Positions 1 to 64,000 of a stretch of 64,000 nucleotides of DNA are shown here, in pieces (position 1 is the first letter of the stretch; the number at the start of each line of letters is the position of its first letter). The position numbers and the translations under genes were made by a program. The DNA is taken from NCBI GenBank assembly GCA_036172245.1, contig JAYWIR010000021.1:1922001-1986000 (forward strand), read 5' to 3'. The stretch is from Raillietiella orientalis. Lineage: Eukaryota. The notes beneath the pieces were generated by a model. That model saw only the letters and a list, made by a program, of their open reading frames with translations, did no database searches and was not told where the DNA came from.

Positions 1-2615
1 AACACGTGTCGTTTCCTTCCAAAGTCAGGTTAGTAGCACTAGAGTAGCTACTAACCGAAATCTGCAAAGCCGCTTCTTCAGCCAAGAGCTCCACCTTCTC
101 GACTCGGTACCCACATCTGGACGCAGCGAAAGGGTATTTCAAGAAAGCAGTGAACACCCTCAGCTTATACTTGAGTGATCCAAACCACGAGCTACAAACG
201 GCATACGAGATGCACTTCCCCTTAGCATAATGGGAAGATGCAGAAGCCTTTGTAGAAGCAAATGCCGCATGACTGCAGCATTTGGCTTCGTGGTTCAGTG
301 GAGGTGTCTCCCTGGCGACGAACCAGAGGAACACCGACTTTCGGTGTCGAGCGCTCGCGAGGAAAGTCCAAAGAACGGAGGCTGCATTGCTTTCCATCGT
401 CTGCACCCCAAATGCGCAGCGGGTCTGCATGTTCCTTCCTACTCGAGAGATCCTGAAATTGTGCCTTGAGCATGTTTTAAAGACAGGCAGCTTTCTGGGA
501 TTTCTGGGAATTGCACGGTGTTTCGCCTCTGTGAGGTCTGTAGCACATTCTCCAAGAAGTGCAAGTACTGGAGAGCCGCTGTCTCTTTGACTCAGCTGCT
601 GAGCACTGAATTCTGAGGCACTGAATTCAGAGCTCCGTGGTCTTGGAAATTCAGTGCCTTTGCTTCGGTAACCTGATTCTGGTTTTGGTATGCGGAAGCT
701 GCTGCTCATCGCTTCCATGACAGTGAATCGGATGCAAAGATCAGGCAGCCTAGAACCCCGCATGTCTTGAGAGCGCATCCTGAAGGACACCAAGCTCTTC
801 CTTGAATTCCAGCCATTCCAAATATAATTTCACTTCATGCGATGGGTTCCACCTGGGAAATGTGCTCACCCTACTCGAGGATTAGGCGCAGGAATGTATA
901 GCATCTTAATCGGGGGTTGCTAATTTCTTGAACTTGGGTGTCTGAAGCTGAGCAAAGAGAATGAAGTCCTCCTCTCATGAAAAGAGGAGTTCCCCTTTGC
1001 AGCTGCCCTGTGTCACCATCTCGAAACCACTCCTCATTCATTTCCGCGTGTGGCATTTCCTCTGTTGCAACGAAGGCTCAAAGAGTTACCGGAACAAATT
1101 TGTTCGGTGACATTTCTAAGTCTTCATGAGTAGTTCTTGAGCCATCTTAAATAGCAGACGCCCTGCTGGATGACATGGAGTAGGGAATCCGGGAAAACCA
1201 CTGGAGCTTTTCGGCGCTTCTCACACGGACTACGATTAAATGAGTCGTTCCAGAAAGCTCCCAGCACTGGGTGTTCCGACACCCGTGCATCAAAAAAATC
1301 TCAATGCCGGGTGATTCGTTGCTATGAGCGGTAGCAAGCGCATCTTTTAAATCCTTGGCAGCAAACGAGCCTCAGTGATTTCATTTGACAGCCTCCATGA
1401 GGGATTCCGTGAATTCAGGAAGAGCTGCATAGTCACTGCAGGGAGTTCACGCTCGTCGGAGAGAGCAAACGGAGCAAACATACGCGCCTCCAGTGAATTC
1501 CTCATGTGCTCTTGGACAGTCAGCAAAGGTCACATTCTAACAAGTAAGAACTGTGGTTTGGTCTCTGCGTCCCATTTCTTACGCAGTTCCGAAAGGGGAG
1601 TTCACTGCTCCCGTTCCACTCCTGCCAACTCTGTTCCGGGAGCACACTGATACGAAGGGCACCGTGATCTCTTTTGCCATTCTACGATTTGTTTCGTTGA
1701 ACAGTTTGGAACTTTGGTAGCCTTTCCAGGGGAGGAAGGGGGGAGAGGTGCAAAATTCCAGCGTACCAGAGTGCAAAATTCCCAACGTCCTCACTGCATG
1801 CAAGTTCGCCTCGACCCGCCGTGCCAACCACAGAATGAAAAAAAGGGGAAAAAGGCATCCAGCTGTATAAAAAAATTTCTCTTGTCTAGATGTCGTCCTG
1901 GCCTCTGATGCTTCGGGAAGACCTTCTTGGGGGGAAGGAAATTCAAACCACCGGAGTGGATACTTGTGAGAAATGAACGTGTTCTTTGATATCCCAAGTG
2001 CTGCTGACGGCAAGAATGATGAAAGGGACCCCCTGCACATGGAACCAGTTTTCCGCTTTATCTACACCCCTGCCTCATACCGTCTGCTTGTCTCCTGAAG
2101 AGAGGAAACGGCTCTTCATTGTCTTCATTCAGCTATCAAGCAAGCCGATGCTACCTTGCAGTTTTCCTCCTAAGGTGACCATGATTGGAGCCATGGCTAC
2201 ATAGGCAGCCATGCTCGCATTGGATTATCCTTTCCGAAAGTGGGTCGGGTCTTCTGTAAATGTGGATGGATGAAATCACAGAGTGCTTTCTAGAAGCTGA
2301 CTTTCTTTTTTTTTTTGGTTTATCTTGAATCGTTAGAGCTTTATGTTCTTGATCCAAGATTAGATTTTAGAACCCCGTTTAACGTTTGGCTTTCGATTTC
2401 ACTAGAGAGGATGGACCGAAGTTAGCCACCAGCAAGGAACACGAGAAGTGGCAAGTGCTCGAAAGCGCAGGATGGACTGCTGAGTGTGTGAAAGATGGCA
2501 GCACAGCGGACGCCTTACGGTGCAGCCGTTGACTCTTTGGCAACCGGAGAACGAGCAGAAGAGCTTCCCGTGACACGGAATTCGCGGATCTCGCAAGCGC
2601 AAGTAGGCAACTAAC

Positions 2616-2741
2616 CAGGACGACCAAGGTCAGTGAGATGGCGCTCTGCTCTTCGAAATCAACAGAAGATTCCAGAATCAGTGTTCCGTTTCCTCCACTT
2701 CCGGGAAAGTTTTTCGTCCGGATGCTGAACTTCGACGAGCC
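2616..2741 (-). CDS. Cad86C: Cadherin-86C-like protein, coding exon 4 (gene continues toward or beyond the left edge)
   Basis: ttttctgatctcag | GSSKFSIRTKNFPGSGGNGTLILESSVDFEEQSAISLTLVVL | gttagt. 126 nt, containing the cadherin LDFE-type calcium motif (VDFE). The next expected exon (DVQD.PP.F) was not found in 1-2615. Confidence 0.88.
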
Positions 2742-2787
2742 CTGAGATCAGAAAAGTGGGAAAGCTCTAGGAAGCTTTAAAGATTAC

Positions 2788-2871
2788 CATAATTTCAAAG
2801 TGAACGCTCGTAAACGGCTCCAGGGTTTTCCTAGCGATGTAGTACTCGATCTCGGAGCCCGAAGGAGTGTT
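2788..2871 (-). CDS. Cad86C: Cadherin-86C-like protein, coding exon 3
   Basis: ctgattccag | NTPSGSEIEYYIARKTLEPFTSVHFEIM | gtaatc. 84 nt, phase 0-0; resembles Cad86C G.ELDYVIARK......V.LEL. Confidence 0.88.
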
Positions 2872-3039
2872 CTGGAATCAGAGGCAACCAAGAAAAAAAA
2901 AAACAAAAACAAAAAACACCCAACTGGAAAAAATCGCGAATTCTTCCCAGAAAACAAATTCGGTTTCGAAGAATTCGGGGTTTCAACCAGGCAAACAGAT
3001 CTAAGCGAAAATGAGGACGAGAGCAGCGGGAAACCCTGG

Positions 3040-3190
3040 CTCCCCTTCGAAGACAACCAGGGTCGGAGGTGCGATCCCTCCCCACTCCGGGGGGATCCCT
3101 CCCCAAGCGTGAGAGGAACGGACTCCGAGCCCTTCCTGGATTCATAGGGCACACCCCCATCCCGGGGTGCCCCCGATCCTGAAGAATTAC
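3040..3190 (+). mobile_element. tRNA-headed structured SINE-like family, 3' fragment (copy A, in a Cad86C intron)
   Basis: agacaaccagggtcggaggtgcgatccc...ccaagcgtgagaggaacggactccgagcccttcctggattcataggg closely matches 35500-35590. Confidence 0.8.
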
Positions 3191-3395
3191 ACTGAAGAAT
3201 TACATGCTGCGTATCCGGTGGTCAGCATCAGATTAAAAGAAGCGTTTTGTCGCGAGTAGACGAACTACGGAATTGAAAGCGGAAATCGGATCAGGTGAGG
3301 TGGCCGGAAATCTTTTCGACACCATCCAACTGTTGCAGATGAGAAGCAGGTGAGTGAGACCAGCAGGAGGCCGGAAGGGTCGAGTGCAAACTCAC

Positions 3396-3652
3396 CTCAA
3401 GTATGGTCACGATGGGGATGTACCTGACGAACGTCTCCTCAAGCTTAGTGGAGCCCTCCGTCGCTAGTATGCGTGAGGCGATCTCTGTTTCTTCCTTTTT
3501 GCTGTTAGCCACGGTCATTGAGAAATCGTAGATCCGACCAGCTTCCAGCTTCCTCTTAAGATACACGTCAGCTTCGCAACTGATGCTTCGGCATGGAAGG
3601 CGGATCTGAATCCTTATCAAGGTGTTGGCTATGCCTGCTGCCTCACCGAGGT
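3396..3652 (-). CDS. Cad86C: Cadherin-86C-like protein, coding exon 2
   Basis: Acceptor ttcatgcttgcttcag and donor gtgagt; phase 1->0, consistent with the neighbouring exons. Encodes (D)LGEAAGIANTLIRIQIRLPCRSISCEADVYLKRKLEAGRIYDFSMTVANSKKEETEIASRILATEGSTKLEETFVRYIPIVTILE, matching Cad86C LPC...C.A.V.L.R.LE.GR.YDF. An alternative same-phase acceptor 18 nt inside (gcag|GC ATA) is possible. Confidence 0.88.
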
Positions 3653-6600
3653 CTGAAGCAAGCATGAAAGAAAAATTCAGTTAATGGTACAAATCCGTTC
3701 GGCTCTCTGTTTGTTGATTCATCATCGAACTACAGTCTATGACAGTATGATAGTCAGTAACAATCATCGGTCCACAGTTTTCCTCATGGGAGCCTTCTAT
3801 CACGTCTTGGGTGCGCAGCTTTCCAAAGATCAGAAGCAAGAAAGCACTTGCAGTACATTTTTTTCTGCTTTTTTTTTTTTTTTTTTTTTGAATATTGGTT
3901 GGCGGCAAAAGATGGTATCTCCATTGGTCCACGGTTAGGAATTTATTAGATGAATGAGGCGGCGTTTTGTCTCTGGTGCTTTGGCGTGCGATCAAGATGA
4001 TGATGCTGGCGGCGAGGACAAGAACAGCAGGTGATGTTTTGGGTCGATAGGGGATTGAAAATTATTTCTTCTTTTCGTGCCACCCTTCGGGTAAATCTTG
4101 CTTCCCGTTCAATTTCGAATGGCACCTAAATTTCCCGAGCACCAGCTTCCCCGACGAAGATGACCCAGATTCGAGCAGGGTCCTTCTGGTGTGGACCATG
4201 ATCACGATCATCTGTAGCTTCCCAATCTGGATGTGGAATTTCTGTGGAACAGGAGGCGGTAGTCGGGTGGGACCCTTCCCAAGAATTCTGAGCAGCTCTT
4301 CGATGCGTTCCTTAGCTGCAGACTCGCTTCTTCTCATAAATCTACTCCGGGAATCATCGGTTTCGTTGGCGGAAGGCGGGTGCCCATGCAGTTTGTCAGC
4401 TTTCCCAGGACAGACGCAAAAGACTCCTCAAGCTGAGGCCCACGCGACGGTTTATTTGCAAAACACGCGTTCGCTTTCGCCTGGATCTGAGACGCAACTT
4501 ACCGTCGTCACATTCTTATAATTCGTTATTGGTTCGAACATCCAACCAAATGCAAAATGCCGTGCTTAAGCAAATGACGAATTCTTACAGAAAGCAGAAT
4601 TCCGTTTTGAAGAAGTAAAACTTGAAATTTTATTGAGATTAACAATTTTGCCATTGATCAAAATATCGGTAATAAATCATGAGGTTCGTGGGAGAAGAAG
4701 AATCGCTTTAAACGCGACCTCAGTTCTCCGATTCCAGAATACTCGGAAAGTTTTTTTCTTTCAGCATATCCGCATATGATATACTGCTATTCCTGAAAAA
4801 AATGAATTGTGCAATGTATTACAGCTTATTTAGGGTTCTCCGACACTGAGGTACGTAAGACGAAGAGAGACCAAAGTGTGCCTTCTGTACGAAGTTACAT
4901 CTTCTAAGAAGCTAAGTTTCTATGCCGTCACTAGAAAACTAGCAGACGATTTCTCAAAAGCCAAGAGATGTGAGAAACTCTATAAGATCTGAATGAGTCA
5001 GATCATTTCGAGAGCACTGGACTCTTAGATGTACTCCTCCAAGTGGACAATAAGGTGAAGGGCTTATTTTCTCGCATGAGCAAAATTTCAGTCTTTGGTT
5101 CTTCCTCCTGATCTAAGATGCACACAGCTTTGTATGGAAAGACCTTCTGAAATTACCGTGTCCTACTGCACGATTCGAATTTTTAATATCCTTAGTCCTT
5201 TCACGAGGTCAGCGTATCCAAAAGTGCAATGGAAGCTACCAGGTCATCTTAAGACTTCCCCTTGTCCGTCGCAGTCCATGCACCAGAAACTAATCTTCAT
5301 CCCATCGCTGAAGCACTGTTCCATTACCATTCGATATTCCCCCATTTGCAATTAGCTACACCGAATCGATCGAAAAACTCCGTACTCCAAGGATCGTACA
5401 GGAGAAACAATTTTGTATTCATCCAGCGTTCATACAGATACCAAGGGGGGGGAACAACTCCCTCCCTAATGTTGCTATTACTTCACGGGACGCGGATCAC
5501 TGTCTTTGTCAACTCGGCAAACACCTACCAACGATTTCACCGGTGTCCTGACGGACTGGTGGGAACACTTTAGGGTTAGTCGCTCAGCCTTGCTCGTACC
5601 ACGAAATGGACCCTCTAACTGATAGAAAGCGAGGAACCACTGAAAGATCGCAGAACTCTTTGACGCGTTCTCCGGAGGCACGCAACTCCGCCGAGAAAGA
5701 CCACCGACTACCGGGCAGCGGAGGCTGCAGGCCGAGCTGAAAGTGGAAGATGAAGATGAGAACGGTGAGCTTCAACGTGTCACTAGACACCCCGTTGTGA
5801 TTTGAGCTGATGGTATGAAAATGAAATCTGCAGCTGGCAAAACCCTTGGCTTCGCCATTATCTCTTCTTTCCTGAATGCATGCAAAATGGGATTGGAGCC
5901 TTCCAAAGCACAAATAGGCTGCACAGATTTTTAATTATCAGATTTCAAACGGACACAAAAGTAAAATCAGTCAGTCGCTCAGAAGAGCGACTGGGGCTGA
6001 GGGATACCGTCCTAAAAGAAGAGGAGAGTCACACCATAGCCTATAGTCGGTGGAAGCAGGTTGTAATTGCTCTTCTTCTGTGTCTCCTTTCGATTGATCT
6101 TCGATTAGAGGGTCTATAACTGAATCCAAGTTGCCAAAAAAAACCCTCCCTTTCCTCTAGCGGGGACATCTCGGGCAACATTCCTTCCGACTTTTCTTCC
6201 TCCCCCTCATCTTCTGGCTTCTCTGTCGCTTCTTGTGTGGTATTTCTTCGACTTTCTTCTCCAAGTACTTCCATGGATGGGTCTTCCTCGGAGGCTACGC
6301 AATCTCTTGCCTCCGGTAGTAGGTCGTAGTCTCTCCGTCCGCGCATGCCAGACCCGATGGTTTAGCAGGCCCCGTGGAGGAGGTCATGCCACACTCCGGT
6401 CTGGTACAGACGAGTCTTGTTGAGACCTGCAGCATAACCACGGGGGCAGGCGAGAAGGGTTCACCGTCGCAGACGTGATGCGAGGATCCTGTTAATGGCA
6501 TGTCCTCCCTACATCTGTGAGCGCCTCCTCGATCCTGTGCGTATCCATCATATGTCTCTTTATCCTTTGTACTTGGAGTCGAACTATCGCAGCTCTAGAT

Positions 6601-7648
6601 ATGTAGTCGCTATTCCACGACGCCACAGGCCATTGGGGATGCTAGTGGAAATGGTTGGGTGACCACGCGAGCCTGCGGGTCCCAGTCTACTATACTCAGC
6701 GCCTGGAGGCTGATCTGACTCTGACCGAATTCCAGCTTACCAGCATCAACTTCAAAGCAAGGAAGAAGTCCACTATTCTCCACATTGGTAACAGTTTCTC
6801 CAAGGGTCGCAAGTGCGTTTTATTCACCCGCCATTTCCATTTACAATGTTGATGCAATCAAGAAAGAAGTTTGCATGCTAACAAGATGACCATGACTGAT
6901 TTTCAGGTGGGATTTTGACTTGGGAATCCGAAAGAGCTTCCTTATTCTGGTAGGTTTAGCCTAGTTTACATTTGACCTTATTTGACCAGGACTCTCTAAT
7001 CCCATATGAAAAGGGAAGGGTTACGAGATGATTGCTCTTCGCGCTGAAAATAGGTTCACAGATTAGTGGAACAGCCCAGGAGAGGGCTTGCAAGAAAATG
7101 CTGACAAACGCTGTCCGCAACGTAATGGAAGGACAACAGAAAAAGAGGATGCCGTGTTTCCTGACGTTGCTGAAGTCTGCTCTTTCGTAGATTCGAAACA
7201 AAGTCATCGTGATTTATGAATTATGAAATGCCCGTGCATAGCACTTCATCTAGGAAACTGCTCCCATTGGGGAGGGACACTTCGTATACACAGCAGTCAC
7301 TTTTTGCTAGCTTCGACTTGGCAACTTCATATTCAAAATAATATATGCATTCACATATTTAGAGCTATTGGAGACGTGAAAGTATCTATTATTTAAAATC
7401 AGAGATTCATCAAAGTGCCTGCGAATATGCTAGCCCGCTTCTTTTTAAACCACCTTCTATAAAGCAGTAGGCAACAAAAAGACGAAAGCTAAATCTTCTA
7501 CAAATCGGAGTTCGGCACTGATTATCTCATTGGCAGCGCAGTGCGTGAAAGAAAAAGGCGGTCCGAGAGGTCCGCAGAATTTCAGGTTCATAAATATACA
7601 CAATATGAATGTGCATTTGGATAAATATACATACTACGAATTACATGT

Positions 7649-7695
7649 CTATATATATATACATATATATATATAGAGAGATAGATAGATAGATA
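7649..7695. repeat. Compound (TA)n/(GA)n/(GATA)n microsatellite
   Basis: Directly visible in the sequence. Confidence 0.9.
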
Positions 7696-8091
7696 TTGTG
7701 TATTGTCTATTGTGTATATCTTATGATATGATATATATACCATAAGATGTACACAATGGCATTACGCCCGGCACATTTTGAGAGAATCGGATTCCGGTAT
7801 AATTTTCGGATCGAATAAATGGGGAAGTAGAGTAGGGCTGGGTCCATATGCAGCTTCTTGGAATATCCAGTTGAAAAAATCAGTGCCTACTATTCTGCGC
7901 AAGTCTTCCCGCAGTTCCGAGTGTAACGCGGAGCAACGAAGCATCTCCATGGAGGTTTGGGTCTGCAGGGGCGTGGAGATGAGAATGGGTTGCATCCAAC
8001 CCATTCGTGTCAACCGGGCGAAACGTTGGGGTGTTTTCATTGATAGCACCCGGCCGGACACGCGTGGCTCTGAATATTCAAAGGAACATAC

Positions 8092-8278
8092 CTCTGACTC
8101 CGAAGATCAAAGGTAGATCGTCGACTTTCGCCGCGCTCGCCTTGGTACGATACACTAAGCTTCCTCTGGGAGTGTTTGCTGGGAGGAGCAGGATTCTCAT
8201 GATGTGAGACAAGTGAAAAGTCGGAGCTGTACCAAAAATAGGCACCCAGAGGCAAAAATTATAGACAAAAATGAGCAT
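8092..8278 (-). CDS. Cad86C: Cadherin-86C-like protein, first coding exon (signal peptide and start of first cadherin repeat)
   Basis: Encodes MLIFVYNFCLWVPIFG-TAPTFHLSHIMRILLLPANTPRGSLVYRTKASAAKVDDLPLIFGVR, which resembles the Cad86C N-terminus (PxF...MRLVLVPADA..GSVIYRLRA.D.D.DYPL.F). There is an in-frame stop upstream of the ATG, an acceptor tttaattttag ending at 8301, and a phase-1 donor gtatgt at 8091. Confidence 0.85.
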
Positions 8279-10290
8279 AATCTCATCGAATCATGGCCAC
8301 CTAAAATTAAAGGGGAAAAAAAAAAAAAAAAGAAATCTGAACGCTGCTTGAACACTTTTTTTTTTTTTTTTTTTTTAGAAAACATCATTCCAAGAACTGA
8401 GCATTCGTTGTTCGTGTTAAAAGAATTCGCACATCCGAGCTGCGTGCAATCCTTACAAAAGGGAGGAAGGCGTCGGAAACGTACGATGGTACAGCAGCTG
8501 TTTCCGTGTCCACTCATTGAGCACGTTTGTTTGTTTGTTTGTCCGTTTTTCCTGAGCATGTTCACACATGATGAATCATCGTCATCGCTTACGTTCCTGC
8601 TGCTCCGTTTCGTCATTTTGAGGATCGCCATTTCAGCCATTTGCCTTGGGGGGAATCCCTCGGGTGCGAATTCGGCGATTTCTTAAGGAAAGCGTCCTCG
8701 GGCAACTCGACTTCACGATGACACCGGCCTAAGGCCTACCATCGTCAAATCCTTGGAGCATGGAGGCAAAGTTCGCGGAAGCTGCATCATAGTTCGCGGC
8801 TGTACCCGGCACTGCTGTTTGCACCTGACCTGGTTGCAAAGCAGTTTGGCCTCTCGCGTCTGGCATGGCCGTCGTCTGGTTAGCAAGTTATTTCTGGTGT
8901 GCCTTGACCTTTAGGAATAGCCACCATTCTCTCGGGGTGGCTTTGCTGTTCGGAGTCCAAGATCGAAACCAGATGGTTCGATCTGGACCGTGAGCAGCCG
9001 TAGCGCTCTTTTCTTTGCCACCTGAAAAAGTCGGCACATGTTTCCACCGCGCATCTCCAGAAGAGATACAGAGAGACGAGCGGGGATTTCACTCGAACGA
9101 GCGCTAGGACGCGCCCAGGACTAGGGCTGTCCCAATTGGCAAAGTTGTTATCTTGCCCTCGGTCCCCAGCAGCGTGCTCAAACGGAGCCCCAGGGGAATA
9201 GCAACCCTGTTCCGATGCAGCCAAGCAGGCAGTGCAGCAGCTGCAGCAATCGATGTCTAAGTAGCAGAGGACACAAGCGGCAACCTTGTAGCATTCCACT
9301 TAACCCCAGAACCATCCGAACACTGCAAGAGATTCCGCTTCCACCATCCGCCTTCTGCGATCTCAATTTCCCTGTTCTCTTAAGCAGAGTTTCTCGCGGT
9401 CAGCCCGATAGCGCCCAAGAGCAGAGCACAGCATGGCTGGTGGAAAAGTCGATGCGCATGCGCGATTCGACATTAACGAGAGAGAGGCGCTCATTTTCAA
9501 GTTGAGCAAAGCACGAAATGGCCTCTTAGAGTCGGGGGAAAGGAGAGCGGTTCGAGGAATCGATGGCCAGTTTTCTTACAAGCGGAGGATGTGGAAGCTT
9601 ATGGAAGAAGTTCCTCATCCCGGTGACCCGGTGGTGGCACGCAGTGGAGCGGAAACGCAGCAGGGAACGGTGTGCTGCACTGGGCAAGAGCACTCGGGAA
9701 GGGATGGACGCCTGCGGTGCGTGCGGGTCGCTGAGCACCCGGGCACGGCTTGATGGTTTTTCCGGATCATTATTTTGGAGACCTCAGTAAGCAACAAGCC
9801 GGTGTTCCAGATGGATTCAGGGCATCAGTTGCGAGCACGGCGCATGCTCTTATGCACGAATACGTAATCGAAAACTTTCCACTTGTCTGCTTTGAAAGTT
9901 TTCGATTTGGACTTCTCCAAGTGGCACTCCGCCCACACTCAACAAGATGGCGCCTTGCCTCGCTCTAATCTAATTTCTATAGACCCAGTTCGTTGCTATT
10001 AGTCGCAACCAGCTCTGCTCGTTGATTCCCAAAATTTCAGTACTCTGTTTCGTTATAAGAAGCCTTCCACTTCGGTGCCTACTCGACAATCATAATTTTT
10101 GATAGCGTTCATCTCGTGAGCTGCTCCGGAGGATTTAGACGGACAGCACCACATCTAACCATTTCCGTGAGATGATGATCCGTCTTCCATGTGAATGCCA
10201 GGAGAACTCGACGAGAGCTGCCGACGTGCTCTCGCCGTCGTATCTTTGTGTCCTGCGCTGGTCGATACGTTCACTTCCTTCGGACTTGTA

Positions 10291-10311
10291 ATGATGATGA
10301 TGATGATGATG
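10291..10311. repeat. (ATG)7 microsatellite
   Basis: Directly visible; it produces the poly-M, poly-H and poly-I runs in the ORF track. Confidence 0.9.
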
Positions 10312-13300
10312 GTTTTGGTTGCCGAGAACCTTTCCTCGGAAACAGGCACGCTCGCAGTTGCGCCAGCTGATCGCCAACACGGAAGGATTCTCGACTCGAC
10401 ATTCAGCGGCTTCACTGCAGACTTCCGTGAGCCTCCCCGCACAACTGGAGGATTCCTTCCCTTCGTAAGCAGCCGCTTCAACGTGATGCGACCTTCATTC
10501 CACGTGACTCTTTGACGTGCTTTCTGTCCGAGGCAAAAACAAGCACAAGAGCTGAACGCTGTTGCTGGAGAAATTCAGAAGCGAATCTTAAACAGAGAGT
10601 GCCTGAGGGAAGTAGGCGAAGAGAGTGACACTCACGAGGACGCAGCACGTCAGCAGAGAAGGAACATCCCAGTATGACCTGATGATGGGCTTAGCAAAGC
10701 ATTGTGAAAGTTGGAGGGATTTCTTCCCGTCCGGTGTCATCCAAAGCACAATGTATTACACATACCTTCACAACATAGGACTGAGCCGGGAACAGTTTCA
10801 TTCTACTCATGCACGGCTTCCACTAAAGCCACCCTCATCCATCTTCCTTATTCTTGAACAAATGAAGATGCGACACTAAAGTGTTAATCGGGGAGGGAGG
10901 GGGGGAGGAAGCTACTGACGACGAGTTTTCCTGCTAATTTCAATGTCCTCGTCCTTTCTTTTCCTTTGGTGTTTTCTTGCAGAGATCGGGCTCGTGCAGT
11001 GACGATCCGAGACGGACGCTTCTTCTCCCCCAGAATTCCAACACAAGAAGATGTTCCCCGACGTGCGGTGGATTCCTTTATCGGTTCTCACCTCATCTTT
11101 GAGTCTGATGATGGTCTGATCCTCCAGTCCAATTACGTTGCTAGGATTCCCACGTGAGGCTGCAGTGCGCAAACTGCCGCTCAAATTCCGAAGGGAAGGC
11201 GTGCCAACTTTTATTTTGGCTCGTTCGATAACGATTTGAATGAGAACCCGGAAAATCGGACGATATGAGGTCATTTCGGAGCTCGGTTTCGAAGGCCTCG
11301 TGCGGAAGGGAAGCAGGAAGAGAACCAAAGATCTGGGAGACATGAACTCCATCAGACCCACGCACGGAGATTCATGGGAACGGAAACGCCACGAGAGGAT
11401 GGAAGGAAAAAAAAACGAAGATGGATGGCCGTCGGACATTCGTATTCGAAACCTCTCTATCTCTTAGCATTTTATCGCTGCTTTAGGATGTTTTTCCTTT
11501 TTGGGTGTGTGTGTGCCGTACTCAGGGAACATCGGTTTGCTTTCTCAGATCGGATCCTCGCAGAATTCCATGAAAATGAGTCCCCCACTTTCAACGAGGT
11601 CAGTTCGATTCTCGCTTCGGCTTCTTCCGAGGTAATCATTTTATCCGAAACGCCCGGAAATGTTTCACTTACCTGTTGCATGATGCTGTTTTCCTCTCCG
11701 CGGATGTTTTCACTGACCCATAACGAGGCTGCTGCTCACTGCAGGAATGGGAAAAATCCGTCCCCTGCACTCAGAGCAGGCGCAAACGCGGGGCTCACGA
11801 AGTCCACACTGAGACGTCCCCACTTTTAGAGCACCTTTATATGGGTATCCGGAAGAAGACGTACAGCCACGAGCAGCGAAAATCCGAGGCAGCGGCATCG
11901 CCGGGCTGAGGAACTCACGGCCGGGCATTTTTCGGATGGCGGAAGTGTGATTTATGAAAATTGATGGTCCGAGGGCAGGGAGTGTTCTCACCCGGTTGCG
12001 ACGGCCCAGCGCGAGAAGAAGGGAGGAAAGGGGGAGGGCGGGTTCCACACGAGATGAAAACCTGCGTAACTTGTGAAAATAAGCACAGTTTCCGATGTGT
12101 AATGGCAAAATGGCCGATTAGCAGCTGAGACTTCCGAAGAGAAGCGCATTTTTCGGTCGGCAGATCACCACCGTACGCAAGACGTGTTCGTGTTCGTAAA
12201 CACGTGTTCTTTGCTTGGGACAGAAACGGAGGGGGGGAAAAAAAAAAAAAAAAATGAATCGTGAATTTTGAATGGAAACACGGGTTCGCTCGGAAGGACA
12301 TATTCCTGAAAGCTGCTCGTACGAGCAGACTTTTAGCTTCGAGAGCCGACTTCGACCACGTTGCTCGTCATCATCAGAGACGCTCTTTTCAGAGCGCTGA
12401 TGACCCGCGGTTTCGGTCGGACTGGGCAGACGCGAGCTCGGCTTTTGGAAAGAGCTCGAAAAAAAAATGAGAGATTCTAAATCGTCATTAAACAAAAGAT
12501 CATCGTACCGAGAGGCCGTTCAATACGAATAGCAGTAGCAATTTCAAAGCTCAAGAGGGGAGAAAAAAAAAAAAAAAAAAAAACGCAATCCTCTCTGAAA
12601 ATCCAATAAATTCACATCTTCCGGCCGAAAGGAAGGGATGCACCGAAATCGTAGATCCTGCGGTTTCATACAGATTATGGAGACTGCTGCCATTGACGAT
12701 ACGTCTAAATACGATAAGGTCCGGTTCGCCGAGGTGGCGTTTCTGAAATCACCAGATGGTCCGACTGCAGCAGCCGTGCGCAGCGATGGGGCAATGGGGC
12801 AACTGGGTGAAATCACGCAACCTTTTGCTAATCGCCCTTTGACATGACCCCGTTTGTGCAAATGTTCGAAGACGCTTTTTTTTTCCTCTTTGGCACCGGT
12901 GGCAGCAGCTCAACGGGGCTTTCGACATTCCGAACTGCCAAATCGATTCAATCCACGGCTCGAAATGGACGATCGGTGGTGTGGCTCTTCACTGATGAAT
13001 CTCCGCATGGGCATCCCATTTCCCTTTGATCTTCCTTGCTTTCCGATTCACAGATCATGCCTCCTGGGCGCTGGTTGACTTTTTTTCCACCCATGTTTAA
13101 TAATTCAGATCTGGGAGTCACAGGAAGGCGCGGAAAATGAAAACTCTTCGATTTTTTTTTTATTTTTTTTTTTTTATTTTTTTGTGTCGGCTTATTTCAT
13201 GCATGGGAGGATCATCGAAAGAAATCATCACTGTTGCCTCGTGTTGCCTGCGGCACTGTGGTCAACTCCCGTGCAAGCAGACAAAATTAAGGTGCTTCCC

Positions 13301-14789
13301 CCCCCCTCCCTCCCCTTGAATACGGCACTTCTCTTCAAGTATTCACCAAAATCATTTCATCATCAACGACATACAGGGAACAAATGCGATCTCTGTGGAA
13401 ATCCTTGGGTGACCTCGAGATCTCCGTAGAGACCGGTCATAAGCAATGAAAGTTGCGGTCACGTGGACGAGAAATTTGCCATCGAATCGCCGTGTTCTTT
13501 TTTCCCTGTGAGCTCGAAAGACGGCATTTCGGAACCGAGGAGGCGAACCGAGGACCGCAACTGCAAGGAATTAACCCCTGCCAAAATGGTCACGAATGTA
13601 CCACGACAGGCACCCTGAAGCACCATCATCCGGGGGGCATTCCTACGCTGGTGGTGCGGAGTAGAAAGAAAAAAAAAAAAAAGGGGGGGGGGGGTCCTGA
13701 AACAGCAAGGGAAGCAGTAGGAAAAAATCTTGGCTGGATTCGTCCGTTGAAGCTTTTTGCCCGTTTTTTCATTGCGATTTTTTTTTTTGCTTTTTTCCTT
13801 GTGGGAAATGCAGCGCTTGAACGAATTTTCTTCAGTCAAAGAGAGAAATGGCTGCCCCTCCCCCCCCCAAAAAAAGGTTGCTCATCTTTTTCCCCGGTGT
13901 CGACCCACGCCGGAAAAAAATCCACTTTCCATCGGAAGAAGCGGAAACTTCGAATACGAATAATCGGATTCCCTTAAATTGAAATATACACGATAATAGA
14001 GTTAATTATTATCATCAAGGAGTCTCAGTGGGAAATAGGCACTTGCTGGCTCTTATTGATTTTTCATTTTATGTTTAAGAATCTGATACTCCGGGTTACC
14101 ATGGAAACATTGATAAGGTATGTGAATTTCGCTTACGATACGAATGCACGTCTTGGGGAACTCTCGGGGGGGGGGAAGGATTGGTACGGAAACTCAAACG
14201 TGGAAAGTACGAATAAATGCCCAATTCGATCCCTTCAATCGACGAACAAAAAGCAAACGAAGGTGCTCGTATTGAGCACCCCTACGTTTCTCCTTCCACC
14301 TATTGGGACTGCGGCGGTGCGTCACGGCGCTAAGCATAAGGACACCGGGTGTATTTTTCAGACGGAACTTCCCAGTGAAGACAAAATGGCGCGCTGTTTG
14401 TGTTTTCAACGAAGGGGAAAAACCGACTCGTGCAACCTGGGTGCAAGGACGAACGTAGTCACAGCCTGCAGGCGTCTTTCGTGAAAGCAGAACTTCTTCA
14501 TTTCGGCGGCGAAGAGCAGGGAGCAGCATGACCTTATTCCCCTTCGGGAAGCTGACTGAAGCAAAGGAAAACATCACCGAAAAGGGACTCTGAAAGGCTG
14601 ACCCAGTCCTATCTCAGTTTTGCGCCCCATTCGGGAGCATCCATTCCCTCTCTGAAGTGTGCCATAACGTATTTCGTTTCGAGAGCCTCCCAATCCGCTC
14701 CCGTCTTCTCAAATAACCGATCTACAAAACACGATAAATTTCTTTTCTCGAAACTTCCGATTCGACTTGGGGAAGAATGGGAGACACAT

Positions 14790-15720
14790 CGCAAGTATTG
14801 ATCATATGCTCGTGGCTTACGGCCTGCTGAGGAGTAGGCGCACGTGGGAAAAGCAAAACCGTGTCCTGAGGAGCTCGTTCCCGTCGGAACTTGCCAGGCA
14901 GAAGATGGGGGCCGAAGTATCCAACCGTGCTGGACTGCAGGTTGGGCCCCACGGCACCCCACGGGGATCCTCTTTCTCAGCCTAGCGCACTCTGCCAGCG
15001 GCTGGGAATATCCAGGACGGAGGTCCCTTGACAGCAGCAGCACCAGACGGCTGATCCGAAAACGCAACGCTTTAGCGAGAAGGGCAGCCAGCGGGTACGC
15101 CTGCCCCGATGCAGATCAGCGAGGTGCCCACCCGACGCCCACCTCAAGAGACCCGTAATTTCGCTGCAGACAGTTGCTACGGGCTCCGTAGGATGCATCC
15201 CAGAGGACGTCGCGGCTGGTGGTTGGGTGGAAACCGCCAACGGATGGAGATTTGGGGAAATTTCGTCTCTTCGTGAGCGACCGGCAAAAAACGGAGCAAA
15301 CCCGGAAGAGATATCACAAACATGTAGACTGTGGGAAGGCAAGCATCCGGGAGAAGCGGATGGGCGTTCGAAGAGAAGAACCCAAGGGACCATTTGATGA
15401 ACACATGCAGGAGAAAAAATTACTTCAGCCCTGCGCAAAGCAGCATGGACACCTCTTGCTTAACAACAACTGGATCAAGGAAAGGCTTTACCCTCCCCCC
15501 CCCCCCCTCCCGGGCCAACGTAGGGCTGCAGGGTATTTTCTGCTGAACAGCGAACACTTTCTGTTTGTAAGACTGATGGTTACCCGTGCGGCGCTATTCC
15601 ACCTGCTACCTACGTGGGGCCTCGTTCACCGAGGCGGCGCTTGGACAGATGAATGCTTGCACAGATGGGAAGAATCGTTAGGTCACATCCTCCACAGATG
15701 CGTCACCTGCTAGACTACGA
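14790..15720 (+). pseudogene. Decayed R2/NeSL-like (RLE-type) non-LTR retrotransposon, post-RT to CCHC region
   Basis: NNWI...LMVTRAALFHLLPTWGLVHRGG...CLHRWEESLGHILHRC matches the LPT....RG...C..C..ESLGHIL..C motif. A GGLG-like remnant (RLGIS) lies at ~15000. Confidence 0.6.
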
Positions 15721-18700
15721 TTATGGAGAGAGAGTGAGCTGGTGATCCAGATCGAGAAGGCCTTTCTGTAATACTGGGAGTTGGTAGCCGCCAATCAGGC
15801 TACAGCAAAAGCCAGATCCAGTGCTCCAGGGCAAAGGGAAAAGAGTCCCGTTCTAGGTCGCTCACCCCTGCAGCCATTCATCAACGGAAGGGTCAAGGCA
15901 GAAGAGGAACAAGCACAGAGGAGCGGCGTGCGCTGGACCCCAAGAAGCGCTCGTAGCCGCAAGATCGTGGCAAGGTCTCCGGGATCCGGAAAATGATGAA
16001 GTGCTGTGGGTTCCCAAGAAACGGGAGGAGTGCATCGATTTGTGTGCTCCAATGTCCCCGAGTCACTGTCGGGAATCCTTCAGTGTATCACACCGCGACA
16101 CCAAAGGGACTGTTTGAGAAAACGCGACAGCTCGTCGAGGGCCGCGATGTGAAAAAAAGTCCCCTTGGAATTTGCCATTCCTCAGAAGCTTTATCGGGGA
16201 AAAGAAACTCCCATGATGTTTGCTCGGGACATAACTGCATGAGCTACCGCTTCCGATGAAAGAACCTTCGAAATCACAGTTTCGTCATGAGGATCCACAA
16301 ATTTCACTTTCAAAACGATAGCGATAAAAGAAATACCAAATACTTTATATGAACAATTCCAAGAGACAGGAGATTTTAGAAATCCCGTTCTCACAGGCTG
16401 CGTTTTGATCTTAGCCAAGAGGCTGGGAAGCGGCTTCTCGTACGCCCTTTTTCGACATGAAAATTGGAACACCGCGTACAAAAAAAGAAAGAAAGAAAGA
16501 AAAAGGAAAGATGCTGATTTTTGTTTCCATGCAAGGTGAGAGCCTCGACGCTCGAAGCCATCTTTCATGAACGATCATTCATGTCGGCGCACAGCAGGGA
16601 AGTCTTTCATGTCCGAGCGCAGGTGCTACCGAAGGTATCACATGCATATGTAAACTTTGTTTGGCTTCTTTAAAGAGCATTATAGAAGCGGATCGCCGCT
16701 CTATTTCGTAGAGATGAGAACCAACCCGATAAGAACCGACAAGACCGTCCCAAACCACAAACGTAGCAACGAGATGTGGACCGGAGCAAATGATGGCCTA
16801 CCTTTAAGTTAAAAAATTTAAACACAAAGGTATATTATATAATGGTGAGAAATGTAGGCTTTTAATTTTTCGATTTCACGGAATAAATATATGCAATTGA
16901 AAATTGAGATTATAACGAAAGCTACGTGAGAGAGGAAGGGAAGAAAAACCAAGCTGTTTGATGTTGCGTTTCGACTTCCTTGATGACCTTGCCTCGGGTC
17001 TTTTTTTTTTTTTTCCAAAAACCCGAACAAGTCGCGAAAGCCATCCCTGCTACCAAAGCAGGCGAAGTTATCCTGGTTTTCGAGAAGGAACATCTCCCCA
17101 TCTACAAGGCTCAAGAGAAAGTTACTACTCAAAAGATAGGCGCAACCACTTGTTCGGTTCCAAGCGCAAAGTGTCCGCAGGGAAACGGCAAGAACACTCC
17201 TTGGAAACGAAAACTGCACCTAAGCGGAAGCCATGCCGGCAGTTGCCTGGCTCCAGTGTTGGCTGGACTTTCCAGAGTTGCACAGAAAGCGAAAAAAAAA
17301 AAAAAAAACCACCCGGCTCACTACGTAAGTACAAAGCATAATATGTGAATGAACTCCTTGCGCTGACTCCCTGCTTTGCAGGTCACGCACAAGAGAACAG
17401 CAACAGAACTCCTCCACCCTGGAGGACAGCAGTGCACGGCGAGTCCGAATTAGGGATCAACCGAAACCGGCATGAATCCAGCTCGGCTGGACCCCGTGCA
17501 GTCGCCGGGGATCTGAGATCCTCGAACCAGCCCCGGGTGGAATCCGCTCTTCGGTGGTGCTGCCGGGACGTGTCCGCAACGAAATGGGCGGCCGTGCCTC
17601 GCCGTGGGCAGAAGGTGAAACACAAGCGAGGATTACGTAAGCTCCCTCCTTCACCTATTCGTATCCCCCCCCCCCTCCCCCCGCCTTTTGATATTCAAAG
17701 GTCGGGGTCGTGCTCTATTAAGGCTTTACGGATTGAACCGCAGCAGCACGGATACGACACTTCGTGTGAGGAGCACGAAATGCGTTTGTTTCGACTGAAA
17801 TGGGATCACGGAAAATCGTGAACTTACCCGAACTGCAAAACAGGAAAAAGCACTCCAATCGAAATGCGAGGATCCACCGCTGTCGGTTACTCCCTTTGCT
17901 TTGACACGGGTTGGAATCATTGGGAAATCCGACATGAGCATACGGGCTAAACACCGATCGAGACACTTTTGCTTATCGAAAAAAAAACAAAAAAAAAAGG
18001 CTTCCATCAAAGCTCAAGCGATCAGGAAGAGCTTCAGACATGCGTTATTGAGTACGCTAACAACAAGAATTATGAGAAAAGAAGAGGCAAATATCGCACG
18101 GCACAGCCTCCACATACTTTCCTTGAGGATAAAGATGCAAAACACACTTCATGAACCAGAAAACGTGAGGATTTCTTTATAATGGGCGAATACTTTGATG
18201 GCTGATGAATTGGAAAAGTGTACTAGCCTTGAAAAAGACAAAAAAAACCACAGGGAAACCCAAAGAATTGTATTCAGAGAAACTTACAAACTTGGTGACT
18301 GATCACATGCATTCAAATACTTTAAACCAAACTTTGCTGACTTCTTGGGATCTGTGATTCATGCTCAATTTGAGTGCACAAGTATTTCCAGACAAAAAGC
18401 AGTAATCACAACCAAATTATTGATTTTGATCATACAATAATAGTTCTTTACGAAGCAACTAAGTTATATTTGATCATGCCCAAAGACAGTGAAGCTCATT
18501 TTCTTATCTTACTAAAAAATAACGACCCAACCACATGTACACAGCTTGTCTCGTTGCTTCAAGCCGAAAACAAAGTAGTGCACAATGCTCAAGTACTACC
18601 AAAACATGCAATAAAAAAATGGTAACTTTAAGAGAAAGTCCAAATAGCAAAGGAGTACAATGAGCAAACAAACAAAACGAATAGAGTGAATCACATCATT

Positions 18701-21700
18701 GTTTTCATTAGATTTTGATGATACTTGCCTATGATACTTACAATCATTTCACAGTACAATAATCAAAATTATTTCAATCGGATCAACAATAATGTTGAAA
18801 AATTAAATTTGAAAAATATACGGAAGATAATATTTGTGTGAAAATCTCCAAAATTTATCATAGAAGCATGAGAATTACAAAGTGGGGAAAATTACTCTGA
18901 ATAATTAAGCATTAGACACAAGATGCAGACACATTCTTCTCAGATTAAAGAAACAAAGAAATCTGTGGGACGAATGGAAAAAAAAAAAAAAAACACAATC
19001 AAACAATATAAAACTTAGCATTATAGAAATTATGAATAGAAAGAAGGTGAATCCCTTGAATCCTTCACCAGCAAATCTCACTTTCAAAATGATAACAAAT
19101 ACCATACACTTTAAATAAATAATTCCAAGAGACTTAAAAGATGTATCCATAACATGAATCTGAATCACACTTAAAAAGATATGAGTATGTCCTATAATTA
19201 TCATGTTAATTCCACAAGCAACATCCACTCATGTAATTGGGATGTAAACATTCAAAGGGTATTCTGAGAACAGGAATGTGATGCTTCACTTGCTGAATCC
19301 CAAAAAACACAATGATCATTTGAGAAAAACAAAAGAAAAATTACATAAAATACCAAAATAATACAATTCACATGGCAGTTCATATAGGATAAAACTGCTG
19401 AAATTTAAAAATTGATGATAATTCAAAATCGATGCATGTCTTCGTCTACACTGCCAGATCTGGAGTTCCAATGAACCTGGTTTAAGAAAGCAGTTACTGT
19501 CAGTAGCAAAAAGCTAATTCTTTTATCCATTTATTGGAAAGAACTTTAAGTATGGATAATTGGCAAACAAAAATATTAGAGCCTTAGGGTTCAGGATCTC
19601 ATGACTTTCTTCATCAGTAATTAACCACAACACAGACATTTCATAAACGTAAAGAGTACGAAAATGTGACCAACAAAGCATATATAACAGTGGAATCATT
19701 CATGAATAGCAACTTACAAGAGGATATACTTGCCTGTGTTAACGAGTGTAAAAACAAAACGACATACATATGAAGATACATGTGATTTTGTGAATGTAGT
19801 AATTAATCTCAGTTGCAAATAAAAACTGGTTTTCCAACAAAATAGATACAATAAAGTTAAATGGAACACTAAGATGATGCACGAAAGTTATGCTCCAAAA
19901 AGAAAACGATTTTCCGTAGCTAGAAATGCATCCTTAATGCATATGAAAAAACAATTTCGGCGGTATACAAACAATTTATCTCGTTTTCCAACTCACAAAC
20001 GCATATCAAAAGAATGCCTGAATGCAAACTCTTCACAGCATATTCATGTACAGCAAAACAATCAGAAAACTGCTGTCCCAAGTAACTGCAAACCTTTAAA
20101 AGGTGTGAAGTGCTTCTTACAGCTTCTGAAAGTGTAAATTATGGAATGATGAATTCTTTTATTCGAAATTTGGCGCTAACAAAAAGCAAACAACAACTTT
20201 TGGTCTGTTTTGTCAACAAAGACAAAGAGAACAACGTTTCATAAAGTGACACATTGATACGAGTAAATGTTTGCAGAATATGGGAAATCATCTAAAGTGC
20301 CGCCTCCATTGGAAAAATTCATGTACAAATGAACGATGGTACACACTGAATACACACTAGCCTACCCACATTTTCATCAGCATACACAGAAAGCAGAGGC
20401 CTGCGCTTCGCACTCGAAAGGCAAGCAATTAGCAGACGTTCGTTTTGAAACTTTGACTCGAAAACCCCATCGCTCAAACAAAACAATTCACGTAAAATGC
20501 TTCAAAAGTTGATTTGGGGTTTTGAAAGCGTGTTAAACGCGTAGGGCGACATGAAGGAAGAGATGCCAAGCTCCAGCTCGTTCCCAGCAGTGGATAAAAA
20601 GGACGGGTGACACCAGCTATCTAGAATGGGCTTGTTCTTTTTTGTGTTCCTTATATTCTTCTTAAATTAAAACTGGAGAAGCTTCAACCGCTGTAACAAG
20701 AATGACAGTTTCAATGGAGACTATAAGATTTCTTTATATTCCCGTACTGTGAGTTGATCCTCACATTTATGCTAGACAAAAACAGTTTTTGAAATATGGG
20801 ATTCGAGAATTCTAGAAATATTAGGTGAAAAGAATGCAAATAGCTTACTTAAAAGTAATTATATAAAACTGCAATATAAATAATATCTCAGTACATCTCT
20901 CTTTTGCTGCAAAGCTTTTTTGGAACTTTGTATTTTGTGCTGCTCCGAATTAAAATTCAACCTATGAATGAATTCAAACTAAATATGCTGCATAATATTT
21001 TTTTTGACAAATATTTTTTTTTTCAAATTCCATCTTAGCACTTTCTGATGATCAGTAGTTTAGGTCTGCCCAAGTTGATGCAATTGTCCACTATGTAAGT
21101 AAGTTTTCTTTTAGTTCAGAGACTGCTTATTTCGTATTCATAGCTCCTTTTCCATTCAGCCATGCCTCCGTTTTATTCAGTAGGGTTTTAAATATCAGAA
21201 AATTTGACTGCGTAGCACTTTTTGCGCAAAATATCAATACATACTTTAAACTTTTAGCAATGGTTTCTAGTCACAATTGATACAAAATAATTGCTCCATT
21301 TACTATTATGTTTTACTATTATTATCGCTGTTACCTTTTACTATTACTGTTCTCGTGTGCCACAAATAGTTATGTGAGTTTGCAAAATATTTTTCCTTTT
21401 GTGTTTATTTCTGGATGCTGAGAACTTTTCAGAGTATTTAATGAGAATCTAAAGTTTAACAGACAACTGTAGCAGTTAAATTGGACCTCTAAACTTTAGA
21501 GCTCAAACCATGCAATTGAAATTTTACGATGATGGAATGGTGATTCCATTGTATTCCTCCTGGGATGGATTAATGTTACCAGTATCCTAATTCATCTGCT
21601 TTCGCATAATTATAAAGACAGTGTTACTGAAAATTTAATTGATAATTAGAAAAAATTACTAGCAGTTTTTTAAGCATAACGAGGCTCGGAAAAGTGACTA

Positions 21701-24700
21701 AGTATGCGTTTCAAATGGATTTCTTTTCATAGAAAGACAAGCAAAGGAATCTTGTTTCTTGTTCATATCTTTTTTTTTTCTTCTGGAAATGCAAAACTAT
21801 AAACTACTTCGCAATTTTTAAGGATGCCTTTATAAATTAACCATGCTGCTAGCATTCAATGTGAAATAAATCATCATGTATGCATTAATCACGCGTAACT
21901 GTTCCTGGGATTTTTTTGGCCTTCTCCTTGAGCATCGTGACAAAAGGAAACTCGGTAAACACTGTGTAACCCTGTCTTATTTACAGCTGTACTTGGTATT
22001 CTTTGCGAATGCTTACTTTTCCAAGTCACCGCTATAAAATCATTGAAGGTATTGGCATACTGAATTTGTTGTTTTTTCTCTTTCCATTTCCTTTCGAGAT
22101 TTGCCTCGTTATTCTGCTGCAGTATTGTGTTTATTTGCTTTGCGAAATGGCGCTTCAACTTTCAGTTTTCATGCCATCGGTAATCCAATGATGTACATTG
22201 AATTATTTCACTTCTTCAGCATTTCCTGTATGCACCAACAATTCTGAGTGTACTGTATTCCATTTGATCAGCCGTTTTAATGATTCATGAAGGCGGAGGA
22301 GCAGCTTTGTCAGAAGCTGATGAAATGTTTTCATATGAGAAAGAACTCGGTGGGCACTCAGTGACGCGTTTTCGAATTAGAGCTGCAGGTTTCATGGGTT
22401 TCGAACGCTGGAAGAAGGGGAACCCTTCCAATAGAACAGCAGAAACTCATCGTTCTCCCGATGTCCTTATTCTGGAAACTCATATCTTGATGTGGTGGGA
22501 CCCCAAACAGTGCATTTCAGTGCCCCTTTTTCGAGGGGAACACAGGTGAAGACGAAACGTTGCACACAAGGAGTGGAAAGGGAGATACATAAATATGTGT
22601 GTTACGCTTATGTAGCAACATAAAAGAAAGAACTTTTACGAAGATTAGCCCTTTGACTTTGGGGGGAGGAAAAAAACTGCTAGTAATAAATGTGAAGATT
22701 TCGTTTTCTCTTCGTTCTCTTGATCGGTGAGACCCGAGGCAGTAGTATTTATCAAAAAAAAAAAAATCTCCCTGAATCGCACTTTGTCATATCTTAGACC
22801 AGTCGTGGGATTAAACGGAGGTTCATTATCAGAAAACGATCCCGCCAAAATCTGTGGAAAACAGGGAAGCGGCAATGTAGCTTGGATGCTTGAATCTTGA
22901 GAAGCATAGAAGCAAAGGATAAACCCCATTCTCTCTTCTGCAACAGTCAGATGAGCCATAATGCTCGCGGTGACGCATTATGAATTCAACCTTTCCTTCC
23001 TGAGTAATGTGGTGTTGTAGAAGCACACACAAGAAGCCTGAAACTGTACAAAGCACCCTCAAAAAGGAATACATGTGCATCACGTTCAGGGACAAGATAG
23101 GGGCACACATTCACGTATGTAGGGGAAAGTACCGATCCGAGTAATCATCGGTACTTTCATGAGGAGGATCGGAGAAGTGTGAGCTCTGTTTCCAAAATGC
23201 TCAGCATACTTCAAACGAAGAGTCAAAGAGTCCAGCAGCAGCATAGGATTTGCAGAATGGAAAAAGCAACCGGAAGCACGACAGCCACTGCGAGTGAGGC
23301 GGCATCAAGGCGTCGGCTCCAGCTACTCCCCTGGCGAATCATGAAACGACCTTTGGTCACTCCAGACGTTTCCGATTTTGTCTCATCCGTGCATTAATAT
23401 TGAAAAGGGTGAGTCGGAATTCCAGTCTTGTGGTATTCCACCCACCCAAAACACGAGCTGAGTCGACATCGGCATGGCACCCAAAATTGAAATTCATAAC
23501 TGATCGTATTCCCCTTTAGCTTTTCCTACTTGATCCCAACAAGCAGTCCCTGCGAAAGAATTCCCAAACCTCGTACTCTAGACCGGGATGCAATCCGAAT
23601 TCCCACGAAATTACAATTGGGGGATTCAGAATGTCGGGACTTTCCCTTAAAGTCAAGGAAGTTTTGCTTTTTAAGAAAATTCAAACTGTGCTGAGAAAAT
23701 GTGCACGCTCGAAATCAAATTCCGGTTTGTTCTTTTCCTGTGCCTCGGACGGACGTTGTTTGGGAACATCCAGCGCTCGTCTGTGCTCCTAGGGGTCATC
23801 TTACTGCATCTATAAGGTGGCTGCCGAAGATGCTGCAAAGATCGCGTGAAGGATGGAGATGCTGAAGAAGACGCGCGTGCGATGGGTCCAAGTCTCTGCT
23901 AGGCGAAGCTTCCACTTTTCCCGGCTCGAGGAACCAGGAACACCAAGACGAAGAGGACGGTCTCCTGCAATTTGGCAGCCGAAGGTAGAAAATCCAGAAA
24001 ATCCAAGGAAATTACGGGAAAAAATCATGTAGATCTTCAAATCATAAAGCTGCGAGCTGAGGATCGAAAGTTTAGCGGTGTCTTAAGAAAAAGTGTGGAC
24101 TTACAACGGAAACCTTAAGGAGTACGTATTCACGTAAAGTGATTTACAGTCTGTCTGGGATTACATTAGCATTTCCACTACTCCGTCGTGGAGATATTAA
24201 CGAGCGACCATAAGAACAGGATGAAAAGAGTGATGCATAGAAAGGATGCAAAACCGAAAGGACATGATCACGGATAGGTCGTTGCTGTTTCGACAAGTCT
24301 GGATCAAGGAAGACAACCGAAACCCCCCATGTTTCTGGAAGGCCAGAGATGATTTTCCTCCACGGTGGAATGACGCAGAAGGATGCGTTGGTCGGAAAAG
24401 ACCATCTCGAGCCACGCTACAGAATCGGTGGCACTTGGAGGAAGCAGCAGCACTTCCGTGCAGCGCAATTTCATCCAAAAGGGGAGCTCCGCCTCTTCCA
24501 CCGCGACAAGTTTCCGGAACCGGGTTGGTGGTGATGAAGCAGGAAAGGTTCTCCGGAACGCAGTCGTCATGATTTGACCAACATGAAGGTACTCTGCCAG
24601 TGGATGCTGCTGCTTCAAGCAATCCAGCAACGACCCCAAGAGTCCACCGAACGATAAAGCCAAGTCTTCTGAGCCAAGAAAAGCATCCCATTCGACGGAG

Positions 24701-26680
24701 AGGATGATTGAAAGTCGGTGGCGGCAAAAACGGGCAAAAAATTAGCTTGAAGGATTCCCCCAAAGGGAATCTTTTGTGCAATTTTTTTTTTTCCTTCTCT
24801 TGTGCCAACTTGTTAGATATTGCATTCACCTGCGATGGCCATGATTCTTCAAGAGCATTTCTGTTGACCCACTGCGAAAAATAGCATTGTAACTTCGACA
24901 CATGGATTACCCGCTTCGGCCCTATTATGTAGAAAAAGAATCACGATGAATGGAACCTTCTCGATCCATGGAATGCACGAATACAATACTTGCCCTGGGG
25001 GAAAATGCATTGTTTTTGTTTTTCTGCTTCCGGTTCCTCATTTTCTTCTCGGACGAATGCTTTTTCTTGCACACGTGCACTAAGTGTGTCTCTATGTGTT
25101 TATCCATACCGTACTTCACCACATGAACCTTACACGCGCACACAGAATTCCCTATGTGATCATTCAGGCTGCTGTAGGGAACCCAAGAGCTTCGAATGAG
25201 CGAGGCTGACCTTTGAGCACACGTGGCAAGAGTTGCACTCGCGTTCCGCTCAATAGTACGCAAAAGATGCTTGCTGAATTGGGAGCTCGCTCATGTTTTC
25301 TTGGACGCTGTCGCTGAAGACAGGGATTCCTCTAAGAACCCATGGGGCGACGAGAAATGGCGAATGATATATTGGAATGCAAAGCATTCGAGCGTGGAAG
25401 GATGGAGAACGTTTTTGTGGGAGCATGAAAAGATGAAATCTCTGTTTCGCGGAACATCTTGTTTCAAGAAGAAAAGCGCCTTCGAAAGCGTCGGCAGTTC
25501 CAGTCCTCCTGAAATACACTGTCCTTATAGTCTTTATAGTTCTGCCCCAGACGTCTGCCACGGTCGTCTGCAGTGGAAATAGAAAAATCAGGCGCAGCTT
25601 CCCATCGCCCGTGGGCATCGCATGAGTATGCGAGCCCTCGCAAATACGTCAAGAGTGTTCGTGGATGTTGCTGGAAACTCGTTTGTCCCCCACACAAAAA
25701 CGTCGTTTGCGAATAGCCCAAGCGACATGGACAATCGTGGACAAAAGTGTCGCGTTTGACCGCGACCCTTAGATAATCAAAAAGCTACGTGGGCCCTTCC
25801 CCGCACTCGGAATGGCAGCTGATCCGCTGCGATCCATTCGGGACGACGACCCCCACTCCCCTATTCATAGGGGGATGGGGGCCTCCGGTGTTGCCCCCCC
25901 CTGTAACGTGAAGAGTTACGCGCGCACCGTCAGGTAGCGTGCACAGCGGTGGAGAGCTTTGCGGGCTCTCCAAGGACTCGAATGGTTCTTCAGCACTTGG
26001 AGAACCAAAAAAAAGAGACCTTCCCGTTCGGCGAGGCTGTTCGGGGCAGAGGGGAGTGAAAGTGCGAGAATACCACGTCGCTGGTAAACAAAACAGGAGG
26101 AAACTTTCCTCGCCTGAAGGCGGATCAGATCCCACTGCAATTTTCGGATGGCTACCCGCGGGGAGGGGAGAGGGAACGGAGGGGACGTTTGCTACGTTGA
26201 AACAGTGCGGTCACTCGTTTGCCGGAGGCGCACACGACTCGGTGGAGCAGGCGCGGTGCGACGGTTCGCAGGGTTGAGGTTTCTCTCTGCCACCTCCCCA
26301 CCCCCCATCCCTTCCTACCTCCAGCACCGGCAGCTGCTTCCAGCTCTTGACTCCCCCGTCAAGGACCTAGCCAAGTAGCCACTCCTATAGGCGGTGCTTG
26401 AAAAGTTACTGCAGCCACCTTCGGAAGAGGACCTTGGAAGATTCTCATCCAACGACGCTCCAGGAAGGTTCCTCCGGATCAGTGGAGATACCAAAAGCAT
26501 GTGGACCACAGGAAGGCGAGCGACCCTCCCGCCGCACGTCGGCAACTCGGGAACTTTGAAGCTGGTGAAACCAGGATCCAAGCAGGAGACGACACCGCTT
26601 TGCGTCTCGCGCTGGTTTGGCCGTCATCTCCTCCGGATTATTTCACTCCGGGAAGACGCCCTGAGGTCTCAGAAGCCCGC

Positions 26681-26925
26681 GTCGGAGGCCGTGCGGCTGC
26701 GGTCTCCGCGCGCGGCACCACGCGTAGCTGGTTCGAATCCCGCCCGGGGACGCATCGACGGCAGAGAAACGGGTGCGTCGTGAGTTCGAGTTCCTCCCGC
26801 GAGATGACGCTGGTTGACCGATCGGCTTCGGGCTCGGCGCCAGTGGTAGAAGCTGAAAAACCGGATGCCCCGATGAGTTGCCGATGAGGTCCGAGGTCCT
26901 TCCAGGAAACGGAATCAAGGAACTC
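26681..26925 (+). mobile_element. SINE-like family, 5' fragment (copy B)
   Basis: B-box ggttcgaatcc, then gagaaacgggtgcgtcgtgagttcgagttcctcccgcgagatgacgctggttg...ggtccttccaggaa, shared with the other copies. Confidence 0.8.
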
Positions 26926-26929
26926 TGCC

Positions 26930-27090
26930 TTGAAGTGCGCGATCCCCTCCCACACGCTGACTCGGTTTCCCGCGATCACTGTGTCCGAAACACTGCTCAA
27001 GGATAGAAGCGCGCGTCCCTGCGTGGCAAACGAGGGCTACACATACGAATCCACACTGGCAAAGGGCACTGTGGCTCGTCCTGCGGAACT
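26930..27090 (+). pseudogene. Possible APE endonuclease N-terminal remnant fused to SINE copy B
   Basis: AITVSETLLKDRSARPCVANEGYTY resembles the I.(I/V)TETWL.......I.GY pattern of CR1/L2-type endonucleases. Confidence 0.3.
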
Positions 27091-28705
27091 CAAGAACTGT
27101 AGTAGGTACTTGGAACAGTAAACTGAATAGAGGTTGAACGGAGGTCAAAGTGTCCTGTTTGCAATGCAGGTGAAACGCATCCACTATTTGGTTAGCCAGA
27201 TTAAGAATGCAGGGAGCGTTGAGTCTCCAGATTTGTTGGTCTGGTTCGACGATGGGGCTTCGTTTCTTAGACAGAGGATGGCGATTTGGCGTTAGGCTGC
27301 TCCTTTCCCGAAGATTCCTAACCAGGACACCGAAGCTCTTAATTCACGTCACGTCTTTCGCGTTCCATGTTCCGAAATCGGTGCTGCAAAATGAGCCGGC
27401 TGTCATCAACCTGCGATGACATCGGAGCCGCTGATCCACTGGGGTGTGCCTGCTGAAGGGAAGAATGCCCCAACACTTACGACTTGGGGCGGTTGCCAGA
27501 GAAGCGGAGGTCTTGCAGTTGATCAATTCTCGCGAATGCAACGCGATTTTTGTTAACGAAAAAAGGAAGAAAGGTCGTCGGAAACTCTCCTTCTTCTTTC
27601 ATCTCATTTTTTCTTTCTTTGTCTTTTCGGTATTTAAGTTTGGGTGCTCTTGAAATGGTCCGATTTCATTGCGTGCTTTCGTGAGTTCTTCTCAAAAATG
27701 AGCGTGTTGCTGAGGGATCTTGAGCGGGTGTTTCAGGATAAGTACCTGTGCACCATTCCCGGCACACCGGATCTTCCGACTGTCGGATGCTGGATCAGAT
27801 TCCGAATCGATCTGAGTCCTCTCTTTAGTGCGAAGCCTCACCGGTTCTCCCTTTTTTCTCGACCCCAAGGAATGCCCGCAAGTTCGAAACCTTCCTCCGA
27901 ATCTTCGGCGTGTGGGAGCTTCCGTGGGACCCACTGTTAGGTAGGTTTCCAGCCCCACGGCTCCATGTCACACCATCATGGATCGCACCTTGCAAGGATG
28001 GAGAGGGGAAGAAGAAAAAAAAGCGTTGGCAGTTCTACCGGAGCTGCGCGCGCAGTATCGGGACGTTCACCGAATCCCCGGAAGATGGTGCTGAGACGGG
28101 CGGCACGGCACTCGTTTTTGGAATCCATAGAAGAGGGCAGTCCATTTTGCAAGCCGATGGACGCGACTCGAGATGGCAGCGAATGCTGTCGAAATCGGAA
28201 AAGGACAGAAAACCTTCGCGATGTGCCATCCGGCAGATGCAAATCCCTGTCTGAGGAAATCACTTCTTCTGGGGAAAAGGGAAAGCAGCCTTGTTGCATG
28301 GATCAAACCGGACGTCTGTGGAACTCTCTTGGTTCCGGGGGGAGGAGTGAAAGAGTTCCACGATCGGGTCAGGTGCGGGCCGCGCAGCTCGTTCGGGCTG
28401 CGGCGGTGCCGCCTGTGCCCAGCGGAGGAGGGCAAAGGGCGAAAATGTGACATCCCGCGTCTTCTGGAAGTTGCCGAGGCAGCGGCATAGCTGATTAGCA
28501 CGCATAACGAACACGGTGGATTGCGCTTTGATTCATGGTTCCGACGTTATCTTGCCAGTAACTGCGCTTGAAAAAAAAAAAAAAAGAAGAAGCAGGGAGG
28601 AAGAGAAAAACGGGAGAGCGTCAACTGCCCCTTTGCTCCACGAAACCAGCTAGGCCCGAGCCACACTTCCGCTTGTCGCACGTGCATCCTCCCGCCACGT
28701 AGTTC

Positions 28706-29812
28706 TTGCGGCCCAGGGACGTCCTGCAAACGCTGATCGGGTCCGGTTGGGTGGGGTTTCGAATGGGCTTTTGCTGCAGCAAACGGCGCTTTAGATCACC
28801 AGCAATGATTCCGAGATGTTCCACTTTCGAACGTGGTGTACAAATGTTTCGATCGGCTTCCGAGTTTCGATTCCCTCATCAACTCGTGGTAGACTGTAGG
28901 GACAGCAACGAGCAGGGAACCTGGAAAGTGTCGTGTACCGTGGAAGGCAGGACGCGACCGATAAAGGCGTGGACATCTCGGCAGCTAGCGGACGCTGCGA
29001 CCCCGAGTGTCCCGCCCAATGAAATCATACGTTGGGGCGAGCTGCTGGCAATACCTCCAGGGGAGGTGAAGTGGCCCCCAGCGTGTTGGAACAGTGGCTC
29101 CCTTCCCATGAAGTGGCAGGAGATGGCGCTACTCGTTTTGCATTGGGGACTCCCCTGCAAAGCGCGCCTCATCCACTGGACTCGAGGGAGTGTGGATGCC
29201 TTTTGTGCACGGTGCGGAGAGAAGGAGACCTTCCCCCACCTTCTTGTGGAATGCGTCGCCCTCCGCCCCCTCTGGGATCGTCTTGCTACGATCCTGAACA
29301 TTGACGGAGGTACTCCCAGGGGCATTTTCCGGCGACTCTTCTCGCGTGCCTCCTTGCCCCCGGCCGCTTCCTTAGCAGTGCTGTACCGCATCCGTGGAAT
29401 CGTGGCGGCATGGAATGCGTCTAGAAGATGCACGGATGGCAGGGATGCCACCCACTGGAAGCGAATATTCGCAAGAAAGCTCTCCAGGTGGCCCCACCTG
29501 GGCGTGAACGGGGCTCAGCTCGCTAGGATCCTAAATAGGATCTAGAGGACCAATCCACGCGCAGTGTGATCCCATCCCCGCCCCTCCCCACTCCCAGAAC
29601 CTTGTGCCCTCCCTACATTTCTCCTTTTGTTTGTTTTTTGTTTTATTTCTTCCTACCCCCGCGCGTTGGATGGACCTCGCCGGTTTTTGCGCCGGCAACT
29701 AGCTTGCTGCTGTGGAGTGGTGAGCCCTTGAGTTCACCACAAGAAAGTAACATGTGTTTTTATTTGTTTCAAATAAATGCCCCGGCACATCCGGGTGATA
29801 AACTCGTGGTAG
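28706..29812 (+). mobile_element. L1/Tx1-clade LINE 3' fragment: ORF2 C-terminus with zf-RVT (CCHC) plus 3' UTR
   Basis: The open frame 28706-29545 contains KWQEMALLVLHWGLPCKARLIHW...FCARCGEKETFPHLLVECVALRPLW (C-x2-C...E-T-x2-H-x4-C), followed by a pyrimidine/T-rich 3' UTR. Decayed post-RT sequence (FFWGKG..., VAW..VC...PGGG) lies upstream at ~28100-28450. Confidence 0.85.
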
Positions 29813-29869
29813 AAAAGAAAATATCGGCGCTTTAGACCTTGGCGCTGTCTCAGATCGTCACCTCGTCCG

Positions 29870-30458
29870 TGGGAAGCGGATCCGTGCGCCAGCCGCGGGG
29901 GTTCGAAGCGTATCGACGGGGCTGACTTTCGGTTAGCGTCCTAAGCTGGTGAACACCAAGAAACGCTGGGACGCCGACGCAGGGTGGTTTTGGGGCACCC
30001 CGCGTAACAAACCAGTCGTGCGGCTGCGGCCCCCCACGCGGAGGTTGGGCCCGAGAAACGAGGTGCGCCGTGAGTTTCGAGACTCCTCCGCAGGATGACG
30101 CTGGTTAGCTCCGGGGGTGTTTGTGAGCCATTCCGGGGACCCCCAGGTAAGGATCCGCTACTCGTTTCCTCCTCTGAAGAGAACTCCGAAGCGACGCTCC
30201 CCAGTTTTCTCTGAAGGGAGAAGCGCTCTTCCTGCACTCTGGGGAGGTCCCATCATCAAACAATCCACCAGCTCCACCCTACGCGATGGAGGGTCCCTGC
30301 CCTCGGAAGGGGTGGCATTTTCACAACCGGAGGGAACTACTCCTCGCTTCCTGGAAGGACTTCTGTGGGTTCACTTCCAATCGCGGCCGGTCATCGGGGG
30401 CACGCGGCTTCCACCAGAGTGCTGCCGCACCCGAATGGAGGCTGACCAGCTTCATCTT
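29870..30458. mobile_element. SINE-like family, rearranged copy C (head on + to ~30112, body on - at ~30130-30458)
   Basis: The plus strand has ccgagaaacgaggtgcgccgtgagtttcgagactcctccgcaggatgacgctggttag. It is followed by the reverse complement of the body (ctctgaagagaactccgaag...ttttcacaaccggaggg...ctggaaggac...gctgccgcacccgaa). Confidence 0.7.
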
Positions 30459-30959
30459 CACTCACGACGCCTGGTGCCATGCGGCCGCCAACGCAGGCCC
30501 GCCTCCGACGTGCAACTGGCCGCTGCTGCTCCTCCAGCTGAGGCATCCAGCTCTCTATGGAGCTGGCTGGACGGAAGGCGGAATCTTTCCAGCAAGACAT
30601 CCGCTCAAGGTCTGAGGACCTCGCAAACGGAGGGAAGGAAAGGAGGGAGGGAGGAAGGGGGGAGGGGAGAGAACTGCGTTGCAAGCAGCAGCGTCTTCCG
30701 CTGTTTGCGCGTCTCAGATTCAGGCAGATACTGGAAAGTGATCTCGCATCCACTGCATACGCAAACCGAGACACCTCTGAAGTCTCCGACGGGAGGAATT
30801 CGACTCTTCTTGCGCGAAACTTCGAAGCGGGGGGTGGGGGGTGGGTGGGGAGAAAGAAAAGAAAAGAAAAAAGAAAAATGAAAATTCTTGAAGAACGCAC
30901 AATCGGTGTTGTCGTCCAGACAAATGAGATGTCCGCTCTGCCGAGAGTGACTTCCGTCG

Positions 30960-31450
30960 CTCCCAGACGGATGGGGTGCGGATTCCAGCGCCAGTTTCCC
31001 TTTCCGTGCCACCGGGACTTCAGCGGTTCAGACGGTTCCTCCCCGTTCCGTGGCGGGATCGGCAGCGTGGGGTCCCTCCGAACGAGCGTGGAGGACGAGC
31101 GCAGCCGTTCTCCCGAGCACGGCCGAGCCGGAAGCGCTTCGGGAAGCTGCGCGCCTCTCTCATCCGCGAATGGAATGGTCGTACCCTTTCCTTTCCTGGA
31201 ACCTGGCATCCTTTCTCCTGACTCCGGTCACGGAGCCCACAGCGACGCTCGAAAATGCCGTCCCCCATCAAGCAGCTCCTTCCCATTCTGGCCCTGCCTG
31301 CTCCTTCGATTGCCATGAGGTTCCGTGGAAGCCCTCTGGGAGGATAGTGCCCTCACCTTGGATGACCACACTTCCGGACCACCACGATGACACGGGCCAT
31401 TCGAATGCGTTGGTGACCTGCCCGTTCGATGGCAGGAGACTGCATCTCCA
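30960..31450 (-). pseudogene. Decayed L1/Tx1-like endonuclease C-terminal half
   Basis: TILPEGFHGT (ILGGDFN), CGLRD (GL.D.W) and GKGNWRWNP (G.G.WK.N) occur in the expected order. Confidence 0.35.
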
Positions 31451-31559
31451 TCGGAGGAGAGACGTCGCGTCTTTTCCTAGATCAGAATTTCGTCACCTGA
31501 CAACCTCGAAAGTCGGACTCGCTGTACTGACTACTCCTTAGGGGTTCCCTCTGAAGCGT

Positions 31560-32060
31560 AAGGGCAATCCGTTCCTCTGATGCTTGGGGAAGGGAACCCT
31601 GGCCCTGTTTGACCTCGAAAGGAGCCCTGAAGGGGCGCTTCCTATTTTCTCTGAAAGGCGCTCCCCGAAGGAAGCAGCGCGCTTCTTAACAGGCTGGAGC
31701 GGCAACCCTCCGAGGCGGGCGTATCAACCATCTCCATGGTAGTCGATGGAGGGTCCACCCCAAGTAGGTAGACGGTTTCATTTTCACAACTGGAAGGGGA
31801 GAACCCTAGAGGGTTCGTTGATGTCCTGGAAGGACCCCGGAAAGTCAACTTCCAACCCCGACCAGTCAACGGGGGCATCCAATTTCCCTAGTGCCGCCGC
31901 ACCCGAAGTCGAACGAGGTCAATCAGCGCCATCCTGCTGGAAAGGGCACTCAGACACCCACGAAGAGCCCCCTATTTCTCGGGACGTCGATCCTTCCCCC
32001 GGGGGCGGGATTCGAGTCCGTGACGCCTCGTGCCGCGCGCGCAGAGACAAGCGGCCGCCA
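31560..32060 (-). mobile_element. SINE-like family, copy D
   Basis: Reverse complement of the head (ggcgggattcgagtccgtgacgc, ~31995-32017) and body (tcctggaaggaccccgg, ttttcacaactgg, gctccccgaaggaagcagcgcgcttctt, tccgttcctct). Confidence 0.8.
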
Positions 32061-32279
32061 ACGTGTGTTTGGCTGAAAAGATCTGCATCTTTGAATGGAA
32101 GAGACGCTTAGGAAGCTGACTTCAAGGACGACGGAATCTCCCTCCGGGGCCCAGGAGCCATCTGCTTGGAGAACCGCGGTTCTTCCGTCCTCCGACTCCT
32201 TCCTGAGGTTTCATGCGGAAGATTCCCGTCTCGCCGGTGTCCAGGACCCAGCTCTCACTTGGGGCTCCCCGGCCGCCGG

Positions 32280-34450
32280 TTGAAAACGGGGATGGGAAGG
32301 TAGAAGCTCGGCCAGAGGAGGTGGAAGAGACGCGGGGAGCGTTCTGGAGGAGACGAAGAAAAGCGAAAGGAAATGGGCGAGGGGACTTCCGCGGCGAAGC
32401 TGGAAGAAGGGAAAGTTTGGTGCGCGTCTCCCCGAACCGGGTGTGATCCGGCGCCGGAAGATCGCCGGAACTCAGAAGGCGGGAGCGGGGGTAAGGGCGG
32501 AGAAGCAGCTTCGACCGGTTCAGGAACCCAAAGGCGGCAAGCGGACCCCTGGGATCCCCAGAGTCATTCAGAAGAAGCATCCCAAGAGGCTGCGAGCCGT
32601 CAGGCAACAGCTGCCATGGGACGGAGGACCCCGGGACGGACGCGGGAGCGTGAACGAAGAGGAGGGCGAAAAGACGTCTTCGAGGTCATCAAGGAAGGGG
32701 CGGAAGCGTTCGGCCAGAGCTCCCCCGGGCGACGCGGGTGCGCAGCAGCAGGGCGGGAAGCGCGCGCGGGTCCGGGGATCCTCCGTATCTTGGAGACGTC
32801 CAGGAAACGGGCTTATCCCTCTCAATTCTGCGCGAGCGGATGAGGGAAAGCATCATCGAGTGCGACGGGCGGATGACATCCCCGGACTGGAACTCCCGCC
32901 GAAAGTTTCAGATTACCGGGAGGGATGCAGGAGGGAAAAGGGTTGACGCGAACGGCACGTCTCATCGGAACGCTTGCAGCCCCTATGCGTCATCCCAGCT
33001 GCAAGCGAGACCGAATTGGTTCTCTTCCCGGCCCTCCGGTCTGGAGAGGAAGCGCGTGGAACCGCTGGCCGAGAAACCTCTGCCCCCACCCCCTCTCCCG
33101 GAAGGCAAGGCATGGGAGAGAGCGTCCCCTTCAGTCTCCGATCGAGGGAGATGGCACTTCCTGACGACTCAGAGGCTCCACGTTTCCGAGGAGGAAATGG
33201 GAGTGAAACTGAAGAGCGGTTCCCCCTTCCCCACCGCCGCCTCCGGGTGTGACGTCGGGTGCGCGCGCGCATCGGTTCCTAGAGCGCAGCACGAGCAGAA
33301 AGTGCCAGAGGATGTGATGGCTCCCAAGTCCGGTGGTGGTTGAAAGGCCCGGTTCGACCACCGCGAAGAACGCGAACCTCCCATCGCCGGTGGCAACTGC
33401 CAGACCGAAGTGCGGTCGTTCCTCTGCACCGGGGTGGCGTGAGGCAGATTCGCCACAGGGCGTGCGATCTTCGGGAAGATGAAACCCACGGTGCGTGGGC
33501 CGTGGATGCGGAGAGCGGCGACGGGCGGCTCGCGTTCTTCGCGAGTGGTCGAACCGGGCGGAGGCTCGGTCGAACCGAGCCTCCGCCGCCAGGCATCTCC
33601 CACGGCACGAGGAGGGAGCGATCGAATCACCAAGGACCGGTCCTCCTGTTCACATCTTCGTGCTGCGAGGCAGCTGGATCGAATGGATCCGCGTCCTCAC
33701 CCGGAGCCTGCTTCACTCCTGCTTTGCCTGCAAGGGCTGACCCTCGGGCCGCTCTCGACTTGCCCGGCAGTTTCGAGCAGGGCGTCCGAGCTGCGAACGG
33801 CCGCCGCCAGTCTCCGGCGAGTCCCAGGAGTTGTCACGCGTCCACGGTCTCGACAAAGCGTTCGGTCCACTTCATCCCGCACGCGCTCGATTGCCCACGA
33901 CCCGATCGCATCGGCGCTCAGGGACATCGAAGAAGGTAGTGCTCGTTTCTCTCTTCCCCCGGGTCGTCACGGTTACGCAAAGATCCCTGCCTGCCGCACG
34001 TTCCGAACGGACTGCAGACGGCGAGAGGCAACGGGCGCATCGGCAGTCAGGAGAGCATCTCACTGGTGCGGAAGACGAGCGCTGCTCGCACTTCCGGGCA
34101 AGGGGCAGGGAAGCCACCATCGAGAAAGATGTCCTCATCGGCGGTGCAGGCGACTCAAACTGCGTGGGTGCATTCTTCTTGACCTGCAGGTCAGGATGCG
34201 GGATGCTGGCTCCACGTGTCGTGGGACTCCGGTCGGAGATCCGAGCGAGTGAACGAGTGGGAGGCCTTTCCCTACCAGGAAACCCCCGGGGCGGCGTTGG
34301 CGGTTCCAGGTCAGCTTCCAATAAAAGCAATGGGCCGGAGATGGGAGGCAGGGGGGCCAAGCGGTGCTTCGGTCTGCTCGCAAAGGACTTCGGATCTTGC
34401 CTGCTCTTCCGGGGTGCGGAAAAGGAGGAGCGCACGGACCGAGCGGCGCC
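32280..34450 (-). pseudogene. Decayed L1/Tx1-like element: ORF1 zinc-knuckle region and APE endonuclease
   Basis: The ORF1-like KKNAPTQF...RKCEQ...RCARCLSPS is followed by EN remnants in order: RQEV (LQETH), FPGRL...CCAP (IPGRL...VYAP), ERFRPFLDDL, SRLLSS..PAPDH (SDH), PRPFPF..RLL. Confidence 0.45.
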
Positions 34451-34494
34451 CCCGGAAAAGACACGGCGCGCCCTTCCCATTTCGAGAGGACCTC

Positions 34495-35765
34495 CATCGC
34501 GGTCCTCATCTCCATCTCCGTGCGCGTGCGGCACCACCAGTTCGAATCCCGCCCGGGTAAGGATCGACCCCACGGGAAATGAGCACGCCGTAGAGTTTCG
34601 ATCGCTCCCCCCTCCACAGGGCAGCGTTGGTGGGCCTCAGTTGGCTTCGGGTGCAGGCGGCACTGGTCGGAGTCGGAAAGCCCCTGGTTGACCAGACAGG
34701 ATTGGAAGTGGACCCTCCGGGGTCCTTTTAGGAACCAAGGAGTCCTTCAGAGTTTCCCCCCCACCACCCTCCAGTTGTAAAAATGGAGCCGTCGCTTGCC
34801 ATGGGGCTGATGGATCGACGCCTCTTCAGAGCGTGCCGAAGAAGCGCGCTGCTCCCTTCGGGGTTCTTTTCAGAGGAGGAAACCAGGAGCGCATCCTTTC
34901 CGGATTCCCTTCGAGGAAGAAATGAGAAGTGTTTCTTGGTCCTCCCTCTGAGGAGACTTCGGAGACTACCAGAGCAAGGGTTTCCTCCCAAGTCGGCATC
35001 GGAAGCTTTGTGGTTACGGTGGTCTCCGTGCGTGGCACCACCAAGCATCGCGGATTCGAGTTCCTCCCGCAAGATGGCGCTGGTTGGCCTACAAACATTC
35101 GGATTCGGCACTGGTTGAAAACGGATGCCCTCTATGAGGGCCGGGACAACGGGAGTCGATCTTCGAGTCCTTTTAGGAATCAAGGAGTGGGAAGTTCCCC
35201 CTCCGGTTGTGCAAAGGAGAGCAGACCCCCGAGTGTGGGGGATCCCTCCGGTTCGTTCCGATGGAGTAGATGTGTCACCACCTCTCCAGAGAGTGCAGAG
35301 AAGCGTGCTGCTCCCTTCGGGGAGCGCTCTTTCGAGAAAATTCGGAAGCGTCCCTTCGGGGTTCTCTACAGAGGAGAAGAAGACAGGGAGCGGATCCTTT
35401 CCGGGTTCCCTTCGGAAAAGAAAAATTGAGCGGACCCCCTCCGAGGGTCCCTCCGGAGAGAATAAGGAAGAAGTGATTCCCTTCGGGGTTCCCCCTGGAA
35501 GACAACCAGGGTGGAGGTGTGATCCCCTTTCCGGGGATTCCTCCCCAGGTGTGAGAGGAACGGACTCCGAGTCCTTCCTGGATTCATAGGGTGGACCCGT
35601 CCCGGGGTACTTCCTATCTTGAAAAGCTCGAGAGGAAGGAAGGACTCCTTACTCTGGAGCCTTCCTGGATCGAATGTTGGTCTTTCCCCCTCTGAGGTAT
35701 GCCTCCTGTCTTGAAGAGTCAACGCGCACCATCGGGTGGTGTGGACCATGGGATGCACCCTCGGA
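34495..35765 (+). mobile_element. SINE-like family, head-to-tail dimer (copies E ~34495-34992 and F ~34993-35765)
   Basis: Two successive heads (ttcgaatcccgcccgggtaaggatcgac at ~34541; ggtctccgtgcgtggcacc...ggattcgag at ~35021), each followed by the body. Copy F has the fullest hairpin array. Confidence 0.82.
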
Positions 35766-35799
35766 GCGCTCACGGGAGGGGAGGTTTCCGAGCTTCCCG

Positions 35800-36850
35800 A
35801 GCGCAACCCCCAGGGAAGGAAACGCGTTGCGTAGTGACCGGAAACGCTTGCGTGCTTTCGTTCGCCAAAGGTGGCTCGGGGTCACGACTAATGGCCTGTG
35901 CTATCTGAGTGCGCCCTAGCGCCCCTGAAGGGAGGCGCGAGGGTGGCGTCCCGGAAGAGCGGAAGAATCTTCTCCGCTTTCCCTTCCAGCGCCAGAGGTG
36001 GGACGGCGACCCGCACGAAGGGAAGCTGCGTGAACCCAAGGGAACGTTTCGCCTCGAGAGGGCGCAGCGGCGCACACGTCTGGCGAGGCGTCTGAGGCCG
36101 ATCGGGCCCTGCGACGGGCGCTCGGAAGCCGAGCCCGCGGAAGTGTCCGAGGTGACCGGCTTGACTGGGACGAGATGGGGAGGGAGCGCGTCTGCATTGG
36201 GACGGGAGAGATAAGGACGCCACGCCCCGGAGAAAGAACGCAGGGCGAGGAGGGGGGGGGGGGGCTTTGAACCTGATGGCGGGCTGGACCGCGCGGCAGC
36301 CTGGAGCGGAAGGATCGGTCCTCCCCAGAGGGATCCTCTGGGGCCGCACCCCCCTGTAGAGATTGCGCAGACGCTCCGGGACTCGTTTCGAGGGTACGAA
36401 GAGGGAGCCTTCGCGGGTGGTCCGCAGAGCGTGCCAGCGAGTCCAATTGACGACGGCCTTCTGCAGGCTGCTGCACGCGGCGGAGAAACGGGGGGCGACG
36501 GGCGGTTCGCCGCCGCCGCCGGCCGGGCGGGTGGCGACGCGCAGGTCGCTCCCCCGCGCGCCGCCGCTGCCGCCCGCGCGCGCGCTTCCTGCCGGCGTCC
36601 CCGCGTCCCGGCCGGCACGGCTGCTAGGTGGAGCCTCGCCGGCCGGGACGGCGCTGATTGGAGACGACGCCTCCCGGCCTCCGCGGCAGCTTCCTCCGGA
36701 GGACTCCCGGCGGCCGTCCCGAGCGCTCCGTCGGCTCAGAGAGGCTGGGCGTCTCGCAGAAGGAGGCGGTGGCAGTGCACTCCGCTTCGTGACGCCGGGA
36801 ATCCGTCGCCGCTGCGTCCTCGGGAACTGCAAGCCGTCGGGAGGACGAAA
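35800..36850 (+). pseudogene. Highly decayed, GC-enriched non-LTR reverse transcriptase (R2/NeSL-like)
   Basis: Motif remnants occur in the correct order across frameshifts: CVLSFAKGG (TVLIPKGG), D*WPVL (NWRPI), QRQR..G..E (QRGF..GC.EN), IGPPQRDPLGP (GVxQGDPLSP), SVPASPIDDGLLQA (LAFADDLVL), ALRRLREA...LRFVTPGI (L..APLKP.QK..L..F..P). Confidence 0.55.
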
Positions 36851-37399
36851 GGTCAGGTCTGCGCGCGTGCTCTTTCCCCTCGCCCTCCGGAATTTCGCCC
36901 ACTTCCCGCTACTCCTCCTCTGCAGGGCGCTGACTCCTCCCTTTCGCGGTCCCGCGCGTCCTCTGCTTGCTCATTCTCCGAAAGGACGAGGAAGAGGAGG
37001 AAGGACGCTCCCCCTCCCCCCCGCGCGCGCTCGAGCGATTTGCATAACGTCGTTACGCGCCAGGGAGACAGGAAGGAAAGAGGGAGCTCCCGCAACGGGG
37101 CTCCGCGGCGCGAGAGACTGCATCTTTCATAGCGGCGGAAATCTGTGCCTTCGCGCCGTTGGAAGGGCAGCTGCGGTGGCAGGGTAGGCGAATGTGTCTT
37201 CTTCGAGCCCCCTCTTCTCCCTCTCTCCAAGGGGCTTTCCTGAGGGGTTCGTGCCACCAAGGCACGTATGCCTTCTTACGTTCTCCTAGCAGCGTCATCT
37301 TCTTCCTCCTCTTCTCCCCCCATCCCCCCATCAAGGCGAAGCCGCGCTACAGTGATGCCTCCTAGTTGCCCCGCTTTCCCGAGTTGTGCCATTGCGGTG

Positions 37400-37600
37400 T
37401 TTACTGAGAGGGAAACCCAGAGGAGTTGATGCCAAGGTCGCCTCTGACCTCGTCCTGCTCCCTTCTGGGAGCGCCCTCAAGAGGTACTCGAAATCGTCTC
37501 TTCGGAAACAACCATGGTGGGGGGTTCCCTCTTGGGTTCCCTGCCAAGTGGAAGAGGGAGGGACTCTTTCCTCCCGAGCCCTTCTTGGATATCAGGAGAT
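37400..37600 (+). mobile_element. SINE-like family, degenerate internal/3' fragment (copy G)
   Basis: ctgctcccttctgggagcgc...ggaaacaaccatgg...gggttccctgccaagtggaagagggagggactctttcctcccgagcccttcttggat. Confidence 0.6.
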
Positions 37601-37649
37601 AAAACGCGGGCTAACTGTTTCGAAATTCGGAAGGAGAGCTGCGGGCAAG

Positions 37650-38310
37650 ACGCGCGGGAACCAGGGAAGAACAAATTCGAAGCAGGCAGGAAGAGGTGCA
37701 TTCCGGGTAATCTGCGCGAAGCGGAAGCACCATGGCGACGGAGGAGGCAGGTCCGGAGAGCCTCAACCTCACCCGAGCGGAAGTAGGAGCCGTGCCAGAG
37801 CTCGAAACGCAGCCGCGCTCCGGTTGCCACAGGAACGAGGCCTCTGCGAGGCGAGCAGTCCCGCTGCACGGACAGCTCCCTGCAAGAACGCGGAGGACAG
37901 GCGGCGCGCCTTACGAAGGTGATCCCCACCAAAAGAGGGAGAAGAATCTCAAGAGTCCTCCAGACGAGGAATCGGAGAAGCACCGGAGTATCTCCCGGAC
38001 GAGGTGTTCTTCCTTGGGAGACGGGAGGGCGGGAGACCCTGTCCCGCGCACGGAAGCGCACTGGGCTGTGTGACTCCGGGATCGAAGGCTCCGAGAGCAC
38101 TCGACGTCTGCAAGCCCAAGACCCTCCTCTCTCATCCTGGGACTGCACTTCCACGCGCCAACGGGTCCGATCGTTCCAGTAAAAGGAAAGCTTTGGTCTT
38201 GTTGGCTGGATCCGCGTCTGCGCCGCGAGAAGGTGGTTCTCTTCGCCCCTCGAGTCCCGGTGGATGGCGAGGGCTTTGGAGCGCGCGCTCAGCACGCCCT
38301 TCTCACCTCG
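37650..38310 (-). pseudogene. Decayed L1/Tx1-like endonuclease
   Basis: GVLSARSKALAIH...HLLAAQTRI (GL...K.....LQET), RGGSW (GGV), LLVGITF (GGDFN), GASASRRL (SRLD). The match is weak. Confidence 0.3.
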
Positions 38311-39597
38311 CATGCCCTTGATGCTACGGGCATCGTCCGGAGGAAAAAACCCTCGAGAGGGTACGCTATGTCACGGCAACCCCAGCTATGTATCCCGGAG
38401 GAAATTCGATGTTTCGAGCAAGAGAGAGCAAGAGGATACTGACTATGTCGAAGAAGCTCGTCTGGACGGATCTTAAGTTTCCGGAGCCGCCCATACGGGA
38501 ATGTCCTCATTCAGCTCCCGCGGCATCGGAGGAAAGGAAAAAACAAAAAAAGAATAGAGGCTTCCCTCTGCCTTGGGAATAGAATGCTTCCACGAATAGG
38601 TGATGGTGGTGCCCCTAGTTCTAGAGATCTCCCTAACGTTTCCGTCGGCGTCGCCTCGAATCGACCAAGTGGTGGCGTCTTTCAAGAGTGAGATCAGTCG
38701 CCCCGATAGGTCTAATGTTCTTCATTGCTCTCGGAGGTCAAATGAGGCGCAGATGTGGCTGTCGATCCGCGATCTCAATCTGTGCGTCGTCGAGGGACGA
38801 TCGGGTCGCGTCCGTGCTGCCCGGTTTCGCTCCTCTAGCTGACCTCGGGACGTCGTCTCCGAGTCCCCTCGGTGCGACCCTCGCAGTGGTTTGAAGAAAT
38901 CGGCAGGGCAGCGCTGCCGATTCTTCCTCGGCCGTTCGGACCTTGGATAGGTCCGCTGCTCCAGATGCCGTCAGTCGAGGAACAACACACCTGAAGAGAT
39001 GGTTTGCTTCCGAGATTTTGGTGCAAGCTGCGGACAGACTGCCGCACCTAGGAAGGAGCAGATTCTCGCGCTGGTCGCCTCGAGCGGATCGACTCGTCTC
39101 GAGAAGCAACCATTCGGCAAAAGTCGCTTTTGGTTTGTCGATTTCCAGAGTCCTGCGTTCCCCATGAAAAGTTTCCAATCCTTCAGGAAGGAAAAGGATT
39201 CCAATTACTTCCTGGGAATCCACGATTTTCGTCTAGGAATGGAAGCAGTCCGCATCAGTAGATTTTCAACAGCCCCTTCCGAAAAAGGGAAAGGTCCTTC
39301 CATCACAGTTTCCTTCTTGCATGTGCGGTTTCGTTCCAGAAGTTCTGAGTGATTCCCTAAGAACGTTGAATGCTGTTGGTGACTCTGTTGCTTCGAGCCG
39401 AAGCTCCGGCAGTCCACGGGGCTGCACGGCAGCCAACCTCGCTTCCGGAAATGTAGTAGCGAGAGGAAGCTGCGCGCGCAGATTCCCCTGGTCGCTGCTG
39501 AACCGGTGACCCGCGAGCATTCGGTTTGCGTCCCGGCGCTCATCGGACGTACAACCGATATCTGTAGACAGACTCGAACTGATGCTCTCTTCTGCAG

Positions 39598-39685
39598 ATG
39601 TTTTGCTACCACTGTCCCACGGCACATTCCTTGCCATCTTTGAGGTTTCCAGGGCTGGGACTTTCTTACGCATTTTCCCGAGAGT
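39598..39685 (+). CDS. Drgx: Drgx/Drg11 homeobox protein, first coding exon
   Basis: ATG directly follows the acceptor tctcttctgcag. Encodes MFCYHCPTAHSLPSLRFPGLGLSYAFSRE, matching the Drgx N-terminal MF(C/Y)(Y/F)HCP motif. Phase-1 donor gtaagt at 39686. Confidence 0.9.
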
Positions 39686-42479
39686 GTAAGTAGAACTTTC
39701 GTCAGCTTTGCATCCGCGCATGCGCGCTCATCCAGACGAGCAGACCCGAACCTGCTGCTTTGCTCACTTTATTTCATCTTTCCTTTCGGTTGTGTGTGCA
39801 GTTCGCGTTTCCGGGAGCGCAAGATGATGGGAAAGGTAGCGACCTCCCTCACTGTATGTGCACAATCAACCTGCCCTCCCCATCTCTTCCCGTGGACGAG
39901 GCTGTGGGTTTCCCTCGCTGCTTTTTCTTTTTCAATTTATCGGTTCGGATCCACCCACCCCTTCCTCGGAGATTTAAAAAATTGAACTCAAGCGGTTTCT
40001 CAGGCGCTCCACCGTTGTATGAATCGGGGCACCAGAGGGAACGCGCTTCTTCACTTGGTCCAGCAGGAACCCTCCGTCTGACAAGTTTGAAATTTTCGGA
40101 ATTTTTCCTCTCTGAATCTTTGCTCCACAGGTTTTGCGTATTTCCCCTCTGCTTGCATGTTCGAATTCTTCACCGGCTGGCCAGAAGGCAGCACTCCCAA
40201 ACGCTTCCTGAGCCGGAAGCACGGAAGCATGTCCTGAGTCGTATCCTAGCGCTGACTCCTGAAGAGTCACTCGCTTGCAAGAGCCCGAGGTGACCCCTAT
40301 GAGAATCGCGGCAGTTCTCAGAAGATTCAAGAATTGCAAGATCCGGAATCTTTCGACCAGCTCGCGGTTGTCATGGTTGCCAAACGGACTAGGCACGTGA
40401 GGGTCTCACCCATTCCTCTGAAGAAATCCAAAGAAATCTACTTGCATCTACCAACCAAGTCTTTTCACTCTCGACCATTTTTTTTTTCCTCTTTTGAGCA
40501 CTGCGCTTGCGCATGGCATTCAGTGGCATTTCACAGAAACTCACGGCAAATGCGTTTCACGAGGTGAAAAAAGCACTTCTCGACTGACATCCCATCCCAG
40601 CCATCTGATCAAACTGATGCGCGCACCGAGAAATGAAAGTGTGTTTTCCTTTTTTGGAAACTTGCCTGGATGTTCCAGAGAGGCGGAACATTCGTCTTCT
40701 CTTCTCCGAGGTGCGTTGCATTCGGTCTCGTGGAGCAGAAACTCAGAGAACTTGTCTCCTTTGCCATCTTCCTCGCCTCTTTGCATCTCGAGACTGCAGC
40801 GTGCCGTGGATTCTTTTTCCGGAAAGACTCCGTCCCCTCGGGTGAAGATGGAAGAAAGAAGCATTCCAATGATGGAAGCTCCGTGGCGGTAGCAGCAGCG
40901 CTTTGCATCCTATAAGGAGCTGCGACTTTGCTGATTGGCTATCAGATCACACGAGTGATCGTTAGCATTCACGGATTCTTCACGCAGCGCCAGCGGCCTG
41001 CTTAAATTCGCAGAAGAGTTCAACACACTGCCATCGGAATAGAAGTGCGTGTTCATCTGTGATCCGGTGACCAAGGTGTTGGCCGTACGTGGAATTTCGA
41101 TGGTTTCCATGGAAACCTCTGTAGACAAGCTTCCTCCCAGATTGGAATCTTTCTTGGTACAGACGGAAGATAAGGATGAAATCATGGATGGACCCGGATC
41201 AGACGTGAAGATCTGCGAGGCTCCTGCATCTTCAAGCATCCGAATCCACCCTCTTTCAGCTCACGATAGTTGACCTCAGCGGGAGACGGTTCATCCCGTG
41301 AATTGTGCTGCAGTCCCAGGGTGGAGGAAGGCACGCCGGATTCTCGCGTCGAAACGCTGTGCCATCCATCCCGAGGAAACCTGGGAACCTGGAAGGCCGC
41401 AGCTTCCGGTATCTTTCGAAGGAACGCAGCTCTGTCGGAGAGCTCTCCCGGTGTCACGCAGCGGCTGCGAGAGAATGAGAAGAGACTTTAGCCGCTTACT
41501 TAGCATCATCTCGGAACGCTTAACGGATGTGGCGGGCGCACGCAAGCGTCAAAGCTGGACCATTTGCTCATCGGGAAAAAAATGAGGAACTCGACTGGAA
41601 TTCACATCGAATTCTTACTTTTGTTTACGAAATGGAAAACTCTGATAGACATCATCACCCTTCCAAAAAAAAAAAACAGAATGTTGGGAGCTCTGAAAAG
41701 GTCCAGTGGTCGGTATAGGAGTGCTCTACATCCAGAATCGAAAACATCATAGTGCGACTCCGTTGCACGAGCTCTGGACCGTTCTCCGGGCAAAGAAAAC
41801 TTCTGTCTTAGTTCTGTAACGACTCTCCGTCTCCCACGGACTGGTAACTGCTTCGTTTGCTCGTTGAGCTCCAGTGCCTCCAAGGTGGAAGTCCGCATTT
41901 GCTTAGTTACGAACTGACGATGCAGAAAGTGGAGTCCCTTCTGGCCCCGCAATCTTTCGGAGAACAACTCCGCGAAAGGTTCCTCTTGACCTTTCTTGGT
42001 TGCCAGGGTAGATTTAGGCTGGACGTTTAGTTTCAGATGGATCAGCTCTAGAGGCGCGGCAATCAACTGTCGCATTCTTGCAGTGCCTGGAGAAATGCGC
42101 TGGTGCTCACAAGTCCACCACTTCTTGAAGAACGCGTTTCCTGGCGGTCTATCCAGGAGCGCTTCTCTGACCTTAGCCGTGAGATTTACGGTCCCACCCC
42201 GCTCTCAGAGGTCGCTTTGTTCGCCATTACTCTTGCCGAAATCCGGGGAGGGAGGGAGGGAAGCTTCCTTCATCTCAGTAACTGTTAATGCAGACTGAGA
42301 TGAAGATGTGGGTTATCCGTGGTCCTCATATATCAGTGACGATGAAGATGGGATGCAGCCATTCGCAACATGGTGTTCAGTTGCCATGAGTGCACTGAGG
42401 TAACCGAGAGCGCTGGAACCATTCCTCTTGCACACTTCTCTCGATCCTGTACTTGAAAAGCAAAAACCTATTGTGCTTT

Positions 42480-42800
42480 CACTTCGCTGCATCTTTCTGC
42501 GTCCCGCATCTGGCGAACGATCATCTCAGCCGCTTGGTCGCTTACCAGTTCGCATTTTCGAAAGTGCTGCAGCAGGAAGAGATCGCTCCTACTTTGCTCC
42601 GGTTTCCTTCCGCCGAACCGCGGACGATTTTCGAGGCTTTCCTGCCCAGCTCAGTGTCCCTTCACATTTGGAGGGAAGCTGTGATCCTTGTAGCTCCCAT
42701 TCTCCGGGAATCCCGATTTCCGTACCTTTGCAAAGAAAGAAAATTGCCGACCCATCTCCGAGATGCAGGGGGATGGGTCTTTCTTTCCTGGAGAGTCTCT
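42480..42800 (+). pseudogene. Possible decayed non-LTR RT core fragment
   Basis: SGERSSQPLGRLPVRIFE (GVRQGCPLS..F...E), TADDFRGF (YADD) and SPGIPIS...K (SG..IN..K) have plausible spacing. Confidence 0.3.
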
Positions 42801-42985
42801 GGCGATCTTTCCGCCGAACTCTGCATGTCCGTTCAACTGCTCTGGAAGATGCAAGCAGAGACCAAAGCGACGACGAAAGTGGCCGGCCCGGTTTCCTCCG
42901 TGCCATTCTTCGCGACGCGACCAAAGAAACGACGAACATCGAGTTCACGAGCTCGTGTTGCTGAGGTCCCAATCTTTCCCATCAG

Positions 42986-43077
42986 GTCCCAGTTACCCAG
43001 TAACGCCTGAAGCCCGCGAAGACAGATTCATCCGTCGCAAGCAGAGGAGGAACCGCACAACATTCACTCTGCAGCAG
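42986..43077 (+). CDS. Drgx: Drgx coding exon 2 (homeodomain residues 1-12)
   Basis: ctttcccatcag | (C)PSYPVTPEAREDRFIRRKQRRNRTTFTLQQ | gtaaat. RRKQRRNRTTFTLQQ is characteristic of Drgx; phase 1->0. Confidence 0.95.
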
Positions 43078-45653
43078 GTAAATGAGTTCCTATCCTTGCA
43101 CTCGCCAGTTGCCTGAGGAACGGTTGCCATGTGAATCTCAGCGGGATGGGCGACAGGCGCGCACTCTTGCGGGGTCACGGCGCCGGAACATGCGTCATCC
43201 GGCTCGCTCCCAGTCGACTCACTCACCTGCGCCTCCGTTGATGCGCACCCTCCGACCCGACCGAAGCGTCTCCCTCAGCAATTCACCCCTCTTGGTTACG
43301 GTTACCCTTGGCTACAGGAGAAGAAAAAATTCCATCGGCATTAATCCCATTTACCAGAAGAGCGTAATGCCGCGCTATAACTCAAGGGAGTCGGAAGGCA
43401 TTCTTCACGCTGCTAAACCGTGGCTGTTATTTTATTTTCGTCTTCTATTTATTTCCTGGATCAGCAAGTTTCGTTCGACCGCTTTTGATTCTCTTTCCAG
43501 ACGGGATCAAATGGACATGGCACAGCTCTCTCCAGGGTCCCCGAACGTTAATCGCACGCCCGCAGACTCGCGCTTTGTTCCGGATCAGCTTCCGATGCAA
43601 ACTCTCCTCTCTGTACCCTCGTCTGCTCTCGTTCCGGATTCTCCCCGGGAAGTTTTCCTGATTCCGCGTCCCCCGAAGTTCCTCACCCGGTCATGCCGGG
43701 GCGTTTATTTTATGAAAAATAAACCAGTTGGAAACACGCTGGTTCCCAACAGAAGACTAAAGAAAGTCAAGGACAGGGTCCACCGACACGCGGGCCGCGA
43801 TAACGAAGAGTACGGAACGGGGCAGGGGATCAGGGGGCAGCAGGAAAAGGAAAAAAAAAATGCGGTGGGATCTTCGAGTTCACTCCGTGCGCACCGGGAA
43901 AAAAACAAAAACACCGGGGAAGTTACGGAGCGAAAGGGAATGGGGAATGAGAAACAAAAGAAAGTGAAAAAAATAAAGGGAGGCAGGGGACAAGGGTCAC
44001 CGGTATCCGCCGTCCCTAGCTCTTCTCAAACCGGTGCTGAAGTCCGGAGATCTCCTCCTCCTCTACGAGCCGAGGCCACCTTGCGGCCTCCCTCACGTGG
44101 GCGGTTGCCGTCCTTGTGACCTTTCGCTGTTGTGCACATGTCGGGACGTGACGATGGCACGGATGCAACCCATGGTTGCGATCACCGCTCCCGTGGATAA
44201 TCTTCCCGGAGCGAAGAACCGTCGCAGCACATCCCAGACGGTGTCCTCCGGGAGCAGGAGTGCTGTTGTTAGTGTCCGCCACAATTCCCGGAGGGCGCCG
44301 CAGTTCAAGATCAGGTGTGGCGCGATCGACTCCGCCGACTTGCACCTACTTTTGAAAAAGTCAGTTCCCTGAAGTCAGCAAATTTCTGGCGTCGCTTCGA
44401 CCTTGGGCCCGTCATCTGCGAATCCGTGGGTCTCTTGTCAGTCGGATTGGGTTCTTCGCGAGCTGGTAGTGACTCCGCCCCGCCTGCACTATTCCTCTCC
44501 GGCACATAGAATGTCAAAGCACGATAGATAATCGATCGACAGCCGCGAAACGACTTTGACGAAATGAGGGAATGCAGGAGAACGGCAACAACCCCCCTCC
44601 TGCAGGCACTGAGGGTCGAAATTTCCCAAAAGGAGCATCACGCATCGGTCTTCCCAGATTTGAAAATCAGCAGCTCATTGCTGAGGGGCAGAGGGCCGCC
44701 GAAGCTCAAGCCACCAACAGGAGGCAATGTTGTGATTATCTAATTTAGTTGTTTTCAGCAACGACTTAGACATCCTTTGAGCTATCCGTTTAGATTTGCA
44801 CTGCCCCATTGCTGCCCTTAAGCGTGTCTCCTGGACAGCTGCAAGCTGCGATCTGAGATGGGATCATCTGTCTATCTGTGAGTCTTCTTCCTGGCGATGA
44901 ATTATCCGAAGAACCTGGGATGCTCCTCTCTATAAAACCTTGGCCTTGCGAGTGGCTCTCGGAAGTGACCTTGCCACGACTCACGGCCTTTTCGATCTTG
45001 AGCTCCTGGAAAAAATGACCGAGATGACCCGCCCCTTCCACTTGCGCGCTTTAAAAAGAATCCTTTCTTGCCTGTGGGAAGTTCATCTCCGGAAGCGGCA
45101 CGCAGCTTCGGAACTCTCAGGCGAAATGCGAATCTTCAACGATCTGTCCAGTGGTCATTGTGGGTTGATCGTGAAGTCATCCTTTGCCTACTGCTTTAGG
45201 GATTTATAACTGCTCCTTGCCGCATTCTTTTTTACTCCTTCCATCCAAGAACATTTGCCGTTAAGATCACCATCATCTGGTGATGGTGGTGGACACAAAG
45301 GTGGATTTCGTAGGGATCACACTCGACTTTTGAATGCTGCTGTGTCCTTTCGACCGGTTTAGCGACTCGTCTAATCTCCTGGATGGAGTTTTCCTTTTTT
45401 TTTTTTGAGAGAAAAAAATTTTTTTTTCCATTATTGAAGTCCACGTCCACGACGTGGTCATTCAGTTCAACGGTGGTTCCCGGAAGAGCGGATGCCACTC
45501 GAAATCAAACCGTAATCAAGTTCAAGGACAAATCTCATTTCCTGAAATCGGAAAAGTCGACGCTTCTATCCCGGAGCAGTCTTCTCGGTCTTTTTCCTGT
45601 ACGGAAGAACCTGAAAATGTACGAACCACTTTTTTTTAAAAAAAAGGCAAAAA

Positions 45654-45671
45654 CACACACACACACACACA
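45654..45671. repeat. (AC)n microsatellite
   Basis: Directly visible in the sequence. Confidence 0.85.
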
Positions 45672-45854
45672 TAAAACAGCGTCGGGAAAATGGGTGGAAG
45701 GAGGTTTCACTAGTGGGGCTCTCGAAAAATCCGAGGTGGTAAGCTCGTTTCGAGGAGCCAAGCGAATGCCAATTTCGTTCTAAGGTCGGTCCCTGAAAGG
45801 TCGACCACTCTAATCGATTGTCTCTCCTCATATTCTATTCCATGATTCGCGCAG

Positions 45855-45956
45855 CTGGAAGAATTGGAGAAGACGTTCATCCAGACGCACTACCCCGATG
45901 TTTTCACAAGAGAGGAACTGGCGATGCGCATCAACCTGACAGAGGCCCGAGTGCAG
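45855..45956 (+). CDS. Drgx: Drgx coding exon 3 (homeodomain residues 13-46)
   Basis: gcag | [34 protein letters not shown] | gtaagc. 102 nt, ending at the canonical paired-class intron between residues 46 and 47. Confidence 0.97.
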
Positions 45957-47133
45957 GTAAGCAGATGAATGCAGCTCGCCTTTCGGGCTCCTCGCGAGCC
46001 ATCCCATCTCCCGGGCGCCGCCTCGACAGGGCGCGGACAGGAGGCGAACTCTACCCTGTAAGGCGCTCTTGCTCCAGAGAGCGCCATCCAAACCGATTAT
46101 CGAGATGCCCGGGCTAAAACGCGAACGCACGTGCCCCAGTCCTTTTGTCTGGGCCACGGGATCCGTCGAAGCACTCGATCCTTTTACCGCGCTCCTCCGA
46201 TCCAGACGCTTCCCGTCGCCACTCCGCACGCCTCCTCGTGATTGGGTTTGAATTCCACGTCGGAAATTCCCGTATTCGATCCGAAGCGCACCAGCCGAAG
46301 AACCGTCGCCCGGGTGCGCCGGGAAGTTTATTTATAAATAAACCAAACATTCACGATCTCTGGGGTTGGACCGGTGGTTCGACCACGTCCTCTTCACATC
46401 TAACTTGCAGCCTTACCCGTTCGTGAGGTCCTCCACGGAAGCAGAGGGGAGAAGGCAGGCAAAAAGAAAAAGAAACAAAAAAAATAATAAAAAAAAAAAA
46501 AAAATTGGGGTGGGAAGGGATCACGTCCTACTCGATATCCTTCGGAGGATGCCGGAAAGGTCTTGCTGGGTGTTGTTTTTCCAGGTAGGGCCATCTTGTT
46601 GCCGTCCTCGTGAAGCGGACGGCGAAGTGGATGTGGCACCCCTGCTCTTCGGTCCTCCTCCTGCCTCGCTCCAGACAGAGAGGATCCCGTGTAGGCAGCA
46701 CAGGGCTGCTGCTAGCGAGGTGGTCGGAGTGCGTCGCGTGGGAGGAGGCGTCCAGACAAAGAGAGTGTTCCTCGGCTCTGCTCTTCCGAACCGCGACGGA
46801 CGAAAATGAGCGGTCGATCGGCTTGCCGGCAGCTCACTTTTTCGCTCTTTGTGGAATCCTCCGCACCATGTCCCCTCGCCCAGCATGTCTTCGAGCGCTT
46901 CCGCCTCCGGATCACAAGGAGAAAGCTGGGTTCAGAGGCGGTCGCGCCCTCGAACCCTTGGCGGCGGCGCCTTCTGGAAATCCCTCGCCGGACAAGGCGG
47001 CGTCGCCAGCGAACGGTCACCGCATGCCTAGGCCGGAAGTTGCGTTCCCGCCGTGGTCTCAGGGATTCTGGTTGGCGCTCTTATCCGCTCCGCGGGTTTT
47101 GCCACCGCCTCAAAAACCTCCGACTAGGTCGTT

Positions 47134-47594
47134 GGTGCGTCGCTTGAAGGGAGTCTGCGTTCCGTTGACCACAGGTAGGTGAGCTCTTGCTGTCCGTCTT
47201 GGCCTTTCGAGGAAAGAAAAGATGATGCCCTCTAGCCGTCAACGCGAACAGGCCGGTGCGTGCACGGGTGCGCATGAGCACAACTGAACTTAAAAAAGAG
47301 GGGTGGGGGGATTCGAGGGGCCATTCGACGGCTCAGATGGAAGTACGCACGAAAGGTACACACCCAGAACTTGTTCACGTGGACACGCGCATGCCAAAAG
47401 CGTTTTTCTATTTGGCTGGTGCCTCCGATTAGCGTGTGCTCATGCGTCGACTGCACGCACCAGCACGCTCGCGAACCTGCGCGCATCGAAGGCGAGAGTG
47501 CATCATCTTTTTTTTCCTCGAAAGGTCAAGACAGACAGCAAGAGAGCACCCTCCTGTGGTCAACGGAACGTTGTTTTTTTTCTAGAGACGCACC
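47134..47594. repeat. Long imperfect inverted repeat (arms 47134-47282 and 47435-47594, ~150-nt spacer); MITE/foldback-like
   Basis: The left arm cgttccgttgaccacaggtaggtgagctcttgctgtccgtcttggcctttcgaggaaagaaaagatgatgc is the near-exact reverse complement of gcatcatcttttttttcctcgaaaggtcaagacagacagcaagagagcaccctcctgtggtcaacggaacg. Confidence 0.9.
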
Positions 47595-47719
47595 GCTTCG
47601 CCTGCGCCTCGAGAGAGACTGCCCGTTGGACGGCCTTCCTCCCCGGTCACGAAGCGGCTCAGAAAGCAGTCACACGCGATCAAGCAAGAGCGCATCACGT
47701 GTGTCGCAGCAGCCACCCC

Positions 47720-48345
47720 CCGCTGGCGGCCCTGCGGTCCCATGCGGTCTACGCGCGCGGCATCGATCGTCGCGGGTTCGAAGCCCACCCGAGGAAGGAT
47801 CGACCACCCCGAGAAATGGATTTCGAGTAGTGGGTTTCGATTCCCTCTTCCCCGCAAGATGATGCTGTATGGCCTCTATACGGGTGCAGCACCCATGGAA
47901 GCCCCCATTGAATGGCCAGGATTGGAAGCTGACCCTCTGGGGTCCTTCCAGGACATCAAGGAGCTCTCCAGGGTCCTATCCTCCGGTTGTGAAGATGGAG
48001 GGGTTACCATGGAACCGGCTGATTCTCTCTCTCAGGGGTTGCCTCTCCAGAGTGTTAAGAAGCGCGCCTCTTTCTTCGGAGAAAGCCCTTAGGAGAAATT
48101 GAGAAGCGTCCCGTCGGAGTTCTCTTCAGAGGAGGGAACGAGGGGCCCGGATCCTTTCTGGGTTCCTTCCGGAGACAACCAGGGCGAGGGTTCCCTCCCA
48201 AGTGTAAGAAAGAAACGGACTCTCCTTCCTCCGAAGCCTTCCTGGATTCCTGGATGGTACCCCGTCCGGAGCACCCCAATAAATGGAAGAAGAGTTGTTC
48301 GCACCCTCGGGGAGCGCGGACGGTGCCAAAGAGCTCCGTGTTCCC
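47720..48345 (+). mobile_element. SINE-like family, near full-length copy H (Drgx intron)
   Basis: cgcgggttcgaagcccacccgaggaaggatcgac head; body ggggtccttccagga, ctccggttgtgaagatgg, gttctcttcagaggagg, ggagacaacc, ccttcctggattc; 3' cgcaccctcggg...ccaaagagctccgtg. Confidence 0.82.
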
Positions 48346-48599
48346 CAACTCCTTCCACGGAAGCGAGCGCTTTCTTCGCAACAGCCGATGAGGTAGCTTC
48401 CCATGTGATCTGAGGGGAAGCGGAAAAGGTTCGATACGTCAGTTAAAGGGAGCAGCAACAGCGACTTGCCACCTTGCAAAATTTCAAGATGCGGAACCTG
48501 GAAGGACCGCTCCTCGGGCACTCTTCGCAGCTTCATCTCATCAAGCCCGCTTCCGGAAAAGCGCCCGCCTTAAGTGACCTGCATATTGAGTTTGCAAAG

Positions 48600-48950
48600 T
48601 TTCCGCTCATCTGAATGATCAAATGAGGCAGACGGAATGGAATTATTTCTCTCCTCGCGGAGGAGAGTGGAACAACAAAGAGGCAAAGCGATGATGCTGG
48701 GATCGCCTTGGAAACCGTCCGTTGTTCTCCCTCAAAGCGCACGGGAGGAACCCGGCTCTCCAGGAAGACAGCTGAGCAGCGGTCTGTCCCCCCCCCCCTT
48801 CGCTTCAGCCAATGCGGAATTTGTAAAAGGGCATCTCTGGAGAGAGCAGCATCTCCATCTGGAAAAGAGGATGAACCGAACTCAATCGTCGCGTCTTTCT
48901 GTCTTCTGGACCGCCGGAAACCACTTTTCGAAGAGCCGCCGTCGCTGGCG
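48600..48950 (-). pseudogene. Possible decayed CR1/Jockey-like RT fragment
   Basis: SGFRRSRRQKDAT (Q.GFR..RS..D) and VRFEGEQRTVSKAIPASSL (V..G.....GVPQGS.L). The match is weak. Confidence 0.25.
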
Positions 48951-51089
48951 AAGGAAGCACGAAGAGAACGGGCGCGCGCGCGCTCTTCCTGAAGCATCCG
49001 CTCGGCAGACTGCGGATGCCTGCGATCCGCGGGGCGGCGCGGCATCCCGCCTGAAGGAACCTCCCCGCCCTCCCATCACGTCAGCGGGGCTCCCGAATTC
49101 GAAGAGGCGCTCCGAGAACCGTCATTTCCGACGATGCGAAACTGGAAGCGAGGTGCAACAGGCATTCTGGGCGGTGGTGGTTGTGGATCGTGTCCCACGA
49201 CCCGTTAGCGCGAGAATTTTTTTTTCCTTCCTCCTCACCCCCTTCCCCAACGATACCTCAAGGAGACCCGAGCTGACTGTGCCAATCGTCTCCCGGCATT
49301 TACATCGCAGATGGGAAAGATGATAGTCCAGCGATGAGGATCGAAACGGGATTTTCCGAGCCTCACCCGAGAGGTCTTCTCGCAGGCGCCCGCGGAACTC
49401 TAGCAGGGTTGGTGGAATCCACGGCGGCCGCCCGAGAGACAGCCCCGCTTGCTCGTCGACGCCTCCTCGACCGGCGCCGCCTCGCTCCATTCACCAGCAA
49501 TGCGCACCAGAGCAGCCTCTCCGCTCGGCGCGCCCCCTTCTGGCGGGGAGTGGGCTCCGGAGCACCATCTCCCCACCCCTGCTCTCTCTCAAGGCGCGGA
49601 TGCGGAGCAACCTTGGAAAGTCTCCCTTGGCGGAAACGGACACTCCAGCAGCAGCGGCTCCTTCCTCGCCACCAGCTCCATGCGGAGCAGGAAATCGCCG
49701 CCGCCTCGGGCGCGAGATACCTTCTAGAGGGACACGCCTGCGTTGCGGAAGTTGAGTTGCTTCCTAGAGGAAGCAGCTCGCTTCCGTCCTGGTCCTCAGC
49801 CGCCGGCCTTGCAGGAAAAAGGATAATATATGAAATTTGCGACAAATTGGATTGCTCTCCCTGGAAGGATTTTTCGTAGGAAAGCGGGCCGCTGGAGCAG
49901 GACGGGAAGAGAGGTCAAGAGCTGAAGATGCGCTGAAAGGAGAAAGGGGGAAGGGGGCGGGGAGAGAGACAGGGAAGAAAAAAAAAGTGATGTGAGGGCT
50001 CTTCGAGGTGCTGCAGGAAGACCACGAACTGAGGATCTCATGCGGAAAATTCGGGGTCATTGGAGGCGGTGGTCGCTAATGGAAGCGTGCGGACCAGGAA
50101 CAAGGAACGAGCAGAGAGATGTCTCCGCAAGGAATTCTCAGATCTCTCAGCCGAGGCAAAGAGTGCACCCGGAAAAGAATGCTGCCACGCTGAGGGAGTC
50201 GTCCGAGTGCACTCTTGGTTGCTGGTTCGGGGAGCCGTCGTGGCTGTCCATGAATCGTGGATTCAATTCGCGTGGTCCCCCCACGCTTACGACGAAGAAA
50301 GCGCATGCCACAGCAGCATTAGCCGCCTCTTGCGAAGAACAAGCCGGAAGTGGAGGTGAGGAGTTTCTTCGTGAAGATCACAGCTCTTCAGCCCTGGAGA
50401 GCTGAAGCGACTCTAAAGCGACAGAACTCGAAAACTCTTTTCCGTTTCCTCAACGAGAAAACACAAAGGAATCAAAAGATTTCTACTTCCTGGATCCATC
50501 AGAAAACGAAGGCACTGATAAATCTGCTGCTCGCTAAGACCATAAGTCGCAAGAACAGCAGCAACAGCGGAAGAAGAAATGCTCCAAGATGAAATCAGCC
50601 ACTTCATGCATCGTGGTCTGACCATGGATGCGGTAGAGAAAGTGGAAGCAAAGATCTTGAAGGGGGAAAAGCACCTCCAGCTCACGGCGCAAGCTCATTG
50701 GTCCCTCCGGACTGCATGATGAGACGAATCTTGATGATCTTGATCTGCTTCATATCCCAGCGTCCACTCTTCGCCAGTCACCCAAGTGCTCCGTGAACTT
50801 CCTGGAGCGTAGAAAGATATCACGCCGACCGGAACGACGTGATCCGCCTAACTCATTCCGCCTCGACCTGGTTTCGGTGTCCGACCACCAGGGTTGTTAC
50901 GCTCTTTGGACCTCTGTGCCAGCTTTTCATTTTGAGAGAGTTGTTTCCATGGGAATTTTCCCGCCGATCTTCTCTCTCGGGTCTCCAGAATCTCCCCGAC
51001 ACCGGAATTTGCGCTTTCCGCCTCTGTCACTCGTTGGATGACCTGCTGCTCCAAGTTGCCCCTTGTCTGTACTCCACTTCTCGTTCTAG

Positions 51090-51194
51090 GTCTGGTTCCA
51101 AAACAGAAGAGCGAAATGGAGGAAGAATGAAAGGTTCAAAGAGGAAAGGGCGAAGAGGGAGATCAAGGAAAGGTTCCCGTGCGCACCGCATGAT
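51090..51194 (+). CDS. Drgx: Drgx coding exon 4 (homeodomain helix 3, Q50)
   Basis: cttctcgttctag | VWFQNRRAKWRKNERFKEERAKREIKERFPCAPHD | gtaagt. 105 nt, phase 0-0. Confidence 0.97.
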
Positions 51195-53449
51195 GTAAGT
51201 TCCTACCATTCAGTAACCTTTGCGTTGTTTGCTGTGTGAAAAAATGGAAAAAGCCTGCGCGTGCCTTCAGCTTGCAGCAATCGTAAGCGCAAACGCCCTC
51301 ATTGCAAAAGAACTGAATGCTCTTCACGTCCTTATTAGTGGACTGCTTCGCAATTCCGTTTTCTTTGTGGTACAGTCAAGAGAAGTGAAGTCACGCAGAG
51401 AAGCGCTCAGTCAGTAGCTCGTTCTTCCAAGTGCTCAAATGCAATGCGCGTTTTGATTGATCAAATGAGCTTGGCTGCTCATTCTCGTTTCTCTTTGGTT
51501 GTTCGTTCTTCGTCATGACGTTCTTCATTCTTTACTAGTCTTTCACGGCAAGCGATCGAAAGCACTTGCGGAATACATGAGTCCAACAGAAAGAGGTCGG
51601 TTTTCGCAGTTACTCATCGCGGTGATCGTCTTGGCTTCGCAGAAGCTAAGATCCAGTAACCTTAGGAACACACTTGGCCAAAGGGATGCTATGGATTGAG
51701 AACCATTTTCCGTTCGTTTGACGGCTGCTCTCTAGGCAAATGCTGCTTGCGTCTGATTAGCAGCGTGACTTGTGGTACCCCTGCTCTTACTTCGTACGGA
51801 ATTCCCTTTTAACAGCATACACGTGTTGTGACTCTGAAAGCACCGGAATAAGGACTTCGAACATCCTGAAGTACCTGCACAAGGATACATGTCCGAAGAA
51901 CCTCTTCTTCGAATCTGCCTTGGATGTTTGCGCCGGTGGACCGCACATCATCGAAGAAAGCGACCGTCTCTAGTCTATGCATCCTTCAAAACTCTGCTCA
52001 TCCCACACCAAAGGTGAAGGCTGAAAAACCTCTGGAACGAAGCTTGGAGGCGCTCACCTCCAAACGGCCATGGGTTTGAGTAGCAGCTCCTGGGGGAATG
52101 CTACTTTTCTCTGAGATCAAACGATCTTCTGATGAATTCCAAAAAATGTGTTCTCGCGTTCCTACTCGTAGATTCCTCTTGGAGATGAATTTTATATCAG
52201 TACATTTTATATTAGTAACAAACTTTCTTCCAGGAAGAAAATAAAATTCTTCATCCCCCCAACGAATCGCTCAGAAATGCCAAAAGTCAAGAGAGGAGCA
52301 ATGCGGATGTCTCGCTTGCTCGTTCATCCAACGGAGAAGATGCATCCCATGGCAGCAGATCTGATCGCAAATGCCATTCCAAAACAGAAACATCGACGTA
52401 CCAATCCGATGAAGAAATTCGTTTGAACCGAGGTCGGCCGTCCTTAGACGAGGAAAGCTCGGAAATGTCAAGCACCCCCTATAGTATCCCCACTTTCTTT
52501 CCTCATTTCATGGACAGGTATGCAAAACTTGAATCGTCACGAGTGCAATGGCATCAGCGTTGGGTTCTTGCATGCAGTGGCATCTCGTTGGTGACTCGGT
52601 GTCCAATAGGTCGCACGCGCGTCCCTCCACCAGTGGCACAAAACGGGGTAAACGATTTCCCTCGAGGCAGAGCGCACTCTTGTAATCAATCACGGAGCTG
52701 GCGCTGTGATCGATCACCGGTTCCATTACGACCGCTCCCAGCGTGCTGTGGAGTTTCCTTCCAATCTCCATGTTTTTTTTTTTTCCTCTCTCCCCTCGCA
52801 CCTCACGGTCGGTCTCTGTGGATGCCTTTCGACCACTGAGGGTTTTGAATCGTTGTCGGCAATGCGCTTCTTACGCCTGCAGGGTTGCAATTCCTTTCCG
52901 GTGAATCGGCGGTGCGGACAAACGAAAGCATTGCCCGGCGCCAGAACGCTCAGAATGAGGGACGCAAAAGTGAAGCAGCGCTGGGAGGCTCGTGCCATTG
53001 CCTAGCGACGATCCATGCCCTGCAGTTTGCCGGGGACGCTCACAAAGATGGCAAATCTCGCCCTCACGTCATCGGGAAGTGCAGGGGCTCTCAGGAATCC
53101 TTGGCACTTTCAGGCTTTGGTTTCGCGTCCAAGTCCCGGCATCGTCTCGAGTGCTCAGAAATCCCAATCGCCAGCAGGCAAAGACCCTTTCACACCTAGC
53201 AGTGGACAACTCCGTTGAATTCTGACGACGCTGAGGTGAAGATTCTTGTTCGAACGTTCACACGGAGCCTTTTCAAGCTGGAGAGTCTCCATAGAAATCC
53301 TGAAAACGAGGCTCTCCCAAGGAAACCGTAGAGACGAGGCGGACCACGTGCCACACCGTTTTACACCAATGCGCAGAACCGCGAGCGCCCTCTGCCCGCG
53401 ACTAGGGACCGGTCCGGAGGCAGGGTTCCATCTCGGGGCTGCAAAAGAA

Positions 53450-55340
53450 CCGAGCTGTTCGGGAGCTTTCAGGAACACATCAGGAGGAACTGCGGCCTGA
53501 GGTTTTCAAAAAGTCTGCAGGCGCTCGCCATTCGAGCAGCCTGGAGGCCTCTCGTTTGGACCCACCTCCAAAGTTTCGGACGCATCGCATATTCACCGCT
53601 TGGTCAAGCTGCGGCCTTGTCGCCCGTCCTCCAAACTGGTACGAGAGCGCTGCTTCCGGGAAAGCTCCTTGGAGCGAGGCGCGCTCCAAGAAGCATGGCG
53701 CAGCGCCGCAACGACCCATTCGCATTTTCCCGTCGGCGACGGCTCCCCAAAGTTCTTGACACGCTCCCGCAAGAGGTGTTACGTGACGGCGGTTCCGTCC
53801 CGATCTCGAAGCGGAAGCGGACGCGGGCTTCCAATACAGGATTGCGCCTCCTTGATGGGCACTAGCCGACGGGCAGTATCACGGGGCTCAGCGTCTTGCT
53901 TGACCACCGGTGAGAGGTTCGAAAATTTTCAAGTGTCGACCTGACAGATGGGAAGGAGACTGATCTGCGAGGTGCGCCCCAGGTTTCTCGAGTAGTTCTG
54001 CATGAAGGAAATCCCGCAGCGGACACAGGGAAGACAATAGGGATATCTGTTGTCTTCCAAACTGACAATGAGGACTACGGGATCCCTGAGAATTCTCCTG
54101 CCAGTTCCCCACAAACGTCAATATCACTCGTGATTGGCTCTGCTAGCTCGGCAGATCGGCGTTTAAAAAAGTACAGCCGGTGTCCATGGAGCTGCATCAT
54201 TGCTCAGGTGTCTTCTTCAACCGGTGCTGAATGGACGACTAGAATGTCCGCTTCGGACCCTCGGCATCAGCATGTGAGTCAAGGGCATGAACCCACAGCA
54301 CGAGTCCTCGGCACCGTTGCACGGGCCTGCAGTATTCCTGCAGCTCCGAAGTAGGGAATCGTTTAATCAACTCGTGGTTACGGTCCTCATGGCAAACGAA
54401 GATCCTGGAAAGAAGAACCAATGGGAAGATGCTTTTGTGAACGTGCGGTAATCGTTTTGTTTTTATTTTCATTTTTTTTTTTTCCATCCGGAGATGATCC
54501 ATCCTTAACGGAAGATGAAATCACCTGCCAAAGCGGACAGACAACCATCGTGTTAAGACCGGAGTGCTATGACCTCCATTTGAAAACATTTCGAACTACA
54601 AATGTGGGCAGAGACGCTCGTGCGTCACGAGTGTGTCCACTCTAACAGGTGCATGATCCTTCGGAGCCTCCCAGTGGTGTCCTGACCGGCGACAGCCTTG
54701 CGTGATGCGACCCTCTGCGGCTGTGACACAGGGAGAGAGTCATTCCCAAGAAGGCACAGAGAAATACGAAGACGAAACAAATTCAGACAAGATGGACGCT
54801 ACTTTCTCCGAAGGTTCCAGAGAATTCCGAGAGACGGGAGCTTCGAAAAGAGCGAAGTGAGAATTTTCGATCTCCAGAGGGTCCGCTCTTCGGGAAGCAT
54901 CGATGAGGGACCGGTTGAAATCTCCTCTGGAATCGAAGAGCATGGGTTTTTGGGGTACCCCGAGACGGGACACTTCGGGACCGCACTGCAGGAAACTTCA
55001 GCGCGCGGAATGAACTGCGGGACTCTCCTGGACTCTCCTGCTCGACAAAACCGACCAAAAGTCCGAACAGCCACTTAAGAGTTGGCCACCACCCCCGGTA
55101 CGCGTCCCACCGCGCCCGCTCTGCGTGATCGCGATTGCTTCCCGAAACAGGGCAGCCTCCCCTCCCCTCCTTTCCCTCTCCTGTGAGGCCGTTCGCCTCT
55201 GGCCGGCTTCTGTTCCAAGATCGGAAGCGAGATCTGCCCTCGCAATGGAAGTCCCGACCGTCCCGGTTCCCTTCGCAAGGACGCCTCCGTCGTCACGACG
55301 AAAGGTCCAGAAATTTGCAGCTGAACGCAATGTACGCCAA
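53450..55340 (-). pseudogene. Decayed L1/Tx1-like ORF2 (endonuclease and part of RT) in Drgx intron
   Basis: QSGRGGTRTGGGGQLL (S.G...GGV.IL), PMLFDSRGDFNRSL (GDFN), APKDHAPVRV (SDH.PV), then QISLLS...LADQSPSHLSGRHL (RPISLLN...DQ.GF..GR.I). Confidence 0.55.
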
Positions 55341-57989
55341 GGCTGCTCGGCCAAACTCCAAAGCAGTTTCTCGATCCCGAGATATTGATGAGCTCAAGCT
55401 CCAGTGCCGGACCATCTTCGAGCAGCGCGATCCGAGAATCGCTCTTCGCGCCCTTTAGGACAGGTTCGATGTGCTTCTGCTTCGTCTCTGAGGGACGGCT
55501 CTGAAGATCTGGAGCATCCTCGAGAGCTTGAGAGACGTATCTCTTCTTTGCCGTATCTCTTCGAGGAAACCTCCAGAGGGATCTCCTCGTCTGGAACGAA
55601 CCGTGACTGCCGGCTCGCCTAACTGTGGGAAGCGGGCAGCGCGCAAGCGTCGGCCCAATCCGGAAAGTGTCGTGGGGGGGGGGCGACTCCGGAACAGAAG
55701 CGTCTGCTGGAGGCAATCGACACGAAGCTCCGGTTGGCTTCAGAACCGCGGAGGAACTTTGAAACGGAAGGGACGATCAGAACGGTTAAAAGCGAACGGA
55801 GGAGGAAGAAGGAATGAGGCGGTGGGAATCGGAGAAAGGAAGTCACTGGACGTGTTCCACAACGGCGAATTTCCCCCATCCTGCTACTGATGCGATCTGC
55901 CGCCCGTATTTTGGGGTCGCAGGACCCTCGCCCTCCCGCACCGACCAACTAAACGATCATTCGTCGAGAGCCCGTTGCCTCGCCAGAGTCTCAGCTAATG
56001 GATTCCATTTCCTTCTGGATCTTTCCGACCTCTTTTACTGCTCATTTGCTTTTGAGACCATTCTTTCATGAGACAAGGCTGCGTGCACCCCTGCCGCCCT
56101 CCATGAACGTTTATGCTGGTAACCCCTGCTCGGCTGGCGCAGTTATCCGCTGCTCGATTCTTACAGTCGTCGTAACCAAGCAAAGGACATCTTTTTTTCT
56201 TTTTTTTTTCGTTTGCTGCTGATTCCTTGGAGACGGATTGATCATTAGTCATGGATTTCCTGGCACCTTTTAAATCCAGGTTTGCCTGCTCTTTTCTTCC
56301 GACCCGATATCATCTTTCTCGCCATCCCGCTACCAATTACGAAAGAAGAGTCCTTTCACTGAATACCATGTAGTTCTGTGATCTTTCATCCTTTTCCACC
56401 CTCCTGGAACTGCGTGGCACAGGCGCCCCTCGAAGCCAAACGCCATTTCACGAGAGGCGCACGGTCCCCTTTTATTTGCATCCCTTCCCGCTCCCATTTC
56501 GTTCCTGCGAGAAGTTCTTGAGAGAACTTTTCGCCAGCGCTGATCCCTCTTAGCCTTTCTCCCCGTTCCTCCATTGGCACCCTCCATCCCGCTCGCCGTC
56601 CCGATGCGATCCCGTTATTTCCTCATGCCGTGGAACTTTCACCTTGCAGATCTCTCGAAGGCGCTGACTCGGAAGCTGCGCTCATTTCATCCAGAGTCCT
56701 TTCTAGTCCGCCTTTTTCCCGGTCTCCAGTGGAACCTCCCTTGCACCCGCTGTGGGTCCTGGAAAGGGGAACCGACTCGCTCTGGCTTCCCATTGGCTGG
56801 CGCGCTTTCGCGTCTTCCTCGCCTCAGCAGCGATACTGCAGCATGCACGTGGCGAGGATTCCTCGATGATCTATCCTCCGTTTCCTGGATGCGAATGTCC
56901 TGTATATTCCGTATTCGTTTCTGAAACATTCTTTATCTTTTTCCGGATGCTTAGTTTTCTTCTTTTCTCTTTGGAGAATGAGACTCTCCGAGCAATCCAG
57001 GCAATTCAATAGATGGACTCATACGACCGCGGCCATCGGAGAGACACCTCTGTCACCTGAATCCCCATCTTTGCGTCATGAACTCCGCGGCCAAAGCCAG
57101 AAGAAGGTTTCGGCTCTGAGGGCTCGTCCCAACGACCCACCCAAACTCACCCTGAGCGCGCGAGACAAACAGCCTCCTCTTCCTCCCTCCCTCCCGTAGA
57201 CGTAGCCCTTGCACGTGACATTGTCCGCCACTCTGCTTTTGTTTTGTTTTTGTTTTCGTTCTTTATTCCACGGAGGCGCCTTCGGTCCCACCTTATTCCT
57301 CGTGGAGATTCCGAAGGGGCTTTCAGAGTGCTCGCCGACGAAGGGACGTTCTTTGCTAGACGGTCATCGAGGCTTCACGACCAACGTTTCTTACGTCACG
57401 GCGCTCTTTCTCGACGTCGTGTCACGTGGTTCCGTGAAAGCGTTTTCTTGATCGTGCGGCATCGATGCTCCCTCTTTGCTCAACGCACGGTCTGAGTAAC
57501 CTTTAGACCGAGTAGCCTCATCGTCCACAATCACTCACCTTTGCAAGGAAGGCGTCGAGGGAAGCCCCACTTGGGGAGAATCTTCCCGCCTGCATCCCAA
57601 GCTTGTAGGGAAATGTCGTGTAACCACCATAACGGCATCTCGCTGTCCCGAGCTCCTCGCGTCCGGAAATCCGAAAATCCGCAGCTGAAACCGCATTTTC
57701 GTGTTATCCAGGCACAGAGGTAGCACAGTGCTCAGTTCACTGTCAATGGACCAGCACTCGTGTGCTCCCTCGGGCATTCTGTCCTTCAGAAGGACTGCAT
57801 GGATCAAGATGAGACTTGAGGCCCCACACGCGTGCCTTCGCAACCTATCGTCAGATCTTTACATTCCACTGCCTCCAGAAATTCCATCGCCGCTGAGCTT
57901 CCGCATGTCTTCAGCACCTCTCTGTCACTCGCAGATCAGTTTTCCAATGGTCGGTCAACTCAGTTTCAAGCATCTCGGTGTATTGCTGC

Positions 57990-58696
57990 TTGGGTGCTGC
58001 TTGCGACTCTGCGGTGGCAGCCCTGCTGCTGCTACGCGTCACGGGTTCGAATCCCGTCGGGGGAAGGAGCAACCCCCGGGGAAATGGGTGTGTCGTGAGT
58101 CTCGAGTTCCCCCCCCTACAAGATGACGCTGGTTGGCCGGTAGGCTTCGCCCGCAGCACTGGAGGAAGCCAGGAGCCTCCGGATGCCGCCGTCGAGTGGC
58201 CGGGTTTGGAGGTCGACCCTCCGGGGTCCTTTCCAGGAATCGAGGAGTCCTGCAGGGTTTCACCCCTCTTGTTGTGGAAATGTCTTCCGGGGAGACCCAC
58301 CGTCGCGCTTCATGGAGCTGGTTGATACCGTCCACGGCGAATTTCCTCTTAGAGCGTCAGAAGTGTGCCCTTCAGGGATATTTGGGAAAATCTCTTCGGA
58401 GATCTCTTCAAAGGAGAAAACCAGGACTCCTGAGGGTTCCCTCCCGGAGAAGTTCCGGGAGCGACCCCCTGCGGGAGGTCTCTCCGGAGAGAACAAGAGG
58501 TGGTTCCCTTCGGTGCTCCCTCCCAAGCGTGAGAAAGGAATTAACTTTCTCCGGTACCCTTCCCGGATTCATACGGTGGTCCCTCCGAGGTCATCCCTAC
58601 AACCGGAAGGGTTCCACGCACCCTCGGGCGGCGTGGACAGGCGTCAAAGATCTTCGTGAGTCCCTAGGCAAACGCTTCCTGAGCACTTAGCAAACC
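57990..58696 (+). mobile_element. SINE-like family, near full-length copy I (Drgx intron)
   Basis: gggttcgaatcccgtcgggggaagg head at ~58043, the complete body, and the 3' end caaagatcttcgtgag...cacttagcaaac. Confidence 0.82.
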
Positions 58697-59029
58697 AGAA
58701 AAGGGAATACGCTGGAGTGAGCCGCAGCAGCCCCAGTAGGATAAAGTGATGACCTCCTTGCTGAACTCTGTAGCATGCGAGTGGTCCCCGTTCCCAAGTT
58801 CCACCAGCTCCGTTCTTCGTGGAAGCAGACGCGCCGGATCATCCGTCCGTGCTTCCCGTACAGGATTTCGTTAACATCCTTTTGAAGCACTGCACACGAT
58901 GGGGAGGAGGGGGGGAGGGCATCTCCAGAGTATCCATGGGACTCTTTTGTGCCCCCGAGGCTTCTGCACCTTTCGGCTGAGAGGCGCCAGTAGGGGAAGA
59001 GGGAATCCGATGAACGGAATAGTGCGCGC

Positions 59030-59900
59030 CGTAGTTCTGCACACTCTCTTTCCCTGGTCGCTCCTCCTCTGCCCTAAACGCTACCTGCTGTTGGGTCCCA
59101 CGCCCACAAGGGTCACCTGAAAAGCCGCTGAAGGAAGTCAGCATCGCCACGAGCCGAAGAACGGCCTTGGAGGAGGCTTCCGTCTTCCGCGGCACGCGTC
59201 GCCAGTGAGGAATGCTGATATCCGTGGCCGTGAGGGCATGCGGGAGCCTCTCGGCGTGCCTTCGTGCTGATTATCTGCGACTTCTTTTCCTCTTTTTCTT
59301 TCCGGCCGTTCTCCTCGTCCACTGCTTTCGTTTCCGTTAGCCACTTTCCTTGCTTCCGGTGGCAGAGCTGGTCCAAGTAAATGGGTTCCTGAAATGGCCA
59401 CTTCCGAGTTTTAGATGCGAACGCGAGCGATCTCGTAGCCCAGAATCCACCAATCACTTCTTCTCAAAGAGTCCCTTCTCCTAGTCGCTTCTTCTGCCCT
59501 GTGCGATTCGAACCCGCGACGAAGACCTCGGTGGCCGTGGTCCTCTTCGTCGCGAAGGAGGGGGTCGCGGTAGGGGGAGACAGGAAGCTCGCCTTCATCT
59601 TCCCGACCTCAGGGGAATCGTCCCCCACCCTTGCACAGTCCTCATCCGACCTCTGGAGAAAGGTCGGCACGCTACATTCGACTCCGCCTGTTCCCTAGAG
59701 AGGTTCGGGAAGGGAGGGGAGCTGCTGCTGCTGCTGTCGCCGCCTCCATGATGGCAGTGGAGGTGCGCAGGTGACCTCGCCCTGCGGATCGAGGGAGCAG
59801 CCGGCCCCACGAGCCACGGATGCCGCGTGGCGATCAGACGATCTTCCAGGTTACACAGGCGCGCGCGAACCCCTGTAATTGAGGATTCCCGCCGTGTCCT
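59030..59900 (+). pseudogene. Decayed L1/Tx1-like endonuclease directly after SINE copy I
   Basis: LHTLFPWSLLLCPKRYLL (T.N..GL..P.KR), PLKEVSIAT (LQE.H), GVAVGGD (GGDFN). An 89-nt gapless paralogous match exists at 60994-61082. Confidence 0.4.
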
Positions 59901-60214
59901 GGTCTCTCTCGGAACCTGCAAGGCCTCGGGACACGCAAGCGGGTGGCTGCCAAGTCACAGGGACGAACCTGCGACCCGGCTGCGCGCAAACCCTCAGGGG
60001 CGTTTGCTGGGTGGCAGGCGGGGGAGACGAGCGGGGTGAGGAGGAAGAACTCGGATGGTATGGTTTCGGCCCTCTGTTTTGCGCAGACACCCATGGGTGC
60101 GGCAACGAACCCACCCCCTCCTCTCCCCCCGTCGCACCTCGTAGAGGCCGTTTCTTGTGCACCGTTTTGCAGCGAATCTTCCAAGGTCAAGACTGCGATG
60201 TTTCCAGGCGGAGT

Positions 60215-60712
60215 TAGCGTCGGAACCACACGGCTCGCGTTGGCGGCTTCACTCTCCGCGCGTCGCGGGCTCGAATCCTGCCCAGGGAAGCAGCGCTTCC
60301 CTGGGAAATGGGTGCGTCGCGGGTCTCTAGTTCCCCCCCCCCTCTTAAGATGACGCTAGCTGGCCTACGTCCGGATGCGATGGCGTTGGTAGAAGCCGAA
60401 AAACTGGGTGCCCTTGATGGGTGATCGGGATTGGGGGTCGACCCTCCAGGGTCCCGCTTCCAGGAAACTGAGTCAAGGAGTTCGATTCCTTTCGGGGCTC
60501 TCTTGGGAGACAACCAGGTCGGAGGGTTCCCTCACAGACATGAGAGGAACGGACTCCCTTCTCCGGAGCCCTTCCTGGATTCATAGGGGGGTCCCCTATG
60601 GGGTCACCTCCCCTACAACTTGAAGAGCTAACACGACGTTCGGGCGGTGTGGTGTCAAAGAGCTGCGTGAGCCTCCAGGCGCGCGAGGTTTTTTGAGGTA
60701 CTCAGCTAACCA
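60215..60712 (+). mobile_element. SINE-like family, internally deleted copy J (Drgx intron)
   Basis: Head cgcgggctcgaatcctgcccagggaag; the central hairpin block is missing; the 3' part ggagacaacc...gagaggaacggactcccttctccggagcccttcctggattcataggg...caaagagctgcgtgag is present. Confidence 0.8.
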
Positions 60713-60889
60713 AGGTCACGACGGTGGCAAAGATCCACCATACGGGCTACTCTGGTGCTCCAGGGAACAGCGCCACCTGGACTGCCCCGGGACTTCGCAG
60801 GCAGGCGCAGAGCGAGCGTGGCTCCTCGCTGACTTGGCACCATACTGTTCTTCCTTTTTTCATGCCTCTCGGGGGTGGAAGTAGAAGAG

Positions 60890-61340
60890 GGAAGTTTTCT
60901 TCGCTTTCCCAAAGTTCGGGACCCCTCCTCCTCCTCCCAGGATCTGAGGCCTTGTTTCACCGCGCGTCCCGTGCAGGAGAACCGGCGGCCGCTCCGCTGA
61001 GGGAGCTCTGCATCGCCACGAGTCGAACAACGGCCTTGGCGATGGCTTCCGCCTTCTGCGGCACGTGCTGCTAGCACGGAATCCCACGTCCACTGGCTCC
61101 ACGTCGGTGCGGTCCATCCACCTCTCATCAGCATCCGGAGATGCCGTGCGGAATGGCGACTCCCGCCCGAAGAACACCTTCGAAGGGCGCCGCCTCCCTG
61201 CTGCGAGCAGGCGCGCGTTTCCGCACTCCCTCCGTCCTCATCGGGAAAGCGGGAACAGAAGGAAGCGTTTCTTTTCCGCCTTGGAAGTCAAACACTGACT
61301 CGCATCCCCGCGACCACCTCCCCCAGGTCACGGGGTTCCC
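60890..61340 (+). pseudogene. Decayed L1/Tx1-like endonuclease directly after SINE copy J
   Basis: PLRELCIAT (LQE.H), EGRRL (GR), NRRKRFFSALE (R..FF..L). It is paralogous to 59125-59213. Confidence 0.4.
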
Positions 61341-61513
61341 GACGTGGATTTCGCCTCTCGCCTTCCATTCCCTGCAAGAGCACCCTCATCTCCCCTCAGC
61401 TCATTGGCAGGCCGCGTTTTGCTGCGCGGAAGAGACTTCAGATGCTGCTCCACCACTGGCAGCTCGACCTGTTTCACTGCATCTTTCCTTTTGGTGACGG
61501 AGTCTATTTTTAG

Positions 61514-61608
61514 CACACCTCTGAACTCGCTTGTGGACAGACCTGCCGCGAAGCCTTCCCGCTTCATGAACCACCAGCTCACCCCTGCGCTGCTGGCGAG
61601 CCTGAAAG
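61514..61608 (+). CDS. Drgx: Probable Drgx penultimate exon (5' boundary uncertain: 61514 or 61327)
   Basis: ctatttttag | TPLNSLVDRPAAKPSRFMNHQLTPALLASLK(G) | gtaagg. Splicing out a 55-nt intron (61609-61663) gives LKGLCSYCP in frame with the OAR exon. The connection to exon 4 needs at least one unidentified exon. Confidence 0.5.
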
Positions 61609-61663
61609 GTAAGGCGGTTCCATGCGCGCTCACACCCGGACGTTTCCCTCTCTGCCATCCAAG

Positions 61664-61920
61664 GTCTCTGCTCCTACTGCCCGGTCACCTCCTCTGCTTT
61701 CGGGAGCAGCTTTTCCTCCTTCTGCTCTGCCGTGCCGGGCACATACCAGAACTGGATGCTGATGTCCGTGGCCGCTTCCAGAGACCTCAGCTCCTTAGTA
61801 GATCTCAGAAGGAAGGCTCAAGAGTTCTCGTGCTTCCCAGCAGATGCGGACGTCTCTGTCCGGAGCCCTTTCTCGTTGCCAAGGGTGCTGAAGACGGCCT
61901 CGAAGAGCAGCGCCCTGTGA
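61664..61920 (+). CDS. Drgx: Probable Drgx last exon with LCSxC motif and OAR domain
   Basis: Encodes (G)LCSYCPVTSSAFGSSFSSFCSAVPGTYQNWMLMSVAASRDLSSLVDLRRKAQEFSCFPADADVSVRSPFSLPRVLKTASKSSAL*. SSLVDLRRKAQEFS fits the OAR consensus SSIAxLRxKAxEHS, and Drgx proteins have LCSCC before the OAR. An AATAAA follows 62 nt after the stop. Confidence 0.75.
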
Positions 61921-61982
61921 ACCGAGAGCGGCTCGCGACCAACGCATGTAAACATAATGTATTTGAAATGTATTTGCACATA

Positions 61983-61988
61983 AATAAA
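61983..61988 (+). promoter_or_regulatory. Candidate polyadenylation signal of Drgx
   Basis: AATAAA shortly after the predicted stop at 61920, with GT/T-rich sequence downstream. Confidence 0.4.
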
Positions 61989-62673
61989 TGTGACGCTCAG
62001 AGCTCGGAGTGAAGCCATTCTTGCAGCCGCCTTCCGACTTCGAGCGACGCTGACGCGTTTTGTGTCTTCCCCTTGCCTTCGACATGTTATGGACTCTTGG
62101 TTTCCGATCTAAACACTTGGGGTTCTGTGCTTCCAAAGCGTTTTTTTTTTTTTTTTTTTCTTCTCAAACTTTCCAAAACATCAGCGCATTAAACATCAGG
62201 CATAAAATACATTCGATTCGGTAAATTTGGATCATCAGTTCCAAGCAAATGAAAGCATTATGTATTCTGTAATTGAAAATATGGAAATTAAAAACTGCAG
62301 GAATTTTCAAAACCAGTGGTTAGCATCCATGCAACTCCCCCCTTCCCTTCCTTCCACCCCCCCCCCCCCCCCCCCTCAATTCACACGCACACACGCACAT
62401 CCTACCCCCAATTTACCCCGTCCTCCTCGCTATTTGCTGGCTTCCGGTTGCGGAACTTTAGCCATGTCTGCCAACGTGCTGCAGCCGCTCTTTGCTTCAT
62501 GGTCGTGGGAAGGTCATCAGCGGAATCCGTGTATTCTCCTTTTTTTTTCTTTTCTTTTCTTTTTCGAATGAAAAGGTCACCAGCGACCTCAAGGGGAGAT
62601 CGTCACCATTGACCCAGGATGATGGAAATATTTTGGAGGGTTCCTTTTTGTTTTCTTCTGCTTTCCTTCCAGC

Positions 62674-62932
62674 CTTTTTTTTTTTTTTTTTTTTTTTGAG
62701 TTTTTTTTTTGAAAGTTTGCCAAGTGGAGAAGAACTTCCCGCCGGGAGACTTTCACGAAGCTTTGCACCGCTGTTCCAAACCACCCGAGGGTGCGTGTAG
62801 TAACTTTAAGTTAGGGAGTAACCCCGGAGGGATTATCCTATGAAACCAGGAAGGCTCCGGAGGAAGGGAGTCCGTTCCTCTCACGCTTGGGAGGGAAACT
62901 CCGAAGGGAATCTTCGACATGGTTGTCTCCGA
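62674..62932 (-). mobile_element. SINE-like family, 3' end with poly(A) tail (copy K)
   Basis: Minus strand reads ggagacaacc...ccctcccaagcgtgagaggaacggactcccttcctccggagccttcctgg...cgcaccctcgggtgg...cacttggcaaactttc, followed by A-tracts (T-runs at 62674-62710 on +). Confidence 0.8.
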
Positions 62933-63722
62933 TTTTCACCGGGATACCCCCTCAACGGAGGCGTTCATCAAAATTGAAAAGAAGCTCATAAATTGTGGTA
63001 GGGCGCGTGGTCCAACCACACTCCGTTTGTCCATGGATCTCCTGGGTCTCCGGCACGCAGACCAGCGGGGGTCACCTCGACAGCAGAGGGGGAGGAGAGA
63101 AAAACTGAAAGAATAAAATGAAAGAATACATAAAAATCTTTGGAAGAGTCAGGAGGGGGCCACTGTCCGCTGGAGAAAGTCTGGATCCTTTCCAGGATGC
63201 CAGCTAGGTCCGTCTAAATAGGTCCCAAGTGGGACCATCTGGCTACTGTCATCCACAGAAAGTGGAAGTGTACACTCGATGGGTACCTCCCGTTTCTTCC
63301 TCCGTCGGCTTCGCCCCGGGCAGTCCCGTGGTCTCAGCAAGGAGCTGCTGGGACTGCGGCTGGCTGCAGGGCGTCCCGCACAAAGAGAAACCGTAAAACG
63401 TCCCTAGAGGTGCCATCCCGAATGCGGGGGGCCTCCTCAAAACAGGGGTCCTACCACAACGGCAGGAGGGCAGCACAGTCCACAAGCAGGTGCATGGAGG
63501 GGGGGCTCCCGTTCCGCCCCGCACCTGCAGCAGTCCGGGTCCGCCCTCCCCAGTGTCCGTTGGTGTCGGCGTGTCGGTTGCAGGGAAGATCCCAGTTCAA
63601 CAGCGGAAGTTCCGACTCCCTGCCACTTCAGGGGGATGGTGTGCTGTTCTTGAGCGCCGGGGGGCACTCCAGGTCTTCGCTAAGAATGCTTAGCTGCTCG
63701 CTCCAGCTCTGTACTCCTCGTG
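62933..63722 (-). pseudogene. Frameshifted paralogue of the 28706-29812 LINE 3' fragment
   Basis: WSEQLSILSEDLECPPALKNS / IPLKWQ / WDLPC / DPDCCRCGAEREPP / HLLVDCAALLPLW / RWSHLG..LAGILERI align with WGELLAIPPGEVKWPPACWNS / LPMKWQ / WGLPC / CARCGEKET / HLLVECVALRPLW / RWPHLG..LARILNRI. The two copies share the 3' terminal motif atcc(g/c)ggtga(t/a)aa. Confidence 0.8.
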
Positions 63723-64000
63723 GAGAAAAAAGTACCTTTCTCTTACGCCTGGAGGGTTGTCTCCCAGGGAAAAACCTCTTCCTTGTTCTTTCCGGAAGAA
63801 CCCCGGAGGGATCCACTTTTTCTTTTCCGAAGGGAACCGGGAAAGGATCCGTCCTTGGAATTTTCTCACCGTAGGGAACCCACACGTGAACCACTCCCTG
63901 TTTCTTTCTCCTCTGAAGAGAACCCCGGAAGGACGCTTCCCTATTTTCCCTGAGGAGCGCTCCCCGAAGGGAGCAGCGCGCTTCTTGGCACCCTGGAAAG
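63722..64000 (-). mobile_element. SINE-like family, internal part running off the window edge (copy L)
   Basis: Reverse complement of aagaagcgcgctgctcccttcggggagcgc...gaagcgtccttccggggttctcttcagagga...ggttcccttcggaaaagaaaaa...ggagacaacc. Confidence 0.82.

Follow-up and report, generated by a model that had tools for sequence, protein, structure and literature searches.

The stretch at positions 34993-35765 of the 64,000-nt Raillietiella orientalis contig segment analyzed here (the window) raises two questions: what kind of element is it that recurs at other places in the same window, in both orientations, and are the short UNCG-loop hairpins in its body maintained because the RNA needs them? 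An earlier note on this DNA described a tRNA-headed, SINE-like mobile element whose body is a chain of such hairpins, and raised the prospect of a highly structured mobile RNA. Our analysis indicates that the element probably belongs to a family of SINE-like retroposons that is old, unclassified, and non-coding, in which full copies are long (~0.74-0.79 kb) and the hairpins are neutral. Its architecture is best read as a B-box-like head with no demonstrable tRNA ancestry, followed by a body in which worn internal repeats tend to form hairpins, and then an A-tail.

A self-comparison of the window and three iterations of nhmmer, for which the most complete copy (57996-58704) served as seed, identified 14 insertions of one repeat family on both strands (17 sense nhmmer hits). 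All 12 of the approximately 12 positions listed earlier hold a copy of this family, as judged by nhmmer and head alignment, and two copies not on that list were found at 25854-26012 (forward strand, +) and 30099-30458 (reverse strand, -). Full copies are ~740-790 nt long and are dispersed rather than arranged in tandem. Pairwise identity among the copies is 66-87%, so that most of them must be old. Scans of metagenomes with the family motifs returned 0 loci.

The most complete copy, c58 (57975-58712, +), contains the head, body, and tail; its B-box-like GGTTCGAATCC lies at 58044-58054, and it has zero runs of four or more T (T4+). Copy c47 (47695-48487, +) is near full-length, with four internal deletions of 8-29 nt, ~100 nt of extra sequence ahead of the tail, and the end CACCTTGCAAAA. 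Copy c60 (60194-60716, +) carries a 218-nt internal deletion (model 209-426). Several copies retain mainly the 5′ part of the element. Copy c26 (26655-26927, +) is a 5′ fragment running from the head to model position 210, with an exact GGTTCGAATCC at 26730-26740; c32 (31538-32090, -) extends from the head to model 462; and c29 (29845-30109, +) is a divergent head fragment reaching model 104. The last of these abuts, head to head, c30 (30099-30515, -), which consists of model 87-465 plus a head remnant without the B-box segment. Internal fragments are found at 3039-3193 (c03, +; model 442-585), which is 81% identical to 35487-35623, and at 37418-37590 (c37, +; model 372-535). The 3′ part is represented by c25 (25854-26020, +; model 525-664) and c62 (62672-62975, -; model 416-663), and c63 (63748-64000, -; model 304-533) is cut by the end of the window. 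The block-wise differences between copies that had been described are evident here in the 8-29 nt indels, the 218-nt deletion, and a ~44-nt duplicated unit.

This duplicated unit is located in the flagged interval, which proved to be a composite and not the single element it had been taken for. Positions 34993-35765 contain one copy, c35 (34994-35629, +; nhmmer 35046-35498 for model 58-491 and 35494-35628 for model 448-580), and the 3′ part of another, c34. The 5′ part of c34 (34490-34993, +) runs from the head to model 494 (nhmmer 34531-34993, model 3-494) and is interrupted by c35; its 3′ continuation (35630-35752, +; model 495-611) directly follows c35. Because c34 stops at 34993, corresponding to model 494, and resumes at 35630, corresponding to model 495, c35 is a separate copy lying within c34. 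The 5′ end of c35 is ~25 nt short of the family start, the ~44-nt unit is present twice (model 447-490), and the copy stops at model ~580 without a tail. Head alignment revealed that c35 and c30 both lack a ~55-nt segment carrying the canonical GGTTCGAATCC. A paralogue of the B-box-like block lies 55 nt further downstream, and the segment absent from these two copies falls between block and paralogue. The loss of a segment flanked by two similar blocks suggests slippage or unequal exchange between internal repeats.

The ends of the element are informative about how it spreads. Six 5′-complete copies, as well as c35, have ~65 nt in common upstream of the B-box-like motif, beyond which their flanks are unrelated. 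The 3′ end of the family is CACTTRGCAAAC, and both matches to it in the window at up to one mismatch (2 of 2) belong to the family. Ends of this type are followed by A-rich sequence in c58, where the tail CACTTAGCAAAC precedes the A-rich bases, by A8 in c25, and by ~36 A in c62, where CACTTGGCAAAC is followed by poly(A) at 62675-62710; this last copy, listed at 62674, is the one for which a poly(A) tail had been claimed. Copies c62 and c25 are truncated at the 5′ end and keep the 3′ end. A 13-nt direct repeat is placed exactly at both ends of c60 (60181-60193 and 60710-60722). Its two units differ at a single position, and it is a candidate for a target-site duplication. No target-site duplication was detected in the other four of the five copies tested, whose flanking repeats reach at most 7 nt, and this ratio of just 1 in 5 counts against our preferred reading.

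Taken together, a defined 5′ end, a fixed 3′ end with an A-tail, 5′ truncations, and one target-site duplication point to copying through RNA and insertion by LINE machinery that uses poly(A). The proposal of a mobile, RNA-mediated, SINE-like element is upheld by the shared discrete 5′ end, the A-tails, the 5′ truncations, and the 13-nt flanking duplication, and also by a conserved B-box-like motif and a scarcity of T4+ runs on the sense strand. In SINEBase terms, the family is a short (<1 kb), interspersed, non-tandem repeat, and it bears the marks of LINE-type retroposition (tail, target-site duplication, 5′ truncation). According to the mechanism that we favor, the A-tail of the RNA would be used by the reverse transcriptase of an L1/Tx1-type LINE. 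At 28703-29542 the window contains a C-terminal piece of a LINE ORF2 that includes a zf-RVT domain. Other A-tailed insertions occur elsewhere in the window and, together with this ORF2 tail, indicate that such machinery exists in this genome. The window contains one LINE 3′ end, to which the family showed no resemblance. Among 126 of the 150 longest stop-to-stop ORFs, the 24 left out being those that overlap repeat copies, there was one Pfam match, the LINE zf-RVT fragment. In the Protein Atlas this fragment matched zf-RVT clusters only, in which the commonest taxa were Chordata and Chlorophyta, a distribution given no taxonomic weight here. The observed/expected ratio of CpG is 0.8-1.0 across the window.

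The head had been described as tRNA-like. It is not recognizable as a tRNA, and a B-box-like T-arm motif is the only such feature present. ARAGORN reported no tRNA in the window, nor in eight heads and their majority consensus, under default and -ps settings. Matches at -ps80 and -ps70 were rejected as noise, as they named Arg, Ser, Gly, Ala, and Val on both strands and were mutually inconsistent. No copy matched the Rfam tRNA, 5S, or 7SL models, either in a search of the whole window at E≤10 or in a search of two heads alone with the laxest filters; the two heads gave only chance-level matches to unrelated families. Rfam and ARAGORN serve here as proxies for the SINEBase head criterion, which asks for at least 60% identity to tRNA, 5S rRNA, or 7SL RNA across 60 nt or more. 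Since no tRNA, 5S, or 7SL ancestry is demonstrable with these proxies, we refer to the family as SINE-like and do not file it among the tRNA-SINEs, from which it differs in this respect. The absence of a demonstrable tRNA or other Pol III RNA ancestor in the ARAGORN and Rfam searches counts against the preferred reading.

The head does contain a T-arm-like hairpin with a 5-bp stem around TTCGAAT, which matches the B-box consensus. Exact matches to this consensus occur three times in the 64 kb, each time within a head of the family. The most conserved 12-mer of the element is TCGAATCCCGCC, with a pairwise column identity of 0.89 compared to a mean of 0.667, and a degenerate A-box-like stretch can be seen by eye ~47 nt upstream of the B-box-like motif. 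The sense strand has 21 runs of at least four A and six T4+ runs, none of which falls in the two longest copies; simple arithmetic puts this asymmetry at ~0.003 (one-sided), a value that treats non-independent copies as independent. As judged from the sequence, the B-box-like motif, its conservation, and the scarcity of T4 are indications that would agree with an internal promoter and transcription by Pol III. In the preferred reading, GGTTCGAATCC, held within the 5-bp T-arm-like stem and the best conserved block of the element, may act as the B box of a transcription unit whose sense strand would avoid T4 terminators. SINEBase itself treats boxes A and B as no more than an indication of a SINE (PMC3531059).

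It is possible, for this reason among others, that the family falls outside the SINEs as strictly defined and that it instead comprises LINE-dependent non-autonomous retroposons, or retropseudogenes, of a ~0.75-kb Pol II transcript, in which case GGTTCGAATCC would be another TTCGA-type hairpin unit and not a promoter. The negative tRNA detectors are consistent with this proposal, as is the length of the element, which exceeds the SINEBase range. The paralogue of the B-box-like block 55 nt downstream and the existence of c35 and c30 as copies without the canonical block also favor it. However, it does not account for the B-box-like block being the most conserved part of the element, for the location of every exact B-box match of the window in a head, or for the avoidance of T4 runs on the sense strand. 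The 5′ end also lies ~75 nt upstream of the B-box-like block, which would fit the geometry of an internal promoter. On balance we consider a Pol II origin unlikely.

The body of the element had been described as a modular chain of hairpins. The hairpins named in that description are present at 35310-35325, 35352, 35479, 35432-35450, and 35562-35574, and the enrichment of their loop motif is real. In 13 stretches totaling 5265 nt, the sense strand contains 18 CTTCGG and the antisense strand two, compared to 3.2 ± 1.8 in dinucleotide-shuffled sequence (the sense count was reached in 0 of 500 shuffles). CTNCGG occurs 39 times on the sense and 12 times on the antisense strand, compared to 9.6 ± 3.0 (0 of 500), a roughly 4-fold enrichment. 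UNCG-loop hairpins with a stem of at least 3 bp number 26 on the sense strand, 14 on the antisense strand, and 5.9 in shuffled sequence (0 of 300 reach), so that UNCG loops are indeed commoner than in shuffled or antisense sequence. Counted as hairpins in general, the chain exceeds chance only modestly, with 90 local hairpins on the sense strand compared to 86 ± 3.3 in shuffles.

The spacing of the motif is consistent with a repeat origin. The family consensus contains 11 CYYCGG sites, 26-67 nt apart and in similar contexts, and lags of ~40-44 and ~81-84 are among the top autocorrelation values (z of 2-3). A profile of the unit recovered orthologous units strongly and paralogous units only at E-values of 0.003-0.9, and Tandem Repeats Finder detected no array within any copy. 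At these E-values for paralogous units and a z of 2-3 for the periodicity, support for a tandem origin of the body is weak. The GC-rich body may nevertheless consist of worn internal copies of a short unit that contains CC-CTTCGG-GG and is prone to form hairpins. Such units, repeated in one orientation, would place all UUCG-type loops on one strand even if RNA structure were not under selection. The deletions and duplications of whole blocks by which copies and subfamilies differ could then arise through slippage from one unit to another.

A precedent for a body of this kind exists in the CHRS SINE, in which a ~20-nt degenerate motif is repeated more than 10 times (PMC3531059). Bodies assembled from internal repeats have thus been seen in SINEs before. 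Compared by description, CHRS and the present family are alike in having a body of many degenerate internal repeats and variants that differ in repeat number. The unit of the present family is longer, irregular (26-67 nt between CYYCGG sites), and palindromic, and its repeat ancestry is weakly detectable.

Whether the hairpins have been kept as RNA structure can be examined by comparing the two strands. Local hairpins (ΔG of -8 kcal/mol or lower, span of at most 40) number 90 on the sense strand, 92 on the antisense strand, and 86 ± 3.3 in shuffles, and their summed energies are -1320, -1316, and -1178 ± 45 kcal/mol, respectively. Hairpin potential exceeds expectation modestly and to the same degree on the two strands, which is what DNA palindromes would give. 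Folding of whole copies gave z-scores of -2.2 and -2.7 for the sense and -2.5 and -1.7 for the antisense strand (20 shuffles each). The RNAalifold consensus structures are weak, at -2 to -15 kcal/mol per segment of 100-144 columns, and in the best region of a seven-copy alignment RNAalifold predicted eight pairs with 0 compensatory changes. Conservation of the CYYCGG columns is 0.673, compared to 0.666 elsewhere, and 2192 of 5000 random column sets score at least as high.

In c32, the earlier note's copy D, the main stem reads gcttcc-ttcg-gggagc, and the retention of pairing through a G-U wobble was taken to mean that the stem is kept on the RNA sense strand. This hairpin is present. When stems were defined strand-symmetrically from the consensus, the non-Watson-Crick stem cells comprised 80 G-U and 83 A-C; in stems of at least 4 bp the counts were 37 and 46, and in stems of at least 5 bp 12 and 13. 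A different tally, with 269 G-U and 57 A-C, was discarded as circular, since G-U pairs had been allowed in the choice of stems. Because G-U shows no excess over A-C in stems, the lone case in c32 is not part of a sense-strand trend.

Compensated changes are somewhat more suggestive. The two named hairpins contain three two-sided changes, a number reached by 16 of 500 shuffles. Family-wide, 12 of 39 double changes are compensated, compared to 7.4 ± 2.6 when complementary columns that lie far apart are taken as the null (as many or more in 35 of 500 null sets); for stems of at least 4 bp the figures are 8 of 22 and 3.8 ± 2.0 (27 of 500). The excess over the null is marginal. The alignment is 4-12 copies deep per column, so that the power to detect covariation is low, and the few double changes cannot be counted as independent, given the common descent of the copies. 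Matched changes can also arise without selection when the template switches within a quasi-palindrome.

These results bear on a second alternative, namely that at least 10 cUNCGg-capped hairpins are kept by selection for RNA stability or for the binding of LINE proteins, and that the family represents a new architecture of structured mobile RNA. The 4-fold enrichment of CTNCGG on one strand, the 11 CYYCGG sites in the consensus, and a summed local hairpin energy ~3 standard deviations below shuffles are in accordance with this proposal. So are the marginal excess of compensated changes and the fact that the stems of the two named hairpins have stayed perfect in c47 and c58 through the two-sided changes (three pairs). 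However, the antisense hairpins are equally strong, G-U is not above A-C in stems, the columns of the tetraloops are conserved no more strongly than others, and the RNAalifold consensus is weak, with none of its predicted pairs compensated. The double changes that favor selection are also those affected by shared ancestry, and template switching could mimic them. A functional hairpin array is therefore, in our estimation, decidedly unlikely. The expectation of a highly structured RNA is not borne out, given modest fold z-scores that are similar on both strands, weak consensus structures, no wobble bias, and motif columns that are not specially conserved. Likewise, stem-keeping covariation specific to the sense strand did not emerge from the G-U and A-C counts, from RNAalifold, or from the marginal double changes, at a depth of 4-12 copies per column.

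A third alternative is that the body was captured from a viroid-like, ribozyme-bearing, or other known structured RNA, as the earlier note had also considered. The abundance of small stable hairpins is the only feature that would recommend it. Of the 4227 Rfam models, which include hammerhead, HDV, and twister, none matched any copy at its gathering score or at E≤10; the whole window gave no match at the former threshold and six weak ones at the latter, all outside the copies. There is also no rod-like or globally stable fold (whole-copy z of -1.7 to -2.7). Capture of a known RNA of this kind, ribozymes included, is extremely improbable.

The preferred reading, an old SINE-like family with neutral hairpins, thus places the element close to known retroposons. 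Like SINEs, it has a head, body, and tail, an internal B-box-like motif, no coding content, a dispersed distribution, an A-tail, and 5′ truncations, and its subfamilies differ by internal deletions and duplications. It is distinguished from them by length and by a body rich in CTTCGG-capped hairpin units. The 175 SINE families in SINEBase are 75-662 nt long (PMC3531059), compared to ~740-790 nt here, and a length above all 175 counts against the preferred reading. In the portions of the literature that were available, there was no description of a SINE with UUCG-hairpin arrays and none of a crustacean SINE of such build.

Among longer elements, SVA and LAVA are composite Pol II non-autonomous retroposons with an internal VNTR, built from known elements. 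The present family shares with them a long, non-coding build, dependence on LINEs, an array of repeats inside the element, and a poly(A) tail. In contrast to SVA and LAVA, it has a B-box-like head and no recognizable parent parts. We conclude that it is an unclassified SINE-like retroposon that is unusually long and hairpin-rich and otherwise of an ordinary kind.

A bolder version of these observations could be envisaged, in which the family is the longest Pol III-type SINE yet seen and its source RNAs were selected as a string of at least 10 UUCG/UCCG hairpins that stabilize the RNA or recruit LINE proteins, the excess of compensated changes being a first trace of that selection. We regard this as a speculation with little chance of being correct.

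For the genome of this organism, the family is a matter of repeat annotation, useful for masking, for the dating of insertions, and for reading the biology of its LINEs. It also adds an unusually long SINE-like family to the arthropods, in which few SINEs have been described. If the hairpin array were selected, the family would constitute a natural mobile RNA made of repeated tetraloop hairpins and could help to explain how LINE proteins select the RNAs that they copy.

Separate copies of the SINE-like family, the unclassified non-coding retroposon of this window, are repeatedly broken near the same model positions, that is, near the same coordinates on the nhmmer profile seeded with the copy at 57996-58704. 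Model position ~208-210 is marked by one copy end, one 218-nt deletion and one 11-nt deletion, while model positions ~462-465 and ~533-535 each coincide with the ends of two copies. In window coordinates, these recurrent breakpoints lie at 26927, 60483, the 30240-30250 region, 31538, 30099, 37590 and 63748, and a LINE was not found at any of them. At the 3′ break of another family fragment (3039-3193), a 13-nt unit, CTGAAGAATTACA, is present in direct duplication (3179-3204).

Family copies are also joined to one another in two ways. At 34490-35752, the copy at 34994-35629 is nested within another copy of the same family, and the break in the host copy falls precisely on the 494|495 boundary of the model. 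Neither a poly(A) nor a visible target-site duplication accompanies the inner copy, which, consequently, may have arrived by any of several routes, namely retroposition, repair capture or rearrangement. At 29845-30515, two copies in opposite orientation adjoin head-to-head, with ~11 nt at 30099-30109 common to both. This junction is of the inversion type and not the result of simple twin priming.

The surrounding sequence is gene-poor and is not depleted of CpG: across window positions 1-64000, the CpG observed/expected ratio is 0.78-1.03 in all 4-kb bins, and only one of the 126 long ORFs scanned (the 150 longest stop-to-stop ORFs less 24 that overlap repeat copies) has a Pfam match. GC content ranges from 33% to 66% over the same interval. 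Several other repeats are found here. An inverted repeat of 119 nt and 81% identity (47134-47252 and 47476-47594), which may represent a foldback or MITE-like element, is located a short distance upstream of the family copy at 47695. Two shorter pairs, one direct (59125-59196 and 60994-61065; 85% identity) and one inverted (33347-33389 and 33516-33559; 91% identity), are unrelated to the SINE-like family.

A LINE is represented at 28703-29830 by the C-terminal portion of its ORF2, which includes a zf-RVT domain (E 1.4e-06), and, after it, by a ~290-nt 3′ UTR that is A-rich at its end; it does not resemble the SINE-like family's tail in sequence. Two further insertions, unrelated in sequence to the family, carry long A-rich tails of ~44 nt (46461-46504, plus strand) and ~38 nt (13152-13190, minus strand). 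Poly(A)-type retroposition has therefore been active repeatedly in this region.
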